A stretch of 64,000 bases of DNA from a virus (lineage: Duplodnaviria; Heunggongvirae; Uroviricota; Caudoviricetes), in the IMG/VR virus record IMGVR_UViG_2799112330_000002, positions 128,001 through 192,000 of that record; one strand, given 5' to 3'. Of the stretch, positions 1 to 64,000 are shown in pieces; the stretch's first letter is position 1; the number at the start of each line of letters is the position of its first letter. Under the pieces are notes generated by a model. It was given only the letters and a program-made list of their open reading frames with translations. It had not been told where the DNA came from and ran no database searches. The position numbers and the translations under genes were made by a program.

Positions 1-3000
1 AATGCTAATTGTGGATAGTTCTTGATAGCAGCAATCTGTCCTTCATGCAACCACATCATATATTCAATATCATGACGTTCATGGTTACCTCTTGTTGTTG
101 TAGTCAAAGGATCATCAGAGTGACATGACTGAGTACCACCACATCCATACTCTGAATAACAAAGTATCTTAGATTTATTAGTTATAGTATTTGTAATACG
201 CTTATTGATTTCAGATGATGGATTATTTGAATTAGGACTTGCATACCATCCTACATAAATATTACATCCAAACCAATCACAATTAGGATTATTATAATAA
301 GCTGATGGATCTACAGCAGATTGTGCCATTACATATCCAACCCATGCTGTAGGAAGTACATTCTTAATAATTGTAACATACCCATTCATCTTTTCCTTTG
401 CAAAATCTTTATCGTCAGTTGTTGTCTCATTACTTAATCCCCAGAAGATAATACATGGGTGATTCATATGTTGTTCAATCATATCTTGATATTGTGTTTC
501 AAGGTGTGTGAAATAATCAGCAGGCATTGTACTTTGCATCTTATTGACACATGGCCCTTCAGTCTGAACTATAATACCAAGTTGATCACATCTATCATAT
601 ACTTCCTTAGGATGTGGATAGTGAGCAAGACGTAAGAAATTAAGATTAAGCTCTTGTATAGTATTGAATGTATTGTTATAGTCAGTATCATCTAATGCAT
701 TTGCTTTTCCATCTATATCATCGTGCATACAACATCCACGTAATAATAATGGTTGTCCATTCAATAAGAATCCTGTATATGGATCTTCATTAGCAAGAAC
801 TGTTGTATCATTAATTACATAATCATAGAAACGTAATCCATAAGGACGAACAAATCTATGATAAAGAACATTATCTTTAGAAATTTCAAGTGTTATATTA
901 TATAAGTGTGGATCTGCTTTACCATTCCAAAGATGTGGATTAGTAATTGTATTTGTAAATGTCATTTCTGTTCCATCACTTACTATAGTATCTGACCAAC
1001 TATATGTTCCATCACTTATCAAACATGTTACTGAAGCCCCTGTAGGAACAGTTGTCTTGATATTCAATGTTGCTGATGCTGCAGTTACTGTTGAATATAC
1101 ATGGAATCCATCATATCCATATTGTGTCCCTGGTAAGCATGGACTAGTAAATAGTTTAACTTTACCCAATGTTGCATTGAAGTTGAAGTCAGCATTTGCC
1201 GGAGCAAGATTATTTCCTTCATTATTCTTAAGTTGTATCTTTACATTATTTTGACCAGCATGTACAAAATTAGATATATCTACAGTAAATGCTGTATATC
1301 CTCCCCAGTGCTTTGTAACTTGTACATCATCAATATATATAGTTGCAGATTGGTCGGCATGTTGGAACCAAAGATAGGTAGGTTGAGCTTGACGTAATGC
1401 AAAGCTTGTTTCAAATGTGAATGTACCTTTTGAATAACTTGCTGAGTGACCATCAACACCATTAGCTGAGAATGGAGCTGTAACTTCTTGACCACCATAT
1501 TGCCATTTATTCAAATCACGATTAGATGCTTCAATAGGTACATCACTAACATATACACAAGTTTGTTTTACAATACGACTTTCTACACCATTTAATTCTG
1601 AATATGCTTGAACTACTGTATCACCGGTAATTGTTAGAGGTGTTGAATATGCAGTAAAGTCAGTATCACCAGTAAGTTTATAATATATTGTTGCTCCTTG
1701 AGTTTCACATGCTAATGTAATGGTTGAGAATCCATCATAAGTAATAGTTGGCGGAGCAACAGGAACATCATCATAAACTAGCCAGTTTATTGGAATTCCA
1801 TTTGCTCCTCTTGACCAAGTAGAAACTGATACCCCGCTATCTTTAACAAATGTACCTGATGATGCAACGCCAGTCACCCAGCCTTTTTTACAATCGGTTT
1901 GATTAAATCCTGTAATTGCCATACATTTGATGAAATTAAGACTTGAACATCCAGTAAACATACTTCCATAACAACTATTAACTAATGTTTCAGCAAGAAG
2001 ATCTGGAGCTTCTGTTATAGCACATGATTCAAACATATACCAATAACAGTATTTAGCAAGTGTTGTAGCAGGTAATGCTGGAGCCTTTGTTAAATTAGTT
2101 GCCCAACTAAACATAGCACGATAACATGCTTCTGTTAATGTTGTTACAGGTAATATAAGATTTTCAGCTGATACGACTTTTGCCTTCTTAAATAATGAAC
2201 ATAAATTATATGTACCGCTTGGAAATGATGTCTGATTTATAAAGTTATCTCCATATATTAATGACATTACGTTACCTTCAACATTAAATGATGCTGCATT
2301 GCTAACATAATCTCCATTCGTACCAGATTCTCCTAATCCGAATCCTGAATATTGTGATTTATTATTATTACAATATGTTGCATTATTACCACGGAATCTA
2401 ATAGTATCTCCTTGTGAAACATTTATCATAACACCATTTGATGTTGATGTTATTGATGTCCAAGGGCCGCCATTTAGACTATATTCAATAGTTTTTGATG
2501 TTGTATTTTGCTTCCAAGGTATTACACCATTTTCCAATATTTGGAATGTAAGATAATCCATGCTATAATCATGAACATCACTATATATACAAGTTTCAGA
2601 AACAACTGAGCTTTGTTTGCCTCTTAACATTGAATATGCCTGTACATATGTATCATCAAGTATAGGAATAGGACCACTATATTGCACAAAACTACCTGTA
2701 TTATTTAATTTATAGAATATTGTAGCATTTGCGGTTGGACAATTTATGACAACAGAAGGTCCATTACCAATAATTATTGGTGGGTCTAATAAAATAGGAT
2801 CATAGATACAGTTTTCAATAGCTGTATGTCCTTGTACATTATTAACCATTACATAAGCTTCAACTACAGTATCTGCAAGTATTTCAATAGCTGAATCATA
2901 ATGAGTGAATTCTCCGGTCTGATTCAAACGATAATATATTTCAGCATTTGCCTGATTACATCCAATTGTAACTATTTCACCATTACAGCTAATAATTGGA

Positions 3001-5231
3001 GTCTCAATACCGTTATCATAAAGAGCAGTTGCTATAATAATATCACTTCGTTCATTTCCTACTTGCGCATATGTCTGAATAACTGTATCTTCTTCCAATT
3101 CAATAGGTGTTGTATATTGAATATAACTTCCTAATTGGTTCAATCTATAGTATATAATGGCACCTTGAGTATCACATGTCAAAGTTACTATATTATTAGA
3201 ATTATTTATTTCAGGCTCATCAATACCATTGTCATATGTATAAGAACGTGTTATGATATCTGATTTCTCTGCTTCAAGTTGTGAATAAGCTTGAATAGTT
3301 GTATCTTCTGTAATTGATATTGGACCTGTGTATAAAATGTATTCTCCAGAATTATTTAATTTATAATATATTGATGCACCTTGAGTAGCACATGTTATGG
3401 TAATTGTCTGACCATCTGTACAGGTAATGACAGGATCCTCAATATTATGAAGTTTCTTGATATAGAATTCAGATACATCCATATTACAGAAACGATAAGG
3501 ATTACCATTTCCATCTAATGCACAACCTACAGTTACTTTAATATATTTAAGTTCATTAGTATCTGGGAATGTTCCAGTTTTTGCCGCATGATAACCACCA
3601 ATTAATTCATCACATACAAATTGATTTGAAGAAAGTGTTGGGTCATAAACAATTTTAATATTATATTCATGAACATCATTAGAACCATTTACCTTATTAT
3701 TAGCTGTAGCTGTTATTGTTGTATTGGTGTTGCTACCTGTGGCAAATTGTGTACCAAGTTGAATAGTTCTTGGGGCCGATTCCGCATATCTAATTTGAAA
3801 CCCATACCAAGGTGATGGATTTTGCCGTTTCATCGCCATCACATTATGGTGATTATCATTTTGATTTGGTGGTTGATTTGTGTAATCTATGGTAAAGTGT
3901 AATACCATTTCAAAACCATGTGTCAAATCAAATGCATAATAATCAGTATTAACACCGCTTGTACCATCCATATTCATTGAGCCTCCTTCACTTCCGGATG
4001 TATCAATATCATATCCAGTAACTACAGGATCACCATTGTCATTATACTCAACTGTTTGTGTAGATGTATTACCTGATGTATCTTGTGTCTGATTTACTTG
4101 ATCTGTTGGATCACCGTTTTCATTATAATTAGTTGTTGATGAACTTGATGAACCATCTGAATTAGTTGTTGTCTCATTAGTTGTTGAACCAGTTGTATTA
4201 CCGTTTTCATCATAATGAGTTGTCTCGGTTTGTGTCTGTGATGATCCATCTTGATTATCCACAGTTGTTGATGTTGTTTCAGAAGAAGTACCATCAGAAT
4301 TTGTAGTTGTAGTTGTTTCCTCAGTAGTAATAGCACCAGTTTCAGGATCAGGAGCAGAAGTGTTTGTTGTAGTCTCTGTAGTTGTACCTGTTGAATCTGT
4401 TGTCGTAGTTGTAGTAGATGATGAACCATCAGTATTCTCAGTAGTCTCTGTTGATGTTGTCTGAGAATAACCATTTTCATCAGTTGTAGTAGTGGTAGTA
4501 GTGGTTGTAGTTGCACCAGTCTCTTGGTCTGTAGTAGTTGTAGTAGTCTCTGTAGTAACAGTACCATTTTCGTCAACAGTTGTCTCTGTAGTTGTTCCTG
4601 CATCATACACCAAATTGATTTGTTTGGTCGCAGTATATGTATTATTATTACGAGTATATTCTGCTTCAACTTCTATAGTACCTGATGAAATAATAGTAAT
4701 ATTACCACGATTGTCAATTTGAGCAAAATTATTACCGTTTACAATTGTCCATTCTGGATTGACTATTGTTGAATTGAATCTACCGATGACATTTCCAGAT
4801 GTACCTGTAATAGTATCTGCACCTTCAATAGTCAATTGGTTGTCATAAGATATAGTAATAGTCTTTGTAGCTGTCTTTCCTCTATATACTGCTTGTACAA
4901 CTATAGGCTCATTTATGACACCAACATCAATAGTGACTTTACCGTTCTCATTGATTGTTGCATATTGACCACCTGAAATAATTGACCAAGTTGGAGCGAC
5001 TATTCTATTATTATATACATAAGTAAGATTGAATGTTTTACCAGTGAATGTATCAACACCAGAAATAACATAAGTGACTTCATCATCAATCTTGACTTCA
5101 CTATAGAAATAAATATTAGATGTCAATATACTTGACTGAACATCTGTTTGTAATACCCATTGCCCATCAACTTTTCTATAGACATCTAATACTTCAACCC
5201 ATTCACCATTTAGCTTTATATAATCCGCCAT
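1..5231 (-). CDS. Large multidomain virion/tail-associated protein with a C-terminal GH2 (beta-galactosidase/glucuronidase family) glycosidase; 3' end runs off the window
   Basis: Absent from the ORF track, consistent with no stop before the window edge. ATG at 5231 (MADYIKLNGEWVEVLDVYRKVDGQW). The same frame contains a Thr-rich linker, repeated 'ITCATQGASIYYKLN' Fn3-associated/chitobiase-C-type modules, and GH2 motifs PHLWNG, NGQPLLLRGCCMHDD, LRLAHYPH, WGLSNE (Glu codon 426-428) and SEYG (Glu codon 150-152). Confidence 0.85.
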   Translation of the reverse strand, partial: MADYIKLNGEWVEVLDVYRKVDGQWVLQTDVQSSILTSNIYFYSEVKIDDEVTYVISGVDTFTGKTFNLTYVYNNRIVAPTWSIISGGQYATINENGKVTIDVGVINEPIVVQAVYRGKTATKTITISYDNQLTIEGADTITGTSGNVIGRFNSTIVNPEWTIVNGNNFAQIDNRGNITIISSGTIEVEAEYTRNNNTYTATKQINLVYDAGTTTETTVDENGTVTTETTTTTTDQETGATTTTTTTTTTDENGYSQTTSTETTENTDGSSSTTTTTTDSTGTTTETTTNTSAPDPETGAITTEETTTTTNSDGTSSETTSTTVDNQDGSSQTQTETTHYDENGNTTGSTTNETTTNSDGSSSSSTTNYNENGDPTDQVNQTQDTSGNTSTQTVEYNDNGDPVVTGYDIDTSGSEGGSMNMDGTSGVNTDYYAFDLTHGFEMVLHFTIDYTNQPPNQNDNHHNVMAMKRQNPSPWYGFQIRYAESAPRTIQLGTQFATGSNTNTTITATANNKVNGSNDVHEYNIKIVYDPTLSSNQFVCDELIGGYHAAKTGTFPDTNELKYIKVTVGCALDGNGNPYRFCNMDVSEFYIKKLHNIEDPVITCTDGQTITITCATQGASIYYKLNNSGEYILYTGPISITEDTTIQAYSQLEAEKSDIITRSYTYDNGIDEPEINNSNNIVTLTCDTQGAIIYYRLNQLGSYIQYTTPIELEEDTVIQTYAQVGNERSDIIIATALYDNGIETPIISCNGEIVTIGCNQANAEIYYRLNQTGEFTHYDSAIEILADTVVEAYVMVNNVQGHTAIENCIYDPILLDPPIIIGNGPSVVINCPTANATIFYKLNNTGSFVQYSGPIPILDDTYVQAYSMLRGKQSSVVSETCIYSDVHDYSMDYLTFQILENGVIPWKQNTTSKTIEYSLNGGPWTSITSTSNGVMINVSQGDTIRFRGNNATYCNNNKSQYSGFGLGESGTNGDYVSNAASFNVEGNVMSLIYGDNFINQTSFPSGTYNLCSLFKKAKVVSAENLILPVTTLTEACYRAMFSWATNLTKAPALPATTLAKYCYWYMFESCAITEAPDLLAETLVNSCYGSMFTGCSSLNFIKCMAITGFNQTDCKKGWVTGVASSGTFVKDSGVSVSTWSRGANGIPINWLVYDDVPVAPPTITYDGFSTITLACETQGATIYYKLTGDTDFTAYSTPLTITGDTVVQAYSELNGVESRIVKQTCVYVSDVPIEASNRDLNKWQYGGQEVTAPFSANGVDGHSASYSKGTFTFETSFALRQAQPTYLWFQHADQSATIYIDDVQVTKHWGGYTAFTVDISNFVHAGQNNVKIQLKNNEGNNLAPANADFNFNATLGKVKLFTSPCLPGTQYGYDGFHVYSTVTAASATLNIKTTVPTGASVTCLISDGTYSWSDTIVSDGTEMTFTNTITNPHLWNGKADPHLYNITLEISKDNVLYHRFVRPYGLRFYDYVINDTTVLANEDPYTGFLLNGQPLLLRGCCMHDDIDGKANALDDTDYNNTFNTIQELNLNFLRLAHYPHPKEVYDRCDQLGIIVQTEGPCVNKMQSTMPADYFTHLETQYQDMIEQHMNHPCIIFWGLSNETTTDDKDFAKEKMNGYVTIIKNVLPTAWVGYVMAQSAVDPSAYYNNPNCDWFGCNIYVGWYASPNSNNPSSEINKRITNTITNKSKILCYSEYGCGGTQSCHSDDPLTTTTRGNHERHDIEYMMWLHEGQIAAIKNYPQLA
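4010..4600 (-). repeat. Thr-rich low-complexity repeats (TTTTDENG/TENTDGSSTTT-type) inside the GH2 protein
   Basis: Dense gtt/gta-rich tract translating to T/S/D-rich turns in the frame of the 1-5231 gene. Confidence 0.7.
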
Positions 5232-5283
5232 TACTACCTATAAAAATGTATTTCCTCTATATATTTTTATTATTCTGTAATAT

Positions 5284-5496
5284 TTATTTCATTTTATAGT
5301 TGTTATAATCACTCCACCATTTAATTACTTTATCTAATTGTTTATCATCTGGCTCACCATTACCAGCATTCTTTTTTCTATCATCATTATCTTTATATGC
5401 ATTTAATGCCTTTTTAATGACTTCATATTCAAATGGTGGAACTTCAAATACTCGTTCATATTTTTCATTAACTATATAGTCTTTAATATCTTTCAT
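5284..5496 (-). CDS. Small putative internal head protein
   Basis: N-terminus MKDIKDYIVNE resembles the T4 internal-protein capsid-targeting sequence (MKTYQEFIAE). Confidence 0.6.
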   Translation of the reverse strand: MKDIKDYIVNEKYERVFEVPPFEYEVIKKALNAYKDNDDRKKNAGNGEPDDKQLDKVIKWWSDYNNYKMK

Positions 5497-5508
5497 AATT
5501 TTTATTTA

Positions 5509-5916
5509 CTATATATTTTTTGATTCATCCCAAATATCTTTAATGATTTGCTTTACTTTACTATCATTTCTGATTTTCTTTATAATTGGTGTTAAATCTT
5601 TTAATCTTTTATTTTTATTTTTAGACCATTTGATATAGTCTTCATCTTGATCTAATATCTTCTTAATTGCTTTTAACTCTCTTTTATGCTTAAATTCTTC
5701 AAATTTATCTTTAGTAATTTCTTTTAATGTACTTATACCAAATGTAGCATCTTCAAGTCCAGTGGCAAAAAATATGCCAGCCCATAGAAAATATAAAACA
5801 TACACAGCAATAGCATAAGGTTGCCATTCAGCTGGTAATAAATGTACTGGATATACAAAATTTTCATCAATTTGTTGTTCATTTTCATTAATGATATAGT
5901 CTTTAATGTCTTTCAT
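5509..5916 (-). CDS. Putative internal head protein with one hydrophobic helix
   Basis: MKDIKDYIINE N-terminus; hydrophobic stretch YAIAVYVLYFLWAGIFFATG. Confidence 0.6.
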   Translation of the reverse strand: MKDIKDYIINENEQQIDENFVYPVHLLPAEWQPYAIAVYVLYFLWAGIFFATGLEDATFGISTLKEITKDKFEEFKHKRELKAIKKILDQDEDYIKWSKNKNKRLKDLTPIIKKIRNDSKVKQIIKDIWDESKNI

Positions 5917-5950
5917 AAAATTATTATCTATATTTTTTTATTAAATTATT

Positions 5951-6466
5951 TTATAATACGGCTGAATAAATAATGCCATCCTTTTCTTCCCCATGGCCAA
6001 TATTACGATAAGATGTTACTTTCCCATAGTCATTACGAATGTTATAAACAACATCGTCAGTATCTTTGCATACAACAATTTTTTCTAATGTCTTAAACCA
6101 TTCATAACCGCGTTTCTTGTCTTTAAGTACATCTTTTGCTTCTTCTTCATTAGTTGTATAGAAAGCAACATAAGTCAATTTCTTAGCCATTGGACGTGAT
6201 GTAGTACAAACATATATTGATGCATCTTTATCAGTTATGTCAGATGAATAAGTTGATTGTACAGCAAATACTTTATCTTGACCTTCAATTTTACCACGTT
6301 CTTGATATATTGATCCAGTTGAACCAACAAATGAAAGTTTTTCTTCTGTATCTCCACCACCAGCACCATTAGCATATTTTAGACCAAGAAATTTTTGAAC
6401 ATTTTGGGGAGCTAATGTATCACCATTTCTCCAACCTTCTAGAATATATGTCTTTATATCTTTCAT
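5951..6466 (-). CDS. Putative internal head protein
   Basis: MKDIKTYILE N-terminus. Confidence 0.6.
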   Translation of the reverse strand: MKDIKTYILEGWRNGDTLAPQNVQKFLGLKYANGAGGGDTEEKLSFVGSTGSIYQERGKIEGQDKVFAVQSTYSSDITDKDASIYVCTTSRPMAKKLTYVAFYTTNEEEAKDVLKDKKRGYEWFKTLEKIVVCKDTDDVVYNIRNDYGKVTSYRNIGHGEEKDGIIYSAVL

Positions 6467-6494
6467 AATTTTTATTTACTATATTTGATTTATT

Positions 6495-6761
6495 TTATAC
6501 TACTTTATAAGTGACATCAACTTGAATGATATCAATGTCCCCATAATGTCCTTTTGTTTCTCTATCTGCGGCGTTTTTCTCTACTTTGGCTTTATATAGT
6601 GTCTTACCTTTCCATGCATGACTTATATTTTTAGTAGTCTTCCACCATTCAGCATCAGAATATATATATTCGTCCTTGTGTTCACCATTTTTGATCCTAA
6701 GAACAAAATATCTTTCACTGCTTAATGATTCATTAACAAATCTTTCAGTAATGTCTTTCAT
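6495..6761 (-). CDS. Putative internal head protein
   Basis: MKDITERFVNE N-terminus. Confidence 0.55.
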   Translation of the reverse strand: MKDITERFVNESLSSERYFVLRIKNGEHKDEYIYSDAEWWKTTKNISHAWKGKTLYKAKVEKNAADRETKGHYGDIDIIQVDVTYKVV

Positions 6762-7057
6762 ACTTTATGTTGTTTTTGATATTTTTCAAATTCTTCATCA
6801 GTTTTATCGCTAAGATACTTTTCTTCAAATTCATGCATTTCAGAAGAAGTAAAAGGTTGATTAGATTTATATTTTTTATCGAACTCATCAGAAGACCCAA
6901 ACCATGCTGTAAGTATATATTCTAATCCATCATTTGAGTTTTTATCTCCACAAAATTGTGAAGCCGCAGCATAAAATTTTGGACATTCATTTTTTATTTG
7001 TTTAATATTAATATTATCTTTAATTGATTCATTAATATATTGATTAATTGATTTCAT
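6758..7057 (-). CDS. Putative internal head protein
   Basis: MKSINQYINE N-terminus. Confidence 0.6.
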   Translation of the reverse strand: MKSINQYINESIKDNINIKQIKNECPKFYAAASQFCGDKNSNDGLEYILTAWFGSSDEFDKKYKSNQPFTSSEMHEFEEKYLSDKTDEEFEKYQKQHKV

Positions 7058-7079
7058 AAGCTTTATATTTTATATGTTT

Positions 7080-8405
7080 TTACTCTGTTTGCATATATAA
7101 GTCTCCATTATTTCCATTAGCATTATTTGGTACACCTTGTCCTGAATATAAAACAGATGGAGAAACTAATTGCCATTGACCATTTACTACCATAAGTATC
7201 TTTCCATTATCAGAAGCAGAAACTTGTGGAAGTCCTGATACAACTATATTTCCAGTACCTACAAGTGATTCATTATTGATTGTCTTAAGTGATTGATGCT
7301 CTGTAAGGAATGTTGTACCTTTTGTCAATGTTATCTCATGATTATTTACTGTTATGTCTGTTACTGCATTTCCTGCACCTGTTGTAGTACCTTTTGATAG
7401 TGGAGTTTCGGTTTTCAAGAATGTATTATAGTTATAACTACTGTCTGCTATTGTTCCATCTGAATTAAAATAAGCAAAATTACCAGTTGTTGGATTTGAT
7501 ACTTTAGGAATCTTTGCACTTATTTGTGTTGTTAATGTGCCTGCCAAATCTGCATCATTATTTAATGCATATGCAATTTCTTGTAATGTATCTAATGCAT
7601 CAGGAGCTGTTCCTATCAAATCAGCAAACTTAGTATATACTGCACCACCAGAAACAGGATTAGTATCATTCTCAGTTACTGTTGTTGATGTTGTTGGAAC
7701 TGTTGGTATAGTTGGCTTGTTTAATATATAAGCATAACTAGTAGAATCAGAAATATTCCAGTCAGCCCTTATATTATTACGAGCATCAAGAGCCTGTTGG
7801 AGAGTTTCATTAGTTTGGTTTTTAAAAACAACTTTTATCCAATCCCAATTTGAAAACTGAGGAGCAATAGAATCCATTTTAATAAGTTCAGGCCCTATAA
7901 ATATATTCGTATCTATATCATTTGTAAATATTTTATTACCATAGATATATTCTTCTCCCATTGTATGAACCAAATTACTATCATTCGGAATTACTGGTTT
8001 ATTTAATATATAAGTATAACTTGTAGAATCGCTTTCATTCCAATCTGATTTTACTAACTCTGGTATAGTTGGTTTGTTTTGAATATATGCAGCACTTGAT
8101 GAATTAGTTTCATTCCAATTTGGATTAGTTTCAATTGTTAAGAAATTTGAAAGATCTGGTTTATTCAATATATATGTTTCTTTTGTAGAATCTGACTCAT
8201 CCCAATCTGATTGAACATTTTCATATGATGTGCCTTCAATACCACTAAGACGATCATTAAGATCATTTATTCTTTGAGATATTGCATTATTGTTTTGCGG
8301 TATAATCTCTAATATAGCTTGAACAGTTTGGTCAGAAATTATATATGATACACCATTTATATTGATTGCTGATAATTTATTTACTGGATATACTGGATCT
8401 GCCAT
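7080..8405 (-). CDS. Tail fibre-like structural protein
   Basis: Four SDWNESDSTSYxYILNKP repeats and the GTAPDALDTLQEIA motif typical of tail-fibre shafts. Confidence 0.7.
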   Translation of the reverse strand: MADPVYPVNKLSAININGVSYIISDQTVQAILEIIPQNNNAISQRINDLNDRLSGIEGTSYENVQSDWDESDSTKETYILNKPDLSNFLTIETNPNWNETNSSSAAYIQNKPTIPELVKSDWNESDSTSYTYILNKPVIPNDSNLVHTMGEEYIYGNKIFTNDIDTNIFIGPELIKMDSIAPQFSNWDWIKVVFKNQTNETLQQALDARNNIRADWNISDSTSYAYILNKPTIPTVPTTSTTVTENDTNPVSGGAVYTKFADLIGTAPDALDTLQEIAYALNNDADLAGTLTTQISAKIPKVSNPTTGNFAYFNSDGTIADSSYNYNTFLKTETPLSKGTTTGAGNAVTDITVNNHEITLTKGTTFLTEHQSLKTINNESLVGTGNIVVSGLPQVSASDNGKILMVVNGQWQLVSPSVLYSGQGVPNNANGNNGDLYMQTE

Positions 8406-8426
8406 TACTTATAAAACATATTTATT

Positions 8427-8443
8427 TATATAATTAAAAATAA
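8427..8443 (-). promoter_or_regulatory. Putative late promoter TTATTTTTAATTATATA
   Basis: Exact 17-mer, 22 nt upstream of the 8405 start; identical copies at 10196, 14186, 26594 and 54732. Confidence 0.7.
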
Positions 8444-8456
8444 TTTTTTTAGACGA

Positions 8457-8486
8457 AAAGAGAGCTATATTTCTATAACTCTCTTT
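8457..8486 (-). terminator. Intrinsic terminator hairpin
   Basis: AAAGAGAGCTATA-tttc-TATAACTCTCTTT, downstream of the 8522-9598 gene. Confidence 0.6.
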
Positions 8487-8521
8487 ATGTTTTTTCTTAA
8501 GTTGTATATTAACTATTTATA

Positions 8522-9598
8522 TTATGCATGTGCTGCACTTGTTACTCCATTTACTGCAAGAATAGTAGTTGTTGTGAAGTTCATTGTATAAGCATGAGTA
8601 TTATCATCAAATGATGTTCCAACATAATGCATCATTGTTTCATAAGAATAATATGCAAGTTCTAAGTTTCCAGATGTAGGAGCTACACCATTGATTGTCT
8701 TTACTGCTGCAGTAGCAAGTTCATTGATTTCAGATTTGTCTGCCTTTTGATTTAAATATGCATAAGCAACGCCTGAACTGATGACATTTGTTGAATTTTC
8801 TGTAGGAGCAGCATCAAATGTTAAAGCATCTTGTTTTGCATCAACATAAGTCTGTACATAAGATAATGTAGCATAGTCATCCAATGTTGTTTCTAATGAT
8901 GTAGAAGTTACATAACTTTGTTCACTTAATACAGCCTGTGTTACATAACCATCTAAACTAATTTGTGTAGTACCAATTAATTCCCAACTATAAGTATCAT
9001 TAGTAGTATCATGTATTAAAATGTATTCATCTTTAACATTTCGACCTGAACCTTCATTAGGAATTAAATAAATGATATACATATTATCAGCTCCTGGATT
9101 TGCTGGTAATGCACCGACTGTTTCATACTTAAATTGATCAATTCCATTTATTAAACCATTAATTTCATCCTTAGAATATGAATCATCGATTGTACGATAA
9201 TAAGATGCAACGTAAGAAAGTTCTGCGTAAGGAGTTAGATCTGTAGCTGCTGGTTTATCAATTAAATCGTTGAAACTACCAGTAAATGCAACAGCTGCTA
9301 AGTTTTCAGTATTTGCTTTAGCACTTAATCCAGTGTAAACAGCACCTGAACTAATAGCATTTGTTGAATTTTCTGTAGGAGCATTATCAAATGTCAAAGT
9401 GTCTTGCTTACCATTAATATATGATACTAATGTAGCTACTGTTCCATCAAATGTTGATGCTAAAGTATCAAGTGCAGGATCATGAATCTGATATAACTTG
9501 TTATCAATGTTTAACTTTTCAAGCAAATTAAGACTTGAATTGGTATGTAAAGCATCAATTTGACTTTGAGCTGTGTTTGTTATAACTAATTCTGCCAT
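8522..9598 (-). CDS. Tail fibre/structural protein
   Basis: Duplicated KQDxLTFDxAPTENSTNxISSG module, LAAVAFTGSFNDL and WELIGTT motifs typical of phage fibre proteins. Confidence 0.6.
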   Translation of the reverse strand: MAELVITNTAQSQIDALHTNSSLNLLEKLNIDNKLYQIHDPALDTLASTFDGTVATLVSYINGKQDTLTFDNAPTENSTNAISSGAVYTGLSAKANTENLAAVAFTGSFNDLIDKPAATDLTPYAELSYVASYYRTIDDSYSKDEINGLINGIDQFKYETVGALPANPGADNMYIIYLIPNEGSGRNVKDEYILIHDTTNDTYSWELIGTTQISLDGYVTQAVLSEQSYVTSTSLETTLDDYATLSYVQTYVDAKQDALTFDAAPTENSTNVISSGVAYAYLNQKADKSEINELATAAVKTINGVAPTSGNLELAYYSYETMMHYVGTSFDDNTHAYTMNFTTTTILAVNGVTSAAHA

Positions 9599-9650
9599 AT
9601 TTTTATCTTTTTATTTATATATTTTATATATTTTTGGTTTTATTTTGTTT

Positions 9651-10172
9651 TTAGTTATTTAACTGTAGTATGTTTCTAGCATATTTACTATGTAATTCAT
9701 CATTTATCTTAAGTGTATTACCATCATAGTCATAGTGTAGATCATAGATAATCATATCTGTCTTCTTATATGGAACATTTATCTTATTGTAGATCTTTTT
9801 TATCTTTTCATATAAAGTTGAACTTACAATGGTATCGTTTTCTTCATAAAGTTCCGAATCATCACATGTATTTATCTTTTCTTTTACTACCTTGTCATTT
9901 ACAATATTCTTATATACTAAACGGTTTTCTTTATTGAAAAAATGTCCATATACAATCTTATAAGGAATCTTCAATTCAGTAGTTATAAGTCCAAGAATGT
10001 ATAATGTTTGATTAATATAATAGTATTTTAGTTTCTTGTATGTACTAGCAATAGCATTATATACAATATTGTTTTCAATCTTTCTTATATAGTATCTATT
10101 GTTGAACTTATCAAATCCTACTTTATTGAATTTTTCTCCGTATATTCTTGAATAATTATTGCTAACAATCAT
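9651..10172 (-). CDS. Hypothetical protein (late-promoter driven)
   Basis: 173-aa ORF directly below the 17-mer at 10196. Confidence 0.55.
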   Translation of the reverse strand: MIVSNNYSRIYGEKFNKVGFDKFNNRYYIRKIENNIVYNAIASTYKKLKYYYINQTLYILGLITTELKIPYKIVYGHFFNKENRLVYKNIVNDKVVKEKINTCDDSELYEENDTIVSSTLYEKIKKIYNKINVPYKKTDMIIYDLHYDYDGNTLKINDELHSKYARNILQLNN

Positions 10173-10195
10173 AATTCATTAAAAATGAACTTAAA

Positions 10196-10212
10196 TATAT
10201 AATTAAAAATAA
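10196..10212 (-). promoter_or_regulatory. Putative late promoter (17-mer)
   Basis: Exact tatataattaaaaataa on the + strand. Confidence 0.7.
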
Positions 10213-10224
10213 AACAAATTTAGA

Positions 10225-10254
10225 TTGAATTTTATTTGTCTATTTGACTATTTT
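10225..10254 (+). promoter_or_regulatory. Putative early/middle promoter TTGAAT-N18-TATTTT
   Basis: Same architecture recurs upstream of + strand operons at 22616, 23593, 26620, 36490 and 55624. Confidence 0.45.
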
Positions 10255-10285
10255 ATTTTATAAAAAATATTAAATTCATTTAAAA

Positions 10286-11314
10286 ATGATTAATAATCAA
10301 TTATTGTATATTGGACTAAACGGTTTAGCAGGATCAGGGAAAGACACACTTGCAAAAATGCTTAATGTAATACTAATGAAAGATTGGAAAAACATTGATG
10401 AATGTAAAGAATTCTATGATAAATTCTATGTTCGTCCTAATGTTTCTGCAACATATTATGAAAAGACAAAAGAATATGACAATAAAGTAATATGTCTGGC
10501 TTTTGCTGATCAGTTAAAGACAATATGTTCTGATATCTTCGGTATTCCACTTAAATATTTCTATTTCAACAAATCAACCGCATGGGTATGTATCAACCAT
10601 AATTTTGAATATACGGAAATACGTCCTGATAATGTTGTTACCTGTGAAGACTATTTCTATAATATATCAGAATATAGTGAATCAGAAACAAAATATTGGA
10701 TGTCATTACGTGATGTACTTGTCTATATAGGAACATATGTATTGCAATCCGAAGTCAATAAGAATGTATTTGTCAATATTGTCTCAAACAAGATAAACAA
10801 TCTTTTATTGAAGAATCATAGTTTGTCTTATGCTATCATAACAGATGTAAGATTCACTCATGAGATTGAATTCATCAGAAAGAATAACGGAATAACAATC
10901 AAGATAATCAGGGATAGTGTTGTTCCTTTGTCAAATATTGCAGAGCATGATCTTGATGATGAAGACAGATATGATTATGTAATCTACAATAATGATACCT
11001 ATGATGACTTGTTCAATCAGGTATGGGATATTGTCCATAGTAACAAAGAGTTTGAAAATGATGTTGTAGATATGACAACCAGAGAAAATATCAACAACTA
11101 TTTGAGAAAGATTGATGAAGATGAATATCAGGTTTGTTCTCCCTATGGTATACAACAAATTGGTCATGAAAATGGAGAGATATCAATGATAGACCTAAAG
11201 GGCGGTCCAACAATTTATATAGATCAAGAGATACCCGGTACATCTATCATACCATATAGTATTGTTATGGATGAAAATACAAGTAAGTTCATAATAAAAG
11301 GGAATAGCGATTAA
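10286..11314 (+). CDS. Deoxynucleoside monophosphate kinase (T4 gp1-like)
   Basis: GLNGLAGSGKDT P-loop, AFADQLK, RDVLVYIGT and IITDVRFTHE motifs. Confidence 0.85.
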   Translation: MINNQLLYIGLNGLAGSGKDTLAKMLNVILMKDWKNIDECKEFYDKFYVRPNVSATYYEKTKEYDNKVICLAFADQLKTICSDIFGIPLKYFYFNKSTAWVCINHNFEYTEIRPDNVVTCEDYFYNISEYSESETKYWMSLRDVLVYIGTYVLQSEVNKNVFVNIVSNKINNLLLKNHSLSYAIITDVRFTHEIEFIRKNNGITIKIIRDSVVPLSNIAEHDLDDEDRYDYVIYNNDTYDDLFNQVWDIVHSNKEFENDVVDMTTRENINNYLRKIDEDEYQVCSPYGIQQIGHENGEISMIDLKGGPTIYIDQEIPGTSIIPYSIVMDENTSKFIIKGNSD

Positions 11315-11324
11315 CTATTCCCTT
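11298..11324. terminator. Bidirectional terminator between convergent genes
   Basis: AAGGGAATAG-cgattaa-CTATTCCCTT. Confidence 0.65.
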
Positions 11325-11329
11325 AGTTT

Positions 11330-11908
11330 TTATACTTTATTTTGTGGTAATGGTTTTATGTTAGTAAATGGAAATATTTCCCAATTTGGATTCTTGCATT
11401 TCCATTTTGTTATGTCTCCAATTGTCTTTAGCCGTTCACAACCTTGAAACATACATTTTAGATCTATGTCTTCAGTTATATTCCAATTAGATATGTCCCC
11501 AATGTCTATAAGACTCCTACAGTTATTGAACATAAATGCCATGCTTTTCACATTAGATATATCCCAATTTTCTAATCCTATTACTTTTCGAAGATATTTG
11601 CAACCACCAAACATTGCAGATAGATTTGTAACATGAGATATATCCCAATCAGATACATCAACTTCAACAATGTTCCAAGATGAAAATGTATTTGAAAGAT
11701 TTTTAATATTTGATATATCCACATTATTCATATCAAGAATATTACTTTCTCCAATCTTATCACTTATTATATGTTGTAGTTCTGAAAAATTCTTTGGAAC
11801 AAGATTTGATTGAATATTGTCTCTTGATAACCTGAATTTCTCAGTTATATACCCATGCAAACATGGGATCCTTTCAGCTTCTGAAATATAGTGATTTAGG
11901 TTTTTCAT
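11330..11908 (-). CDS. DUF285/BspA-like repeat protein with capsid-targeting-like N-terminus
   Basis: WDISxVxxM/LxxMF repeats; N-terminus MKNLNHYISE...YITE. Confidence 0.75.
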   Translation of the reverse strand: MKNLNHYISEAERIPCLHGYITEKFRLSRDNIQSNLVPKNFSELQHIISDKIGESNILDMNNVDISNIKNLSNTFSSWNIVEVDVSDWDISHVTNLSAMFGGCKYLRKVIGLENWDISNVKSMAFMFNNCRSLIDIGDISNWNITEDIDLKCMFQGCERLKTIGDITKWKCKNPNWEIFPFTNIKPLPQNKV

Positions 11909-12489
11909 ACGTAATCAAATAGATGCAGTATATGTTTTGAAGATATCATTTTCTTAGTGATCTTTGGATTATTCTTTTCTGCATATCTCTTTATTGTCTG
12001 TCCAAGATTAAGATGTCTTATGTTATGAAAGAATGATTTGTCAACATGCCAATTGAATAGACAACAGTTGTATTCTTTTATTTCTTTTATGATATTTTCA
12101 TCAAACCATAATGTAGTCCATGGCTTCTTTATTCCATACCATATCAATGCTGGGTATATATGTTCTAGACCAGTTATTTCATCAATGAATGATTTCTTAA
12201 CTTTTTCATTTCCTCTTTCAAGTATTATTCTGAAATAAGCATCAGGATATTTTTCTGAAAAATATTTGCATAAGTTGTCAATTGACAAGAAAGAGAAGTC
12301 TTTTAATGTTGCCTTGTCATGACAGAATGTCCAATGCTTGTTCTTCAATGTTATACGAATATCAAAGAATCTTACATTTTCTGCGTATTGTTCATCTAAT
12401 GTCTTCTTTTGGCATCTCCAGACAAATGAAAACAATTCATTGAAGAAATTAGACTTTAGATATGTTAAAGAATCATGTGTACCTATCAT
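11905..12489 (-). CDS. PI-PLC X-domain-like phosphodiesterase
   Basis: IGTHDS, WRCQ, EQYAENVRFFDIRI and FCH motifs match the PI-PLC X-box pattern. Confidence 0.7.
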   Translation of the reverse strand: MIGTHDSLTYLKSNFFNELFSFVWRCQKKTLDEQYAENVRFFDIRITLKNKHWTFCHDKATLKDFSFLSIDNLCKYFSEKYPDAYFRIILERGNEKVKKSFIDEITGLEHIYPALIWYGIKKPWTTLWFDENIIKEIKEYNCCLFNWHVDKSFFHNIRHLNLGQTIKRYAEKNNPKITKKMISSKHILHLFDYV

Positions 12490-12508
12490 CTAAATATATA
12501 AATATATT

Positions 12509-14152
12509 TTATTTTTGAATTCTAAGTTCAGAATATTCATCTTCAAGTAGATGCTTCTTAGCAGGATTTACAAGATATGCTAATTTGCTCATTAAGTCTC
12601 TATTCAACAATACCTTTTGTTTCTTCTTTCTATTGTCAACTAAAGCAAACTTAGCATTAAGGAGTTTTCTTGTTCCTATTTGGATGCATGGGATCTCTAC
12701 AACTGTTCTTTCTTCAGTCACTTGTCCAACAATAGCTTTAGATACATCTACTTTCTTGAAGTTATATTCTTTTCCTTCAATTGTTGCAATGACATCATCA
12801 CCTTGTATAGATATCTTCTCACAGCCAATTGTTGATGCCTTTGCTCCATTTCCAGTATCAAATTTTGCTTCAAATGTTATCTCTTCTTCATTTTCCATTG
12901 TGAATGTAATGTCTTCAAGATATCCAACTGATTTTGGTGACAATACTAATTCATTTATGTCATTTATATTGTCTAATAATATTTTGCAGAAATTTTCATC
13001 AATTACATCACTTATACCTTCCGTACCAGGAGAAGCATTGAATTCAAGAACAACGTTGTCACCAATTTCTGGATTTGATCCCTTGACAAGTGGCATGATG
13101 TCAACAGCACACCAAGGCATTCCAGATATCTTTGCTACTTTAAGAGCTATCTCTTCTTGTTCTTTAGTCAATTCAACCTTTTCAGCAACAGCACCTAAAG
13201 AGACATTTGAACGGAAGTCACCACCAATCTTCTTACGTTTCATCTGAGCAAGAATCTTCTGTTTTGTTCTCATTGTCAATACATGTACTCTTATGTCACC
13301 ACCATCTGCTTCTTCTTTCTTCTGTACTAATAGTTCTCTTTCTTCATCAATAGCAAATATAGCTTGAAGGATTGAAAGAATAGTCTTGCCGTTTACCATG
13401 AATACACCAGTACCACCATGACCATCCAGGATCTTTACAACATATTCATATTTTTCAGATTCATCAGAATTCTGATCTTTATATATGTCTTTCAATTTCT
13501 TCTTAAGACTATCCATTCCGTCCTTTATGTCATTCTTAGATACTAATGTGAACTTTGGTTGTGGTATCTCATATCTTTCCATTAATACTGCGGACTGGTA
13601 TTTGTTGCATGCCTTCTTCAATGACTGAGCAGGATTGATTACAAATATACCCCAGTTCTGGATTTCTTTTATACATTCCATACATTCTTCAGACTCTTGA
13701 GCTCCAAGACGAACAATAGCAATAGTATCAATATTTGACTGATGATCAATAGTATACTTAAGCTTATCATCCCATATATCTATCTTGTCATCAGTTGCTT
13801 TATAGTTAAGCTGTTCTGCTACAAATATTTCTAGTTTGATGTCTTTTCCCTTTATAGCATCTTCCAAGTTCTTTAATGTCTTGTTCTTAGATGCATCTCT
13901 TTCATTAGTGAAGAACAATATATTTTTAAAGAAATATTCTTTGTTAGCTCCTAATGGGTCCTTTTCTGATGGTTCTATATCTAACTCATTTGTAGCTGAT
14001 TTGTCTTCTTGTGATTCACCAGGTTCTTCAAGATCTACTGGATCAATAGCAGAATCATCTTTTGGCAATAAGTCATCATCTGCTTCTAAGACTCTATTTA
14101 TGTCATTCAAATTAGTCAGATAAGTATGTAAATGTTCTTTAAACTTTTTCAT
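12509..14152 (-). CDS. rimK: RimK-family ATP-grasp ligase fused to a RimK-associated retropepsin-like protease
   Basis: VVKILDGHGGTGVF, DIRVHV, DFRSNVSLGA and VLEFNASPG motifs; C-terminal AKFDTGNG...VLLNR. Confidence 0.85.
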   Translation of the reverse strand: MKKFKEHLHTYLTNLNDINRVLEADDDLLPKDDSAIDPVDLEEPGESQEDKSATNELDIEPSEKDPLGANKEYFFKNILFFTNERDASKNKTLKNLEDAIKGKDIKLEIFVAEQLNYKATDDKIDIWDDKLKYTIDHQSNIDTIAIVRLGAQESEECMECIKEIQNWGIFVINPAQSLKKACNKYQSAVLMERYEIPQPKFTLVSKNDIKDGMDSLKKKLKDIYKDQNSDESEKYEYVVKILDGHGGTGVFMVNGKTILSILQAIFAIDEERELLVQKKEEADGGDIRVHVLTMRTKQKILAQMKRKKIGGDFRSNVSLGAVAEKVELTKEQEEIALKVAKISGMPWCAVDIMPLVKGSNPEIGDNVVLEFNASPGTEGISDVIDENFCKILLDNINDINELVLSPKSVGYLEDITFTMENEEEITFEAKFDTGNGAKASTIGCEKISIQGDDVIATIEGKEYNFKKVDVSKAIVGQVTEERTVVEIPCIQIGTRKLLNAKFALVDNRKKKQKVLLNRDLMSKLAYLVNPAKKHLLEDEYSELRIQK

Positions 14153-14185
14153 GTATATATTATCTCATATATTTTATTATGTTTC

Positions 14186-14202
14186 TATATAATTAAAAAT
14201 AA
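14186..14202 (-). promoter_or_regulatory. Putative late promoter (17-mer)
   Basis: Exact copy upstream of the rimK-like gene. Confidence 0.7.
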
Positions 14203-14290
14203 AATTTGACTATTTTAATATTATGATAAGCCACATATAAATATGTTGATGATCATATGAAAAATATAAATATATGTAAAATATAGTTAA

Positions 14291-14851
14291 ATGAAGTTAA
14301 TAATTATAGAGGGAACAGACAATGTTGGAAAAGATACACTTATTTCAAGAATTATGGAAAACTACGATGTAATGACACTCATTCATTGTGGTAAGCCAAA
14401 GTCAAAAGATCATCCAAATGAATCACAGGACAGTTTATTCAATTTCTATATAAAAAGTATAATAAACAAGAAATATAATAATTCAGATGTCATTATTATG
14501 AACAGATCTCATATAGGTGAAGCAGTCTATGGAGTATTATATAGGAATAGGGACATAAATGAAGTATTGAAGAAGATTCATGATTGGAATGTTGAGCTTA
14601 TGAAATGTCCAGACCTTGAAGTAAAGTATATACAATTATTAAGTACATCCGAAAGACTATTGAAGAACAATGAAGATGGACAGTCATTATCAAAGGGAAA
14701 TAGTTCTAATATAATAAAAGAAACAGCATTGTTTACAGAAGCATATGTAAAGTCATTTTTAGACAAGAAACTTATATATGTAGATGATAATGGAGAATTC
14801 AGGACAAAAGAAGATATATTTGATGAAGCATGGGATTTCATTAATAAATAA
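14291..14851 (+). CDS. Thymidylate kinase-like dNMP kinase
   Basis: IIIEGTDNVGKDT P-loop; NRSHIGEAVYG motif. Confidence 0.75.
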   Translation: MKLIIIEGTDNVGKDTLISRIMENYDVMTLIHCGKPKSKDHPNESQDSLFNFYIKSIINKKYNNSDVIIMNRSHIGEAVYGVLYRNRDINEVLKKIHDWNVELMKCPDLEVKYIQLLSTSERLLKNNEDGQSLSKGNSSNIIKETALFTEAYVKSFLDKKLIYVDDNGEFRTKEDIFDEAWDFINK

Positions 14852-14875
14852 AAAGATATTAGATAAGAAGATATT

Positions 14876-15580
14876 ATGATTAAGACAGAAGATATATTGA
14901 AACAGTTCAAAGAAAAGTATGATAATAAAGATTTTAGAATAATTGGCAATAATGTACAGCAAGCAAAGACAATTGAGTTACAGAATGTACAGTTTGAAGT
15001 AGATAAGCCATGGATAGTAAGAGAACCAAACTATGATTATTTCAATAGAGAGCTTGAATGGTATAAGTCAGAATCATTGAATGTGAATGATATCCCAGAA
15101 GGTGCTCCAACAATGTGGAAGTCTTGTGCAACACCAATAGGATATATTAATTCAAATTATGGGTGGATGATCTGGTCTAAAGACAACTATAATCAATTTG
15201 ATCATTGTCTACAAAAACTAATTGAGGATCCACATACAAGAGAGGCATGTATGATATATAATAGACCATCAATGCAGGAAGACTATAATAAATTTGGCAT
15301 GCATGATTTTTGTTGTACATATTCTGTTCAATGTTTCATAAATGAAGACAAAGAAGGAAAGAAGCATCTAAAATATATTGTATATATGAGAAGTAATGAT
15401 GCAGTATTTGGATTTGATAATGATGCATTATGGCATAAGTATGTTCAGCAAATGCTAAGGAATAGACTTAGTGAACATTTTAATGAAGAATTCATAGCAG
15501 ACAATATTATATGGAATGCAGGATCATTACATATTTATGAAAGACATTTCAAATATTTAGAGGATGGACAAAACGAGTGA
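14876..15580 (+). CDS. dCMP hydroxymethylase-like enzyme (thymidylate synthase superfamily, T4 gp42-like)
   Basis: ELEWYKS, INSNYGW, TREACMIYNRPSM, DFCCT (catalytic Cys), MRSNDAVFGFDND (Asp at the dCMP-specificity position), WNAGSLHIYERHF. Confidence 0.85.
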   Translation: MIKTEDILKQFKEKYDNKDFRIIGNNVQQAKTIELQNVQFEVDKPWIVREPNYDYFNRELEWYKSESLNVNDIPEGAPTMWKSCATPIGYINSNYGWMIWSKDNYNQFDHCLQKLIEDPHTREACMIYNRPSMQEDYNKFGMHDFCCTYSVQCFINEDKEGKKHLKYIVYMRSNDAVFGFDNDALWHKYVQQMLRNRLSEHFNEEFIADNIIWNAGSLHIYERHFKYLEDGQNE

Positions 15581-16154
15581 CATAAAGAGAAAGTTGTTAG
15601 ATGAGCTTAAAGCTAATAATGTAAAAGATTGCGGATATAATTGCCAAAGTGGAAGAAGATATGTAGAAGTAAAGAATGCATTGTTTGAAGTTAACAAAGA
15701 TCGTATTTTTGAAAACATTCCTAAATTGTCTTATATGGATGATTCTTGGTATGTAGCAAATTATGAGCCTTTGCTAGAAAGGAATGATCAATATAATAAA
15801 TGCATTAATAAGTTGATTGAGAATCCAGCATCACGTCAAGCAGTTCTCATATTAGTAGATCCTAAAGAATATGACAATGAAGACAAAACATTCATATGTA
15901 CAATGTATATGCATATCTTTCTCAATCATATAGAAGAAAATAAATATGAATTGGAATATATTGTGCATATGAGGTCAAATGATGCTATAGAATTCATAAC
16001 CGATCATCAATGGCACCAGAAAATTTATTTTCGAATTTTTAATGAATTAATTGAGAAAACGAACTATATTATAATAAAGAAACCTATTGTTTGGAATGCA
16101 GATACTATTCATCTATATGAGCAGTTTTGGGATCAAGCAATAGACAATTATTAA
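15564..16154 (+). CDS. Second, shortened dCMP hydroxymethylase-like paralogue
   Basis: SRQAVL, FICT, MRSNDAIEFITD and WNADTIHLYE motifs; lacks the INSNYGW segment. Confidence 0.75.
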   Translation: MDKTSDIKRKLLDELKANNVKDCGYNCQSGRRYVEVKNALFEVNKDRIFENIPKLSYMDDSWYVANYEPLLERNDQYNKCINKLIENPASRQAVLILVDPKEYDNEDKTFICTMYMHIFLNHIEENKYELEYIVHMRSNDAIEFITDHQWHQKIYFRIFNELIEKTNYIIIKKPIVWNADTIHLYEQFWDQAIDNY

Positions 16155-16173
16155 CTTATAATATATATAGAGT

Positions 16174-16857
16174 ATGAAACATAAGATATCCGCATCAATA
16201 ATGTGTGTAGACAACCTATTAGATCTACAGTCAGAAATAAAGACATTAGAAGACATAGGTATTGACTATTTGCATTTGGATGCGATGGATGGGCATTTTG
16301 TAAATAATATTACATTTGGCCCAGATATTTTCAATGCTGTTCAAAAATGTTCTTCAATTCCTTGTGACTATCATCTTATGCTTGATAATCCATTACCATT
16401 CATACAAAGACTTGATCTTAACAATAATGATATTGTGACTATTCATGCTGAGATTGATTCACAAAGATTTGAAGAAGCATTTGAATATTTGAAGACATTA
16501 AAGAAAAGAGGAGTAAAGATAGGAGTAGCAATCAATCCGGGTACATCAATAGAATCATTGGTGAAATACTTGGATGATATTGATGTGATATTAGTCATGC
16601 TTATCAATCCTGGTTTTGCTGGTCAACCTATTATTGATGGAATATTACAAAAGCCTGTATATATCAGGAAATATCTAGATTCACTTAATCATAAGAAGAT
16701 AATGATATCTGTTGATGGTGGTGTATCAGTGGAAAGAGCAAAATATCTTTCAAAGAATGGTATAGACATGTTTGTTGGTGGTACTTCTGGTCTGTTCATA
16801 AAGAATAGTGATTTGAAAAAGAATGCAGAAATATTGAGAAAGAACATAAACAATTAA
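16174..16857 (+). CDS. Ribulose-phosphate 3-epimerase family protein, D-allulose-6-phosphate 3-epimerase (AlsE)-like
   Basis: HLDAMDGHFV, DYHLM, NPGFAGQ and VDGG motifs; SIMCxD N-terminus and GGTSGLF C-terminal loop are AlsE-type. Confidence 0.85.
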   Translation: MKHKISASIMCVDNLLDLQSEIKTLEDIGIDYLHLDAMDGHFVNNITFGPDIFNAVQKCSSIPCDYHLMLDNPLPFIQRLDLNNNDIVTIHAEIDSQRFEEAFEYLKTLKKRGVKIGVAINPGTSIESLVKYLDDIDVILVMLINPGFAGQPIIDGILQKPVYIRKYLDSLNHKKIMISVDGGVSVERAKYLSKNGIDMFVGGTSGLFIKNSDLKKNAEILRKNINN

Positions 16858-16891
16858 GACATAAATAAAACATAATAATTAGATAATATAT

Positions 16892-18553
16892 ATGAAAGTT
16901 TTTATTACAACATCTGGAATTGGATCAAGACTATTAGAGCTTACAAAATATACTAATAAGTCAATGATCAAAATAGGCAAGAAACCTGTTATATCTTATA
17001 TTATTGATGAATATCCTGAAGATACAGAGTTTGTCATTTCTCTTGGATATTTTGGTGATCACATCAAACAATATCTTGAGTTAGCATATCCTGACAAGAA
17101 GATTACATTTGTAAATGTTGATAACTATGCTGGTCCAGGATCATCTCAAGTCTATTCACAATTACAAGCTGAACAATATCTTCAAGAGCCATTTATCTAT
17201 CATGATTGTGATACTATTGTTCAGAACCTTCAAGAGCAGATACCAATGGATTTCAAATATAATTTCTTAGTAGGTTATGAGACAAATTCAGAGTTATATG
17301 ATGCTTTTGATTATGATGTGAATACTAAGACAAATGACAAGTATGACTCATATAAGCTTATAAAGACATATATGAAGCCTGATTCATTAGTAGGTATGCT
17401 TTCATTCATTGGTATTTGTGGTATATATGACTATAAGACATTCTGGAAATATATGCATAAAGCTTATGAGAATGAGACAGTTCCCTATGACTTCTTGGTC
17501 TATCACAAATATGGAATGTTCAAAAACAGTCTTAGAGCAATAAAAGTTGATAACTGGACAGATACTGGAAATATTGCTGGTGTAAAGAATGCAAGAAAGA
17601 TGTTCAAGGATCAGTTCTCAATATTAGACAAGAATGATCAGGCTATCTTCATCATAAAAGACAAGGTAATCAAGTTCTTTGCTAAAGATGGAGTAGTAGA
17701 CAATCTCCTTGTTCATTATAATGCTATAAAAGAATTCTGTCAGCCAATAACTCAGAAGACAAAGAACTTTATGTGCTATGACTATATTGATGCAGAGAAT
17801 GCTATAGACAAAATGAATCCTGTAAGATTTGAGTCATTTATGAACACACTTAAGGATTCAGGTTTCTGGGACAACAAGGAATGGATTGACAAAGAATTGT
17901 TCTTTACATGTATGCATAATTTCTATCTTAACAAGAACATACAACGTGTCAATCAGTTCAAGGAATTCTATCAGGTTACAGAAGACAAAGACATCTATGT
18001 GAATGACATTCTTATTCCAAAAGAATGGACTATTGAAAGGATGCTTAATGAGATGACAAAACTTGATGAATGGAAGAATAGTGTACCTTCTGGATGGCAT
18101 GGTGATTTTGTATTAGACAATATATTATATGATAGTAAGAATGAAAAATATATATTGTTAGACTGGAGACCTAACTTTGGGGAAATCATAGAATACGGAG
18201 ATAAAAACTATGACTTTGGAAAGATGAATCATAACATCACATTCAATTTCAATAGTGCTTATAATGATTTGTTCTCCATTGATGAATCCGATCCAGATAA
18301 TATCTATATTAATATATTATGCAACAATTATGTCTATGAATGCAAAGAGGTATTAAGAAAATTTGTAGAAGAAAACTATAATGTAAGATTCCCTTATATT
18401 GAAATGATTACTGGAGCATGTTGGGTAAGTATGTCACCATTGTATTTCCTCAATCCAGTATCAAAGTTCTTGTTCTATATGGGTAAACTTACTCTTTATG
18501 TAAACTTAATGAAATTACTTGGAAATAAGATAACAACAAAATTTGACAAATAA
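16892..18553 (+). CDS. Sugar-phosphate nucleotidyltransferase fused to an APH/choline-kinase-like phosphotransferase
   Basis: N-terminal TSGIGSRL...TNKSM and WTDTG; C-terminal HGDFVLDNI, LLDWR and GDKNYDFGK. Confidence 0.8.
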   Translation: MKVFITTSGIGSRLLELTKYTNKSMIKIGKKPVISYIIDEYPEDTEFVISLGYFGDHIKQYLELAYPDKKITFVNVDNYAGPGSSQVYSQLQAEQYLQEPFIYHDCDTIVQNLQEQIPMDFKYNFLVGYETNSELYDAFDYDVNTKTNDKYDSYKLIKTYMKPDSLVGMLSFIGICGIYDYKTFWKYMHKAYENETVPYDFLVYHKYGMFKNSLRAIKVDNWTDTGNIAGVKNARKMFKDQFSILDKNDQAIFIIKDKVIKFFAKDGVVDNLLVHYNAIKEFCQPITQKTKNFMCYDYIDAENAIDKMNPVRFESFMNTLKDSGFWDNKEWIDKELFFTCMHNFYLNKNIQRVNQFKEFYQVTEDKDIYVNDILIPKEWTIERMLNEMTKLDEWKNSVPSGWHGDFVLDNILYDSKNEKYILLDWRPNFGEIIEYGDKNYDFGKMNHNITFNFNSAYNDLFSIDESDPDNIYINILCNNYVYECKEVLRKFVEENYNVRFPYIEMITGACWVSMSPLYFLNPVSKFLFYMGKLTLYVNLMKLLGNKITTKFDK

Positions 18554-18556
18554 GAT

Positions 18557-19471
18557 ATGAAGATAGCCGGAATTACAGTTGCTTACAATGAAGGTAATAT
18601 GGTGAAATATGTAATGCCATATTATGAGAAAATGGGTATTGATAAATTGATAGTCTATGACAATATGTCTACTGATGACATGTGTGAAAAACTTTCTAAA
18701 TATCCATTTGTGGAGATTCGTCATTTTGATACTAATGGGAAGTTTGATGACAGAAAGAATTCTGATCTCAAGGAAGAAGTGTCTTATGAATTACTTCAAG
18801 AAGGATATGATTGGGTATATACTGGAGACTTTGATGAAATAGTCTATTGTGAAGGTGATTTCAAGAAGGAACTTGAGAAAATTGAGGAATTAGGTGGAAC
18901 AGTACTTTGTAGAGACATGATCCAGCCATTCAATCCATTGCCTTATGACTTTGATGAGACAAAACTTATTCATGAACAATGTACTCATTTCCTTACATGG
19001 CATGACTGGTCAAGTACATGGGGTGGATCAAAGGTATTGTTGAGAAGTAAGAAAGTACCGAAGATAAAGTTGTCATTAGGTGCCCATGGAACAGGATTTC
19101 CAAAGAAGGGTATTGAGACAGATCCAGTATTGTTTGGCTATCCTTTCATCACATTCCATCTCAAATATGTTGACTTTACTGCATTAGAGCATAATTCTCA
19201 CGAAAAGCATGCAAGAATACAATGGAGATTAGATGTCCCAACATGTACAGCAGTAGATGCATCATTTACAAAACGTCTTTATTCTCGTACAATGGGTGAT
19301 GCTGGTATAAAGAATACTATAGATAAATTAATGAAGAAGACAAGTAAACTTAATATTGCTCCTGGTTGGGAATCATTCAAGGAATACTATGATAAAAACT
19401 ATAAGATGAATATGACTAAATTTAAAAATATTAAACACGTAAAAAGATTAGATTATGAACAGAACAGCTGA
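18557..19471 (+). CDS. GT-A fold glycosyltransferase (GT2-like)
   Basis: AYNE, VYDNMSTD and YDWVYTGDFDE (DxD) motifs. Confidence 0.8.
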   Translation: MKIAGITVAYNEGNMVKYVMPYYEKMGIDKLIVYDNMSTDDMCEKLSKYPFVEIRHFDTNGKFDDRKNSDLKEEVSYELLQEGYDWVYTGDFDEIVYCEGDFKKELEKIEELGGTVLCRDMIQPFNPLPYDFDETKLIHEQCTHFLTWHDWSSTWGGSKVLLRSKKVPKIKLSLGAHGTGFPKKGIETDPVLFGYPFITFHLKYVDFTALEHNSHEKHARIQWRLDVPTCTAVDASFTKRLYSRTMGDAGIKNTIDKLMKKTSKLNIAPGWESFKEYYDKNYKMNMTKFKNIKHVKRLDYEQNS

Positions 19472-20801
19472 AAAGAACATTTTGATCGGAAAAATTGGAA
19501 AATCAATTAAATTCAAGAACTTAGACATTAGAACGGGTGGTGATGCATGCATGATATTCTATTCATCAATTGCAAGAATGAATCCTGAATATAACTTCTA
19601 TTGGATTGGCCCAAACCAGATGAACAAGCTTAGTCAGGAGGAGTATGACTATATATTCCCTAACCATAACGTATTCTCTGCTTATGGATCAGATTATGAC
19701 AACCCTAATGCACATCCATTCCAGCCAATATTGGATTATTTCAAAAATAATGACATAAAGATTGACTTCGCTTTGCTTATGTCTGGAATGTGCTCAGGTC
19801 TCAATGTACCGAATTTCATGAAGAGTAAGAAGACTGGTGAATATGCTAAGATCTTGAATGCATTCAAAAACTATGTTGGTCCCTATATCTGGACACTTAA
19901 TGAAACAAATGTGCCTTTCTATCTTATTTCAGAGGATGCAAGATATATTACAACAAATGCTACTGATCTCTGTAACAGGGAAAGACTTATCTTTACACAA
20001 ACAAATGGTTATTTCAATCCTATTCCCCATATCACATCATTGACAGACTTCACATTGAAAGAAGATAGCTCAATCAAATGTATCTATGGATATGTTGAGA
20101 GAATATTTATGATGGGTCTTAGTCATGACTGGAAAGAGAAGATTGATATTGACAGGAAACTTCATTCTACTGGAAACAGACTTATTGTTATCTCAAATGG
20201 ATGTGGTCAGAAAGATATCAATAGAGCAAATGGCGGAAAGGGTTCAAGACTTCCTGAATACAAGAAATATATCATTGACAATCTTAAGAATACCGAATAT
20301 TCTGGTACAAAGATCTATGGACAGTGGGATGACAAGACATATGCTAAATATCCTGATACTGTCATTGACAAGCCACTTGTAGAACTTGAAGATGAAGTAG
20401 CAGATGCTCGTTATTCATTAGTATATTCTATCATGCCTGGGTTTGTTACTGTAAAAGCTTGGGAAATGATCATCAAGGGTCTTATCCCATTTATCCATCC
20501 CGATTATGACAAAGACAGACTTCTTGGACTTCCTGAATATTGTTATCTTAAGGATGAGAAAGACTTGTTGATAAAGATGAGAGAACTTGATGCTCATGAT
20601 GAATTATATCTACGCTTATTGAATAATTGCTTTAATTGCATATCAGAAGATGATCTCAATGGTAAGCGAATGAACAATTTCATATTCAACAAGATTGCAG
20701 AAGATCTGGGATTTGAGTATAAAGAGAAAGAAGGATGTGAATCTATTTTTGATCATTTCTCAAAGACTGTATTTGATCCTTCAAAAGTTATAAATAAATA
20801 G
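19455..20801 (+). CDS. GT-B glycosyltransferase, T4 DNA beta-glucosyltransferase-like
   Basis: DARY motif; C-terminal FVTVKAWEM...PFIHPDYD...YLKDEKDLLIKMRELD resembles the C-terminal half of T4 BGT. Context in a hydroxymethylase operon. Confidence 0.6.
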   Translation: MNRTAEKNILIGKIGKSIKFKNLDIRTGGDACMIFYSSIARMNPEYNFYWIGPNQMNKLSQEEYDYIFPNHNVFSAYGSDYDNPNAHPFQPILDYFKNNDIKIDFALLMSGMCSGLNVPNFMKSKKTGEYAKILNAFKNYVGPYIWTLNETNVPFYLISEDARYITTNATDLCNRERLIFTQTNGYFNPIPHITSLTDFTLKEDSSIKCIYGYVERIFMMGLSHDWKEKIDIDRKLHSTGNRLIVISNGCGQKDINRANGGKGSRLPEYKKYIIDNLKNTEYSGTKIYGQWDDKTYAKYPDTVIDKPLVELEDEVADARYSLVYSIMPGFVTVKAWEMIIKGLIPFIHPDYDKDRLLGLPEYCYLKDEKDLLIKMRELDAHDELYLRLLNNCFNCISEDDLNGKRMNNFIFNKIAEDLGFEYKEKEGCESIFDHFSKTVFDPSKVINK

Positions 20802-20810
20802 ACAATATAT

Positions 20811-21302
20811 ATGAACAAGATAATTGTAATTAGCGATATTGATGGTTGCTTGACAGATGGAGGACTTTATTATACTGCTGATGGCAAAGTAATGAAGAAG
20901 TTTGGAGTTGGTGATCATGAAGGAGTAAAGCTTTTACGAAAGAACAATATAGATATCCTGTTTATCACTGCCGATAAGACAGGATATCCTATTGTCAAAC
21001 GTAGAATAGATGATATGAAATGTGATCTTGTTGTTGTAAATGAAATAGAACGATTAGACTTCATTAAAGAATATGTGAAAGAATATGAACAAGTGGTATT
21101 CTTTGGAGATGGTCTTGGGGATGCTAATGTGAAGAGCAAAATCCCAGAAATATATTTCATAACTCCAAGAAACGCCAGAAATGAAGCTAAATATGTTTCT
21201 GACTATATCACCGAAAACAAAGGTAGTGAAGGAGCTTTCTTAGATCTTGCTATACATGTTTCTTGGAAAACAAATACATATTATAATAAACTATATGAAT
21301 AG
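20811..21302 (+). CDS. KdsC-like HAD sugar-phosphate phosphatase
   Basis: SDIDGCLTDG, KKFGVGD, FFGDGLGD and GSEGAF motifs. Confidence 0.85.
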   Translation: MNKIIVISDIDGCLTDGGLYYTADGKVMKKFGVGDHEGVKLLRKNNIDILFITADKTGYPIVKRRIDDMKCDLVVVNEIERLDFIKEYVKEYEQVVFFGDGLGDANVKSKIPEIYFITPRNARNEAKYVSDYITENKGSEGAFLDLAIHVSWKTNTYYNKLYE

Positions 21303-22587
21303 ACAAATAAGATGGGCAGCAATACAACCGCTTACTGGAGGTATGTATCTTGGGGCTGAAGAAGCTATAGGAAATAAAGCCGAATGGATCATGTCATTCA
21401 AAGGATTAGATACTGTCAAATATTCAAAGACTGATCCAACACAAATGACATCTGTTGGCAATGAATATAACCTATTGAAATATCTAGAAAAGAAAGGGAG
21501 ATCTGTACCCTATTATGTCATTAATAGTCCAATGTTTGATATTGACATAAACAGTACAAATGTTGACATTACTTTAGATGGTGACAAGGCAACTCCTGAT
21601 TATAATGATATTGACATAATTGTTGGTGTTCCTGTTTGTTCAGGTCTTTCAATGGTCACAAGTGGTAGTGAAGAGACAAAGAAGCAGAGAAACTGCAATA
21701 TGCAATGGATGGCTAATTATACATTACAAGTAATAAGGCCAAAGGTATATATATTTGAGAATGCTCCAACATTGATGACAGAACGTGGTGAGTATCTAAG
21801 AGAATGGTTTAATGAATTAGCATCTTTGAATGGTTATTCTATTCTCTATTATAAGACAGATACTATTCTTCATAACAATCCGCAAAAACGTCCTCGTACA
21901 TTTGTCATTTTTGTAAAGCATAACAAGTATGAGGCACAACAAGATCCACCATTGTTTGATTGGGAAAAGAAACCTATATCATTAGAAGATTTTTTGAACA
22001 ATATACCAGAAGGACTTGAGCAAGATGTTCCTGTATCAACAAGCCCAAATAACTTCTATTTGAAAGACTTTATGAATGAAGAATATAATAATGACTGGAA
22101 GAAACTTATCAATGGATCCGTCATGAACTTCATCATCAAAGAAAAGAAATTAGACAAGTTGATTAAGCATACTGAAAATAATGACAAATATGGAGATGAG
22201 AACAAGGAGAAGACATTGAAATATTTCAATCATATTAAGAAGAAGAAAGAAATGGGATTGAATTTCTATGGTAATGATCTTGTATATTTCAAAGACAAAC
22301 TTCCTTCTGTTCAATTTAGAGCAATCCCTAATATGGTACATATAACAAAGGACAGAATATATACTATAAGAGAATATCTTACATTTATGGGAATGCCTTA
22401 TGACTTTATCTTATATGGAGACAAGTCTAATCTTCCAAAGATCGCTCAGAATGTTCCAGTAGGTACAGCAAAATTCATAGTTGAACAAGCAGTAAAGATC
22501 ATTGAGAACTGGGGACAAGAAAGAACAACAAATCATAATGCGTTATATCAAAACAATATAGAACAAAAGACAAGAAACGGGGATTAA
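21295..22587 (+). CDS. DNA cytosine-5 methyltransferase-like protein with atypical motifs
   Basis: Likely start at ATG 21295. Motif IV VPVCSGLS, motif VI IFENAP, motif VIII PQKRPRTF, motif IX TIREYLTFMGMPYDF, motif X IAQNVP; motif I reads IQPLTGG. Confidence 0.75.
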   Translation: MNRQIRWAAIQPLTGGMYLGAEEAIGNKAEWIMSFKGLDTVKYSKTDPTQMTSVGNEYNLLKYLEKKGRSVPYYVINSPMFDIDINSTNVDITLDGDKATPDYNDIDIIVGVPVCSGLSMVTSGSEETKKQRNCNMQWMANYTLQVIRPKVYIFENAPTLMTERGEYLREWFNELASLNGYSILYYKTDTILHNNPQKRPRTFVIFVKHNKYEAQQDPPLFDWEKKPISLEDFLNNIPEGLEQDVPVSTSPNNFYLKDFMNEEYNNDWKKLINGSVMNFIIKEKKLDKLIKHTENNDKYGDENKEKTLKYFNHIKKKKEMGLNFYGNDLVYFKDKLPSVQFRAIPNMVHITKDRIYTIREYLTFMGMPYDFILYGDKSNLPKIAQNVPVGTAKFIVEQAVKIIENWGQERTTNHNALYQNNIEQKTRNGD

Positions 22588-22604
22588 TTTCCCTGTTTTT
22601 TTTT
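22575..22604 (+). terminator. Intrinsic terminator ending the modification operon
   Basis: AAACGGGGA-ttaatt-TCCCTGTTT followed by a long T run. Confidence 0.7.
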
Positions 22605-22675
22605 GTAAAATAATTGTGAATTTTTTCCGTAATGAACTATATTATATATGTAAAAAATATTAAATATATATTATT

Positions 22676-22852
22676 ATGGAAAAAATTATCAATATTCTGA
22701 TTTCAAGAGACAACATGGAATATGAAGATGCCAGAGCTCTTGTTATTGAGACTAGGGATGAGATCATTTCAAATCCTGATTTAGCTGATGAGATCATTAT
22801 GGACTATCTTGGTCTGGAACCTGATTATCTTGAAGATCTATTGTTTTCTTAA
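22676..22852 (+). CDS. Small hypothetical phage protein (58 aa; not in ORF track)
   Basis: MEKIINILISRDNMEYEDAR...LGLEPDYLEDLLFS; lies between a promoter motif and the lysozyme gene. Confidence 0.7.
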   Translation: MEKIINILISRDNMEYEDARALVIETRDEIISNPDLADEIIMDYLGLEPDYLEDLLFS

Positions 22853-22865
22853 ATATATATAAGAT

Positions 22866-23555
22866 ATGAAGGCAGAAAATAAGATTATTGCTTTGTTTTT
22901 CTATGGTGCTATGGCTTACCAATTGTTCTATGTCAACAATACAGTAGCAGAAAACAAAACTAATGTTATTACAAGAGACCAGGTGTTCAATGAATTAACA
23001 ATGTTCAATGATGATGAACAACCAAAGAACATTGAACAAGTATCTTCTAAGAAAATTGTAAAGCATCATCCAAGAAAGAGATACAAGTTATCAAAGAAGG
23101 GAAAGAACTTCATTAAGAAACATGAGACTTGTGTACTTCATGCTTATAATGATCCAGACCCAAAACGTCGTTCAGTAGGTTGGGGACATCAGATTCAGCC
23201 AGGTGAGAACCTTGAACATATCACTAAAGCTAAAGCTGATGAGTTGTTTGAAAAAGATGTTGAATGGGTAAATGATGCAATCAACAGGCTTATTGCTCAA
23301 CAAGACAACAGGTTTACTTATTCACAAGGATTTATTGATGGTCTTGGTAGTCTTATCTACAACTGTGGAGAACGTGGAGTTACTTTGACAGAGTTCTGGG
23401 CAAGATGGAAGAAATGCCGTTATGATGCCAGCTCACCAGAATATATCAATAGGAATGACTGGAACTATACTATTGCAGCAGTAAAGACAAGCAGGATCTC
23501 AGCTCCCGGTCATGTAGAAAGAAGATATAATGAGCATATGCTAATGTTAGACTAA
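22866..23555 (+). CDS. GH24 phage lysozyme with N-terminal hydrophobic anchor
   Basis: FIKKHE...AYND...SVGWGH catalytic triad spacing; SLIYNCG and GHVERRYNE motifs. Confidence 0.85.
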   Translation: MKAENKIIALFFYGAMAYQLFYVNNTVAENKTNVITRDQVFNELTMFNDDEQPKNIEQVSSKKIVKHHPRKRYKLSKKGKNFIKKHETCVLHAYNDPDPKRRSVGWGHQIQPGENLEHITKAKADELFEKDVEWVNDAINRLIAQQDNRFTYSQGFIDGLGSLIYNCGERGVTLTEFWARWKKCRYDASSPEYINRNDWNYTIAAVKTSRISAPGHVERRYNEHMLMLD

Positions 23556-23707
23556 TAAAATGTTAATATAAGTTAAAAACTTTTATCAAATTTTGAATTA
23601 TTATTAAATAGTTGACTATATTATAAAAGAAATAATAAAATATATAAAGAGATTTTACTTTAAGAATTATTATTTTACAAATTTATTTAAACAAAAGACG
23701 TAGAAAG

Positions 23708-24760
23708 ATGAAGAAGTTTATTTTAAGTTTGATGCTGATGTTCAGCATGGTAATGGGTGTTTCCGCTCAGACCGCTATTGAGACACCCAAGTTTTTTGAC
23801 AATTGGTATGTTGGTGTAAATGCCGGCGCTACCACTAATTTAGAGTTCAATAAGGTTTTCCCAGTAAATGCAACTGTTGGTGCAGTACTTGGAAAAGAGT
23901 TTACTCCTGTATTTGGTGCACAGATTGAAGGTGTAACATGGCTTGGTGATGCTAATTTTGCTAATTCACATACTGCTTTCAAAGCAATTGATCTTTGTGT
24001 AAATGGAACAGTTAATTTTAGTAACTTGTTCTTTGGATATCTTGGAACACCTCGTAAGTTTGAAGTAAGTGGTGTAGCTGGTATCGGTTGGCTTCATATC
24101 TATGGTGACCACAATCTTGATGGCACTTATGGTCATGAAGACAATGATGAGTTTATAGCAAAGACTGCCGTAAATCTTGCTTGGAATCTTGGTAAGACAA
24201 GATCACATCAGTTATATGTACAGCCAGGTATCTATTGGAACTTGACAAATGGTCCTCGTGATTATGTACATTTCAATAGTAAGCATGCACAGGTTGGTGT
24301 ATCTGTTGGTTATGTCTACAAATTCAAGACAAGCAATGGAACACATAATTTCAAGACTTATGATGTAGGCATGATGCAGGATGAAATTTCAAGATTGAAT
24401 GATGCTCTTGCAGCTTGTGAGAATCGTCCTCCACGCGAAGTTACAAAGGAAGTTGCCGTAAGGGTTCCTGTACCTGCATTTGAGGTAATTGAGTTTGAGC
24501 TTGGTTCTTATGAATTGTTAGATGAGGCAAAGGCTAAGCTTGATAAGATTGATGAGCGAATGACTGTAGAAATTACAGCTACAGCTTCTCCTGATGGAAA
24601 AGAACAATTTAATAAAGAGTTGTCAGACAAACGTGCTCAGGCAGTAGCAGACTATCTTAAGGGTAGAGGAGTTACTGTAAAGAGTGCCGAAGGTCAGGGA
24701 GTCAAGTTGAACAGATTAGCTATAGTTACATTTGTTCGTCCTGAAAGACCACGTAGATAA
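23708..24760 (+). CDS. ompA: OmpA-family outer membrane protein (Bacteroidales type)
   Basis: Signal peptide ending SAQ, DNWYVGV beta-barrel, C-terminal ASPDG...NKELSDKRAQAVADYL peptidoglycan-binding domain. Confidence 0.9.
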   Translation: MKKFILSLMLMFSMVMGVSAQTAIETPKFFDNWYVGVNAGATTNLEFNKVFPVNATVGAVLGKEFTPVFGAQIEGVTWLGDANFANSHTAFKAIDLCVNGTVNFSNLFFGYLGTPRKFEVSGVAGIGWLHIYGDHNLDGTYGHEDNDEFIAKTAVNLAWNLGKTRSHQLYVQPGIYWNLTNGPRDYVHFNSKHAQVGVSVGYVYKFKTSNGTHNFKTYDVGMMQDEISRLNDALAACENRPPREVTKEVAVRVPVPAFEVIEFELGSYELLDEAKAKLDKIDERMTVEITATASPDGKEQFNKELSDKRAQAVADYLKGRGVTVKSAEGQGVKLNRLAIVTFVRPERPRR

Positions 24761-24802
24761 CATCATTTGTTATATATTTTATATATTTTATTATACACAA
24801 AG

Positions 24803-24832
24803 AAAGAGTAGGATAACGTTATCCTACTCTTT
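24803..24832. terminator. Perfect 30-bp palindrome, bidirectional terminator
   Basis: AAAGAGTAGGATAAC|GTTATCCTACTCTTT between convergent genes. Confidence 0.7.
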
Positions 24833-24847
24833 GTTGATTATGTTTGA

Positions 24848-25219
24848 TTATAAATTTTCTTTATTTGTATATGAGAGTCCTGTTGTCTTGTCTTCAATGA
24901 TTTTCTTTAATATAAGATATAGTCCGTAAATATAGTCTTTAGTTTGATTAATATCTATATGTATAGTATCATCAATGAAGTCTATGAATATCTTTAAGTT
25001 TCCACCAAATATAGGGTTATTGTCTTTATTCATATTCATATAGTCTTCAATTGATTTCTGGTTAAACCCAGGTGTTTTCCTGAAATAGTCAACAACATCT
25101 ATAAATGATTTCTTTTCATCATCTTTCTTATTGAAATATGTATTAAGTTTCCAGAAGAAATTATCATCTATAGATTCTTCAATTTGTCTATGTCTTATAT
25201 ATTCATTATACTTTTTCAT
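24848..25219 (-). CDS. Putative internal head protein
   Basis: Likely start MKKYNEYI...IEE at 25219. Confidence 0.55.
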   Translation of the reverse strand: MKKYNEYIRHRQIEESIDDNFFWKLNTYFNKKDDEKKSFIDVVDYFRKTPGFNQKSIEDYMNMNKDNNPIFGGNLKIFIDFIDDTIHIDINQTKDYIYGLYLILKKIIEDKTTGLSYTNKENL

Positions 25220-25919
25220 TTTTGTCTTCTTTATTGTCATCATATTTGATTTCTTTAACAGCTACTGAACCAAATAACTTGTTTTCTTTTACAAAGTCAC
25301 AATCATTCAAAAGTTGATTATACAGTTCTTTATTTGCTTTCTCTTGACATTGTATTTTGACAAAATCTTTAGCTTTTAAGATATCTTTACTGTCTAAAAG
25401 AATTTCAACAACATTTTGGAGTTTTATAGATTTTTCATATTCGGTAATTATTTGAATCTTAAGTAAATCTAAGTCAAAATCATTCTTTCTACCTTTTATC
25501 AATGCAACAATATCTTTTATCTCTTCATCTTCATAGCATAGACCATAGTATAAATCATTTTTGTTATTTTCTTTTGTCACATAGTCTTCAATGAACTTAT
25601 AGAATCCAAGTTTATCATCTTCATTTGGAATGACACCTTGTGGAGCTATAATTTTCTTTATATGCTTTTGATCAATATACATCATTTTGCATTTGTTTAG
25701 ATCAAAATGCTTTTTAATATATTGCTTATATTTCTCTATACTATCTCCCTTAAATATCTTATCATATTCATCCGGATCATAACGGAATCTGTCATATTTC
25801 TTAGTTGATGGAGAAAAAAGATTATTAAACCATTCTTTTATAGCATCCCAAATCTTTCCTTCATGTATCTCATCATTGTATTCTAATTCTTCTAATAAAT
25901 ATTGTTGTAAAGTCTTCAT
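25206..25919 (-). CDS. Putative internal head protein
   Basis: MKTLQQYLLE N-terminus; EGKIWDAIKEWFNNLF is shared with its neighbour. Confidence 0.6.
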   Translation of the reverse strand: MKTLQQYLLEELEYNDEIHEGKIWDAIKEWFNNLFSPSTKKYDRFRYDPDEYDKIFKGDSIEKYKQYIKKHFDLNKCKMMYIDQKHIKKIIAPQGVIPNEDDKLGFYKFIEDYVTKENNKNDLYYGLCYEDEEIKDIVALIKGRKNDFDLDLLKIQIITEYEKSIKLQNVVEILLDSKDILKAKDFVKIQCQEKANKELYNQLLNDCDFVKENKLFGSVAVKEIKYDDNKEDKNEKV

Positions 25920-26575
25920 TTAAAATTCTTAAAGAAAATATTTTTATTGTTGTTTTGAACTTTATAACCTAATAATGTAGTCATAGTCTTCTTTATTTCA
26001 GGCAAAGATAGAATATATTTAGCACCATTGAAATTTTTGTTCTTCATATTTGTTTCAAAGATACTATAGATATACTTTTCTACTGCTTCTTTGTTGTCAA
26101 TTGAATCAATCACTTCTACATTAAATACATTAACATAGTTTTCATCATTTTTTGTATCTTCATCAAACAATATTATACCTATATACTTCTTGTTGTCTGT
26201 CTTCTCATCCATTATATAGAAATATCTGTCTATCTTTATTGGATATTCAATTTTCTTCTTGTTGTCAGGAGATTCATGAACAAAATATTCATTCTTTTTA
26301 GATATCAACTTAGATGTAATAGGGAACCCAATATTCTCATCATTAATTATCTTCATTTCATTCTTATCTGCTAATGTGTCTGATAATTTTGATGGACTAT
26401 CAGGGCTTTTTATATTTTTGATATTCTTATTGTCTATTGTGAAAGTTACTTCATCGGGTGATAATTCTTGTTGTGATTTGAATAGATTCTTAAACCACTC
26501 AGATATCTTACCAAGTAATCCTTCATTAAGTGTTTCAATTTCTCTTTCTGTAATATATCTATTGAATGATTGCAT
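25916..26575 (-). CDS. Putative internal head protein
   Basis: MQSFNRYITE N-terminus; EGLLGKISEWFKNLF. Confidence 0.6.
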   Translation of the reverse strand: MQSFNRYITEREIETLNEGLLGKISEWFKNLFKSQQELSPDEVTFTIDNKNIKNIKSPDSPSKLSDTLADKNEMKIINDENIGFPITSKLISKKNEYFVHESPDNKKKIEYPIKIDRYFYIMDEKTDNKKYIGIILFDEDTKNDENYVNVFNVEVIDSIDNKEAVEKYIYSIFETNMKNKNFNGAKYILSLPEIKKTMTTLLGYKVQNNNKNIFFKNFK

Positions 26576-26593
26576 AAAAAATACTATATTAAT

Positions 26594-26610
26594 TATATAA
26601 TTAAAAATAA
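26594..26610 (-). promoter_or_regulatory. Putative late promoter (17-mer)
   Basis: Exact copy upstream of 26575. Confidence 0.7.
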
Positions 26611-26681
26611 TTTTTTATGATGAATTATATCACTTTATGAACTATTTTATTATTAACTAAAACATTAAATTATAGAATAAT

Positions 26682-26981
26682 ATGGAATGGATTAAACTTC
26701 ATTGGAAAGAGATTGTGATGGTAGTATTAGCTATATTTTGTTTGAATAAATGTACACAATCATGTTCAAGACAGAATGAACTTAATACACAGCAAATACA
26801 AATGTCACGACTTGATTCAATCAATACAGTAATGATAGATTCAATTGCAAAGCTTAATACAATAATAAAAGTATATGAAGAGAAAGTTTCAGGTCTAAAT
26901 CAGGCATTAAATATTCAAGATGAAGCCAATAAGAGACTTTCAGAAGCAAAAAAGAACATTAATGTAAATGTTAAGAAATAA
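26682..26981 (+). CDS. Membrane-anchored coiled-coil protein
   Basis: N-terminal hydrophobic helix followed by a heptad-rich region. Confidence 0.6.
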   Translation: MEWIKLHWKEIVMVVLAIFCLNKCTQSCSRQNELNTQQIQMSRLDSINTVMIDSIAKLNTIIKVYEEKVSGLNQALNIQDEANKRLSEAKKNINVNVKK

Positions 26982-27229
26982 TGAAAAAAGGAATAAAAAT
27001 ACCATTGATGAATTTGTGGTATGTAATATTGACATTAGTATTCATACTTGCAAAGAATAGTGGAATAATTGATTGGGGTCCATTATGGATATTGTCCCCT
27101 CTTTGGATCCCTTCAGCTATAGCATTATCTATTTGGGGTAGTGTAATGTTATTAAGGATATTACTAGAAATCATAGCATTTATTAATTCATTATATAGAA
27201 AATATTTGTCAAAGCATAAAATTAAATAA
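26981..27229 (+). CDS. Small membrane protein
   Basis: Two hydrophobic segments; GIIDWGPLWILSPLWIP. Confidence 0.6.
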   Translation: MKKGIKIPLMNLWYVILTLVFILAKNSGIIDWGPLWILSPLWIPSAIALSIWGSVMLLRILLEIIAFINSLYRKYLSKHKIK

Positions 27230-27232
27230 TTT

Positions 27233-28174
27233 ATGAAAATTACAATAGATACTAAAACAGGAGAAGTAAAAGTTGGTGGAAAGCCATTTAATGAAGCAAG
27301 TGAGGCAAACAAGAATCTTGCGGAAACTTATCTTAGGAAAGCAGTAAGAGAGAATACAATGCTTTCTGATTATGAAATAGATTCTATGTGGATGTCTTAT
27401 CGTTATTGTATTGGACGTCATACTATAGCATCTCATATGAGGGCTAATGATATTTGGAAGCATTGTAGAAATCGTATGACTAAGGAACGTCAATTGTTCA
27501 ATGCTTATGATATGAATAGAGAAATTGAACAGAGAATGGCATTCACATATCCATGCTTTAGATTTCCATTAACAAATCTTAACCGTATCTATACAACAGC
27601 GGTGGATATTGTTTGTGAATTCATGGAAGACTACAATATTCAGAGTAAGGAAGATTTTCTCAAATATAGAGATATTGATGTCATTCTTGCAGATAATGAA
27701 AGAGGCTATAAGCTTGAGACAACAACATGGGAAGAATGGTTACGTCCTCAGGTATTGAAGATATGCCAGAATATTTATGACAATAATGAATTGACTGAAG
27801 AAGAGGCATGGGCTATGTTTGAGAAATGGAATGAAGGTGACCAAGAAATGATAGATACATTTGACTGGAAATTCAAACCATTGACAAAAGACATTCCTAA
27901 TCCTGAAAACTTCTATTTCCTTGATTTTGAAGATCTATTTGTTTGGAATGATCTTGTACATTGTTTTGATCATGAGCATTATCATAAGTCTGTTCTTGTA
28001 GATGGAACTGAATGTGAATGGTTCTGGACATGGACTGAGAAATCTGAAAAACGAGATGATGGATATTATTATAAAGCATTCGGATACAAGAAGATTAGAG
28101 TTCCTGTAGACAAATGGAATGGAAGCTATACTACATGGATTCCTGATGAGGTAATTGAAAAAGATCTTTATTAA
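27233..28174 (+). CDS. Hypothetical protein
   Basis: 313-aa ORF with MSYRYCIGRHT motif, in operon context. Confidence 0.7.
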   Translation: MKITIDTKTGEVKVGGKPFNEASEANKNLAETYLRKAVRENTMLSDYEIDSMWMSYRYCIGRHTIASHMRANDIWKHCRNRMTKERQLFNAYDMNREIEQRMAFTYPCFRFPLTNLNRIYTTAVDIVCEFMEDYNIQSKEDFLKYRDIDVILADNERGYKLETTTWEEWLRPQVLKICQNIYDNNELTEEEAWAMFEKWNEGDQEMIDTFDWKFKPLTKDIPNPENFYFLDFEDLFVWNDLVHCFDHEHYHKSVLVDGTECEWFWTWTEKSEKRDDGYYYKAFGYKKIRVPVDKWNGSYTTWIPDEVIEKDLY

Positions 28175-28191
28175 CTAAAATATAATAATTC

Positions 28192-28650
28192 ATGGAAAAA
28201 CAGAACATAAAAGAAGAGTTATTTCGTAAGCATCTATCATGTTGGCCTCCCGAGAATGAAGCAGCAAAACTTTATCATATGTTTTTAAAGGAACACCCTG
28301 AATATGAAGATGCCCCAATTAGGTGTATAATTGATTCTAAGGAAATGGAAGAGGATCATTATGGAAATGGCGGTGGAGTTGAAAATACATTAATCATCTA
28401 TAATGAAAGAGAAGAGACAGATGAAGAGTATGAGAGAAGAATTAAAGAATGTGAAAACCAATTAATTGATAAATATTCTAATGAAATTGTATTGGAGTTA
28501 ACCCATCTTGAATCTTCTTTACGAAAACCATCAAATGACTATCTTAACAAGGATAGAATTATCAATGAATTAAAATCAAATATAGACAAATATTTTAAAA
28601 ATCTTTATATTTTAGCTCACGAAAAAGATATTGATTACATTAAAAAATAA
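28192..28650 (+). CDS. Hypothetical protein
   Basis: 152-aa ORF; REETDEEYERR motif. Confidence 0.65.
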   Translation: MEKQNIKEELFRKHLSCWPPENEAAKLYHMFLKEHPEYEDAPIRCIIDSKEMEEDHYGNGGGVENTLIIYNEREETDEEYERRIKECENQLIDKYSNEIVLELTHLESSLRKPSNDYLNKDRIINELKSNIDKYFKNLYILAHEKDIDYIKK

Positions 28651-28657
28651 ATAATTC

Positions 28658-28891
28658 ATGGATAAGAAAGACAAAAATGGACAAGTGATTGAATATGATT
28701 CACAACCGTATGGAAATTGTTATTTTCAATATAAAGATATTCGAATAGAAATTGATGAAGATGTTAATTTAATTAGAATTATGAAAGGTAATAATGTTAT
28801 TAAGTATTGGTATGCACAAGATACAATACAAGCATCAAAACTACCAAAGTGTTGTGATATTATTAATGAATATATAAAAGTATTTGAATAA
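28658..28891 (+). CDS. Hypothetical protein
   Basis: 77-aa ORF in a tightly packed operon. Confidence 0.55.
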   Translation: MDKKDKNGQVIEYDSQPYGNCYFQYKDIRIEIDEDVNLIRIMKGNNVIKYWYAQDTIQASKLPKCCDIINEYIKVFE

Positions 28892-28892
28892 T

Positions 28893-29063
28893 ATGATATA
28901 CGAAGGAGTTGACAAATTTGAATATAAAGTTCAAAAGATTAGTTTTAGATCTCTTGAAAAGACATTAAATGAATTAGGATCGGATGGATGGGAACTAATC
29001 ATGATAGATGAAGATAATTATATATTTAAGAGGAAGGTTACTGAAATCTTAATTAACGAATAA
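28893..29063 (+). CDS. DUF4177-like small protein (56 aa; not in ORF track)
   Basis: FEYKV...LNELGSDGWELI...IFKR pattern. Confidence 0.7.
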   Translation: MIYEGVDKFEYKVQKISFRSLEKTLNELGSDGWELIMIDEDNYIFKRKVTEILINE

Positions 29064-29094
29064 AAAATGGAAGAACTTAAGTTCTTCCATTTTT
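29063..29094. terminator. Perfect 32-bp palindrome, bidirectional terminator
   Basis: AAAAATGGAAGAACTT|AAGTTCTTCCATTTTT. Confidence 0.7.
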
Positions 29095-29098
29095 CTTT

Positions 29099-29536
29099 TT
29101 AGTCCTTTTCAATATAGTATCTTTTTAGCTTCTTGTCATATTTGATAATATCTAAATCTCCTTCATATCTTACTTCTTTATCATTGTCATCCAAATAAGA
29201 AAAATATTCCTTTTTTGCTTCTACAGCAGGATGATAGATTAGAGGAATTTCAATTTGCTGTATTGATAATAGAAAATATGTTGCATCTGGATTCTTCTTT
29301 ATTTTTGAACGTAATCCATTATATATTTTCTCTTCCCCGTTTTCAATATATGTAAAATATGAGTTCCATCCGTCTTGGGCTTGAATCTCAGGAAAATAAG
29401 TCAATTCTACTTTTTCTTCTATTATCTTTGTTTGAGTCAAGAAACCATCAATAGTATTCTCGGAAATATTCTTTACAACCTTTCCTACATAATATTTCTT
29501 ATTTCCTTCTTCATCTATATAATAATATTTGCCCAT
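29099..29536 (-). CDS. Hypothetical protein with repeated YxYxDExG hairpins
   Basis: Internal repeats; resembles 33825-34238. Confidence 0.55.
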   Translation of the reverse strand: MGKYYYIDEEGNKKYYVGKVVKNISENTIDGFLTQTKIIEEKVELTYFPEIQAQDGWNSYFTYIENGEEKIYNGLRSKIKKNPDATYFLLSIQQIEIPLIYHPAVEAKKEYFSYLDDNDKEVRYEGDLDIIKYDKKLKRYYIEKD

Positions 29537-29559
29537 TTGTTATTTACGATATTTTTAAG

Positions 29560-31194
29560 TTATAATGATGCTTTGATCTTCTTGATTTCCATATCAACGT
29601 AAGCTTTAATTGCTGCAGGAATATTTACATTTGCACTTACACCAATTACTTTGAACTTGCTAGTATCAAATGCATTTTCTCCACCGTTTTCGGTAATTGC
29701 AAAATCATTGTCTCCAAATTCAGAAGCAGGAGAAGCTAAGCCCCATGCCTTATGACCTTCACCTGCTCCAAATACTGTGAAGTTCCAAGGTGTTACATCA
29801 TCTTTGCCTTCATATTGGAATTTGATCATTACATTAGCATCATCTTCAAAACTAATTGCTACCCATGGTAATTTTGCTCCTGGAGCATTAACTGTTCCTT
29901 CCCAACAATGTACACAATTTCCATTATATGCAACAGATTCAATTGTAAATACTAGTCCTGTAGATTCTGTCAAATTGATATCATTAAACAATTCTAGATC
30001 TTGAGCTTCCATACCATAGAAAATAGGTGCATAATATGTTACATCATTGATGACAAGTTTCTGTGCTCTTTCACTTGCCCATGTTGCTCCACATTCAACA
30101 GCTTCATTACCAATATTTCCATGATAATATCTATCATTGAAGTTTACTGCTCTATTTTCTACTGCATTCCAAAGATCTTCTTCTGGATATTTCTGATAAT
30201 ATTTCTTCAATACACCGTTTTCATATGATTCTTGCCAGCTTTGAGCATTATTGATGAATTCATATTCTAATTCTGTTTCTTCACCAAATGTACCTAATTC
30301 AGCCTTTGTTGCATACTTATTGTCAGATTCTTCTTTAGTATAAGAATCTCCAACATTAGCTTTACCTGAGATATCTTGTTCAGTTAAATATTCACCTATA
30401 GGTTGGAATGCAGCATTTGCTTCATCTTTAGTATAAACATTTTCAATATTTGCCTTTGCAGCAATAGAATTAGTTAATGCAGCTACAGCATCATCATTAT
30501 TTGCGAGTTTCTCACCGATTTCCTGTAATGTATCAAGAGCTTCTGGAGCAGCACCAACAATCTTCTGAATTTCTTGAGTTACATATGCAGTTGTAGCAAT
30601 ATGTTGATTATCATTTAGTGTAACACCATCTATTGAATTAAGATTCATATGAATTTGAGCTGATCCAAAATCTGCAACATTCCATTTACTTACCATTGCG
30701 AGATTATATGTTGATACATTATCAGTAGCTGTACCAAGAATAGTATCATGATTCTTTAATACAATATGATGTCTTTCGGCTGAAGATGCTACCCAAGAAA
30801 CTTTATCATCTAAATCGGTTTTTAAAGCATAGTTTTCTAAAGCTGATGCATCAAATGATCCATCTTTACCTTTTAATGATGCAAGCCATTCTTCTTCAGT
30901 ACCTTCAAAACCATTCTCTTGGGCAATTTCATAAGCAGATTTACCGTTTTCACCGGGTTGAGCTGCTGAAGTTCCAAGTTCTTTAATCCAAGATAATAAT
31001 TCGCCAGTGGTATTGATTTCTTTTTCCTCACTAACTTCTGCCCCATTCCAATCGATATCAATAGCATTTACAACCTTACCATCATCTGTTCCAATTTGAC
31101 CTTTTACAACAATAGGAGATGTAGATAGTTCGATTCCTTCATTTTTTACTGCATTGAAAGTGATTCCATTCTGTGTTATTTCTATGTTTGCCAT
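29560..31194 (-). CDS. Fibre-like structural protein
   Basis: GKSAYEIAQENGFEGTEEEWLASLKG and GAAPEALDTLQEI motifs. Confidence 0.65.
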   Translation of the reverse strand: MANIEITQNGITFNAVKNEGIELSTSPIVVKGQIGTDDGKVVNAIDIDWNGAEVSEEKEINTTGELLSWIKELGTSAAQPGENGKSAYEIAQENGFEGTEEEWLASLKGKDGSFDASALENYALKTDLDDKVSWVASSAERHHIVLKNHDTILGTATDNVSTYNLAMVSKWNVADFGSAQIHMNLNSIDGVTLNDNQHIATTAYVTQEIQKIVGAAPEALDTLQEIGEKLANNDDAVAALTNSIAAKANIENVYTKDEANAAFQPIGEYLTEQDISGKANVGDSYTKEESDNKYATKAELGTFGEETELEYEFINNAQSWQESYENGVLKKYYQKYPEEDLWNAVENRAVNFNDRYYHGNIGNEAVECGATWASERAQKLVINDVTYYAPIFYGMEAQDLELFNDINLTESTGLVFTIESVAYNGNCVHCWEGTVNAPGAKLPWVAISFEDDANVMIKFQYEGKDDVTPWNFTVFGAGEGHKAWGLASPASEFGDNDFAITENGGENAFDTSKFKVIGVSANVNIPAAIKAYVDMEIKKIKASL

Positions 31195-31232
31195 ATTTGT
31201 TATATATGTTATATATTTTTATATTTATTAAT

Positions 31233-32156
31233 TTAACTTATCTTTATCTTAATAATACCTGTTTCAACTATTTTTGCTGATCTATAGACTTTATATCCTT
31301 CAATATTAGCCTCTGTATCAACTGTAGTAATATCTGCATCATTAAAGCCTGGATCTACAAATTGTACTGTCTTATCATCTTTTACCAAAACATATACATA
31401 ACCAGTAGCTGGTGCCTCATATGTAGATTCTTCAGGATATTCTTCAATCTCTTGAGCACCATTTGCCGTTGTATAATTATCAGTAGTTATTTCAGTTTGT
31501 CCATAAGAGAAATAATATTTTGGAACTTCAGGAGTATCAGGTTCTTCTTGAATGTTTACACTTAATGTTTTTGTAAATATTGCTTCATTATATGTTTCAG
31601 TTTCCAGTAGATGAGCTGTCAAAATAGTTTCACCATTATTACCTGTTAAAGTAACAATACCATTACTATTAATTGTAGCAATATTTGTATTAGATGAAGT
31701 GAATTCAATTTGGTTTACTGTAATATTTGGAATAGCAATCACTAGTTCTGGTAATTCATCATTAGCATTTGTTATTTCCCAAGGATCAACATATTGATGT
31801 TCAGGTTGTATTCTCCAATACATATCTCCAATGGTAACATTATACTTAAATGATTTAGGATTAACATGAATAATATCCAACAGTTTTTCTTTTGATTCTG
31901 AACTAAGATTTGTCAATCCAGCAAAAGCACCATCTTTAACAGTTATTTCTTCATTTAATTCAATATTTACAATTTGTGGATTATTTGCAAATATATCATC
32001 AGGAATTATTTTTGTTACTTCATCATCAAAAAAGAATTTAACAGTAGCTTTTTCAACCCCATTACCTAATGTATATTTACCATTATTAGCGTATAATTGA
32101 GTTAAATCAATCTCATTATCATTTACAATTATTTTCTTAAATAGATTAGTATTCAT
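31233..32156 (-). CDS. LRR + Ig-like (Big_2) virion surface protein
   Basis: IPDDIFA/DGAFAG LRR remnants; FTSSNTNIATINSNGIVT Big_2 motif. Confidence 0.65.
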   Translation of the reverse strand: MNTNLFKKIIVNDNEIDLTQLYANNGKYTLGNGVEKATVKFFFDDEVTKIIPDDIFANNPQIVNIELNEEITVKDGAFAGLTNLSSESKEKLLDIIHVNPKSFKYNVTIGDMYWRIQPEHQYVDPWEITNANDELPELVIAIPNITVNQIEFTSSNTNIATINSNGIVTLTGNNGETILTAHLLETETYNEAIFTKTLSVNIQEEPDTPEVPKYYFSYGQTEITTDNYTTANGAQEIEEYPEESTYEAPATGYVYVLVKDDKTVQFVDPGFNDADITTVDTEANIEGYKVYRSAKIVETGIIKIKIS

Positions 32157-32181
32157 TTTTATATATTATGTATTATTTTTT

Positions 32182-33798
32182 TTAATTGCCATTTATAATT
32201 TGAATATCTCCATTAGTATCTGGTTCATATTCATTAATGATATCTGGATCTGCCTCTGGTTCTGCATTATTATTTATGATTTGAATATCTCCATCATCAG
32301 TTTCAAATTCTATTTCAATGTCAGGAATTTCTTCAGGTAGAGGTTCTTGAATATTGATTACATAATTCAATATTGTTGCATTATAGTTTTCAGATCCTTC
32401 AAATGTTACTGTTATTGTAGCATTTCCTGTTGCATCCTTGAATGTAAGATTTCCTTCATTGTCTACAGTTACAAGATCTTCATTAGAAGAAATGAAAGTA
32501 ACAGGTAATGAATGAGGATTGTTGATTTCTATCTTAGCAAGATCAATCTCATCTTTATATAATGTTACTGGAGAAACTGGCATTGCATTATTGAATGATA
32601 TTCCAGAATCTTGCTTACTACCCTTTACAATTGTTATCATGACATCCATAAATGTTGCAGCATAAAGATCAGTACCCTTATATTGAATGCTTAATGCAAC
32701 ATTTCCTACACGTGATAAAGCTGGCGTAATCTTATGTTCTGCTTCGTTTATTGAAATCCATGAAGCATTTGAAGTAGCAACAATAGACAAATTACCATCT
32801 AATGGTAAGTTATTTGGATTTGAAATCCATTCAGTAATATCATAGATAGATCCTATTTCAATTGTTATATTTTTCTCTATCATTGAAAGACCTGATGCAT
32901 TCTTACGGAATGGTAATGAAAGAGAAGCAGAAAAATATGTTCCATCATAGTAAGGCTCTGTACAAGCATATATGATAACATTACCAGATTTGTTTGCTTT
33001 GAATGTCATCTCACCAGTCTGATCAATACTTACAATATCACTATTTGATGAAAGATATGTAATCTTCTGATTTGTAGTATTTTGTGGTAGTATATTGAAT
33101 CCATAGATCTGTTTTACTTGATCCTGTGTAGATGCATATGTTGTCTCAAATGAACGCATATTAGCTCCATTATAAGTGAAATTGATTTCTTCAGGTTTTA
33201 CTCTGAATCTCTCTTCAATGACATGTGAATAATCATGTACTTCATTCCACTGATCATAGTAATATTCTCCACCATCAGATAGAAGTTCATAGTCAATCTC
33301 ATCATAACCACCGATTTCATTCTTAGTAAAATATTGAACACTTCCATCAGTAACAATATGATCAAAATCTTCTACCTTTACAAATTTTGATCCATCTGGA
33401 ATATAGCAAAATGTTGTAGGAGCAAGATCAGAAAAGAAGATTGTTGGTGGTACACGTGTTTCAGGATCTTCTTTTTTTGTAAACTGGATTTCTGTTAATG
33501 AGGTACATCCATTGAAAACATTTGGTCCAACATAATCAATAGTTTCTGGAAGTTCAATCTTCTTCAACTTTACACAGTTTTCAAATGCATTTCTTTTGAT
33601 TGTTGTAATCATTGATGGGAATTCAACCTTTGTCAAATCATCACAATTCTTGAATGCATAAGCACAAATCTCATTAGTATTTTCCAATCCAATCTTTACA
33701 TTATGAACACCTGAACGAGTGAAATTATAAGTAAATGGAAATACAGTAGATTCATCTAAACTAATATTTACATCATCTATTATTATTTTATTTACCAT
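32182..33798 (-). CDS. BspA-type LRR + Ig-like (Big_2) virion surface protein
   Basis: AFKNCDDL/AFENCVKL/VFNGCTSL repeats; SSNSDIVSIDQTG and SSNEDLVTVDNEG. Confidence 0.75.
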   Translation of the reverse strand: MVNKIIIDDVNISLDESTVFPFTYNFTRSGVHNVKIGLENTNEICAYAFKNCDDLTKVEFPSMITTIKRNAFENCVKLKKIELPETIDYVGPNVFNGCTSLTEIQFTKKEDPETRVPPTIFFSDLAPTTFCYIPDGSKFVKVEDFDHIVTDGSVQYFTKNEIGGYDEIDYELLSDGGEYYYDQWNEVHDYSHVIEERFRVKPEEINFTYNGANMRSFETTYASTQDQVKQIYGFNILPQNTTNQKITYLSSNSDIVSIDQTGEMTFKANKSGNVIIYACTEPYYDGTYFSASLSLPFRKNASGLSMIEKNITIEIGSIYDITEWISNPNNLPLDGNLSIVATSNASWISINEAEHKITPALSRVGNVALSIQYKGTDLYAATFMDVMITIVKGSKQDSGISFNNAMPVSPVTLYKDEIDLAKIEINNPHSLPVTFISSNEDLVTVDNEGNLTFKDATGNATITVTFEGSENYNATILNYVINIQEPLPEEIPDIEIEFETDDGDIQIINNNAEPEADPDIINEYEPDTNGDIQIINGN

Positions 33799-33824
33799 GG
33801 TTCTTATATGTTATATATTATATA

Positions 33825-34238
33825 TTATTCTTCAAATAGTTTGATTTTCTTATTAAAGCATTTTGTTCTTTTGTCTATTCCGTAATATTTGTCATTTTCA
33901 CTATCATAATATATATCACCAAAATATTCTTTATTCTCATTATCAACAAAACGCTCTCTTTGGTAATTGACACTTGAACAACCTTTGACAAAAGTTACTG
34001 GAAGTTTAGTCACATAGTTTTTCTTAGCAACATATTCATCACTTGATACTTTCAATATATTGTAACTAGAATTGTCAAATCTTTTCTCTTGTCCTTCTTC
34101 ATTCATATATGTATAATACACTGGTTGTTCTGGCTCTTTATGATGAAAATTGAGATAGATTCTTTCCTTTTTCTTAATGATATTTTGCTTGATATTTGTC
34201 TTCTTATTACTTTTAACATCAAAAACTATGCTTGCCAT
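33825..34238 (-). CDS. Hypothetical protein
   Basis: YYTYMNEEG motif similar to 29099-29536. Confidence 0.55.
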   Translation of the reverse strand: MASIVFDVKSNKKTNIKQNIIKKKERIYLNFHHKEPEQPVYYTYMNEEGQEKRFDNSSYNILKVSSDEYVAKKNYVTKLPVTFVKGCSSVNYQRERFVDNENKEYFGDIYYDSENDKYYGIDKRTKCFNKKIKLFEE

Positions 34239-34275
34239 AAATAAAATAGTGAAATTAATTTGTATATGTTCTTAT

Positions 34276-34312
34276 TTTATATTTAAAAATAAATTATATT
34301 TTTAATTAAAAT
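34276..34312. promoter_or_regulatory. Back-to-back degenerate copies of the late 17-mer
   Basis: 34276-34292 matches 15/17 facing the minus operon; 34296-34312 matches 13/17 facing the gp4/gp2 genes. Confidence 0.45.
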
Positions 34313-34335
34313 TATAGGTAATAACAAACAAGCAT

Positions 34336-34785
34336 ATGACATCATTCATCAAGAATATGAAGCCCAAGAAAGGGTTCTATAAGCAAGGAATAGTCAATCC
34401 AAAATTGTTGAAGAAATATGCGGATTCTTTAAAGAATGAACCTATTATCTATAGAAGTGGATTAGAACTACAATTCATCCAATATTGTGAAAATAATCCA
34501 TCTATTATAAAATGGGCGTCTGAACCAATAGAGATTCCATATTTCTGTAGATTAGACCAAAAAGAACATAAATACTATCCTGACTATATTCTAGAAAACA
34601 AGCAAGGGAACAAGGTCATCGTAGAAGTAAAGCCTTATAATCAGACAATAAAGCCAGATATGACAGATACTATTTGGCTGAAAGAAGCATGGGTAAAGAA
34701 TATAGACAAATGGACTGCAGCAAAAGAATTTGCAGAAAAGCATAACATGAAATTCATTATAGTAACAGAAAAGTTCTTCACATAA
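34336..34785 (+). CDS. Head completion nuclease (T4 gp4-like)
   Basis: IYRSGLE, NPSIIKWASE, HKYYPDY, VEVKP and KWTAA motifs. Confidence 0.85.
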   Translation: MTSFIKNMKPKKGFYKQGIVNPKLLKKYADSLKNEPIIYRSGLELQFIQYCENNPSIIKWASEPIEIPYFCRLDQKEHKYYPDYILENKQGNKVIVEVKPYNQTIKPDMTDTIWLKEAWVKNIDKWTAAKEFAEKHNMKFIIVTEKFFT

Positions 34786-34806
34786 ATATATATATTCAAT
34801 CATTAA

Positions 34807-35499
34807 ATGCCTTTTAAGATAATTGCCAAAGATACTACTCAACCTAATGATAATTCTAAATTAGATGGGATGCAGACATTGCATGATATTGATAGATTCA
34901 TATATGATGCAAAAAGTATTGAAGAATTCAGAATGGATGAAGCAATTGCTAGTCATCCGTTGATTCATCGTCCAACAAACATTAGATCAAAATTGGCTTA
35001 TGCAGATCTTCTCAAGGTATGTAAGCCTACAACTAAATATCTTCTTCCTGGGCAATGTGTCATATTTGGCTATGCTGAACCTAAGTATAAGGAAGAACTT
35101 GAATACTATGACAAGACACCGTTCACAATGTTCTTGGGAATTACTCGTACAAATAATGGTGATATACGTGAAGTAGGACTTAATCTTCATTACTATCCAC
35201 CAAGAGTTCGTGCAAGAATTCTCCATACCACATATGAAGTATTTAAACATCATTTTCAGAAACATTTTAATGATCCACCAGAAAAACCATCCGGATTCAT
35301 TAACTATAATGCTTTGAAAAATATTTTAAAAAGAAATACAAAAATTGCTTTTGGTATAAAGATGTATATTCCAGTTCTAAGAGGCAAATCATATGTTCTT
35401 CCAACAAGACTATTACCTACTGCTTGTTGTACTGAAGGACACTTTTCAAAAGCAACATTAGCACAGATACATAAATATTGGAGACAGTTCAAACAATAA
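34807..35499 (+). CDS. DNA end protector protein (T4 gp2-like)
   Basis: PKYKEELEYYDKTP and GLNLHYYPPRVRA motifs; adjacent to gp4. Confidence 0.75.
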   Translation: MPFKIIAKDTTQPNDNSKLDGMQTLHDIDRFIYDAKSIEEFRMDEAIASHPLIHRPTNIRSKLAYADLLKVCKPTTKYLLPGQCVIFGYAEPKYKEELEYYDKTPFTMFLGITRTNNGDIREVGLNLHYYPPRVRARILHTTYEVFKHHFQKHFNDPPEKPSGFINYNALKNILKRNTKIAFGIKMYIPVLRGKSYVLPTRLLPTACCTEGHFSKATLAQIHKYWRQFKQ

Positions 35500-35616
35500 A
35501 TTTAAGTCTCCAGGTTCTAACAACATTTGTTATATATTGGAGACAGTTCAAACAATAAATTTAAGTCTCCAGGACAGTTCAAACAATAAATTTAAGTCTC
35601 CAGGTTCTAACAACAT
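35475..35616 (+). repeat. Triplicated ~32-bp direct repeat
   Basis: GACAGTTCAAACAATAAATTTAAGTCTCCAGG occurs three times; the first copy spans the gp2 stop codon. Confidence 0.9.
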
Positions 35617-35644
35617 AAATAAAATATATATAGAGGCAAAATTT

Positions 35645-36499
35645 ATGAAGGTAGCAATTTGTACTGTTGGTAGACTAGAAAATAGATATATCAATGAATT
35701 CGTTGATCATTATAGAAATATTGGAATTGATAAAATATTCATTCATGACAATAACTATGATGGAGAAGATCATTTTGAAGATGTATTACAACAAGATATA
35801 AATAGTGGATTAGTTGAAATTATTAATTACAGAAATAGACAAGTATGTCAACTAGAAGCTTATATGAAATGTTATGAACTTCATAAAAATGAATATGATT
35901 GGATTCTTTTTATAGATTGTGATGAATTTCTTTATATGGAGCATTTTAATAATATTCATGAATTCTTAGCTCAACCGAAATTCAATAGTTTTCAAATGAT
36001 TCATATCAATTGGATGATTTATGGTGATAATGATTTAGTATATTATGAAAATAAAAAATTAAAAGATCGATTTATTAATCCAATATTACCTTTTAATTTT
36101 AAGACTACAGAAAATGATATGACATTTAATTGTCATATTAAATCAATTATTAGAGGAGGATTAGAAAGATTAATTTTTGTTTATAGTCCACATACACCTG
36201 AAAATAATTTTAAATGTTGTGATGCCACCGGTAATGTATGTCAGTCAAATAGTCCATTTCTTGTTCCGTATAACTTTACTGAAGCACATTTCAAGCATTA
36301 TGTTACAAAGACAATTGATGAATATTATCATATTAAAGTTAAAAGAGGATTTCCGGATGTAAATAAAGATTTCTTTAAAACTAATAATTGGATTGAACAA
36401 TTTTTTAAGATAAATAAAATGACAATAGAAAAACAACTATATATAAGAGGACTATATAATAAAAATATTGTAAAAAATGAAAAATTAAATGGAATTTAA
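35645..36499 (+). CDS. Glycosyltransferase (GT2/GT92-like)
   Basis: Likely start MKVAICT at 35645; ENRYINEF, IHDN and YDWILFIDCDEF motifs. Confidence 0.8.
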   Translation: MKVAICTVGRLENRYINEFVDHYRNIGIDKIFIHDNNYDGEDHFEDVLQQDINSGLVEIINYRNRQVCQLEAYMKCYELHKNEYDWILFIDCDEFLYMEHFNNIHEFLAQPKFNSFQMIHINWMIYGDNDLVYYENKKLKDRFINPILPFNFKTTENDMTFNCHIKSIIRGGLERLIFVYSPHTPENNFKCCDATGNVCQSNSPFLVPYNFTEAHFKHYVTKTIDEYYHIKVKRGFPDVNKDFFKTNNWIEQFFKINKMTIEKQLYIRGLYNKNIVKNEKLNGI

Positions 36500-36548
36500 C
36501 CCATAGTATTTCTATTTTAATAATATTAAAAATATTTTTTTACAATAT

Positions 36549-37394
36549 ATGAATAATAGATTTTGTATTGTAATTCCTGTCTATAAAACAGATTTAAGTA
36601 TAACAGAGGAATTATCATTTAGAAACTTTATCAATACTTTCAAAAACAAAGACAACAATATTTTCTTCATATGCCCAGATGACCTTGATACAACTGCATA
36701 TGATACTGTCATAAAAAATGAATTGTCTAAGAAAGATAAGTTATTGATAGAAAGAAAGAATTTTGATGCCAAATATTTCAAAAGTGAATTCACTTATAGT
36801 CAGTTATGTGTTAACTATGATTTCTATAGTTCATTTGATGATTATGACTATATGCTTATCTGGCAGTTTGATTGCTATCTATTCAATGATAATATTGAAA
36901 AATGGTGTGATAAGGGATATGACTATATAGGAGCACCAATCATTTCTGAATATAGTGGATGGAAAAGCAATAATGATATTGTATGGAAGCCAAAAGTCGG
37001 CAATGGCGGATTAAGCTTAAGAAAGATTAGTACATTCAAAGATGTCACAAATCCAGAAGGAGAATTCTTGACATACTATAAGTCAACTTATAATAATAAT
37101 TTGTTTGAAAAACTTAAGTTTGAAGATGTATATTTCTATAATGTGTTCCGTTATTATTGGGATGCTAATATTCCTTCATGGGAAGAAGCTGGTCGATTTG
37201 CATTAGATATGAATCCAGAAGTATATGCTAATTTTGTTAATGATAAAGAATTCTTACCTATGGCTTGTCACGCATGGCCAAAGAATATTAGATTCTGGAA
37301 AGACAAAATAAAAGAAATAGACAATAACATAATAGATTATTGTGAAGAAAAATATAAAGAATTTTTTAAATTATATTATGGAGAAAAAAAATGA
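36549..37394 (+). CDS. DUF5672-like putative glycosyltransferase
   Basis: IVIPVYK, IWQFDC, YDYIGAP, VGNGGLSLRK and EDVYF motifs. Confidence 0.75.
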   Translation: MNNRFCIVIPVYKTDLSITEELSFRNFINTFKNKDNNIFFICPDDLDTTAYDTVIKNELSKKDKLLIERKNFDAKYFKSEFTYSQLCVNYDFYSSFDDYDYMLIWQFDCYLFNDNIEKWCDKGYDYIGAPIISEYSGWKSNNDIVWKPKVGNGGLSLRKISTFKDVTNPEGEFLTYYKSTYNNNLFEKLKFEDVYFYNVFRYYWDANIPSWEEAGRFALDMNPEVYANFVNDKEFLPMACHAWPKNIRFWKDKIKEIDNNIIDYCEEKYKEFFKLYYGEKK

Positions 37395-38232
37395 TGTAAA
37401 GATTTGTATTTTATGTTTATGCTCTCATCATCAAATATTTCAATACCAAGTAATGGTAGATAAAAATACATGGATTAAACATGCTCAAGAAGAAGGAATT
37501 GATGTATATAGATATGAAGGATCAAATAGAAATGAAATTATAGATGATATAATTTATTGTGATTGCGAAGATGATTTTTGGCATACATATGAAAAAACAA
37601 TTTGTGCATTTCAGCAATTAGATATTGATAAATATGATTTTGTTGTCCGTACTAATCTTACAACATATATAAATCCAAAAATATTAATACAATATTGTCA
37701 ATTCTTAAAAGATAATAATTATAATATTGCTAATGGCTGCTTATGTATAAAAGATAATATTATTAATTATCGTGGTAATAGTTTAATATTAGATAATATG
37801 GTTTGTCATTATTTATTAGATCATATTCATCCAAATACTGAACATATTCAAGATGATGGAGTATTTCAAGAAGTATTTAAAAATATAGATAATTTAAAAA
37901 TTCATTCTGTTCCATTTAGATATTATTGTAAAGAAGAATATTTTAAATATCATCCACAAACTATAAAAGAAATAACTAAAGAAAATCTTGAAGGAATTGT
38001 ATTTATTAGTTATAGAATAACAGAAATTAATAAAATAAATACAGATAAATTACATGAAAAATATAGATATATTGAATTAGGAAGATGTTATGAAATAGAT
38101 TCAGTATATAATCAATTAGAAAATAATAGTATTAAAGATAATTTTGGTTTAATATATGATGATGCTATTAATAAATTTAGATCAAATATAAATACTATTA
38201 TTCAACATAATAATACATTAGTTTATGAATAA
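37378..38232 (+). CDS. Putative glycosyltransferase (GT31/galactosyltransferase-like)
   Basis: YEKTICAF, YDFVVRTNLTTYI and QDDG motifs; likely start at ATG 37378. Confidence 0.55.
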   Translation: MEKKNDVKICILCLCSHHQIFQYQVMVDKNTWIKHAQEEGIDVYRYEGSNRNEIIDDIIYCDCEDDFWHTYEKTICAFQQLDIDKYDFVVRTNLTTYINPKILIQYCQFLKDNNYNIANGCLCIKDNIINYRGNSLILDNMVCHYLLDHIHPNTEHIQDDGVFQEVFKNIDNLKIHSVPFRYYCKEEYFKYHPQTIKEITKENLEGIVFISYRITEINKINTDKLHEKYRYIELGRCYEIDSVYNQLENNSIKDNFGLIYDDAINKFRSNINTIIQHNNTLVYE

Positions 38233-38335
38233 TAAATATAATATTTAATATTAGATAAGTACTAGCAAACTTATAGAACAAATATTTTATTTTTAATATA
38301 TAAATTCATAAACAAATATTTAAGATAATAGCAGT

Positions 38336-39334
38336 ATGAAGAAATTCAGTAAATCAATAAATGAAGGATGTGTAACTGCCGATGTTAATCCAGGCAATGC
38401 ATATTCAAATACTGGTGTAATGAATCATCTTACTCCTGTTGGTAATATTGTGGCTCAAATAAGAAATTTGTTTGGCCCATTGACAGGAATTGTTGCATCT
38501 GTTGCAGAAGATGGTTTTTCAGTTAAGCTTAATTCTTCTAAGTTTGTGTCAAAAGAAGAAGTGAACAAGATCTTGTATGATATGACATCAATGAGAAATG
38601 TAAGTATTGATTCATTGATTAGACAAAGTGGTTTAAGTGTTCAAAAGCTTATTCCAATTGGTCAATATTTTGTTGTATATTATTCTCCCAATGACATAAA
38701 GGGAGCAAAGCCAGGAGTAGAACCTGAACCAGCTAATCTTCCATGTAGTGAAATGCGTACAATAGATGCTGAAGAAGTTGAAATGTTTGCATTCATTACA
38801 GAATCGGATGATGATGAAGAACTTAAAGACATCACAAAGGAAAAGATTAGTGAATTGATAAAAGCTAAAGACAAAGTAAAAGCAGCACAACAACTAGAAC
38901 TTTTGGTAACTCAAGAAATGGAACTTCCAAGAGAATACTATTTTGCTGGTGTAAAATCTAAAGATGGCGATGAGTCTATTGCTTTAAGATGGAAATATAC
39001 AAGAAAACGTCCTCATAACAAATCATCCGAATCTGTAAGATCATTGTTGAATATCTTTGATGATTCAGAAGAAGGCATATGGGTACAGGACTTTGTAAAA
39101 GACTCAATGTTCCAATTACCTGATGAAGTAAAGAAGCTTATTGAATCTGTTCTTGAATTCCTTGGCGCAGAGAAAACAAATGATCCTGCAATCTGGTCAT
39201 TGAAAAAATCTGAAAAGAAGGATGAAAAGAAAGATGATGACAAGAAAGAAGAGGACAAGAAATCAAACAAAGAAGAATCAGATGATGAAGATGACAGTTC
39301 AAGAGGAGATTCTTCAGATGATTTATTAGGATAA
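38336..39334 (+). CDS. Putative head-associated protein with charged tail
   Basis: MKKFSKSINE N-terminus, internal FITE, D/E/K tail; late-promoter variant at 38287. Confidence 0.55.
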   Translation: MKKFSKSINEGCVTADVNPGNAYSNTGVMNHLTPVGNIVAQIRNLFGPLTGIVASVAEDGFSVKLNSSKFVSKEEVNKILYDMTSMRNVSIDSLIRQSGLSVQKLIPIGQYFVVYYSPNDIKGAKPGVEPEPANLPCSEMRTIDAEEVEMFAFITESDDDEELKDITKEKISELIKAKDKVKAAQQLELLVTQEMELPREYYFAGVKSKDGDESIALRWKYTRKRPHNKSSESVRSLLNIFDDSEEGIWVQDFVKDSMFQLPDEVKKLIESVLEFLGAEKTNDPAIWSLKKSEKKDEKKDDDKKEEDKKSNKEESDDEDDSSRGDSSDDLLG

Positions 39335-39372
39335 AATAACAAATAATCAAAATAAATAATAAAATAAAAGCA

Positions 39373-39603
39373 ACGATATGAAAGGGGTATTATACTTCTA
39401 GTGAGAAGTGATTGATATTCTATAAAATTATTTATATTATATCAGATACCCTTTATCGTATTTTAATTTTTCACTGGAAGGAAATTTTAATACGTATAAG
39501 AAAGTCGAATAAAAATCAATTTTTGAGGCAGAAAAATTGGGTATGATTTTTTGAAGACTAAATGCATATGTTGACCGAGAAGATGTCCAATAATTATATG
39601 CAT
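39373..39603. ncRNA. Candidate structured intergenic RNA
   Basis: Nested stems: CGATA..AAGGG.TAT / ATACCCTTTATCG, ACTTCT/AGAAGT, TGATAT/ATATCA, AAAAATCA/TGATTTTT and ATGCATAT/ATATGCAT. Confidence 0.3.
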
Positions 39604-40327
39604 GAAAAATAAAAATATCAAATACAATAATATGAGTAGAAAAATGAAATTTAAGAGAGTTTTATTATGCGCATTATTGATTTCATTACCTGTGTTATCA
39701 ATGACAAATGTGAATAAAGCTAAAATATATACAAATGGAATTGACAACAAACAGGTAACAATGTGTTATGATAAATATGATACTGCCAAGTTTGGAAAGA
39801 TAGATTCAATTCTTTTTGCTAAAGATAGTTTGAAGAAAGATTCTATATATAAGTCAATATTGAAGACCAGACAAGACAGTATCAAAGAAATCTTGATTGA
39901 TGAAGTTGACAAATATATGAGGAAAATAACTCCAAGATTCCATCAAAGTCTTCCTCGTGAATTTGTCAATCATTCTTTAGAATATGGTATTGATCTATCT
40001 TTTATGTTAGCTCAAACTCAACTAGAGACAATCTTTGGTACAGCAGGAGCAGGAAGAGAATCATCACGTAGATCTCTTTTTGGTGTAGCTGTCAGAAGAT
40101 ATTCATCATATCAAGAAGCAATCAATGACTATTGCAAACTGCTTAAGAAAAGCTATCTTGTAAAGGGAAGAACGGAACATCATCTTATGAAAAGATATAC
40201 TACTGGTTCTGGTGCAAGATATGCAAGTAATCCACATTATGAAGTTGAACTGTCAAGAACATACAACAACATCATACGGAATACTAATATAGATGAAATA
40301 CAAATGCAGATTCAGTCATTAGGATAA
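39602..40327 (+). CDS. GH73 glucosaminidase-type peptidoglycan hydrolase with signal anchor
   Basis: MLAQTQLETIFG and YASNPHY motifs; the true start may be one of the downstream Mets. Confidence 0.75.
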   Translation: MKNKNIKYNNMSRKMKFKRVLLCALLISLPVLSMTNVNKAKIYTNGIDNKQVTMCYDKYDTAKFGKIDSILFAKDSLKKDSIYKSILKTRQDSIKEILIDEVDKYMRKITPRFHQSLPREFVNHSLEYGIDLSFMLAQTQLETIFGTAGAGRESSRRSLFGVAVRRYSSYQEAINDYCKLLKKSYLVKGRTEHHLMKRYTTGSGARYASNPHYEVELSRTYNNIIRNTNIDEIQMQIQSLG

Positions 40328-40350
40328 AAAATATATAGATGATTTAGATT

Positions 40351-41064
40351 ATGAATAGCTGGAAGTCTTACAAGTATATGTTCATACTTGGATTAGTTAG
40401 TTTCTTATTATTGATTTCTAATTTGTTTGCAATCAGACAATGCTCAAACAATGTTAGAAAGAATAATAACAATATCGTTGCTCTTACTGATTCTATCAAA
40501 TATCACAAGACTAAGGCTAATGAGCTATATGTTTCTAAGACATTATTAGAAGGTGATCTCAACACATTGAAGATTGCTAATGACAGTTTGTATAATGTTA
40601 TAAAAGACATGAAGGAGATAAAGCATCCATCATCTGTTGTATATATCAATCAAACTGTAGATAATGGAAAGAAAGATACTGCTTGGATCATTGAAAAAGA
40701 CACTTTAGTAAGATACCCAATTCTTACCAAAGAGTTCTCGTTTGACAATCAGTTTAGAGCATTGAATGGGAATGTCTTTCTTCAAGATTCTATTTTGGGT
40801 CTGAATATCAATAATGATAAGGTCTTCATGGATTATACAATTGCTATTGAGAAAAATCAAGTATTTGTAAAATCAAATAATCCTTATATCCAATTCAACA
40901 AGATACAAGGCATTACTATTCCAGAGCCACGAAGACGTCTGACTTCATTAGTGATAGGACCTTCTGTAGGTTATGGATATGATTTGCAAGAGAAGAGATT
41001 TGCTCCTTCTATCAATCTATCTGTAACTTACGGAATTGATTTAATTAACTTATTAAAAAAATAA
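40351..41064 (+). CDS. Putative spanin-like lysis protein
   Basis: N-terminal TM helix, coiled coil, C-terminal amphipathic beta-hairpin IGPSVGYGY...PSINLSVTY; directly after a muramidase. Confidence 0.5.
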   Translation: MNSWKSYKYMFILGLVSFLLLISNLFAIRQCSNNVRKNNNNIVALTDSIKYHKTKANELYVSKTLLEGDLNTLKIANDSLYNVIKDMKEIKHPSSVVYINQTVDNGKKDTAWIIEKDTLVRYPILTKEFSFDNQFRALNGNVFLQDSILGLNINNDKVFMDYTIAIEKNQVFVKSNNPYIQFNKIQGITIPEPRRRLTSLVIGPSVGYGYDLQEKRFAPSINLSVTYGIDLINLLKK

Positions 41065-41108
41065 GAATAAACATAAAAATATTAAAAAATAAATAATATA
41101 TATAAATT

Positions 41109-41507
41109 ATGCAGATAACATCTAAATATAGTGAAAATGATAAGGTATGGTTCTATAATAATCATAAATATTATGAAGGTATAATAGTTGCAATAAGTAG
41201 TTGGAATGAAAATGATACTTTTATATATCGAATTCAACATAACAGTGCTAATGAATCATTTATGCTATATGTAAATGAACATGACATCTATGAATCAGAA
41301 TCAGATATTCCTCAACCTGAATTAATACATTATGAATTAATAGAACCAACAGATCCAATGGATGATATTACACCAGATCCAATTGATGATCCTACGCCAG
41401 ATTCAATTGATGATTCTAATACTCAAGATCCTAATGATCCAGTAGAGCCAATTGATGATCCTACACCAGATCCAGTAGATCCTGAAAATTCAATAGATCC
41501 TGAATAA
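41109..41507 (+). CDS. Hypothetical protein with Asp/Pro repeat tail
   Basis: DPIDDPTP repeats. Confidence 0.6.
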   Translation: MQITSKYSENDKVWFYNNHKYYEGIIVAISSWNENDTFIYRIQHNSANESFMLYVNEHDIYESESDIPQPELIHYELIEPTDPMDDITPDPIDDPTPDSIDDSNTQDPNDPVEPIDDPTPDPVDPENSIDPE

Positions 41508-41524
41508 TTTTATATATATTAAAA

Positions 41525-41614
41525 CACACAGAATGTCCTCTGTATGTATTCATTTCAAGGATATATAATTATATTAAAACTTGATTTGATGCACACAGAG
41601 GACATTTAAGTGTG
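41525..41614. repeat. Long imperfect inverted repeat
   Basis: AATGTCCTCTGT (41532-41543) pairs with ACAGAGGACATT (41595-41606), extended by CACAC/GTGTG and TCAAG/CTTGA. Confidence 0.75.
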
Positions 41615-41744
41615 GTTCTGATGAATATTTCTCTTATGTTCATGAATGTATAATTCTTAATTTTTATTTTAAAATTTTTTCATTTATTTTATAAAATTAT
41701 TTAAAAACATTGTCTATATTAAATATATATTAAGAGAAATTAAG

Positions 41745-41799
41745 ACATATAGTTAATATTACATATAGTTAATATTACATATAGTTAATATTACATATA
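41745..41799 (+). repeat. Tandem 16-bp repeat, 3.4 copies
   Basis: ACATATAGTTAATATT at 41745, 41761 and 41777, plus a partial copy. Confidence 0.9.
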
Positions 41800-41836
41800 A
41801 TAAATATATATAGCAGCGAATTACTGAAATATCATT

Positions 41837-42346
41837 ATGTTAGACTGGTTAAGTAAAGAACTATTAGAAACATATTGTTTTTCTAATATTGATGAAGACA
41901 GAACAAGGTCTAAAGAAGTGATTATTAACGGGCGTCCTTATATAAAGTATGGAGTTGAATGTGCTACAACTGTTGTTGCTTTGAAGTATAAGGTATTTGA
42001 CCCAAGTATTAACCGTCATAAATTTGTCATATTATATGGCATAGCACGTCAAAATCCTGGGGATTTGATTATTACTGCAGAAGAAGGTAAAGAAATAGCT
42101 ATGGAAAACGCATTAATCAACCCAGTAATGAAAGTTGAATATATGAATGATCCAGACGCTTTTACTGTTAATTTGTTTATGAGAGCTTATGTTGCGGGCT
42201 TACCAGTAAAGTTTGTGAATACTAAGCAAGAACTTAAGTCATTAAACAAAGATCTCAAACTTTATAACAGAAAAACAGGAATGAAATCAAATGAGTATTA
42301 TCATCAATACTATGTTGATTTTCGTAATAAATTTATGGAAGACTAA
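41837..42346 (+). CDS. Hypothetical protein
   Basis: 169-aa ORF; GIARQNPGD motif. Confidence 0.65.
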   Translation: MLDWLSKELLETYCFSNIDEDRTRSKEVIINGRPYIKYGVECATTVVALKYKVFDPSINRHKFVILYGIARQNPGDLIITAEEGKEIAMENALINPVMKVEYMNDPDAFTVNLFMRAYVAGLPVKFVNTKQELKSLNKDLKLYNRKTGMKSNEYYHQYYVDFRNKFMED

Positions 42347-42351
42347 CAATT

Positions 42352-42951
42352 ATGAGAGATGATAATATACAAGGATTTGGGTATGCTGAAATGTATGAAT
42401 GGTATGAAGTTCCAGAACAACAAAACAAATTGGGAAGATTTGTTACATTTGACAAAAGAGATCCCAATAAGATAAAGTTAGCTACTGGAGATGACTTTAT
42501 TATTGGAGTGACTACTGTTTGTGCTCAGGATACATCAGACAATCCAGATGAATGGAAATACTCTTATCTTTGTAATGAATACGGAGACTTATATCTTCAA
42601 AAAGAACGATTAGCAGTTGGCGCAAAACAATATGATCAACTATTAGAATTGAACTATATCAAGACTTATCCATGGGAACATTTCATTCGTATTGAGAACA
42701 AGTTCCTTGATAAGAATCGTAAATATGTTCAAAGAGCTAATCGTCAAGAATGGATACGAGTCAACCTTATTGGAAAGACAATTGTAAGAGACAATGGGGA
42801 ATGCAAGCCAGGAGAGTTCTGTGAAGCTTATACTGGAAAACTTAAAGAACTACAAGGAATAGCAGTCCCATCAACAAATACATCAAAGAACAAGAAATTC
42901 TATGTATTAGAGCGATTAAGTAATAATACTGTTCTTATTCTGAACAAATAA
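42352..42951 (+). CDS. Stand-alone Peptidase_G2 (IMC autoproteolytic chaperone) domain protein
   Basis: YAEMYEW, GRFVT, IIGV, NEYG, YVQRANRQEW and GKTIVRDNGECKPG pattern, as in the phi29 gp12 C-terminal domain family. Confidence 0.7.
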   Translation: MRDDNIQGFGYAEMYEWYEVPEQQNKLGRFVTFDKRDPNKIKLATGDDFIIGVTTVCAQDTSDNPDEWKYSYLCNEYGDLYLQKERLAVGAKQYDQLLELNYIKTYPWEHFIRIENKFLDKNRKYVQRANRQEWIRVNLIGKTIVRDNGECKPGEFCEAYTGKLKELQGIAVPSTNTSKNKKFYVLERLSNNTVLILNK

Positions 42952-42961
42952 AGAGGAGATA

Positions 42962-43951
42962 ATGACTATGGATAGAATAAGTGTAATTACAACATACTAC
43001 AATGCAGAGAAATTTGTTATTGATGCTATAAATAGTGTAAACCAGCAAATAGTTGGTGATGATTTTGAAGTTGAATATGTATTAGTAAATGACAAGACTC
43101 CAGACAATACTCATAAACTAGTACAGGATTTTGTCAATAAGGTTGGAAATCCTAAGATAGACTTCAAACTTGTGGAACCTGATGAGAATCTTGGATGCGG
43201 TGGAGCAAGAAAGTTTGGTATTGATAATGCAACAGGTAACTATTTTATGTTCCTTGATGCTGATGACTACTATCTTCATACTGACTTCATCCTTAGAGCT
43301 TATCATACTATAAAAGAAGAGAATGCAGACATCGTTGAATTTGGTATACTGTTCAATCAACCTAATGGACAGCAAATCAATAATACAGCACCACAGAAAA
43401 TAGTAATAGAAAACAATCCTTCATTAGCAGAGATAGCATTGTTCAAAGACAATCTCATAAAGTTCAATGTATGGTCAAAGATATATACCAGAGAAATGGT
43501 TGAGTCTTATCCATATTCTACAGTAAGAACATTTGAAGATGTACGAACAATACCTATATGGATAAGCAATGCTAAGAAAATAGTAATAATGCCAAATACA
43601 GAAATCAATTACAGGGCTGCTGGAGGATCTATCATTCGTACTAATATGGTTGATACACGGCTTGGTACTATTACAGCAATTGCAGAATTGTTTGAACGTT
43701 TCAAGGGAGATTTGAATGTAATGAAGGCAATGTATGGAAGAGCAATGGTAGACTTAGAAGCAATTCTTCATAATCATTCATCTAATGATGAAGGGTTCAA
43801 TGAAATGTCAAGACTAAATACAAAGATGCTTGCTTACATATATCCTGACAAATACAAGACAATGACATTCCATATTGAGGATGAACAAAATATGCAAAAT
43901 CAGGGAGGTAAGACTCCTCAAGAAAAAAAGGATGATTTGGAAATCATATAA
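42962..43951 (+). CDS. Family 2 glycosyltransferase
   Basis: ISVITTYYNAE, VNDKTPD, NLGCGGARKFG, FLDADD and FED motifs. Confidence 0.9.
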   Translation: MTMDRISVITTYYNAEKFVIDAINSVNQQIVGDDFEVEYVLVNDKTPDNTHKLVQDFVNKVGNPKIDFKLVEPDENLGCGGARKFGIDNATGNYFMFLDADDYYLHTDFILRAYHTIKEENADIVEFGILFNQPNGQQINNTAPQKIVIENNPSLAEIALFKDNLIKFNVWSKIYTREMVESYPYSTVRTFEDVRTIPIWISNAKKIVIMPNTEINYRAAGGSIIRTNMVDTRLGTITAIAELFERFKGDLNVMKAMYGRAMVDLEAILHNHSSNDEGFNEMSRLNTKMLAYIYPDKYKTMTFHIEDEQNMQNQGGKTPQEKKDDLEII

Positions 43952-43975
43952 AAATATATTTTAAGCTTAAAAAAT

Positions 43976-44440
43976 ATGAAAATGACAACAAATGATATTG
44001 TATTAAGACATAATTTTGTAAGTCAAATACAATTCAAAGATGGTAATTCACAACTTAGTAAAGATCTAAAGATCAAACTTATGAGCATGCGTATTGAATA
44101 CGGAAAGGTACATAAGGAATTTGATAATGATGTTCAAGAATTTACAAAGGGAATTATTTCAGAACGATTTAATGAACTTCAAAGAAAACAAGATCGTACT
44201 GAAGAAGAAAACACAGAATTAAACAACTTGACAGCAGAATATAATGCTATGACAGTTGACTATATCAATAAGCTTGCCGCTGAAACTCATGAAGTAAAAG
44301 AATATGCATTTAATATTGATGAATATTCTGAGATTCTTGAGACTAATTCTTCAAATGATGTAGAAATTAATGGGCAGAAAATCAAAGCACCAGATTTCTT
44401 AGAGGCAATTTATGAGATATTTGTAACAAAAGAGGAGTAG
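43976..44440 (+). CDS. Hypothetical helical protein
   Basis: 154-aa coiled-coil-rich ORF. Confidence 0.65.
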   Translation: MKMTTNDIVLRHNFVSQIQFKDGNSQLSKDLKIKLMSMRIEYGKVHKEFDNDVQEFTKGIISERFNELQRKQDRTEEENTELNNLTAEYNAMTVDYINKLAAETHEVKEYAFNIDEYSEILETNSSNDVEINGQKIKAPDFLEAIYEIFVTKEE

Positions 44441-44457
44441 TTAACTACTCCTCTTTT
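44428..44457. terminator. Perfect 30-bp palindrome, bidirectional terminator
   Basis: AAAAGAGGAGTAGTT|AACTACTCCTCTTTT. Confidence 0.7.
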
Positions 44458-44498
44458 TTATTATATTTTATTATAATTATAAACTATAAGCTATAATT

Positions 44499-46123
44499 TT
44501 AACCACCGATTGTTACAGTAAAATATCCTTCTCCAATAATTAGATCTCCATCAGCATTAGAAAGTTTTGTATCTGCTAAAGTTATATTAGCAGGAGATAC
44601 GTCAACTAATAAAGTATCAGCAGAGCCTAATGTAGGTGTACCAGCAGGTGTTAATGTTCCAGTAAAAGTATATCTAGTTGTACCCGATATACTTCCACTA
44701 GTTCCAGATGTATATTCCACTAATATAGGACCACCTTGACCAGATGCTCTATATGTTATATATGTAGCAGGTGTATTATAATTAATAGCAGTAACATCCC
44801 CAAGAGGAGAATACTTGTTACTAAAAGTATTGTAATTTATTTTATGCATAGTTAAAATAATCCATTGATGATTTTCGGCATTAAAAAACGGTAAATATGG
44901 AAATACAACATAAATATATGTCATGTATCCTTCATTAAATGCAAATGTTGATCCATCAGGTTTAATATGATCAAAATTAACAAATGTATAAGGAATAAAT
45001 TCATATCCGTGTGTTGTCAATAAGTCTTGATATTGAGATACTGCTTCTGATCTAGATGTTGCAGTTATGATCCAACCCCATTGAACTCCTATAGCCCATT
45101 TAAAATTATTAATTAAATAACCTTGATATCTATTTGTTGCATTAGTTGATCTTAGAAATTGAATTCCAATCTTACATACATATAAATTATTTATATTACA
45201 CCATTGAACTTGGTATGATCTGCTAAATCCTCTTCCACTTAATGTTATTGTTTCAATTGAATTATTTGCAGGTCTAGTAGACTTAGGTAATAATATTCCA
45301 CTTTCTCCATAATAAAAACTTAGTAAAGTTGCTGAAGACATATTTGATGATGCTGTTAACCAAGAAATATTTGATTGTGATCCACCAACACGTGTAGATG
45401 TTAAATCAACAGTATGTTGAAATATACAACTACCATTATGATAAACGGGGATTACTATATTATAATTTAAATAACCGCCCCCCCGTAATTATAATACATT
45501 GTTGAATTACTATTATTAGATGTATAAGTCATCTTTATTATAGGTATATCTGTAGCAGAAGAGTTTGACATATTACCATGATACCGTAGAGTTATAGCTC
45601 CTCTATAATATGGACCTAATGAAAATTGTCCTTGTGAATAGAAGAGCCCATTCTTTGGATTCATTTCATAATAATCTGTACTATTTGTATTTAATGGCTC
45701 TCGATTAAATGGATATAAATACAAACCACCAGCCTCAAAAATATTACCAAACCTATCAGCTCCTGAACTAGAGTCATCAATTGATAATCCTCCTGTATTA
45801 TCTATATAGATATCAGCATCAATAAAACCTTGTGTCTGGAATGCGGTATCTCGCCAAGAATATAATTCTCCATCTTTTATTAATATATTCTTGCTACTAT
45901 CATAAAAATCACTAGTACTTAGTGGATCACCAGTATGATGGCAAACAAAAAAATGAACTTCATTTATTCCAGTAAAATCAGCTTCATTAGCTTCAAAATA
46001 TTTTCTTGGTATATATCTGTTAGAATCTGCAGAAACTTTAAATACTTTATTTGAAACTCCAGTATAATTTGTCATTATTCTACCAATATCACTACCGGTT
46101 AAATATTTATCTGTTATTGCCAT
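44499..46123 (-). CDS. Tail-fibre-adjacent putative receptor-binding protein split by a G7 frameshift (track ORFs 45467-46123 and 44499-45341)
   Basis: The frame of the downstream ORF stays open from 45341 up to 45488, across the C7 run at 45478-45484. One extra G fuses both into 541 aa. Confidence 0.6.
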
Positions 46124-49100
46124 ATATTAATGTTTCTAAATAACTAATTTTCTTATCTTGTTCTTTTACCTTTTCAATTAATGCACCTACTAATTTAGAT
46201 AATGCTGAATTATAGTTAACTGAATATGTATAACTTTCATAACTATAGTCTACTGCTTCAGGTATAACATATGATAGTTCTTGAGCAATAAAACCTGTAG
46301 CATGCTTATTAGAAGAAATCCAGTCAAATTCTTTTACAATGTTAGAATAAGAACTAAATATATTATTTATGAATTCATCAGATATTGGTTTTATGTTTTT
46401 CTTCAATTTCTTATCTGATGCTGAATATACATCATTACCCTTAAAATATGGTGCACCAGCATAAATAGATAGAATTGTACCTGAACTTGAACCTTGACTT
46501 GTGCTACCTAATAAATAATATTGGGTACTTGATGAAGCCGTTATAATATATATTTGATCTGCTTCAGATGCCAGTCCATTAAAATAATTTGCAGTAATTG
46601 TACCTGTTGATGGATTTGCTTTAATACTAGAACAAAAACGAGTTTCATCAGTAATTGTTGCAGTTGCAGTTGTATACTTGAACAACATTGGATAATTATA
46701 GTTTCCTGTTGTTTGCCATTGTTTTACTTTAGGCGGGATCCAAGCAAATGTTCCAGCTGTATATGATAGCATATATGAACTATTTGCATCATTTTTGGCT
46801 GGTGCTGTTATAAAGCCTGTTGCACCTGCGCCTGTTTGATATAATAATTGATTCTTAGCACCTCCTGATATATTTGTAGCATTTGTAGCATTTGTTGCAT
46901 TTGTTGCATTAACTGCATTAGTAGCACTTGTAGCAGATGAAGCTAAAGCATCTAAAGTACAATTTAATGTTCCCGTTAAGTTAACTGTATTAGAACCAAT
47001 TGTAGTTGTTGTTGGTAATGCAGTAGCACCTGCAGAAGTAGATGAATATAGATTAAAATAATTATATCCATTACCACCCCATGAGCCTCCATCAATAAAC
47101 TTAAATGCTAATGAATTATATCGGCCGGTTAATTTTGCCCATACTTCAAATGTCACAGAATCAGATCCATTAAAGTATAATAGTTTAAAATTATCTAATG
47201 GTAATCCACTTGAAAGCGCATGGAATTTTATAGCAGACGCAGCATATTGATTAGAACTACTATTACATTGTACATATAATATTCCTGATATAGTTGATTG
47301 TCTTCCACATGATACATGTAATTTTATCCATCTATAATTAGTTCCTGTTAAGTTAATATCTGCAATCTTATAATAATCATCTGCAGCTGCAGTAGAATTA
47401 TATACTACTGAATATAATTTAGTCACTGTTGGCACTCCACTGGATAAATATATAGGCTGTACACTATTACCAACAGAAGCTGTTCCAAGTTTAGTTGCAG
47501 TTGTAGCAGTACCTAAGAATGATGGGGCTGTAATGCTTCCCTTAACCCATAGATTACCAGTATTAGAGCTTAACTCCATCATATTTGAGATAGCTGAACC
47601 AGCAGCATTAGCAGAGCTTTCCCATATCCATCCATAACCAGCAGCATTTTCTATAATACTTCTCATAGCCCATGATGTTACAACTGTTCCAGCTGGATGT
47701 GCCGCACCACCAGGAGACTTATCTTTATTAGACATATATTCAATCCATGTGTTATATGCTCTATTATAGAAATGTATACCATACGATGTTTTATGATATT
47801 GAGTATCTAAATATAATGCTCCTCTTATATAGCTATTGCCATTTACATCTAATGTTTCTGCTGGTACACGTATTCCTACACCAAGTTTTGGATTAATTGA
47901 AACTCCTTGTCCTGCATTTACTAAATCAATATATACTTCATCACCACCTCCAGAGGTATTATTACTAATACGCATATCTAATGATTCATTACCAGAAGTT
48001 GCCGCTGAACCTATTCTAAAATTAACAGAATCATTATATGCACGTGTTATTTGAATTGGCCATTGAGTAGCATTACCTCCAAATATTCCAGTATAAGCAT
48101 AGACATTCTTCCATTTTAATGTAGATGATCCAATATTATAAGTATTATTTATTGCTGGTGTAATAGAATTATAGTTATCAAATACAGTTTTCCATACTCC
48201 CCATGTTCCACTGCTTTGACCTCTTATTTGCATCATTCTACCAGATGCATTTGCAGATGTTGGTAAGAAAAGCTGAGCATCCCATCCAGCATTATTATCC
48301 CAGTTAAAATGTAATATATGACCATCAGACAATGGCTTATTAGAAGTTGTAGAACTAGTTACTTTAAATGATATTATACTTCCATCTCCTAATGTTGTCT
48401 TATTAATATCTGTTGTTGAGTATCGATCTTCATATAAACTTAGTTTTGTAGCATTGGTTGCATTAGCAGCATTATAATTAACAGCAGGATTTTCTTTTGT
48501 TATTTCTACGGTTCCACTTAATGTTGTTTCAAGACCAATTTCCCATCCATTATTCCATTTATCATAATCATCTCCACCATGTCCAACATGAATATCTTTT
48601 AGCCAAACTCTTACATAAGACCATGCAGTATTAGTTTCTCCAATCCAGACAATATTTCTTGTACCTCCACTATCATGACCAAATCTAACTGTTAAATTTC
48701 CATAATCATTCAAGTCATCTCTTAGTGAATATACACTAGTATTTTTCCATAGACCATCAGTATATACATATCCATTAATATGATATGTTGAAGATCTTGA
48801 GGTGACATAATTATATATTTCAACAGTAAACTTCATCATTGTTGCTTGTTTATATCCAGTAATTGGAAGTTTAATAGCAATTGCACCACTACCACTATTT
48901 GGTCCTTTAAAATAATGGGCATTTGGATAAACAACCGTATGATTATCTCCGACACTTAATGCATATGAAGTTCCTTCAACATGAGATGTACCAGTTACAT
49001 ATAGATTATATGATGGTGTTGTTCCTGTATCTATAGCAGTATTAACATAAAGTGATTGTTTTTTCATTTGTACTGTTGGTACTTCAATTGCAGAACTATA

Positions 49101-52100
49101 CCAGTTACTACTATCTGTTAAATCATTACCGCATTTAAATATGAAACTTGTAATAGCATTCTTATTAGCAAAAACCAATGCTTCATTACCATTAGTCATA
49201 TATTCAATTTTTGAATTATAGTTTGCATTACCGGGTCTGAAATTAATTGCTACTTTATTAGGTGTAAATGTCAATAGACCTTCATTTGTAGTTCCAAGAT
49301 TTGTGTAAGAAACACCAAGATAATTTGTATTAGTAATACCAACTACAGCAAGTGTTTTAGAACCCGGATTCCATGTAAAATAATCAAATGATTTATATAA
49401 TTGATTTGCTGTTGAAGTTGTTTGGGTTCTTGTATTTGCCCATACTATAGGATAATTAGTATTTGAAGTAATATTATGGTTTACTATAACATTAGTAGCA
49501 TTTGTAGCATTTAATGATGTTGTAACATCCTCACTAACAAATTGTGTTTCATCAGCAGGAATAGTAGTAAATATATAAGTATTATCTACAGTATTACTAC
49601 TACTTGTAAATAAATTCCAATTATCACTATGAGCTGCCCAAGAACCACTGTCTAATAATCGAATTCTTGCGTGATACCATTTTGCAGGAACTTTATAATA
49701 TAATTTACATATCAAACTATTTGCAGTAACTTTCGTTGTTAATATAAAATCGTCAGGAGTTAAATGTAAATCTTTTACAATCCATTTAGCATGTGTGGTA
49801 GAAGTGTTAATAGTACTAGCACCAGATTCAACTCTAGCTTGTACATATAATATTCCTCTAGCCCTTTCATAATAACCCGATACTAAAAATGTTGCAGTAA
49901 TATTTCTAGTACTTGTATTATTTTCTATTTTTGCTTCAGCCATTAAATGATATGGATTAGTAACACCAGCACCACCATCATATCCATTTCCGTAAATAAG
50001 ATATTTTGCAAATGTAGAAGTACCAGTTAAATCACCCTTGAATGTTCCATTTAATATTGTCTCATCCATCCAAAGTGATGGTATTTTCTCTATAGAATTA
50101 AGAGTCTTATAATATGTTAAATATGTTGCAGTACCTGTAGCTACTCCTGATTTTAATTCATACGTCATTTCTGTAGGTACACCGGCTGCTAGATATATTC
50201 CTTTAGTAGCAGATCCTTTATTAGCTGTTCCAAGTTTAGTTGCTGTATCGGCATTACCTTTTAATGCACCTTGGAAACAAGTAGCATATGCTGTAGCAGT
50301 TGCTGGATTAATTTTAACATTAGTATTATAATATGTAGTATCAGCCGTACCAGATGTTCCATTTGCGGTTTTTCTGACTAATATAGGCATTGCATAGTTA
50401 TATGTTGTTGATGTTTGTATTACTTTAGTGTCGGTATTAGAATCAGATGGCATTGTCATTGTTCTTGTACTCCAACTGGTTATATGACCATTTGCATCAT
50501 ATGTTATAGTTGGTATAGTAAATGTTCCGCCAAATGATAACGTCGCAGTAGCACTACCCGCAGCAGTACCGGCTGTTATATTATTAGTATGTCCAAATTT
50601 ATTTGATGCTAATGTTATTCCCTTTTCTGCCCCATAAGGAGATAATCCTGTTATATCGCTAGCAGTAACATTAGTACTTCCCATAATATGTCCTTGAGTA
50701 TCATATGATATTTTATAAAAACCAGATGCTTTTGTACCACTAAACAACGTGTTATGTGATATAGTAAGATCATTATTAGATGAAGATACAGTTATACTGG
50801 TGCCATTTTTTACATTCATTGCTCCGGTATCAGTTGCAGTTCCTTTCCATGCTGTGCCATTAACTGTAATATTACGCCATGTGTTATTATCTGTTGGTGT
50901 TATCCAAGTTGGGGCTTTATTTGGTCCTTCACTTTTTAGAATTTGGCCTACTGTACCGGATACTATAGGAGCATATGCAATTATTGTTGTACCACTTTTA
51001 GCTGCTCCATTTAATGTTACATTAGTACCTCCTGCATATGCTGTACATTGCGCAACTCTTCCATAAGGACTTAAATATATTGGAGTAAAAGCATTACCAA
51101 GAGCATTATTATTTCCTGCATGAACAGCATACATGTCTGCATTAAAACTTGGTAAATAGAATGTCTTATTATATCCAACATTATACTGAATTACATTTGT
51201 ATAGTTAGCTGTTGTACCATATAATCTTAATACACCTCGAGCATTATTAAAACCATTTTGTACAGGTGTATTATCATTAGATACATTTGCTGTTTCAACA
51301 TTTACAATATTATTTCCTAATTCTAATAATCCTTCTCCTACTGTTCCCTTCTTAGATGCTGTTGATGCAGTACCTAATACACTAATGGTCATTTTACCAT
51401 ATTGATTATTCTTTCCATAAACAACAAATCCACTTGTATTAACAGTTCCCATATTACTTAAAAACCATGAAGAAGTTTCAAAAGTATTAGGAGAAAATGT
51501 TGTTCCATCTATATAAAGTCTTGGTTTGATAGTTCTTGAAGCATATTCATAATCGTCATGATTAGTATTTGTTGCTCCTGTAATTGTAAGTCTACCTTTA
51601 TAGTTATTAATAATTCTTGCAGAAAAATCTAGACCAGTATATGCATAGTGAAAATCTATATATGGAGTATCATGAGATAATTCTATTGATCCAATATTGA
51701 TGAATGTTCCTTTTGCTGCACTATTTGTTGCTGTATAATTTGTGGCACCAACTAATAATGATGTTGTAAAAAATCCAGATTTAAATCTAAAATTAGTAAG
51801 TCCAATTGTATAAGCATCATTAGTTTGGGCAGTTATATTTTGAAATACACTTAATCCTTGTACTTGAAATTTTCCACTTTGAGCTGGAACCGCAGTACCA
51901 TTTATATTGATTGTTGATCCATTTGTAAATATACCTGTCCCAGGACTGATTGCATTAACCGCACTATAGAAAGCTATTCTATTTGCACTAGCACTATTAT
52001 TTATTGTAGAATTAATTATATAAGATATTTGAGTAGCTCGTCCATTTTCAGCTACATATATTGGTCTGTTTGTTGCTCCTATAATATTATTATTTGGACC

Positions 52101-54704
52101 ATGTATAGCATACATATCTCCATTAGCACTAAAATTAGGTAAATAAAAGTTTTTATCAGCAGTTGTTGCTTGAGAATATATATTTGTATAATGATTATTT
52201 GTACTATATAATCTTATATTACCTCTTGCATTATGTGCACCACCATCAGTTGTGTTTGTTCTATCAACAAATGATATATTATTTCCTAATTCAAGTGTTG
52301 CAATACCTATAGCTCCATTTGTGCCTGGAGTAACAATATTATTATCATCATCTAATACATTTACAGTTGTTTTTGTACCAAGTTGCTGAATATAAAACTT
52401 GGCATATTTTGAATTGTAGGAATACAAATGAAATCCGTATTGTCCTCCTAAGGCATTGGTGTTAAGACCTTGAGGAATATTTATTAATACTGAAGTAGCT
52501 CCTTCAATATGACTACTTGAATATAAGACATTATCAGAGACAAGTCTTGGGCGTATAGTTCTATTATTATATATAAGTGTTCCAATGGAATTTCCTGTAA
52601 CACCAGTAAATGTAATTCTTCCAGCAGAATCATTTATTAATCTTGCAGAATAATTACCTTTATTTACATTATTATATAGAAAATCAATATATGGAGTTAC
52701 ATATGATAGTTCAATTCTACCAGTTCCAATATATGTTCCCTGTACAGCACCATTTGTAGTAATTTCTCCAGTAGTAGCATTTCCAGTAACATTAAATCCG
52801 GTACTGCCAACTAATATTCCAGTACTATAATAAGAAAATGACCATCTATTAGCTGACGTTCCTAATGTATAAGCATCATTTACTGCAGGATATACATTTC
52901 CTTTTATACTCCAATGATTAGATATATTACTAATAAAAGCATCTCCATTATTAGAACCATTTTTTGTTATAAATAAATTACCATTATTATTTCCAATAAA
53001 CCAACTTGTTGTCGAAGTTCCAATATTGCCTATATTATCATTACCACATAAAAGTATTGTTGCCCAATTATTAATCATATGTAAACGGATTCCTTGATTA
53101 TAATTATTTGCTTGAGCTGTTGGAAATATATTTAATGAACCGTTATTTGTAAAATATGCTATTTTTTTAGCTCCAGTAGCAGTATAGAAATAAAATTGAT
53201 CTAAATCATCCGTACCTACAGACCAATTCTTATTATTATTTGATGAATAATTAATACATGCATAAGGTTTATTTGTATCTACAGACTTAATACCTAATAT
53301 ATCTCCATTACCATTTATTTGTAATTTTTTAATATTAGGATTCCATGTCAAATAACTATGCGTTTTATATAATTGATTACTTTGTGCATTATTAGTGTTT
53401 GCTTCATTAGACCACACTATTGGATAATTGGTATTTAATGAATAACTATTAGTTACAATAACATTGGTTACATTATCTGCTGTTCCTTTTAGCCAGCCTT
53501 GAAAATAAGTAGCATATGCTGTAGCAGTTGCTGGATTAACTGTAATACCTGAATTTCTACCAACATAATTAGCAGTATTATTTGGAGATTCTGAATATGT
53601 AAATAATAATTGATATGTTGATTTATTTCCTGTTCTTTCATATTGAATGACCTTTTCATCAGTATTGGCATCTGTAACTGTATCCCAAACAAATTTACTT
53701 CCATCATATTTAAGATATGTATTAGAAGATGGCGCATCAATAAATTTAGTTATATTAGGGGCTGATTGGTAAGCTATCTTATTTGCATCACCACCAGCTA
53801 TATTTGTAGCTTTACTTGCAGTAGTAGCAGTGTTTGCACTATTTGCACTATTTGCATGATTAGCACTATTAGCATTATTTGCATTAATAGCATAAGGTAC
53901 AGTTACATTAGAACTTTTTATTGTATAATTACCAATTTGAATATATGAATAAACACTATTGCCTGATATCCCAATATAAGATGTTTGTAATAAATTACTG
54001 GCATGAAATCCATCTAACTTATCAGCATTATCAGCATTAGTAGCATGATTAGCATTATTTGCATCAGTAGCATAAGGTACAGTTACATTAGAACTTTTTA
54101 TTCCTGCTCCATTACCAATTTTAACATATGAATAAATACTATTACCTGATACACCAATATAAGATGTTTGTAATAAATTACTGGCATGAAATCCATCTAA
54201 CTTATCAGCATTATCAGCATTAGTAGCATAATTAGCGCTATTTGCATTACCAGCATAAGGTACAGTTATATTAGAACTTTTTATTGTCTTATTACCAATT
54301 TGAATATATGAATAAACATTATTGCCTGACACACCAATATAAGATGTTTGTAATAAAGTATTGGCATGAAATCCATCTACTGTATCAGCATCAGTAGCAT
54401 AAGGTACAGTTATATTACTACTCCTTCCTGCCCCATTGCCAATTTGAACATATGAATAAATATTATTACCTGACACGCCAATATAAGATGTTTGTAATAA
54501 AGTATTGGCGTGAAATCCATCTAACTTATCCGCATTATCAGCATTAATAGCAAACAATGCTTGATTAGCAGTATTAGCACTATTGGCACTATTTACATTT
54601 AGTAAACTTTCTTTTTTATAACCTCCTCCTCCTAACAAAACATAGGAATTATTTGCACCTCCCGGTATACCACCATGATAAGAACCATCTTTGAATTTTC
54701 CCAT
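46107..54704 (-). CDS. Giant tail fibre with C-terminal intramolecular chaperone (Peptidase S74)
   Basis: 2865 aa, N/T/G-rich, NADKLDGFHA repeats; C-terminal SDKKLKKNIK...GFIAQEL...VNY followed by a coiled coil. Confidence 0.85.
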   Translation of the reverse strand: MGKFKDGSYHGGIPGGANNSYVLLGGGGYKKESLLNVNSANSANTANQALFAINADNADKLDGFHANTLLQTSYIGVSGNNIYSYVQIGNGAGRSSNITVPYATDADTVDGFHANTLLQTSYIGVSGNNVYSYIQIGNKTIKSSNITVPYAGNANSANYATNADNADKLDGFHASNLLQTSYIGVSGNSIYSYVKIGNGAGIKSSNVTVPYATDANNANHATNADNADKLDGFHASNLLQTSYIGISGNSVYSYIQIGNYTIKSSNVTVPYAINANNANSANHANSANSANTATTASKATNIAGGDANKIAYQSAPNITKFIDAPSSNTYLKYDGSKFVWDTVTDANTDEKVIQYERTGNKSTYQLLFTYSESPNNTANYVGRNSGITVNPATATAYATYFQGWLKGTADNVTNVIVTNSYSLNTNYPIVWSNEANTNNAQSNQLYKTHSYLTWNPNIKKLQINGNGDILGIKSVDTNKPYACINYSSNNNKNWSVGTDDLDQFYFYTATGAKKIAYFTNNGSLNIFPTAQANNYNQGIRLHMINNWATILLCGNDNIGNIGTSTTSWFIGNNNGNLFITKNGSNNGDAFISNISNHWSIKGNVYPAVNDAYTLGTSANRWSFSYYSTGILVGSTGFNVTGNATTGEITTNGAVQGTYIGTGRIELSYVTPYIDFLYNNVNKGNYSARLINDSAGRITFTGVTGNSIGTLIYNNRTIRPRLVSDNVLYSSSHIEGATSVLINIPQGLNTNALGGQYGFHLYSYNSKYAKFYIQQLGTKTTVNVLDDDNNIVTPGTNGAIGIATLELGNNISFVDRTNTTDGGAHNARGNIRLYSTNNHYTNIYSQATTADKNFYLPNFSANGDMYAIHGPNNNIIGATNRPIYVAENGRATQISYIINSTINNSASANRIAFYSAVNAISPGTGIFTNGSTININGTAVPAQSGKFQVQGLSVFQNITAQTNDAYTIGLTNFRFKSGFFTTSLLVGATNYTATNSAAKGTFINIGSIELSHDTPYIDFHYAYTGLDFSARIINNYKGRLTITGATNTNHDDYEYASRTIKPRLYIDGTTFSPNTFETSSWFLSNMGTVNTSGFVVYGKNNQYGKMTISVLGTASTASKKGTVGEGLLELGNNIVNVETANVSNDNTPVQNGFNNARGVLRLYGTTANYTNVIQYNVGYNKTFYLPSFNADMYAVHAGNNNALGNAFTPIYLSPYGRVAQCTAYAGGTNVTLNGAAKSGTTIIAYAPIVSGTVGQILKSEGPNKAPTWITPTDNNTWRNITVNGTAWKGTATDTGAMNVKNGTSITVSSSNNDLTISHNTLFSGTKASGFYKISYDTQGHIMGSTNVTASDITGLSPYGAEKGITLASNKFGHTNNITAGTAAGSATATLSFGGTFTIPTITYDANGHITSWSTRTMTMPSDSNTDTKVIQTSTTYNYAMPILVRKTANGTSGTADTTYYNTNVKINPATATAYATCFQGALKGNADTATKLGTANKGSATKGIYLAAGVPTEMTYELKSGVATGTATYLTYYKTLNSIEKIPSLWMDETILNGTFKGDLTGTSTFAKYLIYGNGYDGGAGVTNPYHLMAEAKIENNTSTRNITATFLVSGYYERARGILYVQARVESGASTINTSTTHAKWIVKDLHLTPDDFILTTKVTANSLICKLYYKVPAKWYHARIRLLDSGSWAAHSDNWNLFTSSSNTVDNTYIFTTIPADETQFVSEDVTTSLNATNATNVIVNHNITSNTNYPIVWANTRTQTTSTANQLYKSFDYFTWNPGSKTLAVVGITNTNYLGVSYTNLGTTNEGLLTFTPNKVAINFRPGNANYNSKIEYMTNGNEALVFANKNAITSFIFKCGNDLTDSSNWYSSAIEVPTVQMKKQSLYVNTAIDTGTTPSYNLYVTGTSHVEGTSYALSVGDNHTVVYPNAHYFKGPNSGSGAIAIKLPITGYKQATMMKFTVEIYNYVTSRSSTYHINGYVYTDGLWKNTSVYSLRDDLNDYGNLTVRFGHDSGGTRNIVWIGETNTAWSYVRVWLKDIHVGHGGDDYDKWNNGWEIGLETTLSGTVEITKENPAVNYNAANATNATKLSLYEDRYSTTDINKTTLGDGSIISFKVTSSTTSNKPLSDGHILHFNWDNNAGWDAQLFLPTSANASGRMMQIRGQSSGTWGVWKTVFDNYNSITPAINNTYNIGSSTLKWKNVYAYTGIFGGNATQWPIQITRAYNDSVNFRIGSAATSGNESLDMRISNNTSGGGDEVYIDLVNAGQGVSINPKLGVGIRVPAETLDVNGNSYIRGALYLDTQYHKTSYGIHFYNRAYNTWIEYMSNKDKSPGGAAHPAGTVVTSWAMRSIIENAAGYGWIWESSANAAGSAISNMMELSSNTGNLWVKGSITAPSFLGTATTATKLGTASVGNSVQPIYLSSGVPTVTKLYSVVYNSTAAADDYYKIADINLTGTNYRWIKLHVSCGRQSTISGILYVQCNSSSNQYAASAIKFHALSSGLPLDNFKLLYFNGSDSVTFEVWAKLTGRYNSLAFKFIDGGSWGGNGYNYFNLYSSTSAGATALPTTTTIGSNTVNLTGTLNCTLDALASSATSATNAVNATNATNATNATNISGGAKNQLLYQTGAGATGFITAPAKNDANSSYMLSYTAGTFAWIPPKVKQWQTTGNYNYPMLFKYTTATATITDETRFCSSIKANPSTGTITANYFNGLASEADQIYIITASSSTQYYLLGSTSQGSSSGTILSIYAGAPYFKGNDVYSASDKKLKKNIKPISDEFINNIFSSYSNIVKEFDWISSNKHATGFIAQELSYVIPEAVDYSYESYTYSVNYNSALSKLVGALIEKVKEQDKKISYLETLIYGNNR
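53870..54560 (-). repeat. Four near-identical tandem repeats of 147-183 bp in the tail fibre N-terminus
   Basis: DGFHAxxLLQTSYIGxSGNxxYSYxxIGN...SSNxTVPYA occurs four times with high DNA identity. Confidence 0.85.
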
Positions 54705-54731
54705 ATATTAAATGTAAAAATAATAAAATTA

Positions 54732-54748
54732 TATATAATTAAAAATAA
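54732..54748 (-). promoter_or_regulatory. Putative late promoter (17-mer)
   Basis: Exact copy upstream of the giant tail fibre gene. Confidence 0.7.
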
Positions 54749-54823
54749 AATTCAGTTTTCTATTTAACTATATTTATATATAAAGATAAATAAAGATAAA
54801 TATATTTTAATAGATATTAACGT

Positions 54824-55594
54824 ATGAAAATCTACAATTCATTTGGTATTAAACCAACAAATACTTATGTGTCAGCAGGTTCTGACTATTATATCCCAAA
54901 TATCAAGACAGAAGAGCAAAAAGAAAGAGCATTGAAAGCGTTTGAAAAGTCTTATAAGAAAACAACAGATGAAATTAATGAAATATATGATGTTATTTAT
55001 AAGGCAATTGAAGATACACATATAGATCAATCTCAAGTAACTAATCTTGTTCATCTTTATTTAGCATTCTATAATCCAGTAATTGAAGCACTTGATAAAC
55101 TAGAAGACAATATTGATTATTTTATTAAACAGCATGTTCTTTATGATGAAAAGAAAAAAGTAGTAGGATTGAAAATGGATCTTAATGATACTTTGTTTAT
55201 CAATTCAGGAATTAAGATTGCTTTAGATACTGTTCTTAGTGATCATGTAGCTCCTAATAGTTCAGCAACAGTAAATGATTTGAGATTGCTTGGTATTGGT
55301 ATTGCTGGTCTTTATGTAAACAAATCAGGAAAGGGAAATGCTGGATTTGATGTACGTAGCTGCTTGGTGGATGAAGATTATTCTGGATTTGTTCATTTAT
55401 CAATGGCTTATACAAAAGATTTAATCACACAAGGAGAAAACTATATATATTGTGGAGATAAATTAGTTCAAATGATGCTTATTCCAGTTTTCCATACTCA
55501 ATATGAAGAAATTGATGAGAATGAATATAATAAAATAATGAGTGAATCGGAAAGAGGAGATGGTGGATTTGGTAGTTCAGATATCAAGCATTAA
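54824..55594 (+). CDS. dut: Trimeric dUTPase with a large insertion
   Basis: Motifs SAGSD, NKSG, LVDEDYSG, GDKLVQ and RGDGGFGSS. Confidence 0.85.
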   Translation: MKIYNSFGIKPTNTYVSAGSDYYIPNIKTEEQKERALKAFEKSYKKTTDEINEIYDVIYKAIEDTHIDQSQVTNLVHLYLAFYNPVIEALDKLEDNIDYFIKQHVLYDEKKKVVGLKMDLNDTLFINSGIKIALDTVLSDHVAPNSSATVNDLRLLGIGIAGLYVNKSGKGNAGFDVRSCLVDEDYSGFVHLSMAYTKDLITQGENYIYCGDKLVQMMLIPVFHTQYEEIDENEYNKIMSESERGDGGFGSSDIKH

Positions 55595-55678
55595 ATTATT
55601 TTAAGTTTTTTCTTAATATTTAATTGAAATAATCTTAATATGTTACTATATTGATATTGTAATTAAAATATTAAGATT

Positions 55679-56050
55679 ATGAAAGTTCTTTTTATTAATG
55701 TATTTCGGCCAGCTGATTTCCCAGATTGTACAAACAATGGTCTTTCGGCAAGAGTAAGTAATGCAGAATTGTTTATGGATTGCTCGCATTCTGAAGCAAT
55801 TGAATGGTGTAAAGAACATCATAAGGATCCAGCCAAACAGTTTATTTTAATTAATAGAAGTCTTTGGGGAGAAGATCATTCTTATGCTGAACCGTTGATC
55901 AAGCCTTCAAATAGGATGCAAGTCTTTGGTGGTAATTTCCTTTATACATCAGATTCAAGAATGTACAAGACAGGAGGAGTAGCTAAATTGCCAATTCCCA
56001 TTCATGACAGATTTGAGACTTATGAAGAATTCGATGCATTAAGTAGATAG
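55679..56050 (+). CDS. Hypothetical protein
   Basis: DCTNNGLS...FGGNF...PIPIHDRFE; has its own promoter motif at 55624. Confidence 0.7.
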   Translation: MKVLFINVFRPADFPDCTNNGLSARVSNAELFMDCSHSEAIEWCKEHHKDPAKQFILINRSLWGEDHSYAEPLIKPSNRMQVFGGNFLYTSDSRMYKTGGVAKLPIPIHDRFETYEEFDALSR

Positions 56051-56061
56051 ACATATATACA

Positions 56062-56097
56062 ACAGAAAAGAAGAAGCTAGTCTTCTTCTTTTTCTGT
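56062..56097. terminator. Bidirectional terminator
   Basis: AAAAGAAGAAG-ctagt-CTTCTTCTTTT between convergent genes. Confidence 0.65.
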
Positions 56098-56703
56098 GTC
56101 TATAAATACAAAATCTAGATTTGAATATTTTATTTCTACTTTGAATGTTTGTGATTGTGCTAATGGAACATTATAGTTAAGATCTAGCATATCTATACCA
56201 TTTATTACAGGATCATATACAATTATTTTTGAGTATATTTCTCCAATATTGTTGAATATATTTATAGATATCTGATCAGGCATTTCTTTATATTCTGTAT
56301 CTCTTGAATATTGATAGAAGAAGTTTTCAAACATCAAGAAATAGTTCACATACCCAAGTGTATGCCTGAATATGATGTTCAATGTCTTGTCAATTAAAGC
56401 TATAGGGTTCTTTTCTGCTCTATATGTGTATTCTGAAGATGTATGCATGAATTGATTTGGCTTCTTTCTCCATTCTTTTCTAATAGGCTCTCCAGTACCA
56501 GTCTGTTGCTGTTGTACTGTTCCTTCATTAAACCCTAATATTTGCACTGATTGAATGGTCTCATTAAGAAAATCAATAGGTCTATATAGATAACTTTTGT
56601 TCTTACTAATGATCTTACTATACTTTTCATTCAATTCTGGTGCTATGAAATTATCTGGTAACTTCAATTCAAAAAGATCTTGTCTTCCGGGTAATGTAAA
56701 CAT
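56077..56703 (-). CDS. Putative tail-tube-fold baseplate/tail protein
   Basis: Directly downstream of the tape measure; beta-strand pattern (TIQSVQILG, LNIIFR, FKVEIKY) typical of T4 gp19/gp54/gp3-like folds. Confidence 0.45.
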   Translation of the reverse strand: MFTLPGRQDLFELKLPDNFIAPELNEKYSKIISKNKSYLYRPIDFLNETIQSVQILGFNEGTVQQQQTGTGEPIRKEWRKKPNQFMHTSSEYTYRAEKNPIALIDKTLNIIFRHTLGYVNYFLMFENFFYQYSRDTEYKEMPDQISINIFNNIGEIYSKIIVYDPVINGIDMLDLNYNVPLAQSQTFKVEIKYSNLDFVFIDTEKEED

Positions 56704-56735
56704 ATTTTATTATATTATCTTCTTATATTTATATT

Positions 56736-59700
56736 TTAGTGTTTGCCCTGGCCATTTGCTTTATTTTTAATATTGTACTTATTTGCATCTTGTGCTTGTT
56801 TCGCGCTATCAGGGGTTGTTCCACCTTGTCCGTTTGGGTTATTTGGAGGAACTACCTTAATTGGATTACCTGGTGTGCTTCCTCCTGTATCTCCTCCTTC
56901 ATCTCCATTATCAGGGTTTGGTGTATCATCAGGTGCTTGTGATTTGACCACAATATTCAATGGTTGCTGTATAAGTGTTTGAACATTCTTGATAGCTTCT
57001 GTAATCTTGCTATGACGACGGATTTGGATTTCATCTGCCTTATTAATTGTTTCTTTAGATTCTTCAAGTCTATTTGCAAGTTCATTCAATACATAACTTA
57101 ATCTATTAGCTAATGCATCTGTCAAATTATCTAAGTTACCCATCTTCTTAGCAAGTTCATTCAATTCTCTTACTAATTGAGTTAAAGCATTTGTTCTTCG
57201 AAGATCTATACTATTTATAGTCTTTACATATTTTGCTAATAGATCAGTATTTGCTTTGAATGTATTAGTGCTCTTTTGACTAGACATTGAACTGTATATT
57301 TGTTCAATTGATATTCTCAATGTAGATGCATTCATCAATGCCATTGGATTGAATCTAATTACAGTATCAATATATTTTCCTAATGATTCACTAACAATAT
57401 CTAGATTTGTCTTGCCCCATGATGTCTCTATATCTATGTCAAATACCTTTGCTAAATTTGTTAAGTTTTGTTGTAATGCAGATATAATGGTTGGTTCTAT
57501 TTTCTTAGAATTTTCCATTGTTACCACTATTTGGTCAATTGCTGCTTTAAAATTATTTATAGAGTCAATTGTATTTTTATTGACCGATAACTTAATACCA
57601 GTCAACAATGTATTTAATGTAGCATTAACAGTATTAATATCTATCAATACATTCTTTAATAATGAATTATCTGCCTCCCATGTTCTAAATAATGTCAATA
57701 TTGGATCATAGAATTTTTCTAATATGTCAGTTATGATATTGGTTCCCTTTTTATTATCTTTAATGTAATTAATCTTTGCCAAATCAATCTTCCCAGTATA
57801 AGAATCAATTATTTCTGCAGATATATCAATTATTTCTTGTACAGTATCAGCAACATCTTGTAAAGAATTGACTATTATTTGATTGCTTTCTTCATTTTGC
57901 TTACGAACATTTTCATTATATAGTTGTTTAATTGTTTGATCTGCTGATTGTCCAGATATAAGATCTTGTAGTTTTACAAATGAAATGAAAATATCATGTA
58001 TATCAGCAAATAGTCCTATTGTAGATTCAATATTTGCTTTTGATTGTTGTTTATATTTGAATAACTGAGATATAACATCTGTATTTTCAAGTATTGGTTT
58101 GAAACTATTGATGACTGACTTTATTGTTGTTGTTATTTCAGTAATTGCTGACTGTATTTGAGCAGATGTATTTATAAGATTCTTTAATGTGACATCATCA
58201 ATTGCTATTGCCTTTTCATTCTTTGCGGTATCTTCATCAAATATTGTCAATAGACTTGATATTATGTGTCTTGCTTTTGATTTTGCTTGTGTTATTTGAT
58301 CTTCTTTAAATGAAATATATCCTTTAGCATTTCCATCTTTGTCATAGCCATTAGCAATCTTCATTTCTGCTATTTCTTTTAATGTGTTTGCAGATTTTTT
58401 GATGATTTTGTTGATTGAATCATTTACATGAAGTATGCCTGGTAATTTTTGATCAATTTGTTGCTTTTGTAAAGTATCGTATGATGATATTAAGCTTTTT
58501 CCTATAGAAGTTATCATATCAGGAATTGTTTTCTTAATATTGTCAATAACAGTTTTGATATTTATCTTTTCATATTCTATGACTTGGCCCTGATCATTTA
58601 TTTTCTTAGGTATTTGGGCTGTTCCAATCTTTACAACAGAATCAACAATATTTGCAACTATTTTAGTAATACCAGATATTGAAGAAACAGCTTGACCAAA
58701 TAATGAGTCTTTACCTTCTTTGAACAAATGCGGGTTCTTTTCTACAACACCTATTAATGTAGTTGATACTGAAGTAACTATTTGTTTTATTGTTGTTGAT
58801 AAAGCTGTTTGTATTTCAGTCATATTAAGTTTTTCCCATTTATCTGGTTGACCAGTCTTAGGATCATAATGAGATGGAACTAATGCATTAGCAATCTTTA
58901 CAATTGCATCGGTAGTATTACTTACAATCTTAGATATACCACTAACAGAATCAACAACTTCCTTAAGATTACCTGTTGGTTGATTATCAGCAGTAAATAA
59001 GAATTGCTTATATGGATTTTTACTAAATGTATCTACTAATGCTTTTCCGATACCAATTGCAATTGCAGCAACATTAATAGCAGCATTTTTGTAATCATCC
59101 TCTTTCATTTCTCTGAATTCAATTGGCTTACCTGTCTTAGGATCCCATTTATAAGGTATTTGATTATTTGCTAACTTTATTATTCCATCAGCCATTCCTG
59201 AAACAAGTTCATTAACTGGCATAATAGATTCTAATACAGTCTTCATTGTACCATCAGTAAATCTTTCATCACCAGCATATTTTACTAATGAATCTAATAT
59301 GCTTGTAATGATAGAACCAATAGCTTCTCCTGATGCTCTAAAATCTTCCGGTGTTACATCAACATAACTAATTGGATGTCCTTTATCATCCCAATCATTA
59401 GGAACTTGTAGTTTTGCTATATCTTTTATTCCCTTACCGACATTTGCTATTAGTTCAGATACTTTGAATGATGTTTCTACAACTGTTCCTATTTTTGAAT
59501 TTTTCTTTCCTATTCCAAATACACCATCATTACCATCAAATAATGAGCCTACTGTTATGCCATCTTCTCCATCAATTGGTTTATAATATAGGTTAGCTAA
59601 TGAAGAAATAACTGCAGTCAATATATTTCCTACGCTTTTGCCCATATCATTAAAATCATTACTATTTAATGTTTTATATTCAGTTGGGTGTCCCTTATCA

Positions 59701-62700
59701 TCCCAATCTATAGGAATTTGTAGTTTTGCAATATCTTTGATGCCTTGTCCAACATTTCCAATTAATTCAGAAATTCTAAATGACAAATCAATAACTTGAG
59801 ATATCTTTGATTTTGTAGCACCTAATCCAAATAATCCATTAGAATCTCCAGCAAGTAAATTATCCCATTCTGCTTTTGATATACCTGAATTATTATCATT
59901 CAAAAATTCACCACTGGCAATCTTTCCTAATGTAGTAAACATTGTTGTGAGTACTGTTGTAATGTTTGTTCCTGCATCAGTAAAATCTTTTTTCCTTAAT
60001 TGTCTAAATGATATTGGTTTTCCTTGATCATTCCATTCAATAGGTATTTGTAGTTGAGCAATATTTCCAACAGCTTCACCAACAGAACTTATTACTTTAC
60101 TAACCTTCATTGACAAATTCATTATTCTAGATAATGGATCTTCACCAATCAATCCTAATACAAATGAATTTGCAAAACTAAATCCAGAACCTTCTAATTC
60201 AGTATAAACCTTATTAAGTTCTTTAACCATTGTTGTCAATATTGTTCCAACATGCTGACCAGCTAAATCAAAATCAGTTTCTCGTAATTGTCTATATCTA
60301 ACAATATTTCCTTTTTCATCCCATTCAGCTGGGATTTGAAGTTTTGCTATTTCATAAATTGATTTTCCAACTGTTCCTGTGATATATGCTATCTTTCTTG
60401 ATATTGACATTAAGTAAAGAAGTTTCATTTCCATCTTACCTGCACCAACAACTTTACCAATTGCTTTTCCAATCCAATTATTACCAACAGCATTAGCAAT
60501 TTCGCTATCTGATGGCATTGAGACTTTATTTGGAATATTCATGAAGTTTTCAATATTTGAAGATATTGTATCTATTCCAGATTTTAGATCAATGTTTTGT
60601 ATTGACTTAACTGCTTCTGCCATCATTGAGACAGTATCTGTTATTCCTCTTATAGTTCTTCTAATAGGTATTACACTAAATGCGGTTGCTACAGCAATAG
60701 GAGCAATTTTAGATATTCCTTCAAACAATTTGAGCATTGAACCAGCCTTAGGATCTTTATTTGTAACAGTCAAAGACAATTTATTGATACTATCTGTTAT
60801 AGTATTTCCATGTTTCTTCATGATGTCATTAACATAAGCAATAGAACTACCATAGATGAACAGTATTTCACCCATAGCTATTAATGTAGCTCCACCTGCC
60901 GCAACTGGAATACCGATTAATGGATTTGCTACAAGTGAACCAATTGCCCAGAAGAATGCCCCATAAGCTCCAACAGAAGCAACAAATAAAGCCATGTTAG
61001 CAAAAAATTCTCCAAAACTTATTTCATTGAAAAGACTATTTAGATAGAATAATGAACTGCCATATATTGCAAGAGTGAGACTCATAAGAATAAGTATACC
61101 ATTAGCAAGTAGCATATCTGTTTTGTCTATGCCTTTAGCTGCTAATGACATTAATTTAAGTGTACCAACCATTATAAGTTCCATAAGGCCAACCTTAGCA
61201 ACCGTATCAAATCCTATTTTCATTTGATCAATCAACCAAACTACTCCGCTAAATACTCCTAATGATAGACTTATTTCGCCAATTATTATTGATGCTTCTC
61301 TAACTTCCTTTTCTTTTAATGATATCTTAGATTTTCCTGTTAACAACTCATAGAATTTACCTAAAGCAAACATTAATGCTGTCATGACTGCAACTTTTAC
61401 AAGAACCAATGCTTCTGTAGGATCCTCAAATGGGAACATCTCATCAATAGCTTTTACAACACCAGCAAATATAAGTAATGATCCAGATATGAGAGCTAAT
61501 GTTTTTGCTCCTTCTTGTACATCCTTCTGGTGTTCATCAAGTGTCTTCATTATAGCTATTATTGACCATGTAAATCCTGCTAATAAAGCAGCATAGCCAC
61601 CAACAACTAATGGTCCATATTGACTCATAAATGTCGCACCACTTAAGATGATGAAATGCATAGCACCAACAAATAGCATGAATCCCATAAGTCCTGATCC
61701 CTTGGTTGCTGAAGTAAGAGATCCCGCTATGCCACCTTTACTTATTCCCATTACAGATAAAGTCTTGATTGCCTGAATAGCAGCAATTGGAATTAGCATC
61801 ATATCAACAAAGGCAGTAATAAGACCAGCATAAAGAATTGCAGATCCCCAGGCATTAGCAGTCTTCATATATGCTGTACCTGTCAATAGAATACCATGCA
61901 TTACTGCAACAAACAAGGAGAATGGTTTAAGACTATCTAAAGCCCTTTTATCAAAACCATCTGTTATTCTTTTAGAAGCTAATCCCATACCAGCAATAAA
62001 TCCATCAAATACTGCCGCGTATTCAGCACCAGCTAGTACTCCGTATTTCTTTGTAAACAATATACCTGTTGTCAATATACCATGCATTGTTGCTAAGAAT
62101 ATTGAGAACGGTTTGAGACTATCTAATGTTTTCTTGTTAAATAATTCAATAATTGTTTCGGATACTTTACCCATGTATTTAATGAATCCTAACAATACAG
62201 TAGCATATTCAATAGCAGCCAATGCTCCAAATTTCTTTATGAATGTTGCCCCCATTACTAAGCATCCTGTACAAACAGCAAGGAATAGACTAAATTGCTC
62301 CATTTGAGCTGCAGTAGAAGATTTAAGTAATGAATTGATTGGCTTTGTTGCAGCAATAACACCAACAATAAATAATGCTAATAGTTTTGTATAGTCTAAA
62401 GCATATTTTGCCATCATGCCGTTCTTCATTGACATAAACAATGACCCTACTAATAGGCATGTTGTAGTGGTGAACATAAATAATGCAAATGTCTTTAATG
62501 ATGCTAATGCCGTTCCCTTTACAAGATTAAACAATAAGAATGGAGCAATTACACCAGCTTCAAATAGCATCAATAATCCTGTAAATTCTAATGCCGCTTT
62601 AACATATTTGCCTCCCTTCAATTCCATGAACAAAGCACCAACTAGTAAAATGATTGTACAAGATACAATTACAGAATTAAATGCTTTAAGACCACTGAAT

Positions 62701-64000
62701 ATTTGTCCATTGATCATGCTAAATAATAAGAACGGAGCAACTACTAATGCTTCAAATGTCATTAACAATAGACCAAATGCTAATGCATTGACAACAAATT
62801 TACCACCACCCATTTCTATGAATAATGCACCAATTGAAAGTACTATAGTACAAACTATTATTAATGAGGTAAATTCAGTTATTGATCTATCTACACCATC
62901 TGAATACTGAGAATATAGAATGAATGGAGCAATGACTAATGCCTCAAATGCCATTAATACTAAGCCAAATTTCAAAGCATTTTCAACCATCTTACCATTA
63001 CTCATACTCATAAACAAAGCACCAACCAATAAGATAGTTGTACATGTTATAAGGAATGAGTTGAAATCTCTTAATGTTGGGAACAACTTATTTGCTTCAT
63101 TTTTGAATATCATGAATGGTAATACTACTAATGCTTCAAATATCATTAGAACAACACCAAACTTCAATGCATTCTTGACAAGTGCTCCATTACTTAATCC
63201 CATGAACAAAGCACCAATGAGCATTACCATTGTACAAGTAACAACAAATGAATTTAGATCTTTTAGTCCCTTTATTGCATCTGAACTGTATTTCTTAAAC
63301 AATAATATTGGGGCAATTATTAATGATTCAAATACGGCTAATGTTACGCCAAACAATAATGCATTTTCAACAAACTTACCACCACCCATCATCATAAATA
63401 ATGCACCAATTGACATTACAATAGTAGAAGTTATCATGAATGAGTTAAGTCCTTCTATTGTTACCAATGATTCTTTGATTTCCTTTTGATGATTATTTAC
63501 ATCTACAGCAGTTTCAACAATTGTATGATTAACATTTTTGATTTTTTGTGCAGCTGCTTCCGCTTGATCTGCTGACTGCCCAAGAACACTTATCTTTTGA
63601 ATCATTTCATTGAACAAATCAATATTTTCTTTCAATGATTTGACATTTTCTTTGTCAAAATCAAAGAATGTTTGAATAATGTTCATGAAATTCGTCAACG
63701 CTTTAACAGTTTTCTTGTCATCACTTAACTTAACTAATTTCAAAAGACTATCAAGTGCATCATCATTTAATCCTGATATAATAAGTTCAACTTGCATCTT
63801 TTGATCAGGTAATTTGTTCTTAAGAAGTGACTTATTTGCCTTTATTAGATCTCCAATACTTGTCTTTAGATCATTAACAATTGTCTTAAATTCAGGATCA
63901 ACATTAGTTGTAACTGTATTAGGAATTAGTTCATCAAACTTTAAAGTCTTTAGATTCTCTAAATTGTCATTTAATGTTGATAAATTAGCTGAAATATTAG
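56736..64000 (-). CDS. Tape measure protein, 5' end beyond the window
   Basis: The frame stays open upstream of 63797 to the window edge (>2400 aa). Many hydrophobic helical repeats (ALxFGxxLxxFEALVxxPF) and IAKLQIPxxWDDKGxP repeats. Confidence 0.75.
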   Translation of the reverse strand, partial: NISANLSTLNDNLENLKTLKFDELIPNTVTTNVDPEFKTIVNDLKTSIGDLIKANKSLLKNKLPDQKMQVELIISGLNDDALDSLLKLVKLSDDKKTVKALTNFMNIIQTFFDFDKENVKSLKENIDLFNEMIQKISVLGQSADQAEAAAQKIKNVNHTIVETAVDVNNHQKEIKESLVTIEGLNSFMITSTIVMSIGALFMMMGGGKFVENALLFGVTLAVFESLIIAPILLFKKYSSDAIKGLKDLNSFVVTCTMVMLIGALFMGLSNGALVKNALKFGVVLMIFEALVVLPFMIFKNEANKLFPTLRDFNSFLITCTTILLVGALFMSMSNGKMVENALKFGLVLMAFEALVIAPFILYSQYSDGVDRSITEFTSLIIVCTIVLSIGALFIEMGGGKFVVNALAFGLLLMTFEALVVAPFLLFSMINGQIFSGLKAFNSVIVSCTIILLVGALFMELKGGKYVKAALEFTGLLMLFEAGVIAPFLLFNLVKGTALASLKTFALFMFTTTTCLLVGSLFMSMKNGMMAKYALDYTKLLALFIVGVIAATKPINSLLKSSTAAQMEQFSLFLAVCTGCLVMGATFIKKFGALAAIEYATVLLGFIKYMGKVSETIIELFNKKTLDSLKPFSIFLATMHGILTTGILFTKKYGVLAGAEYAAVFDGFIAGMGLASKRITDGFDKRALDSLKPFSLFVAVMHGILLTGTAYMKTANAWGSAILYAGLITAFVDMMLIPIAAIQAIKTLSVMGISKGGIAGSLTSATKGSGLMGFMLFVGAMHFIILSGATFMSQYGPLVVGGYAALLAGFTWSIIAIMKTLDEHQKDVQEGAKTLALISGSLLIFAGVVKAIDEMFPFEDPTEALVLVKVAVMTALMFALGKFYELLTGKSKISLKEKEVREASIIIGEISLSLGVFSGVVWLIDQMKIGFDTVAKVGLMELIMVGTLKLMSLAAKGIDKTDMLLANGILILMSLTLAIYGSSLFYLNSLFNEISFGEFFANMALFVASVGAYGAFFWAIGSLVANPLIGIPVAAGGATLIAMGEILFIYGSSIAYVNDIMKKHGNTITDSINKLSLTVTNKDPKAGSMLKLFEGISKIAPIAVATAFSVIPIRRTIRGITDTVSMMAEAVKSIQNIDLKSGIDTISSNIENFMNIPNKVSMPSDSEIANAVGNNWIGKAIGKVVGAGKMEMKLLYLMSISRKIAYITGTVGKSIYEIAKLQIPAEWDEKGNIVRYRQLRETDFDLAGQHVGTILTTMVKELNKVYTELEGSGFSFANSFVLGLIGEDPLSRIMNLSMKVSKVISSVGEAVGNIAQLQIPIEWNDQGKPISFRQLRKKDFTDAGTNITTVLTTMFTTLGKIASGEFLNDNNSGISKAEWDNLLAGDSNGLFGLGATKSKISQVIDLSFRISELIGNVGQGIKDIAKLQIPIDWDDKGHPTEYKTLNSNDFNDMGKSVGNILTAVISSLANLYYKPIDGEDGITVGSLFDGNDGVFGIGKKNSKIGTVVETSFKVSELIANVGKGIKDIAKLQVPNDWDDKGHPISYVDVTPEDFRASGEAIGSIITSILDSLVKYAGDERFTDGTMKTVLESIMPVNELVSGMADGIIKLANNQIPYKWDPKTGKPIEFREMKEDDYKNAAINVAAIAIGIGKALVDTFSKNPYKQFLFTADNQPTGNLKEVVDSVSGISKIVSNTTDAIVKIANALVPSHYDPKTGQPDKWEKLNMTEIQTALSTTIKQIVTSVSTTLIGVVEKNPHLFKEGKDSLFGQAVSSISGITKIVANIVDSVVKIGTAQIPKKINDQGQVIEYEKINIKTVIDNIKKTIPDMITSIGKSLISSYDTLQKQQIDQKLPGILHVNDSINKIIKKSANTLKEIAEMKIANGYDKDGNAKGYISFKEDQITQAKSKARHIISSLLTIFDEDTAKNEKAIAIDDVTLKNLINTSAQIQSAITEITTTIKSVINSFKPILENTDVISQLFKYKQQSKANIESTIGLFADIHDIFISFVKLQDLISGQSADQTIKQLYNENVRKQNEESNQIIVNSLQDVADTVQEIIDISAEIIDSYTGKIDLAKINYIKDNKKGTNIITDILEKFYDPILTLFRTWEADNSLLKNVLIDINTVNATLNTLLTGIKLSVNKNTIDSINNFKAAIDQIVVTMENSKKIEPTIISALQQNLTNLAKVFDIDIETSWGKTNLDIVSESLGKYIDTVIRFNPMALMNASTLRISIEQIYSSMSSQKSTNTFKANTDLLAKYVKTINSIDLRRTNALTQLVRELNELAKKMGNLDNLTDALANRLSYVLNELANRLEESKETINKADEIQIRRHSKITEAIKNVQTLIQQPLNIVVKSQAPDDTPNPDNGDEGGDTGGSTPGNPIKVVPPNNPNGQGGTTPDSAKQAQDANKYNIKNKANGQGKH

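Follow-up and report, generated by a model that had tools for sequence, protein, structure and literature searches.

A phage gene block in which sugar-activation genes lie beside a dCMP hydroxymethylase raises the question of which sugar is made and where it is placed. The block lies in the window (the whole 64,000-nt stretch of DNA analysed), on a 410-kb contig (C82) of an uncultured jumbo phage, binned in a bacterial MAG. It comprises nine ORFs, all on the + strand (14291-22587), with successive gaps of 24, -17, 19, 34, 3, -17, 9, and -8 nt if ATG 21295 is taken as the start of the methyltransferase gene. The tightly packed or overlapping arrangement described in the initial annotation was borne out by the ORFs and family matches, and profile-HMM and structure searches gave family calls for all nine genes. 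Its framing by a promoter and a terminator was partly upheld. A terminator-like hairpin with a T-run (22579..22601, + strand; hairpin 22579-22593) overlaps the last stop, but no promoter upstream of the block rose above background (77 sites versus 60.5 expected); the block is preceded by a 138-nt AT-rich gap that faces a divergent gene. Because terminator-like sites numbered 2 against 2.1 expected by chance, it is the position alone that speaks for the terminator.

We consider it probable (about 0.75) that the block makes glycosylated 5-hydroxymethylcytosine (hmC) with a phage-made rare sugar, a reading in which we infer every reaction from gene identities, diagnostic residues, homology to T4 beta-glucosyltransferase (BGT), and synteny. 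The gp42 homolog would convert dCMP to hm-dCMP, which phage kinases would feed into DNA. By analogy to AfhE/AfhF, the epimerase would turn fructose-6-P into psicose-6-P, the kinase domain would phosphorylate the anomeric carbon, the HAD enzyme would strip the 6-phosphate, and the nucleotidyltransferase (NTase) domain would yield an NDP-sugar. The BGT homolog would then move the sugar onto hmC, and the DNA would thereby be protected against restriction and CRISPR nucleases.

The dCMP hydroxymethylase of T4 gp42 type is encoded at 14876..15580 (+; PDB 1b49, E 4e-61) and is 48% identical to T4 gp42 over 230 aa. It keeps the equivalents of D143, C146, D169, and D177 (HDFCC, RSND..FGFDND), including the catalytic Cys and the Asp residues at ThyA positions 143, 177, and 169. 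Residue rules separating dCMP hydroxymethylases from hydroxylases have been published (PMC13326640). The RB69 hydroxylase has N at 169 (S-Q-N), whereas both window copies read S-N-D. The 5-hydroxycytosine reading, with a 5-hydroxy-dCMP synthase of RB69 gp48 type, was rejected because D169 is kept and D169N is absent from both copies. The hm-dCMP synthase first proposed for the block is supported. The shortened gp42 paralogue (15564..16154, +; PF00303, E 4.5e-6) is 28% identical to T4 gp42 over 118 aa, and a family profile search placed both copies among thymidylate-synthase-fold proteins. The paralogue keeps the Cys, RSND, and the dCMP-type Asp; it lacks RELEWY and NSNYG, has Thr at the 143 position, and does not carry the full gp42 residue set. 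It also occurs in three other loci (L002, L070, and L130) and is absent from L001 and L045-L047. Of the two dCMP-hydroxymethylase-like proteins, therefore, the first stands with its residues intact, and the second is, judged by sequence, a degenerate accessory copy.

The first gene of the block (14291..14851, +; phrog_761, E 1.3e-13) encodes a thymidylate-kinase-like nucleotide kinase. It is the best match on the contig to RB69 gp45 (E 6e-5), which 17 family members also matched. The dNMP kinase of the initial annotation is thus corrected to a gp45 homolog. A T4 gp1-type dNMP kinase, the candidate hm-dCMP kinase, sits at 10286..11314 (+; phrog_139, E 1.3e-35). Because this kinase lies outside the block, the operon is not fully self-contained.

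Sugar activation would fall to two genes. The gene at 16892..18553 (+) encodes an NTase-sugar kinase fusion, identified by NTase profile matches, with AfhE-like architecture and a distant subfamily membership; its APH-type kinase domain has a weak profile match and an HGD motif. Compared with RB69 gp53+52, the fusion scored only 12.8 bits. The gene at 20811..21302 (+; NF058599, E 5e-23, below cut-off) encodes a KdsC/KDN-9-phosphatase-like HAD phosphatase in the putative AfhF role, with PDB matches 2p9j and 3e81. The fusion and the HAD enzyme agree with the Afh/RB69 UDP-arabinofuranose route in architecture only and are distant in sequence. The kinase-phosphatase-nucleotidyltransferase logic has been characterised in phages as AfhE/AfhF, a route to UDP-arabinofuranose (PMC13326640). 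Since this pair repeats that route, the activation logic is already known; in this gene set, which the initial annotation matched to no characterised pathway, only the entry enzyme and its combination with hmC/BGT are new. Together with the epimerase, the two genes support the proposal that the phage builds its own NDP-sugar. The suggested parallel with ADP-heptose synthesis was rejected, as the block has neither GmhA/SIS nor a GHMP kinase.

The predicted hmC glycosyltransferase is a BGT-family GT-B (19455..20801, +), assigned by a structure model and a family HMM. The model (pLDDT 92.7) matched T4 BGT best (Z 22.8, rmsd 3.8, 311 aligned), followed by a next-best structure at Z 18.0; the HY126 glycosyltransferase (9iqz) reached Z 15.1. 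When the profile was built from close GT-B homologs, no PDB entry of relevance came up, and BGT was detected by the deeper profile only; the family HMM scored BGT at 26 bits versus a best of 7.2 among 500 shuffles. D161 is kept in 94/94, and R265 and E337 align with BGT R195 and E272, respectively. D161-x-R163 resembles BGT D100-x-R102 by motif inspection, the profile alignments covering the C-terminal domain only. The protein is thus a homolog of T4 BGT by fold and sequence and represents the BGT-family GT-B of the T4 glucosyl-hmC system. In marine T4-like relatives, members of the same family are flanked by DNA polymerase/hydroxymethylase on one side and uvsX on the other, which is the T4 b-gt position. 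The accessory GT-A glycosyltransferase (18557..19471, +; PF13704, E 1e-12) is present in one of eight related loci (L002), and its 49% identical homolog P0362 stands alone outside any such cluster. With the GT-A so distributed, and both it and the second gp42 copy accessory, the disaccharide option of the first proposal, a mono- or disaccharide on modified cytosine, is weakly supported.

The epimerase, NTase-kinase, GT-B, and HAD genes occur together in L001, L002, L045, L047, L128, L299, and L300; in L046 the arrangement is the same as far as the contig runs. The synteny expected across related phages was therefore found, with the four-gene cassette recurring in eight related phage loci.

The identity of the sugar depends on the ketose-phosphate 3-epimerase (16174..16857, +; RPE family, E 8e-50). 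Its best PDB match is E. coli AlsE (3ct7, E 8e-37), with RPE 2fli at E 1e-35, and the two scores are nearly equal (130 versus 127 bits). Like AlsE, it has a phosphate-binding loop one residue longer (GGTSGLF); a 4-residue loop is found in 95/95 scored relatives. In the three RPE structures compared, the loop is short. Chan et al., in 2008, reportedly linked loop length to AlsE/RPE specificity. Besides the long GTSGLF loop, the AlsE-type motifs S-x-M-C and PGFAGQ are present. By contrast, the protein falls below the AlsE cut-off (NF007266, 181 versus 271 bits), its best NCBIfam match above cut-off is the RPE subfamily NF004076, and it has RPE-type G, L, and N at three of the four published AlsE clade markers (S52, Y134, T142, and D147). 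In a quick tree, its clade was separate from the SIS-linked epimerases; the quick trees gave long-branch warnings and were used for well-supported clades only. The nearest cellular kin lie in TarI-TarJ-epimerase (CDP-alditol) cassettes, in which a reductase rather than an isomerase receives the product. An NAD-dependent epimerase elsewhere on the contig (C82:278455-279465) sits amid unrelated genes and was not linked to the block.

No SIS, KdsD, or RpiB isomerase was found on the 410-kb contig, so that the SIS-type arabinose-5-P isomerase of the Afh pathway has no match there, and the records of L001, L002, and L014, which are partial, likewise yielded no SIS isomerase. Because the contig has no SIS/KdsD gene, the sugar is probably neither glucose nor arabinose, in agreement with the initial annotation. 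AlsE-like activity on fructose-6-P is predicted from the loop and motifs, and we lean slightly towards a sugar derived from a psicose-6-P intermediate. That psicose (allulose) itself, a ketose, would be attached as a ketoside is tentative and less likely than not. The complete scheme, in which NDP-psicofuranose made from fructose-6-P is transferred by the BGT-family enzyme to hmC as a ketose-linked DNA modification and epimerase-less sister phages carry fructosyl-hmC, is doubtful; if true, gain or loss of one epimerase would switch the DNA sugar. KfoE, whose deletion leads to loss of fructose, would be a precedent for fructose activation if it is an NTase-kinase.

The sugar could instead be an aldohexose (D-allose or D-altrose), made if host RpiB or a KdsD-like SIS enzyme isomerised psicose-6-P for activation at C1, as AfhE does with arabinose-5-P. 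We regard this as unlikely. In the wider NTase-kinase subfamily of bacteria and marine viruses, SIS is found in 48/169 loci and cupin in 82/169, and this near-constant adjacency to an isomerase-like gene suggests aldose substrates. SIS and epimerase genes accompany sister NTase-kinases in 48 loci and in rumen phages (L013, L050, L065, L066, L077, and L094). RpiB is present in Bacteroides (control search), and E. coli RpiB acts on allose-6-P. However, the SIS-cassette phages use a different epimerase clade with an NTase-kinase only ~30% identical, and RB69 and DLP3 encode their own isomerase, whereas window-type phages show none. Across the clade of phage NTase-kinases, epimerase-bearing and epimerase-less loci are interspersed, and none of them showed an isomerase. 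An ordinary ribulose-5-P 3-epimerase, giving a pentulose (xylulose) or a derivative, is improbable: NF004076, the RPE-type marker residues, the RPE annotation of relatives, and the TarI-TarJ-epimerase cassettes, which could yield CDP-arabinitol or CDP-xylitol, all fit it, but the long loop in all scored relatives does not. Moreover, xylulose-5-P cannot form a ring and is already made by hosts, so that a dedicated gene would add little.

A comparably improbable reading is that the donor for the GT-B is UDP-glucose or another sugar nucleotide of the host, the cassette and GT-A serving virion-protein or host-surface glycosylation. Related cassettes do occur in polysaccharide loci, L064 and L079 have the GT-B without nearby sugar genes, and the window encodes several other glycosyltransferases. 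Against this, the window-type NTase-kinase, GT-B, and HAD genes stay adjacent or overlapping despite differing surroundings (L128, L299, L125, and L127), and different sugar cassettes swap beside one GT-B family. That the same cassettes serve surface glycans elsewhere, and that the same phage has further glycosyltransferases, nevertheless counts against glycosylated hmC. Least probable is another rare sugar, such as one derived from sedoheptulose-7-P epimerised at C3, or addition of the first sugar to the nucleotide before replication. The KdsC-like HAD, a second, cluster-specific kinase besides the gp1-type one, and the unsettled timing of the first sugar in RB69 and DLP3 are compatible with it, but the block has no heptose genes and the nearest structural match, T4 BGT, works on DNA.

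The last gene (21295..22587, +; PF00145, E 6e-21) encodes a C5-cytosine methyltransferase-like protein that is phage-specific; cyanophage S-TIM5 and phage XG4 have relatives of it. Motifs IV, VI, VIII, IX, and X are present, and 38 homologs keep the catalytic Cys, ENAP, QxRxR, and QNVP. The canonical SAM-binding motif I (FxGxG) is absent, replaced by IxPLxGG across the family, including S-TIM61. No PF08761, phrog_173, MazG, PRA-PH, or dimeric dUTPase match for a dCTPase was found on the contig, where a divergent enzyme is possible. This absence counts against the glycosyl-hmC reading, and with the methyltransferase-like gene conserved, C substitution may be partial. The contig is depleted in CpG (rho 0.34), which was rejected as a methyltransferase footprint, as the bacterial contigs of the MAG gave 0.35 and loci without the gene were equally low. 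Nor did the avoidance of palindromes show a clear pattern specific to C.

The family pairs one BGT-like transferase lineage with interchangeable sugar cassettes akin to those of cell-surface loci, and cassette exchange would be a direct route to DNA-coat diversity against modification-dependent nucleases. The set is compact: three enzymes and the glycosyltransferase could be assayed with fructose-6-P and hmC-DNA. Such an assay would also show what a widespread but uncharacterised family of bacterial NTase-kinases does, and it may yield new enzymes for hmC labelling or rare-sugar nucleotide synthesis.

In the literature surveyed, the sugars on phage cytosines are all aldoses, namely glucose, arabinose, and galactose/glucose chains; the search returned nothing on this gene set, on DNA-linked psicose, or on modified DNA in Enterococcus phage 9183. 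T4 and RB69 already exemplify the strategy, and the putative psicose route appears not to have been described before. In angustmycin biosynthesis, AlsE-type enzymes supply psicose-6-P, which is then activated and transferred (PMC8599513). The window epimerase shares the loop and motifs, and angustmycin is a precedent for psicose activation and transfer, although it uses a pyrophosphokinase and phosphoribosyltransferase-like route rather than an NDP-sugar, and the window epimerase differs from AlsE in its sub-cut-off score and three missing clade markers. Bacterial polysaccharide cassettes (SIS, epimerase, NTase-kinase, and HAD) share the NTase-kinase subfamily, at roughly 30-40% identity, and a KdsC-like HAD, but their epimerase belongs to another clade, they include an isomerase, and they serve surface glycans. 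The arabinosyl-5-hydroxycytosine pathway of RB69, DLP3, and HY126 comprises API, AfhE, AfhF, and a hydroxylase (PMC13326640). The window likewise combines in one block an NTase-kinase fusion, a HAD enzyme, a gp45-homolog kinase, a thymidylate synthase homolog, and a glycosyltransferase; it differs in its D169 hydroxymethylase (N169 in the hydroxylase), an RPE-family epimerase where that pathway has a SIS isomerase, a KdsC-type rather than gp51-type HAD, a very distant NTase-kinase, and a glycosyltransferase closer to BGT than to that of HY126. With the T4 glucosyl-hmC system (gp42, gp1, gp56, and BGT) it shares the gp42-type hydroxymethylase, the BGT-homologous GT-B, and a nearby gp1-type kinase. 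Unlike T4, in which a gp56-type dCTPase is part of the system, the window phage had none detected; it encodes its own sugar activation and adds a gp42 paralogue, a GT-A, and a C5-methyltransferase-like gene.

The block at 14291-22587 is filled by nine co-oriented ORFs on the + strand, with intergenic gaps of -17 to 34 nt and a terminator-like hairpin at the 3' end. Every family name proposed for these genes in the initial annotation was reproduced by searches and structure comparison. As predicted from its genes, the block is a real, conserved hmC glycosylation module. A RimK-like ATP-grasp protein whose C terminus carries an aspartic-protease-like motif is divergently transcribed at 12509-14152 (- strand); its gene is kept adjoining the block in several relatives (loci L001, L002, L045, L130, and L300 of other genomes). 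Immediately downstream (22866-24760) come genes for an endolysin (phrog_7) and an outer-membrane protein of the OmpA family. More glycosyltransferase-like genes (PF13704/GT92, DUF5672, and GT2) occur outside the block at 35537-37394 and 42962-43951.

The contig that includes the window, C82 (410,106 bases, 29% GC), is a jumbo phage. It encodes a T4-type major capsid protein, a B-family DNA polymerase, and a large tRNA array (32 tRNA calls and one tmRNA). C82 was binned into a bacterial MAG (1.9 Mb, 26% GC, 7% contamination), and this bacterium is probably not the host. A Bacteroidales host is suggested by the OmpA gene and by the cellular proteins most closely related to the block epimerase. 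The phage uses genetic code 11; one cassette relative, L127, lies on a contig decoding TAG as Gln (Lak-like recoding).

The protein encoded at 14876-15580 is 48% identical to T4 gp42. In ThyA numbering, it keeps an acidic residue at 143, an Asp at 177 that is specific for dCMP, and Asp169; the catalytic Cys is likewise retained. Flavin-dependent hydroxylases, RB69 gp48 among them, are distinguished by Asn at position 169 (PMC13326640); the RB69 motif was confirmed by a sequence check. Since the block enzyme has Asp instead of Asn, its predicted product should be hm-dCMP. The overlapping gp42-like copy at 15564 retains the nucleotide-binding residues and is missing the RELEWY/NSNYG region. Most relatives are devoid of this copy; its recurrence in L002, L070, and L130 argues against a one-off remnant. 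The kinase at 14291 is homologous to RB69 gp45, and a gp1-type kinase is encoded at 10286-11314. None of the dCTPase families searched for was found on C82, so replacement of C may be partial. At 54824-55594, a protein with a trimeric dUTPase fold, carrying a long extension at its N terminus, could serve as a dCTP deaminase or dCTPase substitute.

The GT-B protein (19455-20801) had no match in Pfam, PHROG, or NCBIfam, and 343 homologs were collected. The top structural match of its predicted model (pLDDT 92.7) was T4 BGT (Z 22.8, rmsd 3.8, 311 residues; runner-up 18.0). With a 94-sequence GT-B profile, BGT reached 26 bits, and none of 500 shuffles exceeded 7.2. Asp161, invariant in the family, sits in a D-x-R motif resembling D100-x-R102 of BGT, and in marine T4-like phages the family occupies the place that b-gt has in T4, flanked by polymerase/hydroxymethylase on one side and uvsX on the other. 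Together, these features make hmC a well-supported predicted acceptor. GT-A is common only to the block and L002, and one homolog elsewhere stands alone; in L300, a weakly AGT-like gene occupies a similar accessory slot. A second sugar on DNA, outside the core module, is possible.

E. coli AlsE narrowly led the structure matches of the epimerase (16174-16857). Like AlsE, the epimerase has a GTSGLF loop, which exceeds that of the three RPE structures compared by one residue; this length was found in all 95 scored relatives (95/95). Because the protein falls short of the AlsE model and three AlsE clade markers, it would be AlsE-like in function at best. Among cellular proteins, those closest to it (45-48%) are encoded in polysaccharide loci, including that of Parabacteroides distasonis, within cytidylyltransferase-reductase-epimerase cassettes, which would consume a ketose phosphate without an isomerase. 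TarI-TarJ-long-loop-epimerase cassettes were seen in polysaccharide loci L295-L298, one from P. distasonis; their product may be CDP-allitol or CDP-altritol instead of a pentitol.

The GT-B family was found with at least three cassette types: an epimerase without isomerase (window, L001, L002, L045-L047, L128, L299, and L300); SIS with a different epimerase clade (L013, L050, L065, L066, L077, and L094); and NTase-kinase plus HAD with neither epimerase nor isomerase (L125, L127, L014, Enterococcus phages 9183 and Planchet, and Pseudoalteromonas phage XG4). The window's NTase-kinase (16892-18553) falls in a phage clade (SH-aLRT 100) in which members from the first and third types are intermingled, at 45-83% identity. 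No isomerase was seen in loci of this clade, most of which are fragments, and no SIS or RpiB gene was found across C82. A C3 epimerase as the sole addition would make the simplest sense if the NTase-kinase accepts a ketose, namely fructose-6-P without the epimerase and psicose-6-P with it. Angustmycin is a precedent for psicose activation and transfer (PMC8599513). The wider NTase-kinase subfamily of bacteria and marine viruses counts against a ketose-accepting kinase, since isomerase-like genes accompany it (SIS in 48/169 loci, cupin in 82/169), and host RpiB could offer a route to allose.

In marine viruses and CPR bacteria (L123, L132, and L217-L294), a common cassette combines a cupin (PF01050), an NTase-kinase, a ~330-aa protein lacking annotation, and a HAD. 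The ~330-aa protein had no Pfam match; it looks like a GatZ/KbaZ-type epimerase. Among cultured Enterococcus phages, Planchet (L003, OX422066.1, 6266-12794), 9183, and TJE4 encode a kinase, a TS homolog unlike gp42 in its N-terminal motifs, dUTPase, HAD, NTase-kinase, and a GT-B of the block family; epimerase and isomerase are absent. The cultured, unannotated phage XG4 (L004, PP712099.1, 100-7552) encodes hydroxymethylase, HAD, NTase-kinase, GT-B, a possible second GT, MTase, and an NTP pyrophosphohydrolase (phrog_173).

The C5-MTase-like protein belongs to a phage family that retains every catalytic motif but has IxPLxGG in place of the usual motif I; its gene keeps synteny with those for hydroxymethylase and GT-B in phages ranging from rumen to marine. 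It is related to the S-TIM5 enzyme; in S-TIM5 DNA, cytosines following purines are methylated. The most likely reading, at about even odds, is that the MTase methylates cytosines left unmodified in this phage, where no dCTPase was detected; alternatively, it acts on hmC. CpG depletion did not track with MTase presence. Since the L299, L125, and L127 loci lack the gene, the sugar arm does not require it. Another S-TIM5 protein bears the name DNA alpha-GT, and in cyanophage S-TIM61 (L302, 4757-9194) a related MTase adjoins a 'ThyA' that appears to carry the dCMP-type signature, Asp at the ThyA-177 position.

The block yields a specific, cheaply testable prediction on sugar identity. In HY126, RB69, and DLP3, an SIS isomerase provides arabinose-5-P, AfhE phosphorylates C1, AfhF strips the 5-phosphate, and AfhE then makes UDP-arabinofuranose (PMC13326640). 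The block shows the matching two-enzyme architecture (NTase-kinase and HAD); however, its NTase-kinase is very distant in sequence, and an RPE-family epimerase is present where those phages use the SIS isomerase. The block takes its base and transferase from the T4 type and joins them to an Afh-like activation route. Both parts are already known, and what is new is the entry enzyme of the sugar route.

Follow-up and report, generated by a model that had tools for sequence, protein, structure and literature searches.

A giant uncultured phage carries, inside a DNA-modification operon, a gene for an epimerase of the ribulose-phosphate 3-epimerase (Rpe) family, and this raises the question of which sugar phosphate the enzyme acts on and which sugar it helps to bring to the phage DNA. 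The whole stretch of phage DNA analysed here, 64,000 nucleotides in length, is referred to as the window, and all features described below lie on its + strand. The epimerase ORF (16174–16857) is intact from ATG to stop and encodes 227 amino acids. A sequence-only reading of this ORF had pointed to the allulose-6-phosphate epimerase AlsE rather than to Rpe, on the grounds of three motifs, SIMCxD, PGFAGQP and FVGGTSGLF. All three are present: SIMCVD in barrel strand 1 (residues 8–13; 16195–16212), where AlsE has SLMCMD and canonical Rpe SILSAD; PGFAGQP in the loop past strand 7 (residues 146–152; 16609–16629), where canonical Rpe has PGFGGQ; and FVGGTSGLF in the loop past strand 8 (residues 200–208; 16771–16797), for which the canonical AG-SAIF is one residue shorter. 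The reference motifs quoted in that reading were also verified on NC_000913.3, as SPSLMCMD, PGFAGQ and FIVGTSGLF in AlsE and as APSILSAD, PGFGGQ and FVAG-SAIF in Rpe, the strand-8 loop of E. coli Rpe being one residue shorter than that of E. coli AlsE. Hence, the phage protein carries the AlsE signature (S.MC in strand 1, PGFAGQ and the one-residue-longer GTSGLF loop), and the canonical Rpe signature (PSIL(S/A).D, PGFGGQ and a short AG-S..F loop) is absent from it.

Membership of the family as such is clear. Pfam PF00834 matched the phage epimerase with 169.4 bits against a gathering cut-off of 21.1, and the match covers residues 4–204, corresponding to positions 1–195 of the 198 in the profile. 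An AlphaFold2 model showed a confident (beta/alpha)8 barrel (mean pLDDT 92). In an alignment that included both AlsE and Rpe, residues H34, D36, M38, H67, M142 and D181 of the phage protein were invariant; the literature, as far as it is cited in PMC12216980, assigns to His34, Asp36, His67 and Asp181 the roles of metal ligands and acid-base pair, and describes a methionine cushion. A change specific to the phage clade was observed at HFVNN, where other members read HFVPN.

Overall similarity discriminated poorly between the two activities. The NCBIfam equivalog model for AlsE has a cut-off of 271 bits and the phage epimerase scored 181.2 (182 in the genome search); the Rpe equivalog TIGR01163 has a cut-off of 212.6 bits and was likewise not reached (183.8). 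The phage epimerase passed NF004076 alone, a generic model of the Rpe subfamily (191.6 versus a cut-off of 165), so standard annotation would name the phage protein Rpe. It is 35% identical to AlsE and 32% identical to E. coli Rpe. Four changes, G52S, V134Y, L142T and N147D, define the published AlsE clade (PMC12216980), and at these positions, for which the column numbers were mapped by hand, the phage enzyme reads G, Y, L and N, or one marker in four. A PDB fold search with the model and a PDB sequence search were both set aside as discriminators, since Rpe and AlsE structures scored alike in the former and the latter ended in a near tie.

Among 337 aligned family members, 173 combine 'MC' with an 11-residue strand-8 loop and 149 combine the lack of 'MC' with a 10-residue loop, while 15 are mixed or odd; 'MC' and the one-residue-longer loop are therefore tightly coupled, beyond chance. 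The short-loop form without 'MC' was found in 79 of 80 bacterial genome loci, a set taken from the matches listed that comprises isolates and metagenome-assembled genomes of many phyla. (A/S)PSIL(S/A) is the commonest strand-1 reading in these 79 loci, again among the matches listed, and the single exception is locus L018. The Rpe of the bin itself and that of E. coli are both of the short-loop, non-'MC' type. In the source databases, all relatives bear the generic name 'ribulose-phosphate 3-epimerase'.

To place the phage enzyme by phylogeny was one of the proposals of the sequence-only reading, and the outcome was mixed. A FastTree analysis of 337 sequences with the motif columns included grouped all 173 signature carriers into a single clade together with AlsE and the phage protein (0.956). 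A quick IQ-TREE search without the motif columns split the signature carriers; however, constraining all long-loop rows together gave a likelihood above that of this quick free tree (p-AU 0.97), and the constrained tree was better by 70.8 lnL, so the split is attributed to a failure of the search. In a careful tree, also without the motif columns, the phage enzyme and AlsE both fell within a 52-tip all-signature clade (88/23), and a 36-tip phage-bearing clade was present as well (99/95). The clade around the phage enzyme is well supported in the absence of these columns and consists of 'MC' members throughout. Forcing the phage clade together with short-loop Rpe cost 97.8 lnL and was rejected (p-AU 0.021). 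In one tree without the motif columns, E. coli AlsE branched apart and some short-loop Rpe fell between signature groups; deep branching without these columns is unstable. Separation from short-loop Rpe thus held, but without the motif columns the pairing of the phage enzyme with E. coli AlsE as sisters has weak support (88/23, with other runs differing). Supported is the broader placement of the phage epimerase in the signature-bearing part of the family that also contains E. coli AlsE.

Natural gene fusions and operons provided a functional anchor for this part of the family. The 'MC' is present in all four fusions of the epimerase to ROK kinases, and the long loop in all three of those that cover strand 8. 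In two of the four fusions, the ROK part matches the E. coli allose kinase AlsK over its full length, with 35% and 30% identity. One such AlsK fusion (P0142) shares a 126-tip all-signature clade with the phage enzyme (0.925). Fusions to ThiN and RuvX, on the other hand, have the canonical signature. A Listeria epimerase with the signature adjoins an RpiB that shares 67% identity with its E. coli counterpart; both belong to an operon like lmo0734–0739, which is required for growth on D-allose (PMC5893763). The ROK fusions and this allose operon support an independent tie of the signature to hexose (allose/allulose) metabolism. Two Listeria signature carriers adjoin RpiB in pentitol-looking operons, one of them beside an ORF that, from gene order, we take to be a transaldolase; the signature may therefore not be exclusive to hexuloses. 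The rule that emerges for the Rpe family is that 'MC' and the long loop go with AlsK fusions and allose operons and the canonical form with housekeeping partners, a distinction that current annotation overlooks by naming all members Rpe.

The nearest cellular homolog among the matches listed, that of L018 (44% identity), is an accessory paralog that occurs in addition to a canonical Rpe. Its gene lies between one for a PfkB sugar kinase and others for glycoside hydrolases, and a close homolog occurs in 2 of 81 genomes of the same order. Relatives P0033–P0120 are 45–56% identical to the phage enzyme. Pattern scans of genome and metagenome contigs returned mostly canonical Rpe with at most 44% identity, among the matches listed. 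Genomes of the bin's own phylum, small Mollicutes-like genomes among them, yielded distant homologs only, and 201 Bacteroidia genomes yielded no close homolog of P0101, a relative labelled Prevotellaceae. A megablast search of the operon against phage records gave no match, and most protein matches to the epimerase in phage records came from host sequence that had been entered under phages.

The genes around the epimerase indicate what its product might serve. The first gene of the operon (14291–14851) encodes a nucleotide kinase of thymidylate type (phrog_761 thymidylate kinase, E 1.3e-13; weak Pfam and NCBIfam dTMP kinase matches), and it is followed by a thymidylate-synthase-fold enzyme (14876–15580; PF00303) and by a paralog (15564–16154) whose gene overlaps the former and is missing from the related locus L002. 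In a pairwise alignment the first of these two enzymes reads MRSND where RB69p048 reads MRSQN. An Asn at ThyA position 169 (D169N) is a marker of 5-hydroxy-dCMP synthases (PMC13326640); the phage enzyme retains the Asp and hence is without this marker, which makes 5-hydroxycytosine an improbable base, and the enzyme would be of the hydroxymethylase type. Directly downstream of the epimerase in the window and in the related loci L001 and L002 lies a gene (16892–18553) for a 553-residue fusion of an N-terminal sugar-1-phosphate nucleotidyltransferase and a C-terminal APH/choline-kinase-like kinase, an architecture like that of AfhE. The NCBIfam matches fall on residues 1–130, and LicC 1jyk and 1tzf score best among PDB sequences. 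The C-terminal domain is 27% identical to RB69p052 over 147 amino acids (E 1e-6), including the HGD..N motif; the N-terminal domain showed no pairwise similarity to RB69p053.

Two glycosyltransferase genes follow. The GT-A (family 2-like) enzyme (18557–19471; PF13704, 48.7 bits; phrog_13126) is missing from L002, and the 448-residue GT-B enzyme (19455–20801) belongs to the conserved operon core. An AlphaFold2 model of the latter (pLDDT 90.9) found T4 beta-glucosyltransferase (BGT; 1qkj, 1c3j and 1bgt) and BshA (3mbo) as its top Foldseek matches, and 343 cluster representatives are homologous at E ≤ 1e-5, some of them with PF13524. Next comes a HAD phosphatase of the KdsC/YrbI family (20811–21302), for which the NCBIfam scores, 82 bits for KDN-9-P phosphatase and 75.5 bits for the KdsC subfamily, are both under cut-off, and which matched 2p9j, 3e81 and 1j8d in the PDB. 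Known KdsC/YrbI members strip the terminal phosphate from 2-keto sugar acids. The last gene (21247–22587; PF00145, 75.6 bits) resembles C5-cytosine DNA methyltransferases and is conserved in L001 and L002; a hairpin that resembles a terminator, with a T run behind it (22579–22593), marks the end of the operon. That the operon has no visible aldose-ketose isomerase had been remarked before, and this holds beyond it: no SIS, RpiB, PMI-cupin, Cupin_2 or xylose-isomerase-like TIM domain was found on the phage contig (C82) or in the sequence flanking L001 and L002. An isomerase elsewhere in the phage is thus unsupported for these five families.

A survey of viral loci showed that the entry enzyme encoded near the fusion gene varies. 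The fusion protein has 76 viral homologs, and in 70 of these loci a cupin mannose-6-phosphate isomerase lies within 7 kb of it; in L005, which was read in detail, that isomerase is encoded directly upstream. None of the 76 loci contained a match to the RB69 arabinose-5-phosphate isomerase. The epimerase and the KdsC-type phosphatase co-occur in the same three of the 76. In an unrelated virus (L227) a shortened, non-'MC' Rpe-like protein is encoded directly upstream of the nucleotidyltransferase-kinase gene, which weighs against the allulose-6-phosphate reading. The gene content of the operon and the other loci support the view that the epimerase gene stands where the sugar is chosen, in an NDP-sugar module that resembles the Afh type and has a T4-BGT-like GT-B transferase at its end. 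Entry enzyme and phosphatase type vary together across the 76 loci, which offers a lead for other orphan sugar modules.

Taken together, the epimerase probably yields a rare hexose for decoration of the phage DNA, a prediction drawn from motifs and gene context. For its specific role, the reading that we lean towards, by a small measure, is that of an active ketose-phosphate 3-epimerase that depends on metal and belongs to the AlsE-like branch; it would convert fructose-6-phosphate to allulose-6-phosphate and so feed a phage-made NDP-hexose. In the scheme that follows, we infer which substrate is used, in what order the steps run and which base is modified. The epimerase would be the entry enzyme of a phage nucleotide-sugar route without a phosphomutase, with fructose-6-phosphate of the host as substrate and D-allulose(psicose)-6-phosphate as product. 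Phosphorylation of the anomeric position would fall to the kinase half of the fusion, the KdsC-type phosphatase would take off the 6-phosphate, and the nucleotidyltransferase half would form the NDP-sugar. The T4-BGT-like GT-B enzyme, aided in this phage by the GT-A enzyme, could then place the sugar on a hydroxylated cytosine, where it might shield the phage DNA from host nucleases. The ketose may be used directly as a furanose, or it may first be converted to allose-6-phosphate by a host isomerase of RpiB type. In favour of a hexulose, a pentulose-5-phosphate is unable to form a ring and therefore has no anomeric hydroxyl; a hexulose-6-phosphate is able to. AgmD, AgmC and AgmB offer an example of allulose-6-phosphate in anabolism, which is activated at C2 and loses its 6-phosphate at a later step (PMC8599513). 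To our knowledge, however, both a kinase of this family acting on the anomeric C2 of a ketose-6-phosphate and an NDP-allulose would be unprecedented.

The direct use of the ketose has a specific form, which we regard as possible but rather doubtful: the furanose of allulose-6-phosphate would be phosphorylated at C2 by the AfhE-like kinase, its 6-phosphate removed by the KdsC-type phosphatase, taken as specific for 2-ketoses, and the resulting NDP-psicofuranose used to make psicofuranosyl-hydroxymethylcytosine. If true, a psicofuranosyl base would add a ketose glycoside to the modifications of DNA for the first time, and it would imply an undescribed nucleotide-ketohexose donor.

Other substrates have to be weighed against allulose-6-phosphate synthesis. 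The enzyme could be a ribulose-5-phosphate/xylulose-5-phosphate epimerase feeding a pentose route, for instance through arabinose-5-phosphate made by host KdsD to NDP-arabinose, as in RB69. It does pass the NCBIfam Rpe subfamily model, and the sole characterised pathway with such a fusion turns ribulose-5-phosphate into UDP-arabinofuranose. AlsE itself reportedly has some ribulose-5-phosphate activity, signature carriers of Listeria occur in pentitol-type operons, and an OmpA-like protein of the phage suggests a Gram-negative host, which would have KdsD. Nevertheless, we consider a pentose route unlikely: all three substrate- and phosphate-binding motifs depart from the canonical Rpe form, grouping with short-loop Rpe was rejected, and the phosphatase is of a HAD type that differs from those paired with aldose routes. 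Phages that make arabinose bring their own isomerase, whereas none was found on this contig or in the relatives, and hosts already own an Rpe and would gain little from a second.

A heptose or another hexose, made from a different ketose phosphate (sedoheptulose-7-phosphate or tagatose-6-phosphate) by analogy with the GmhA/HldE/GmhB route to ADP-heptose, appears more improbable, as every functional anchor that was found points to allose or allulose, a GmhA-type SIS isomerase is absent from the contig, and we know of no member of the epimerase family that acts on heptuloses. The analogy draws on the order of ADP-heptose synthesis, in which a kinase, a bisphosphate, a HAD phosphatase and a nucleotidyltransferase follow one another, on the 8- and 9-carbon sugars that known KdsC-family phosphatases work on, and on phage-clade-specific changes such as that at HFVNN. 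It also gains from GmhB-like matches reported for AfhF (PMC13326640). The least probable of the alternatives is an auxiliary metabolic gene of the pentose-phosphate pathway that boosts the supply of ribose-5-phosphate and nucleotides outside any sugar-donor route. Although three nucleotide-metabolism genes precede the epimerase in the operon, and phages such as cyanophages do carry pentose-phosphate genes, the signature is non-canonical, the nearest relatives are accessory and catabolic, and PHROGs contains no Rpe-family phage group. Moreover, in the window as in L001, L002 and L227, the nucleotidyltransferase-kinase gene is always immediately preceded by such a gene, and the epimerase co-occurs with the KdsC-type phosphatase.

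The sugars known from phage DNA are glucose and arabinose, as well as galactose with glucose in Rhizobium phage RL38JI. Under the preferred reading, conversion of fructose-6-phosphate to allulose-6-phosphate, an AlsE-type epimerase replaces the sugar-choosing enzyme of the recently described nucleotide-sugar route without a phosphomutase, and the DNA of a group of giant gut/rumen phages would accordingly be predicted to bear a rare hexose, namely allulose, allose or altrose. Each new DNA sugar alters the escape from restriction and other defences and supplies enzymes for DNA labelling.

Among characterised proteins, E. coli K-12 AlsE (b4085; PDB 3ct7/3ctl) is the top PDB sequence match of the phage epimerase (130 bits) and shares with it the fold, the family, the metal and acid-base residues, S.MC, PGFAGQ and the GTSGLF loop. 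AlsE is catabolic, and its gene shares an allose-uptake operon with those for AlsK and RpiB; unlike AlsE, the phage enzyme belongs to an anabolic DNA-modification operon without a free-sugar kinase or an isomerase. The lmo0735 protein of Listeria monocytogenes, which provides the alsE function in the D-allose operon of lineage II (PMC5893763), reads SMMC, PGFAGQ and LGTSALF, as in the phage signature, and was sister to the phage-bearing clade in one tree (46/91). In contrast to the phage enzyme, it is catabolic and PTS-linked, and the evidence for its function is genetic rather than biochemical. AgmD of the Streptomyces angustmycin/psicofuranine pathway is an AlsE homolog that converts fructose-6-phosphate to allulose-6-phosphate, and is likened here by its described pathway, not by sequence (PMC8599513). 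That route employs a PRPP-synthetase-like pyrophosphokinase and transfer to adenine, whereas the window would use an NDP-sugar and transfer to DNA.

At the level of whole clusters, the arabinosyl-5-hydroxycytosine clusters of Afh type in RB69, DLP3 and HY126 (PMC13326640) have in common with the window a nucleotide kinase, a thymidylate-synthase homolog, a nucleotidyltransferase, an APH-like kinase, a HAD phosphatase and GT-B transferases within one cluster, and RB69 Tmk occupies the place matching that of the operon's kinase. They differ in the entry enzyme, which is an Rpe-family epimerase in the window and a SIS arabinose-5-phosphate isomerase in RB69, DLP3 and HY126, and in the phosphatase, which is of KdsC type in the window and of gp51 type in RB69; the window adds the C5-methyltransferase-like gene and the GT-A enzyme. 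In viruses, the module most commonly comprises a cupin mannose-6-phosphate isomerase and a small HAD phosphatase (Marine virus AG-345-E15, MH319741, and 70 IMG/VR loci); in this form the fusion is 30–40% identical to that of the window and, as in the window, a phosphatase and one entry enzyme lie nearby. No homolog of the thymidylate-synthase-fold genes of the window or of RB69 was found in these loci at the thresholds used, and many of them may therefore serve glycans and not DNA. Their entry enzyme makes an aldose-6-phosphate (mannose-6-phosphate) and their phosphatases are small PNKP-like or gp51-like HADs, whereas the window pairs a ketose-phosphate epimerase with a phosphatase of KdsC type.

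The epimerase gene (16174–16857, +) encodes a protein of 227 aa that matches PF00834 across the entire barrel (169 bits), and AlphaFold2 confidently models it as a (beta/alpha)8 barrel (mean pLDDT 92). The alignment showed conservation of the metal and catalytic residues H34, D36, H67 and D181 as well as the methionines M38 and M142. Adjoining the active site, residues 42–46 read HFVNN in the phage clade versus HFVPN in nearly all other family members, AlsE and Rpe included, a change specific to that clade. A PHROGs search returned no family for the protein. The gene, whose G+C content is low like that of its surroundings, comes fourth in a plus-strand operon of nine genes (14291–22587), closely spaced or overlapping, that ends at a terminator-like hairpin (22579–22593, +).

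The sequence-only reading had assigned the enzyme to the AlsE type on the basis of three motifs, all of which were confirmed: SIMCVD (residues 8–13), PGFAGQP (146–152) and FVGGTSGLF (200–208). The contrast that it drew also agreed with the E. coli reference sequences taken from NC_000913.3, in which AlsE carries SPSLMCMD, PGFAGQ and FIVGTSGLF, whereas Rpe carries APSILSAD, PGFGGQ and FVAG-SAIF, with a loop one residue shorter. The 'MC' motif of strand 1 and the 11-residue strand-8 loop, together termed the signature here, are coupled: among 337 aligned family members, 173 possess both, 149 neither, and 15 are mixed or odd. Of the 80 bacterial genome loci retrieved, which came from isolates and MAGs of many phyla, 79 are of the short-loop, non-'MC' type, as is the Rpe of the genome bin to which the phage contig had been assigned. 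The motif comparison, the family-wide coupling and the genome loci together indicate that the phage protein differs from the housekeeping enzyme precisely where AlsE does, in strand 1 and the phosphate loop.

A FastTree phylogeny of the 337 sequences united all 173 signature carriers, AlsE and the phage protein included, in one clade (0.956). Since the motifs themselves might drive this result, the corresponding columns (query residues 6–13, 146–151 and 199–209) were removed. A quick motif-free IQ-TREE run split the signature carriers; it was rejected as a failed search because a tree uniting them was 70.8 log-likelihood units better (p-AU 0.97). A careful motif-free search recovered a 52-tip clade consisting solely of signature and long-loop proteins, with AlsE and the phage enzyme among them (88/23); nested within it, 36 tips formed the phage-bearing clade with strong support (99/95). 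A constraint joining the phage clade to all short-loop Rpe sequences cost 97.8 log-likelihood units and was rejected (p-AU 0.021). The deep order of the signature groups shifted when Listeria sequences were added, and again in a FastTree of 354 sequences. The placement of the phage enzyme outside canonical Rpe is solid, but its sisterhood to E. coli AlsE is not.

The curated models do not decide between AlsE and Rpe: the protein passes the Rpe subfamily model NF004076 (191.6 bits; cut-off 165) and fails both equivalogs, TIGR01163 for Rpe (183.8 bits; cut-off 212.6) and NF007266 for AlsE (181.2 bits; cut-off 271). The two enzymes nearly tie as matches in PDB sequence and fold searches, and of the four marker changes proposed for the AlsE clade (PMC12216980), mapped by hand, only one is present. 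By these results, the phage epimerase lies outside the narrow AlsE orthologous group.

Functional anchors were found among the relatives. Four are fused to ROK sugar kinases; the 'MC' motif occurs in all four, and the long loop in all three that cover this region. Full-length identity to the E. coli allose kinase AlsK is 35% and 30% for two of the ROK parts, and one AlsK fusion, P0142, shares with the phage enzyme a 126-tip, all-signature clade (0.925). In relatives whose fusion partner is a housekeeping protein (ThiN or RuvX), the signature is the canonical one. Growth of Listeria on D-allose requires the operon lmo0734-0739 (PMC5893763), and an operon matching it in gene order and sizes was found in Listeria DNA filed as phage records; its epimerase possesses the signature and adjoins an RpiB that shares 67% identity with that of E. 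coli. These records (L212–L219; OR8467xx/OR8471xx/OR8473xx, 'Listeria phage LM 4-11-1', UNVERIFIED_ORG) are Listeria chromosomal contigs rather than phage DNA, and contain sugar operons, a housekeeping rpe and the lmo0734-0739-like als operon. The nearest cellular homolog among the matches listed, 44% identical and from a Clostridia MAG, exists there as a second copy in addition to a canonical Rpe, with a PfkB sugar kinase on one side and glycoside hydrolases on the other; among 81 genomes of that order, only 2 were found to have close homologs.

Rpe-family enzymes invert C3 of 2-ketose phosphates, and on the best reading the phage epimerase would catalyze the entry step by converting fructose-6-P to allulose-6-P, which would then either be used directly as a ketofuranose or be converted by host RpiB to allose-6-P. 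We consider such a hexulose role, judged from sequence, to have slightly better than an even chance; the remainder is shared by a pentose role, a plain pentose-phosphate-pathway role and action on some other ketose phosphate. Counter-evidence to the hexulose role comes from two further Listeria signature carriers that adjoin RpiB homologs in pentitol-looking operons, in one of which the next ORF is, to judge by gene order, a putative transaldolase. A ring cannot form in pentulose-5-P, which therefore presents a kinase with no anomeric hydroxyl; hexulose-6-P can cyclize. The known members of the KdsC family cleave the terminal phosphate from 2-keto sugars. As had been stated, no aldose-ketose isomerase is visible in the operon: no SIS, RpiB, PMI-cupin, Cupin_2 or xylose-isomerase-like domain was found in it, elsewhere on the phage contig or in the flanks of its relatives. 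A precedent for the hexulose role is angustmycin biosynthesis, in which an AlsE homolog makes allulose-6-P, C2 is activated and the 6-phosphate is lost later (PMC8599513).

To place the module among viruses, 76 IMG/VR loci with homologs of the 553-aa nucleotidyltransferase-kinase fusion (16892–18553, +) were surveyed for neighbors up to 7 kb away. A cupin mannose-6-P isomerase was present at 70 of the 76, a small HAD of the type in Marine virus AG-345-E15 at 42 and one of the RB69 gp51 type at 24. Rpe-family genes were found at three, and the same three carry a KdsC-type phosphatase. The third of these (L227:6496–8904; IMGVR_UViG_3300047586_000019), comes from an unrelated virus, in which a shortened Rpe-like gene of the non-'MC' type lies directly 5' of the fusion and a KdsC-like phosphatase; its product of ~150 aa keeps the metal ligands and seems to lack two barrel strands. 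From these counts, the entry enzyme appears to set the sugar, with the phosphatase type changing along with it. Environmental viruses widely carry the combination of cupin isomerase, small HAD phosphatase and fusion (L223–L296; L005, MH319741), to which an SDR dehydratase or epimerase is often added. It resembles a mutase-free route of the NDP-mannose type, and with the thresholds applied no homolog of the thymidylate-synthase-fold genes of the window or of RB69 was seen at these loci. The cultured Enterococcus phage 9183 (MT939241, 28004–32956) encodes in a row a thymidylate kinase, thymidylate synthase, dUTPase, HAD hydrolase, a 544-aa nucleotidyltransferase-kinase-like protein and a 406-aa hypothetical protein, with the entry enzyme absent, and is a candidate for sugar-modified DNA in an isolate.

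A divergent gene upstream of the operon (12509–14152, −) encodes a RimK-like ATP-grasp ligase of 547 aa whose N-terminal region is long and acidic; the gene is kept beside the operon in both IMG/VR relatives that share its core (L001 and L002). DUF285 (BspA-like repeat) proteins flank the operon in all three (window 11330–11908, −; L001:15602–16306; L002:3148–4824). Three giant ORFs (3–5231, 46107–54704 and 56736–63797, all −) include one of at least 1743 aa with a GH2 glycosidase barrel and chitobiase-like domains, one of 2865 aa with a C-terminal Peptidase_S74 intramolecular chaperone, which is typical of tail fibres, and one of 2353 aa without a Pfam match. The contig was probably mis-binned (bin contamination 7%), so the bin provides no evidence for the host: relatives of the bin have genomes of 0.6–3.4 Mb, many with TGA read through (Mollicutes-like), yet the phage encodes an OmpA-family protein (23708–24760).

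The operon follows the same logic as the clusters of RB69, DLP3 and HY126, which comprise a nucleotide kinase, a thymidylate-synthase homolog, an arabinose-5-P isomerase, AfhE (nucleotidyltransferase plus kinase), AfhF (a HAD phosphatase taking the terminal phosphate off the bisphosphate) and GT-B transferases (PMC13326640). The window and its two relatives share a core of kinase, thymidylate-synthase homolog, epimerase, fusion, GT-B protein, phosphatase and methyltransferase-like gene. The fusion's kinase domain and RB69p052 are homologous (E 1e-6), and the 448-aa core protein (19455–20801, +) has a predicted GT-B fold, its best structural matches being T4 beta-glucosyltransferase and BshA. 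Homologs of this protein number 343 cluster representatives (E <= 1e-5), of which the 120 listed are all at least 49% identical and lie on contigs of up to 404 kb; the epimerase clade has far fewer clusters (~35), so other phages probably use this transferase family for other sugars. Unlike the RB69, DLP3 and HY126 clusters, the operon has an Rpe-family epimerase in place of the isomerase, a phosphatase of the KdsC/YrbI family, and a thymidylate-synthase homolog that retains Asp at the position where Asn marks 5-hydroxy-dCMP synthases (PMC13326640). Phages that make their own NDP-sugar for DNA glycosylation are already known; what is new here is an entry enzyme of the AlsE type, together with a KdsC-type phosphatase and a predicted rare hexose.
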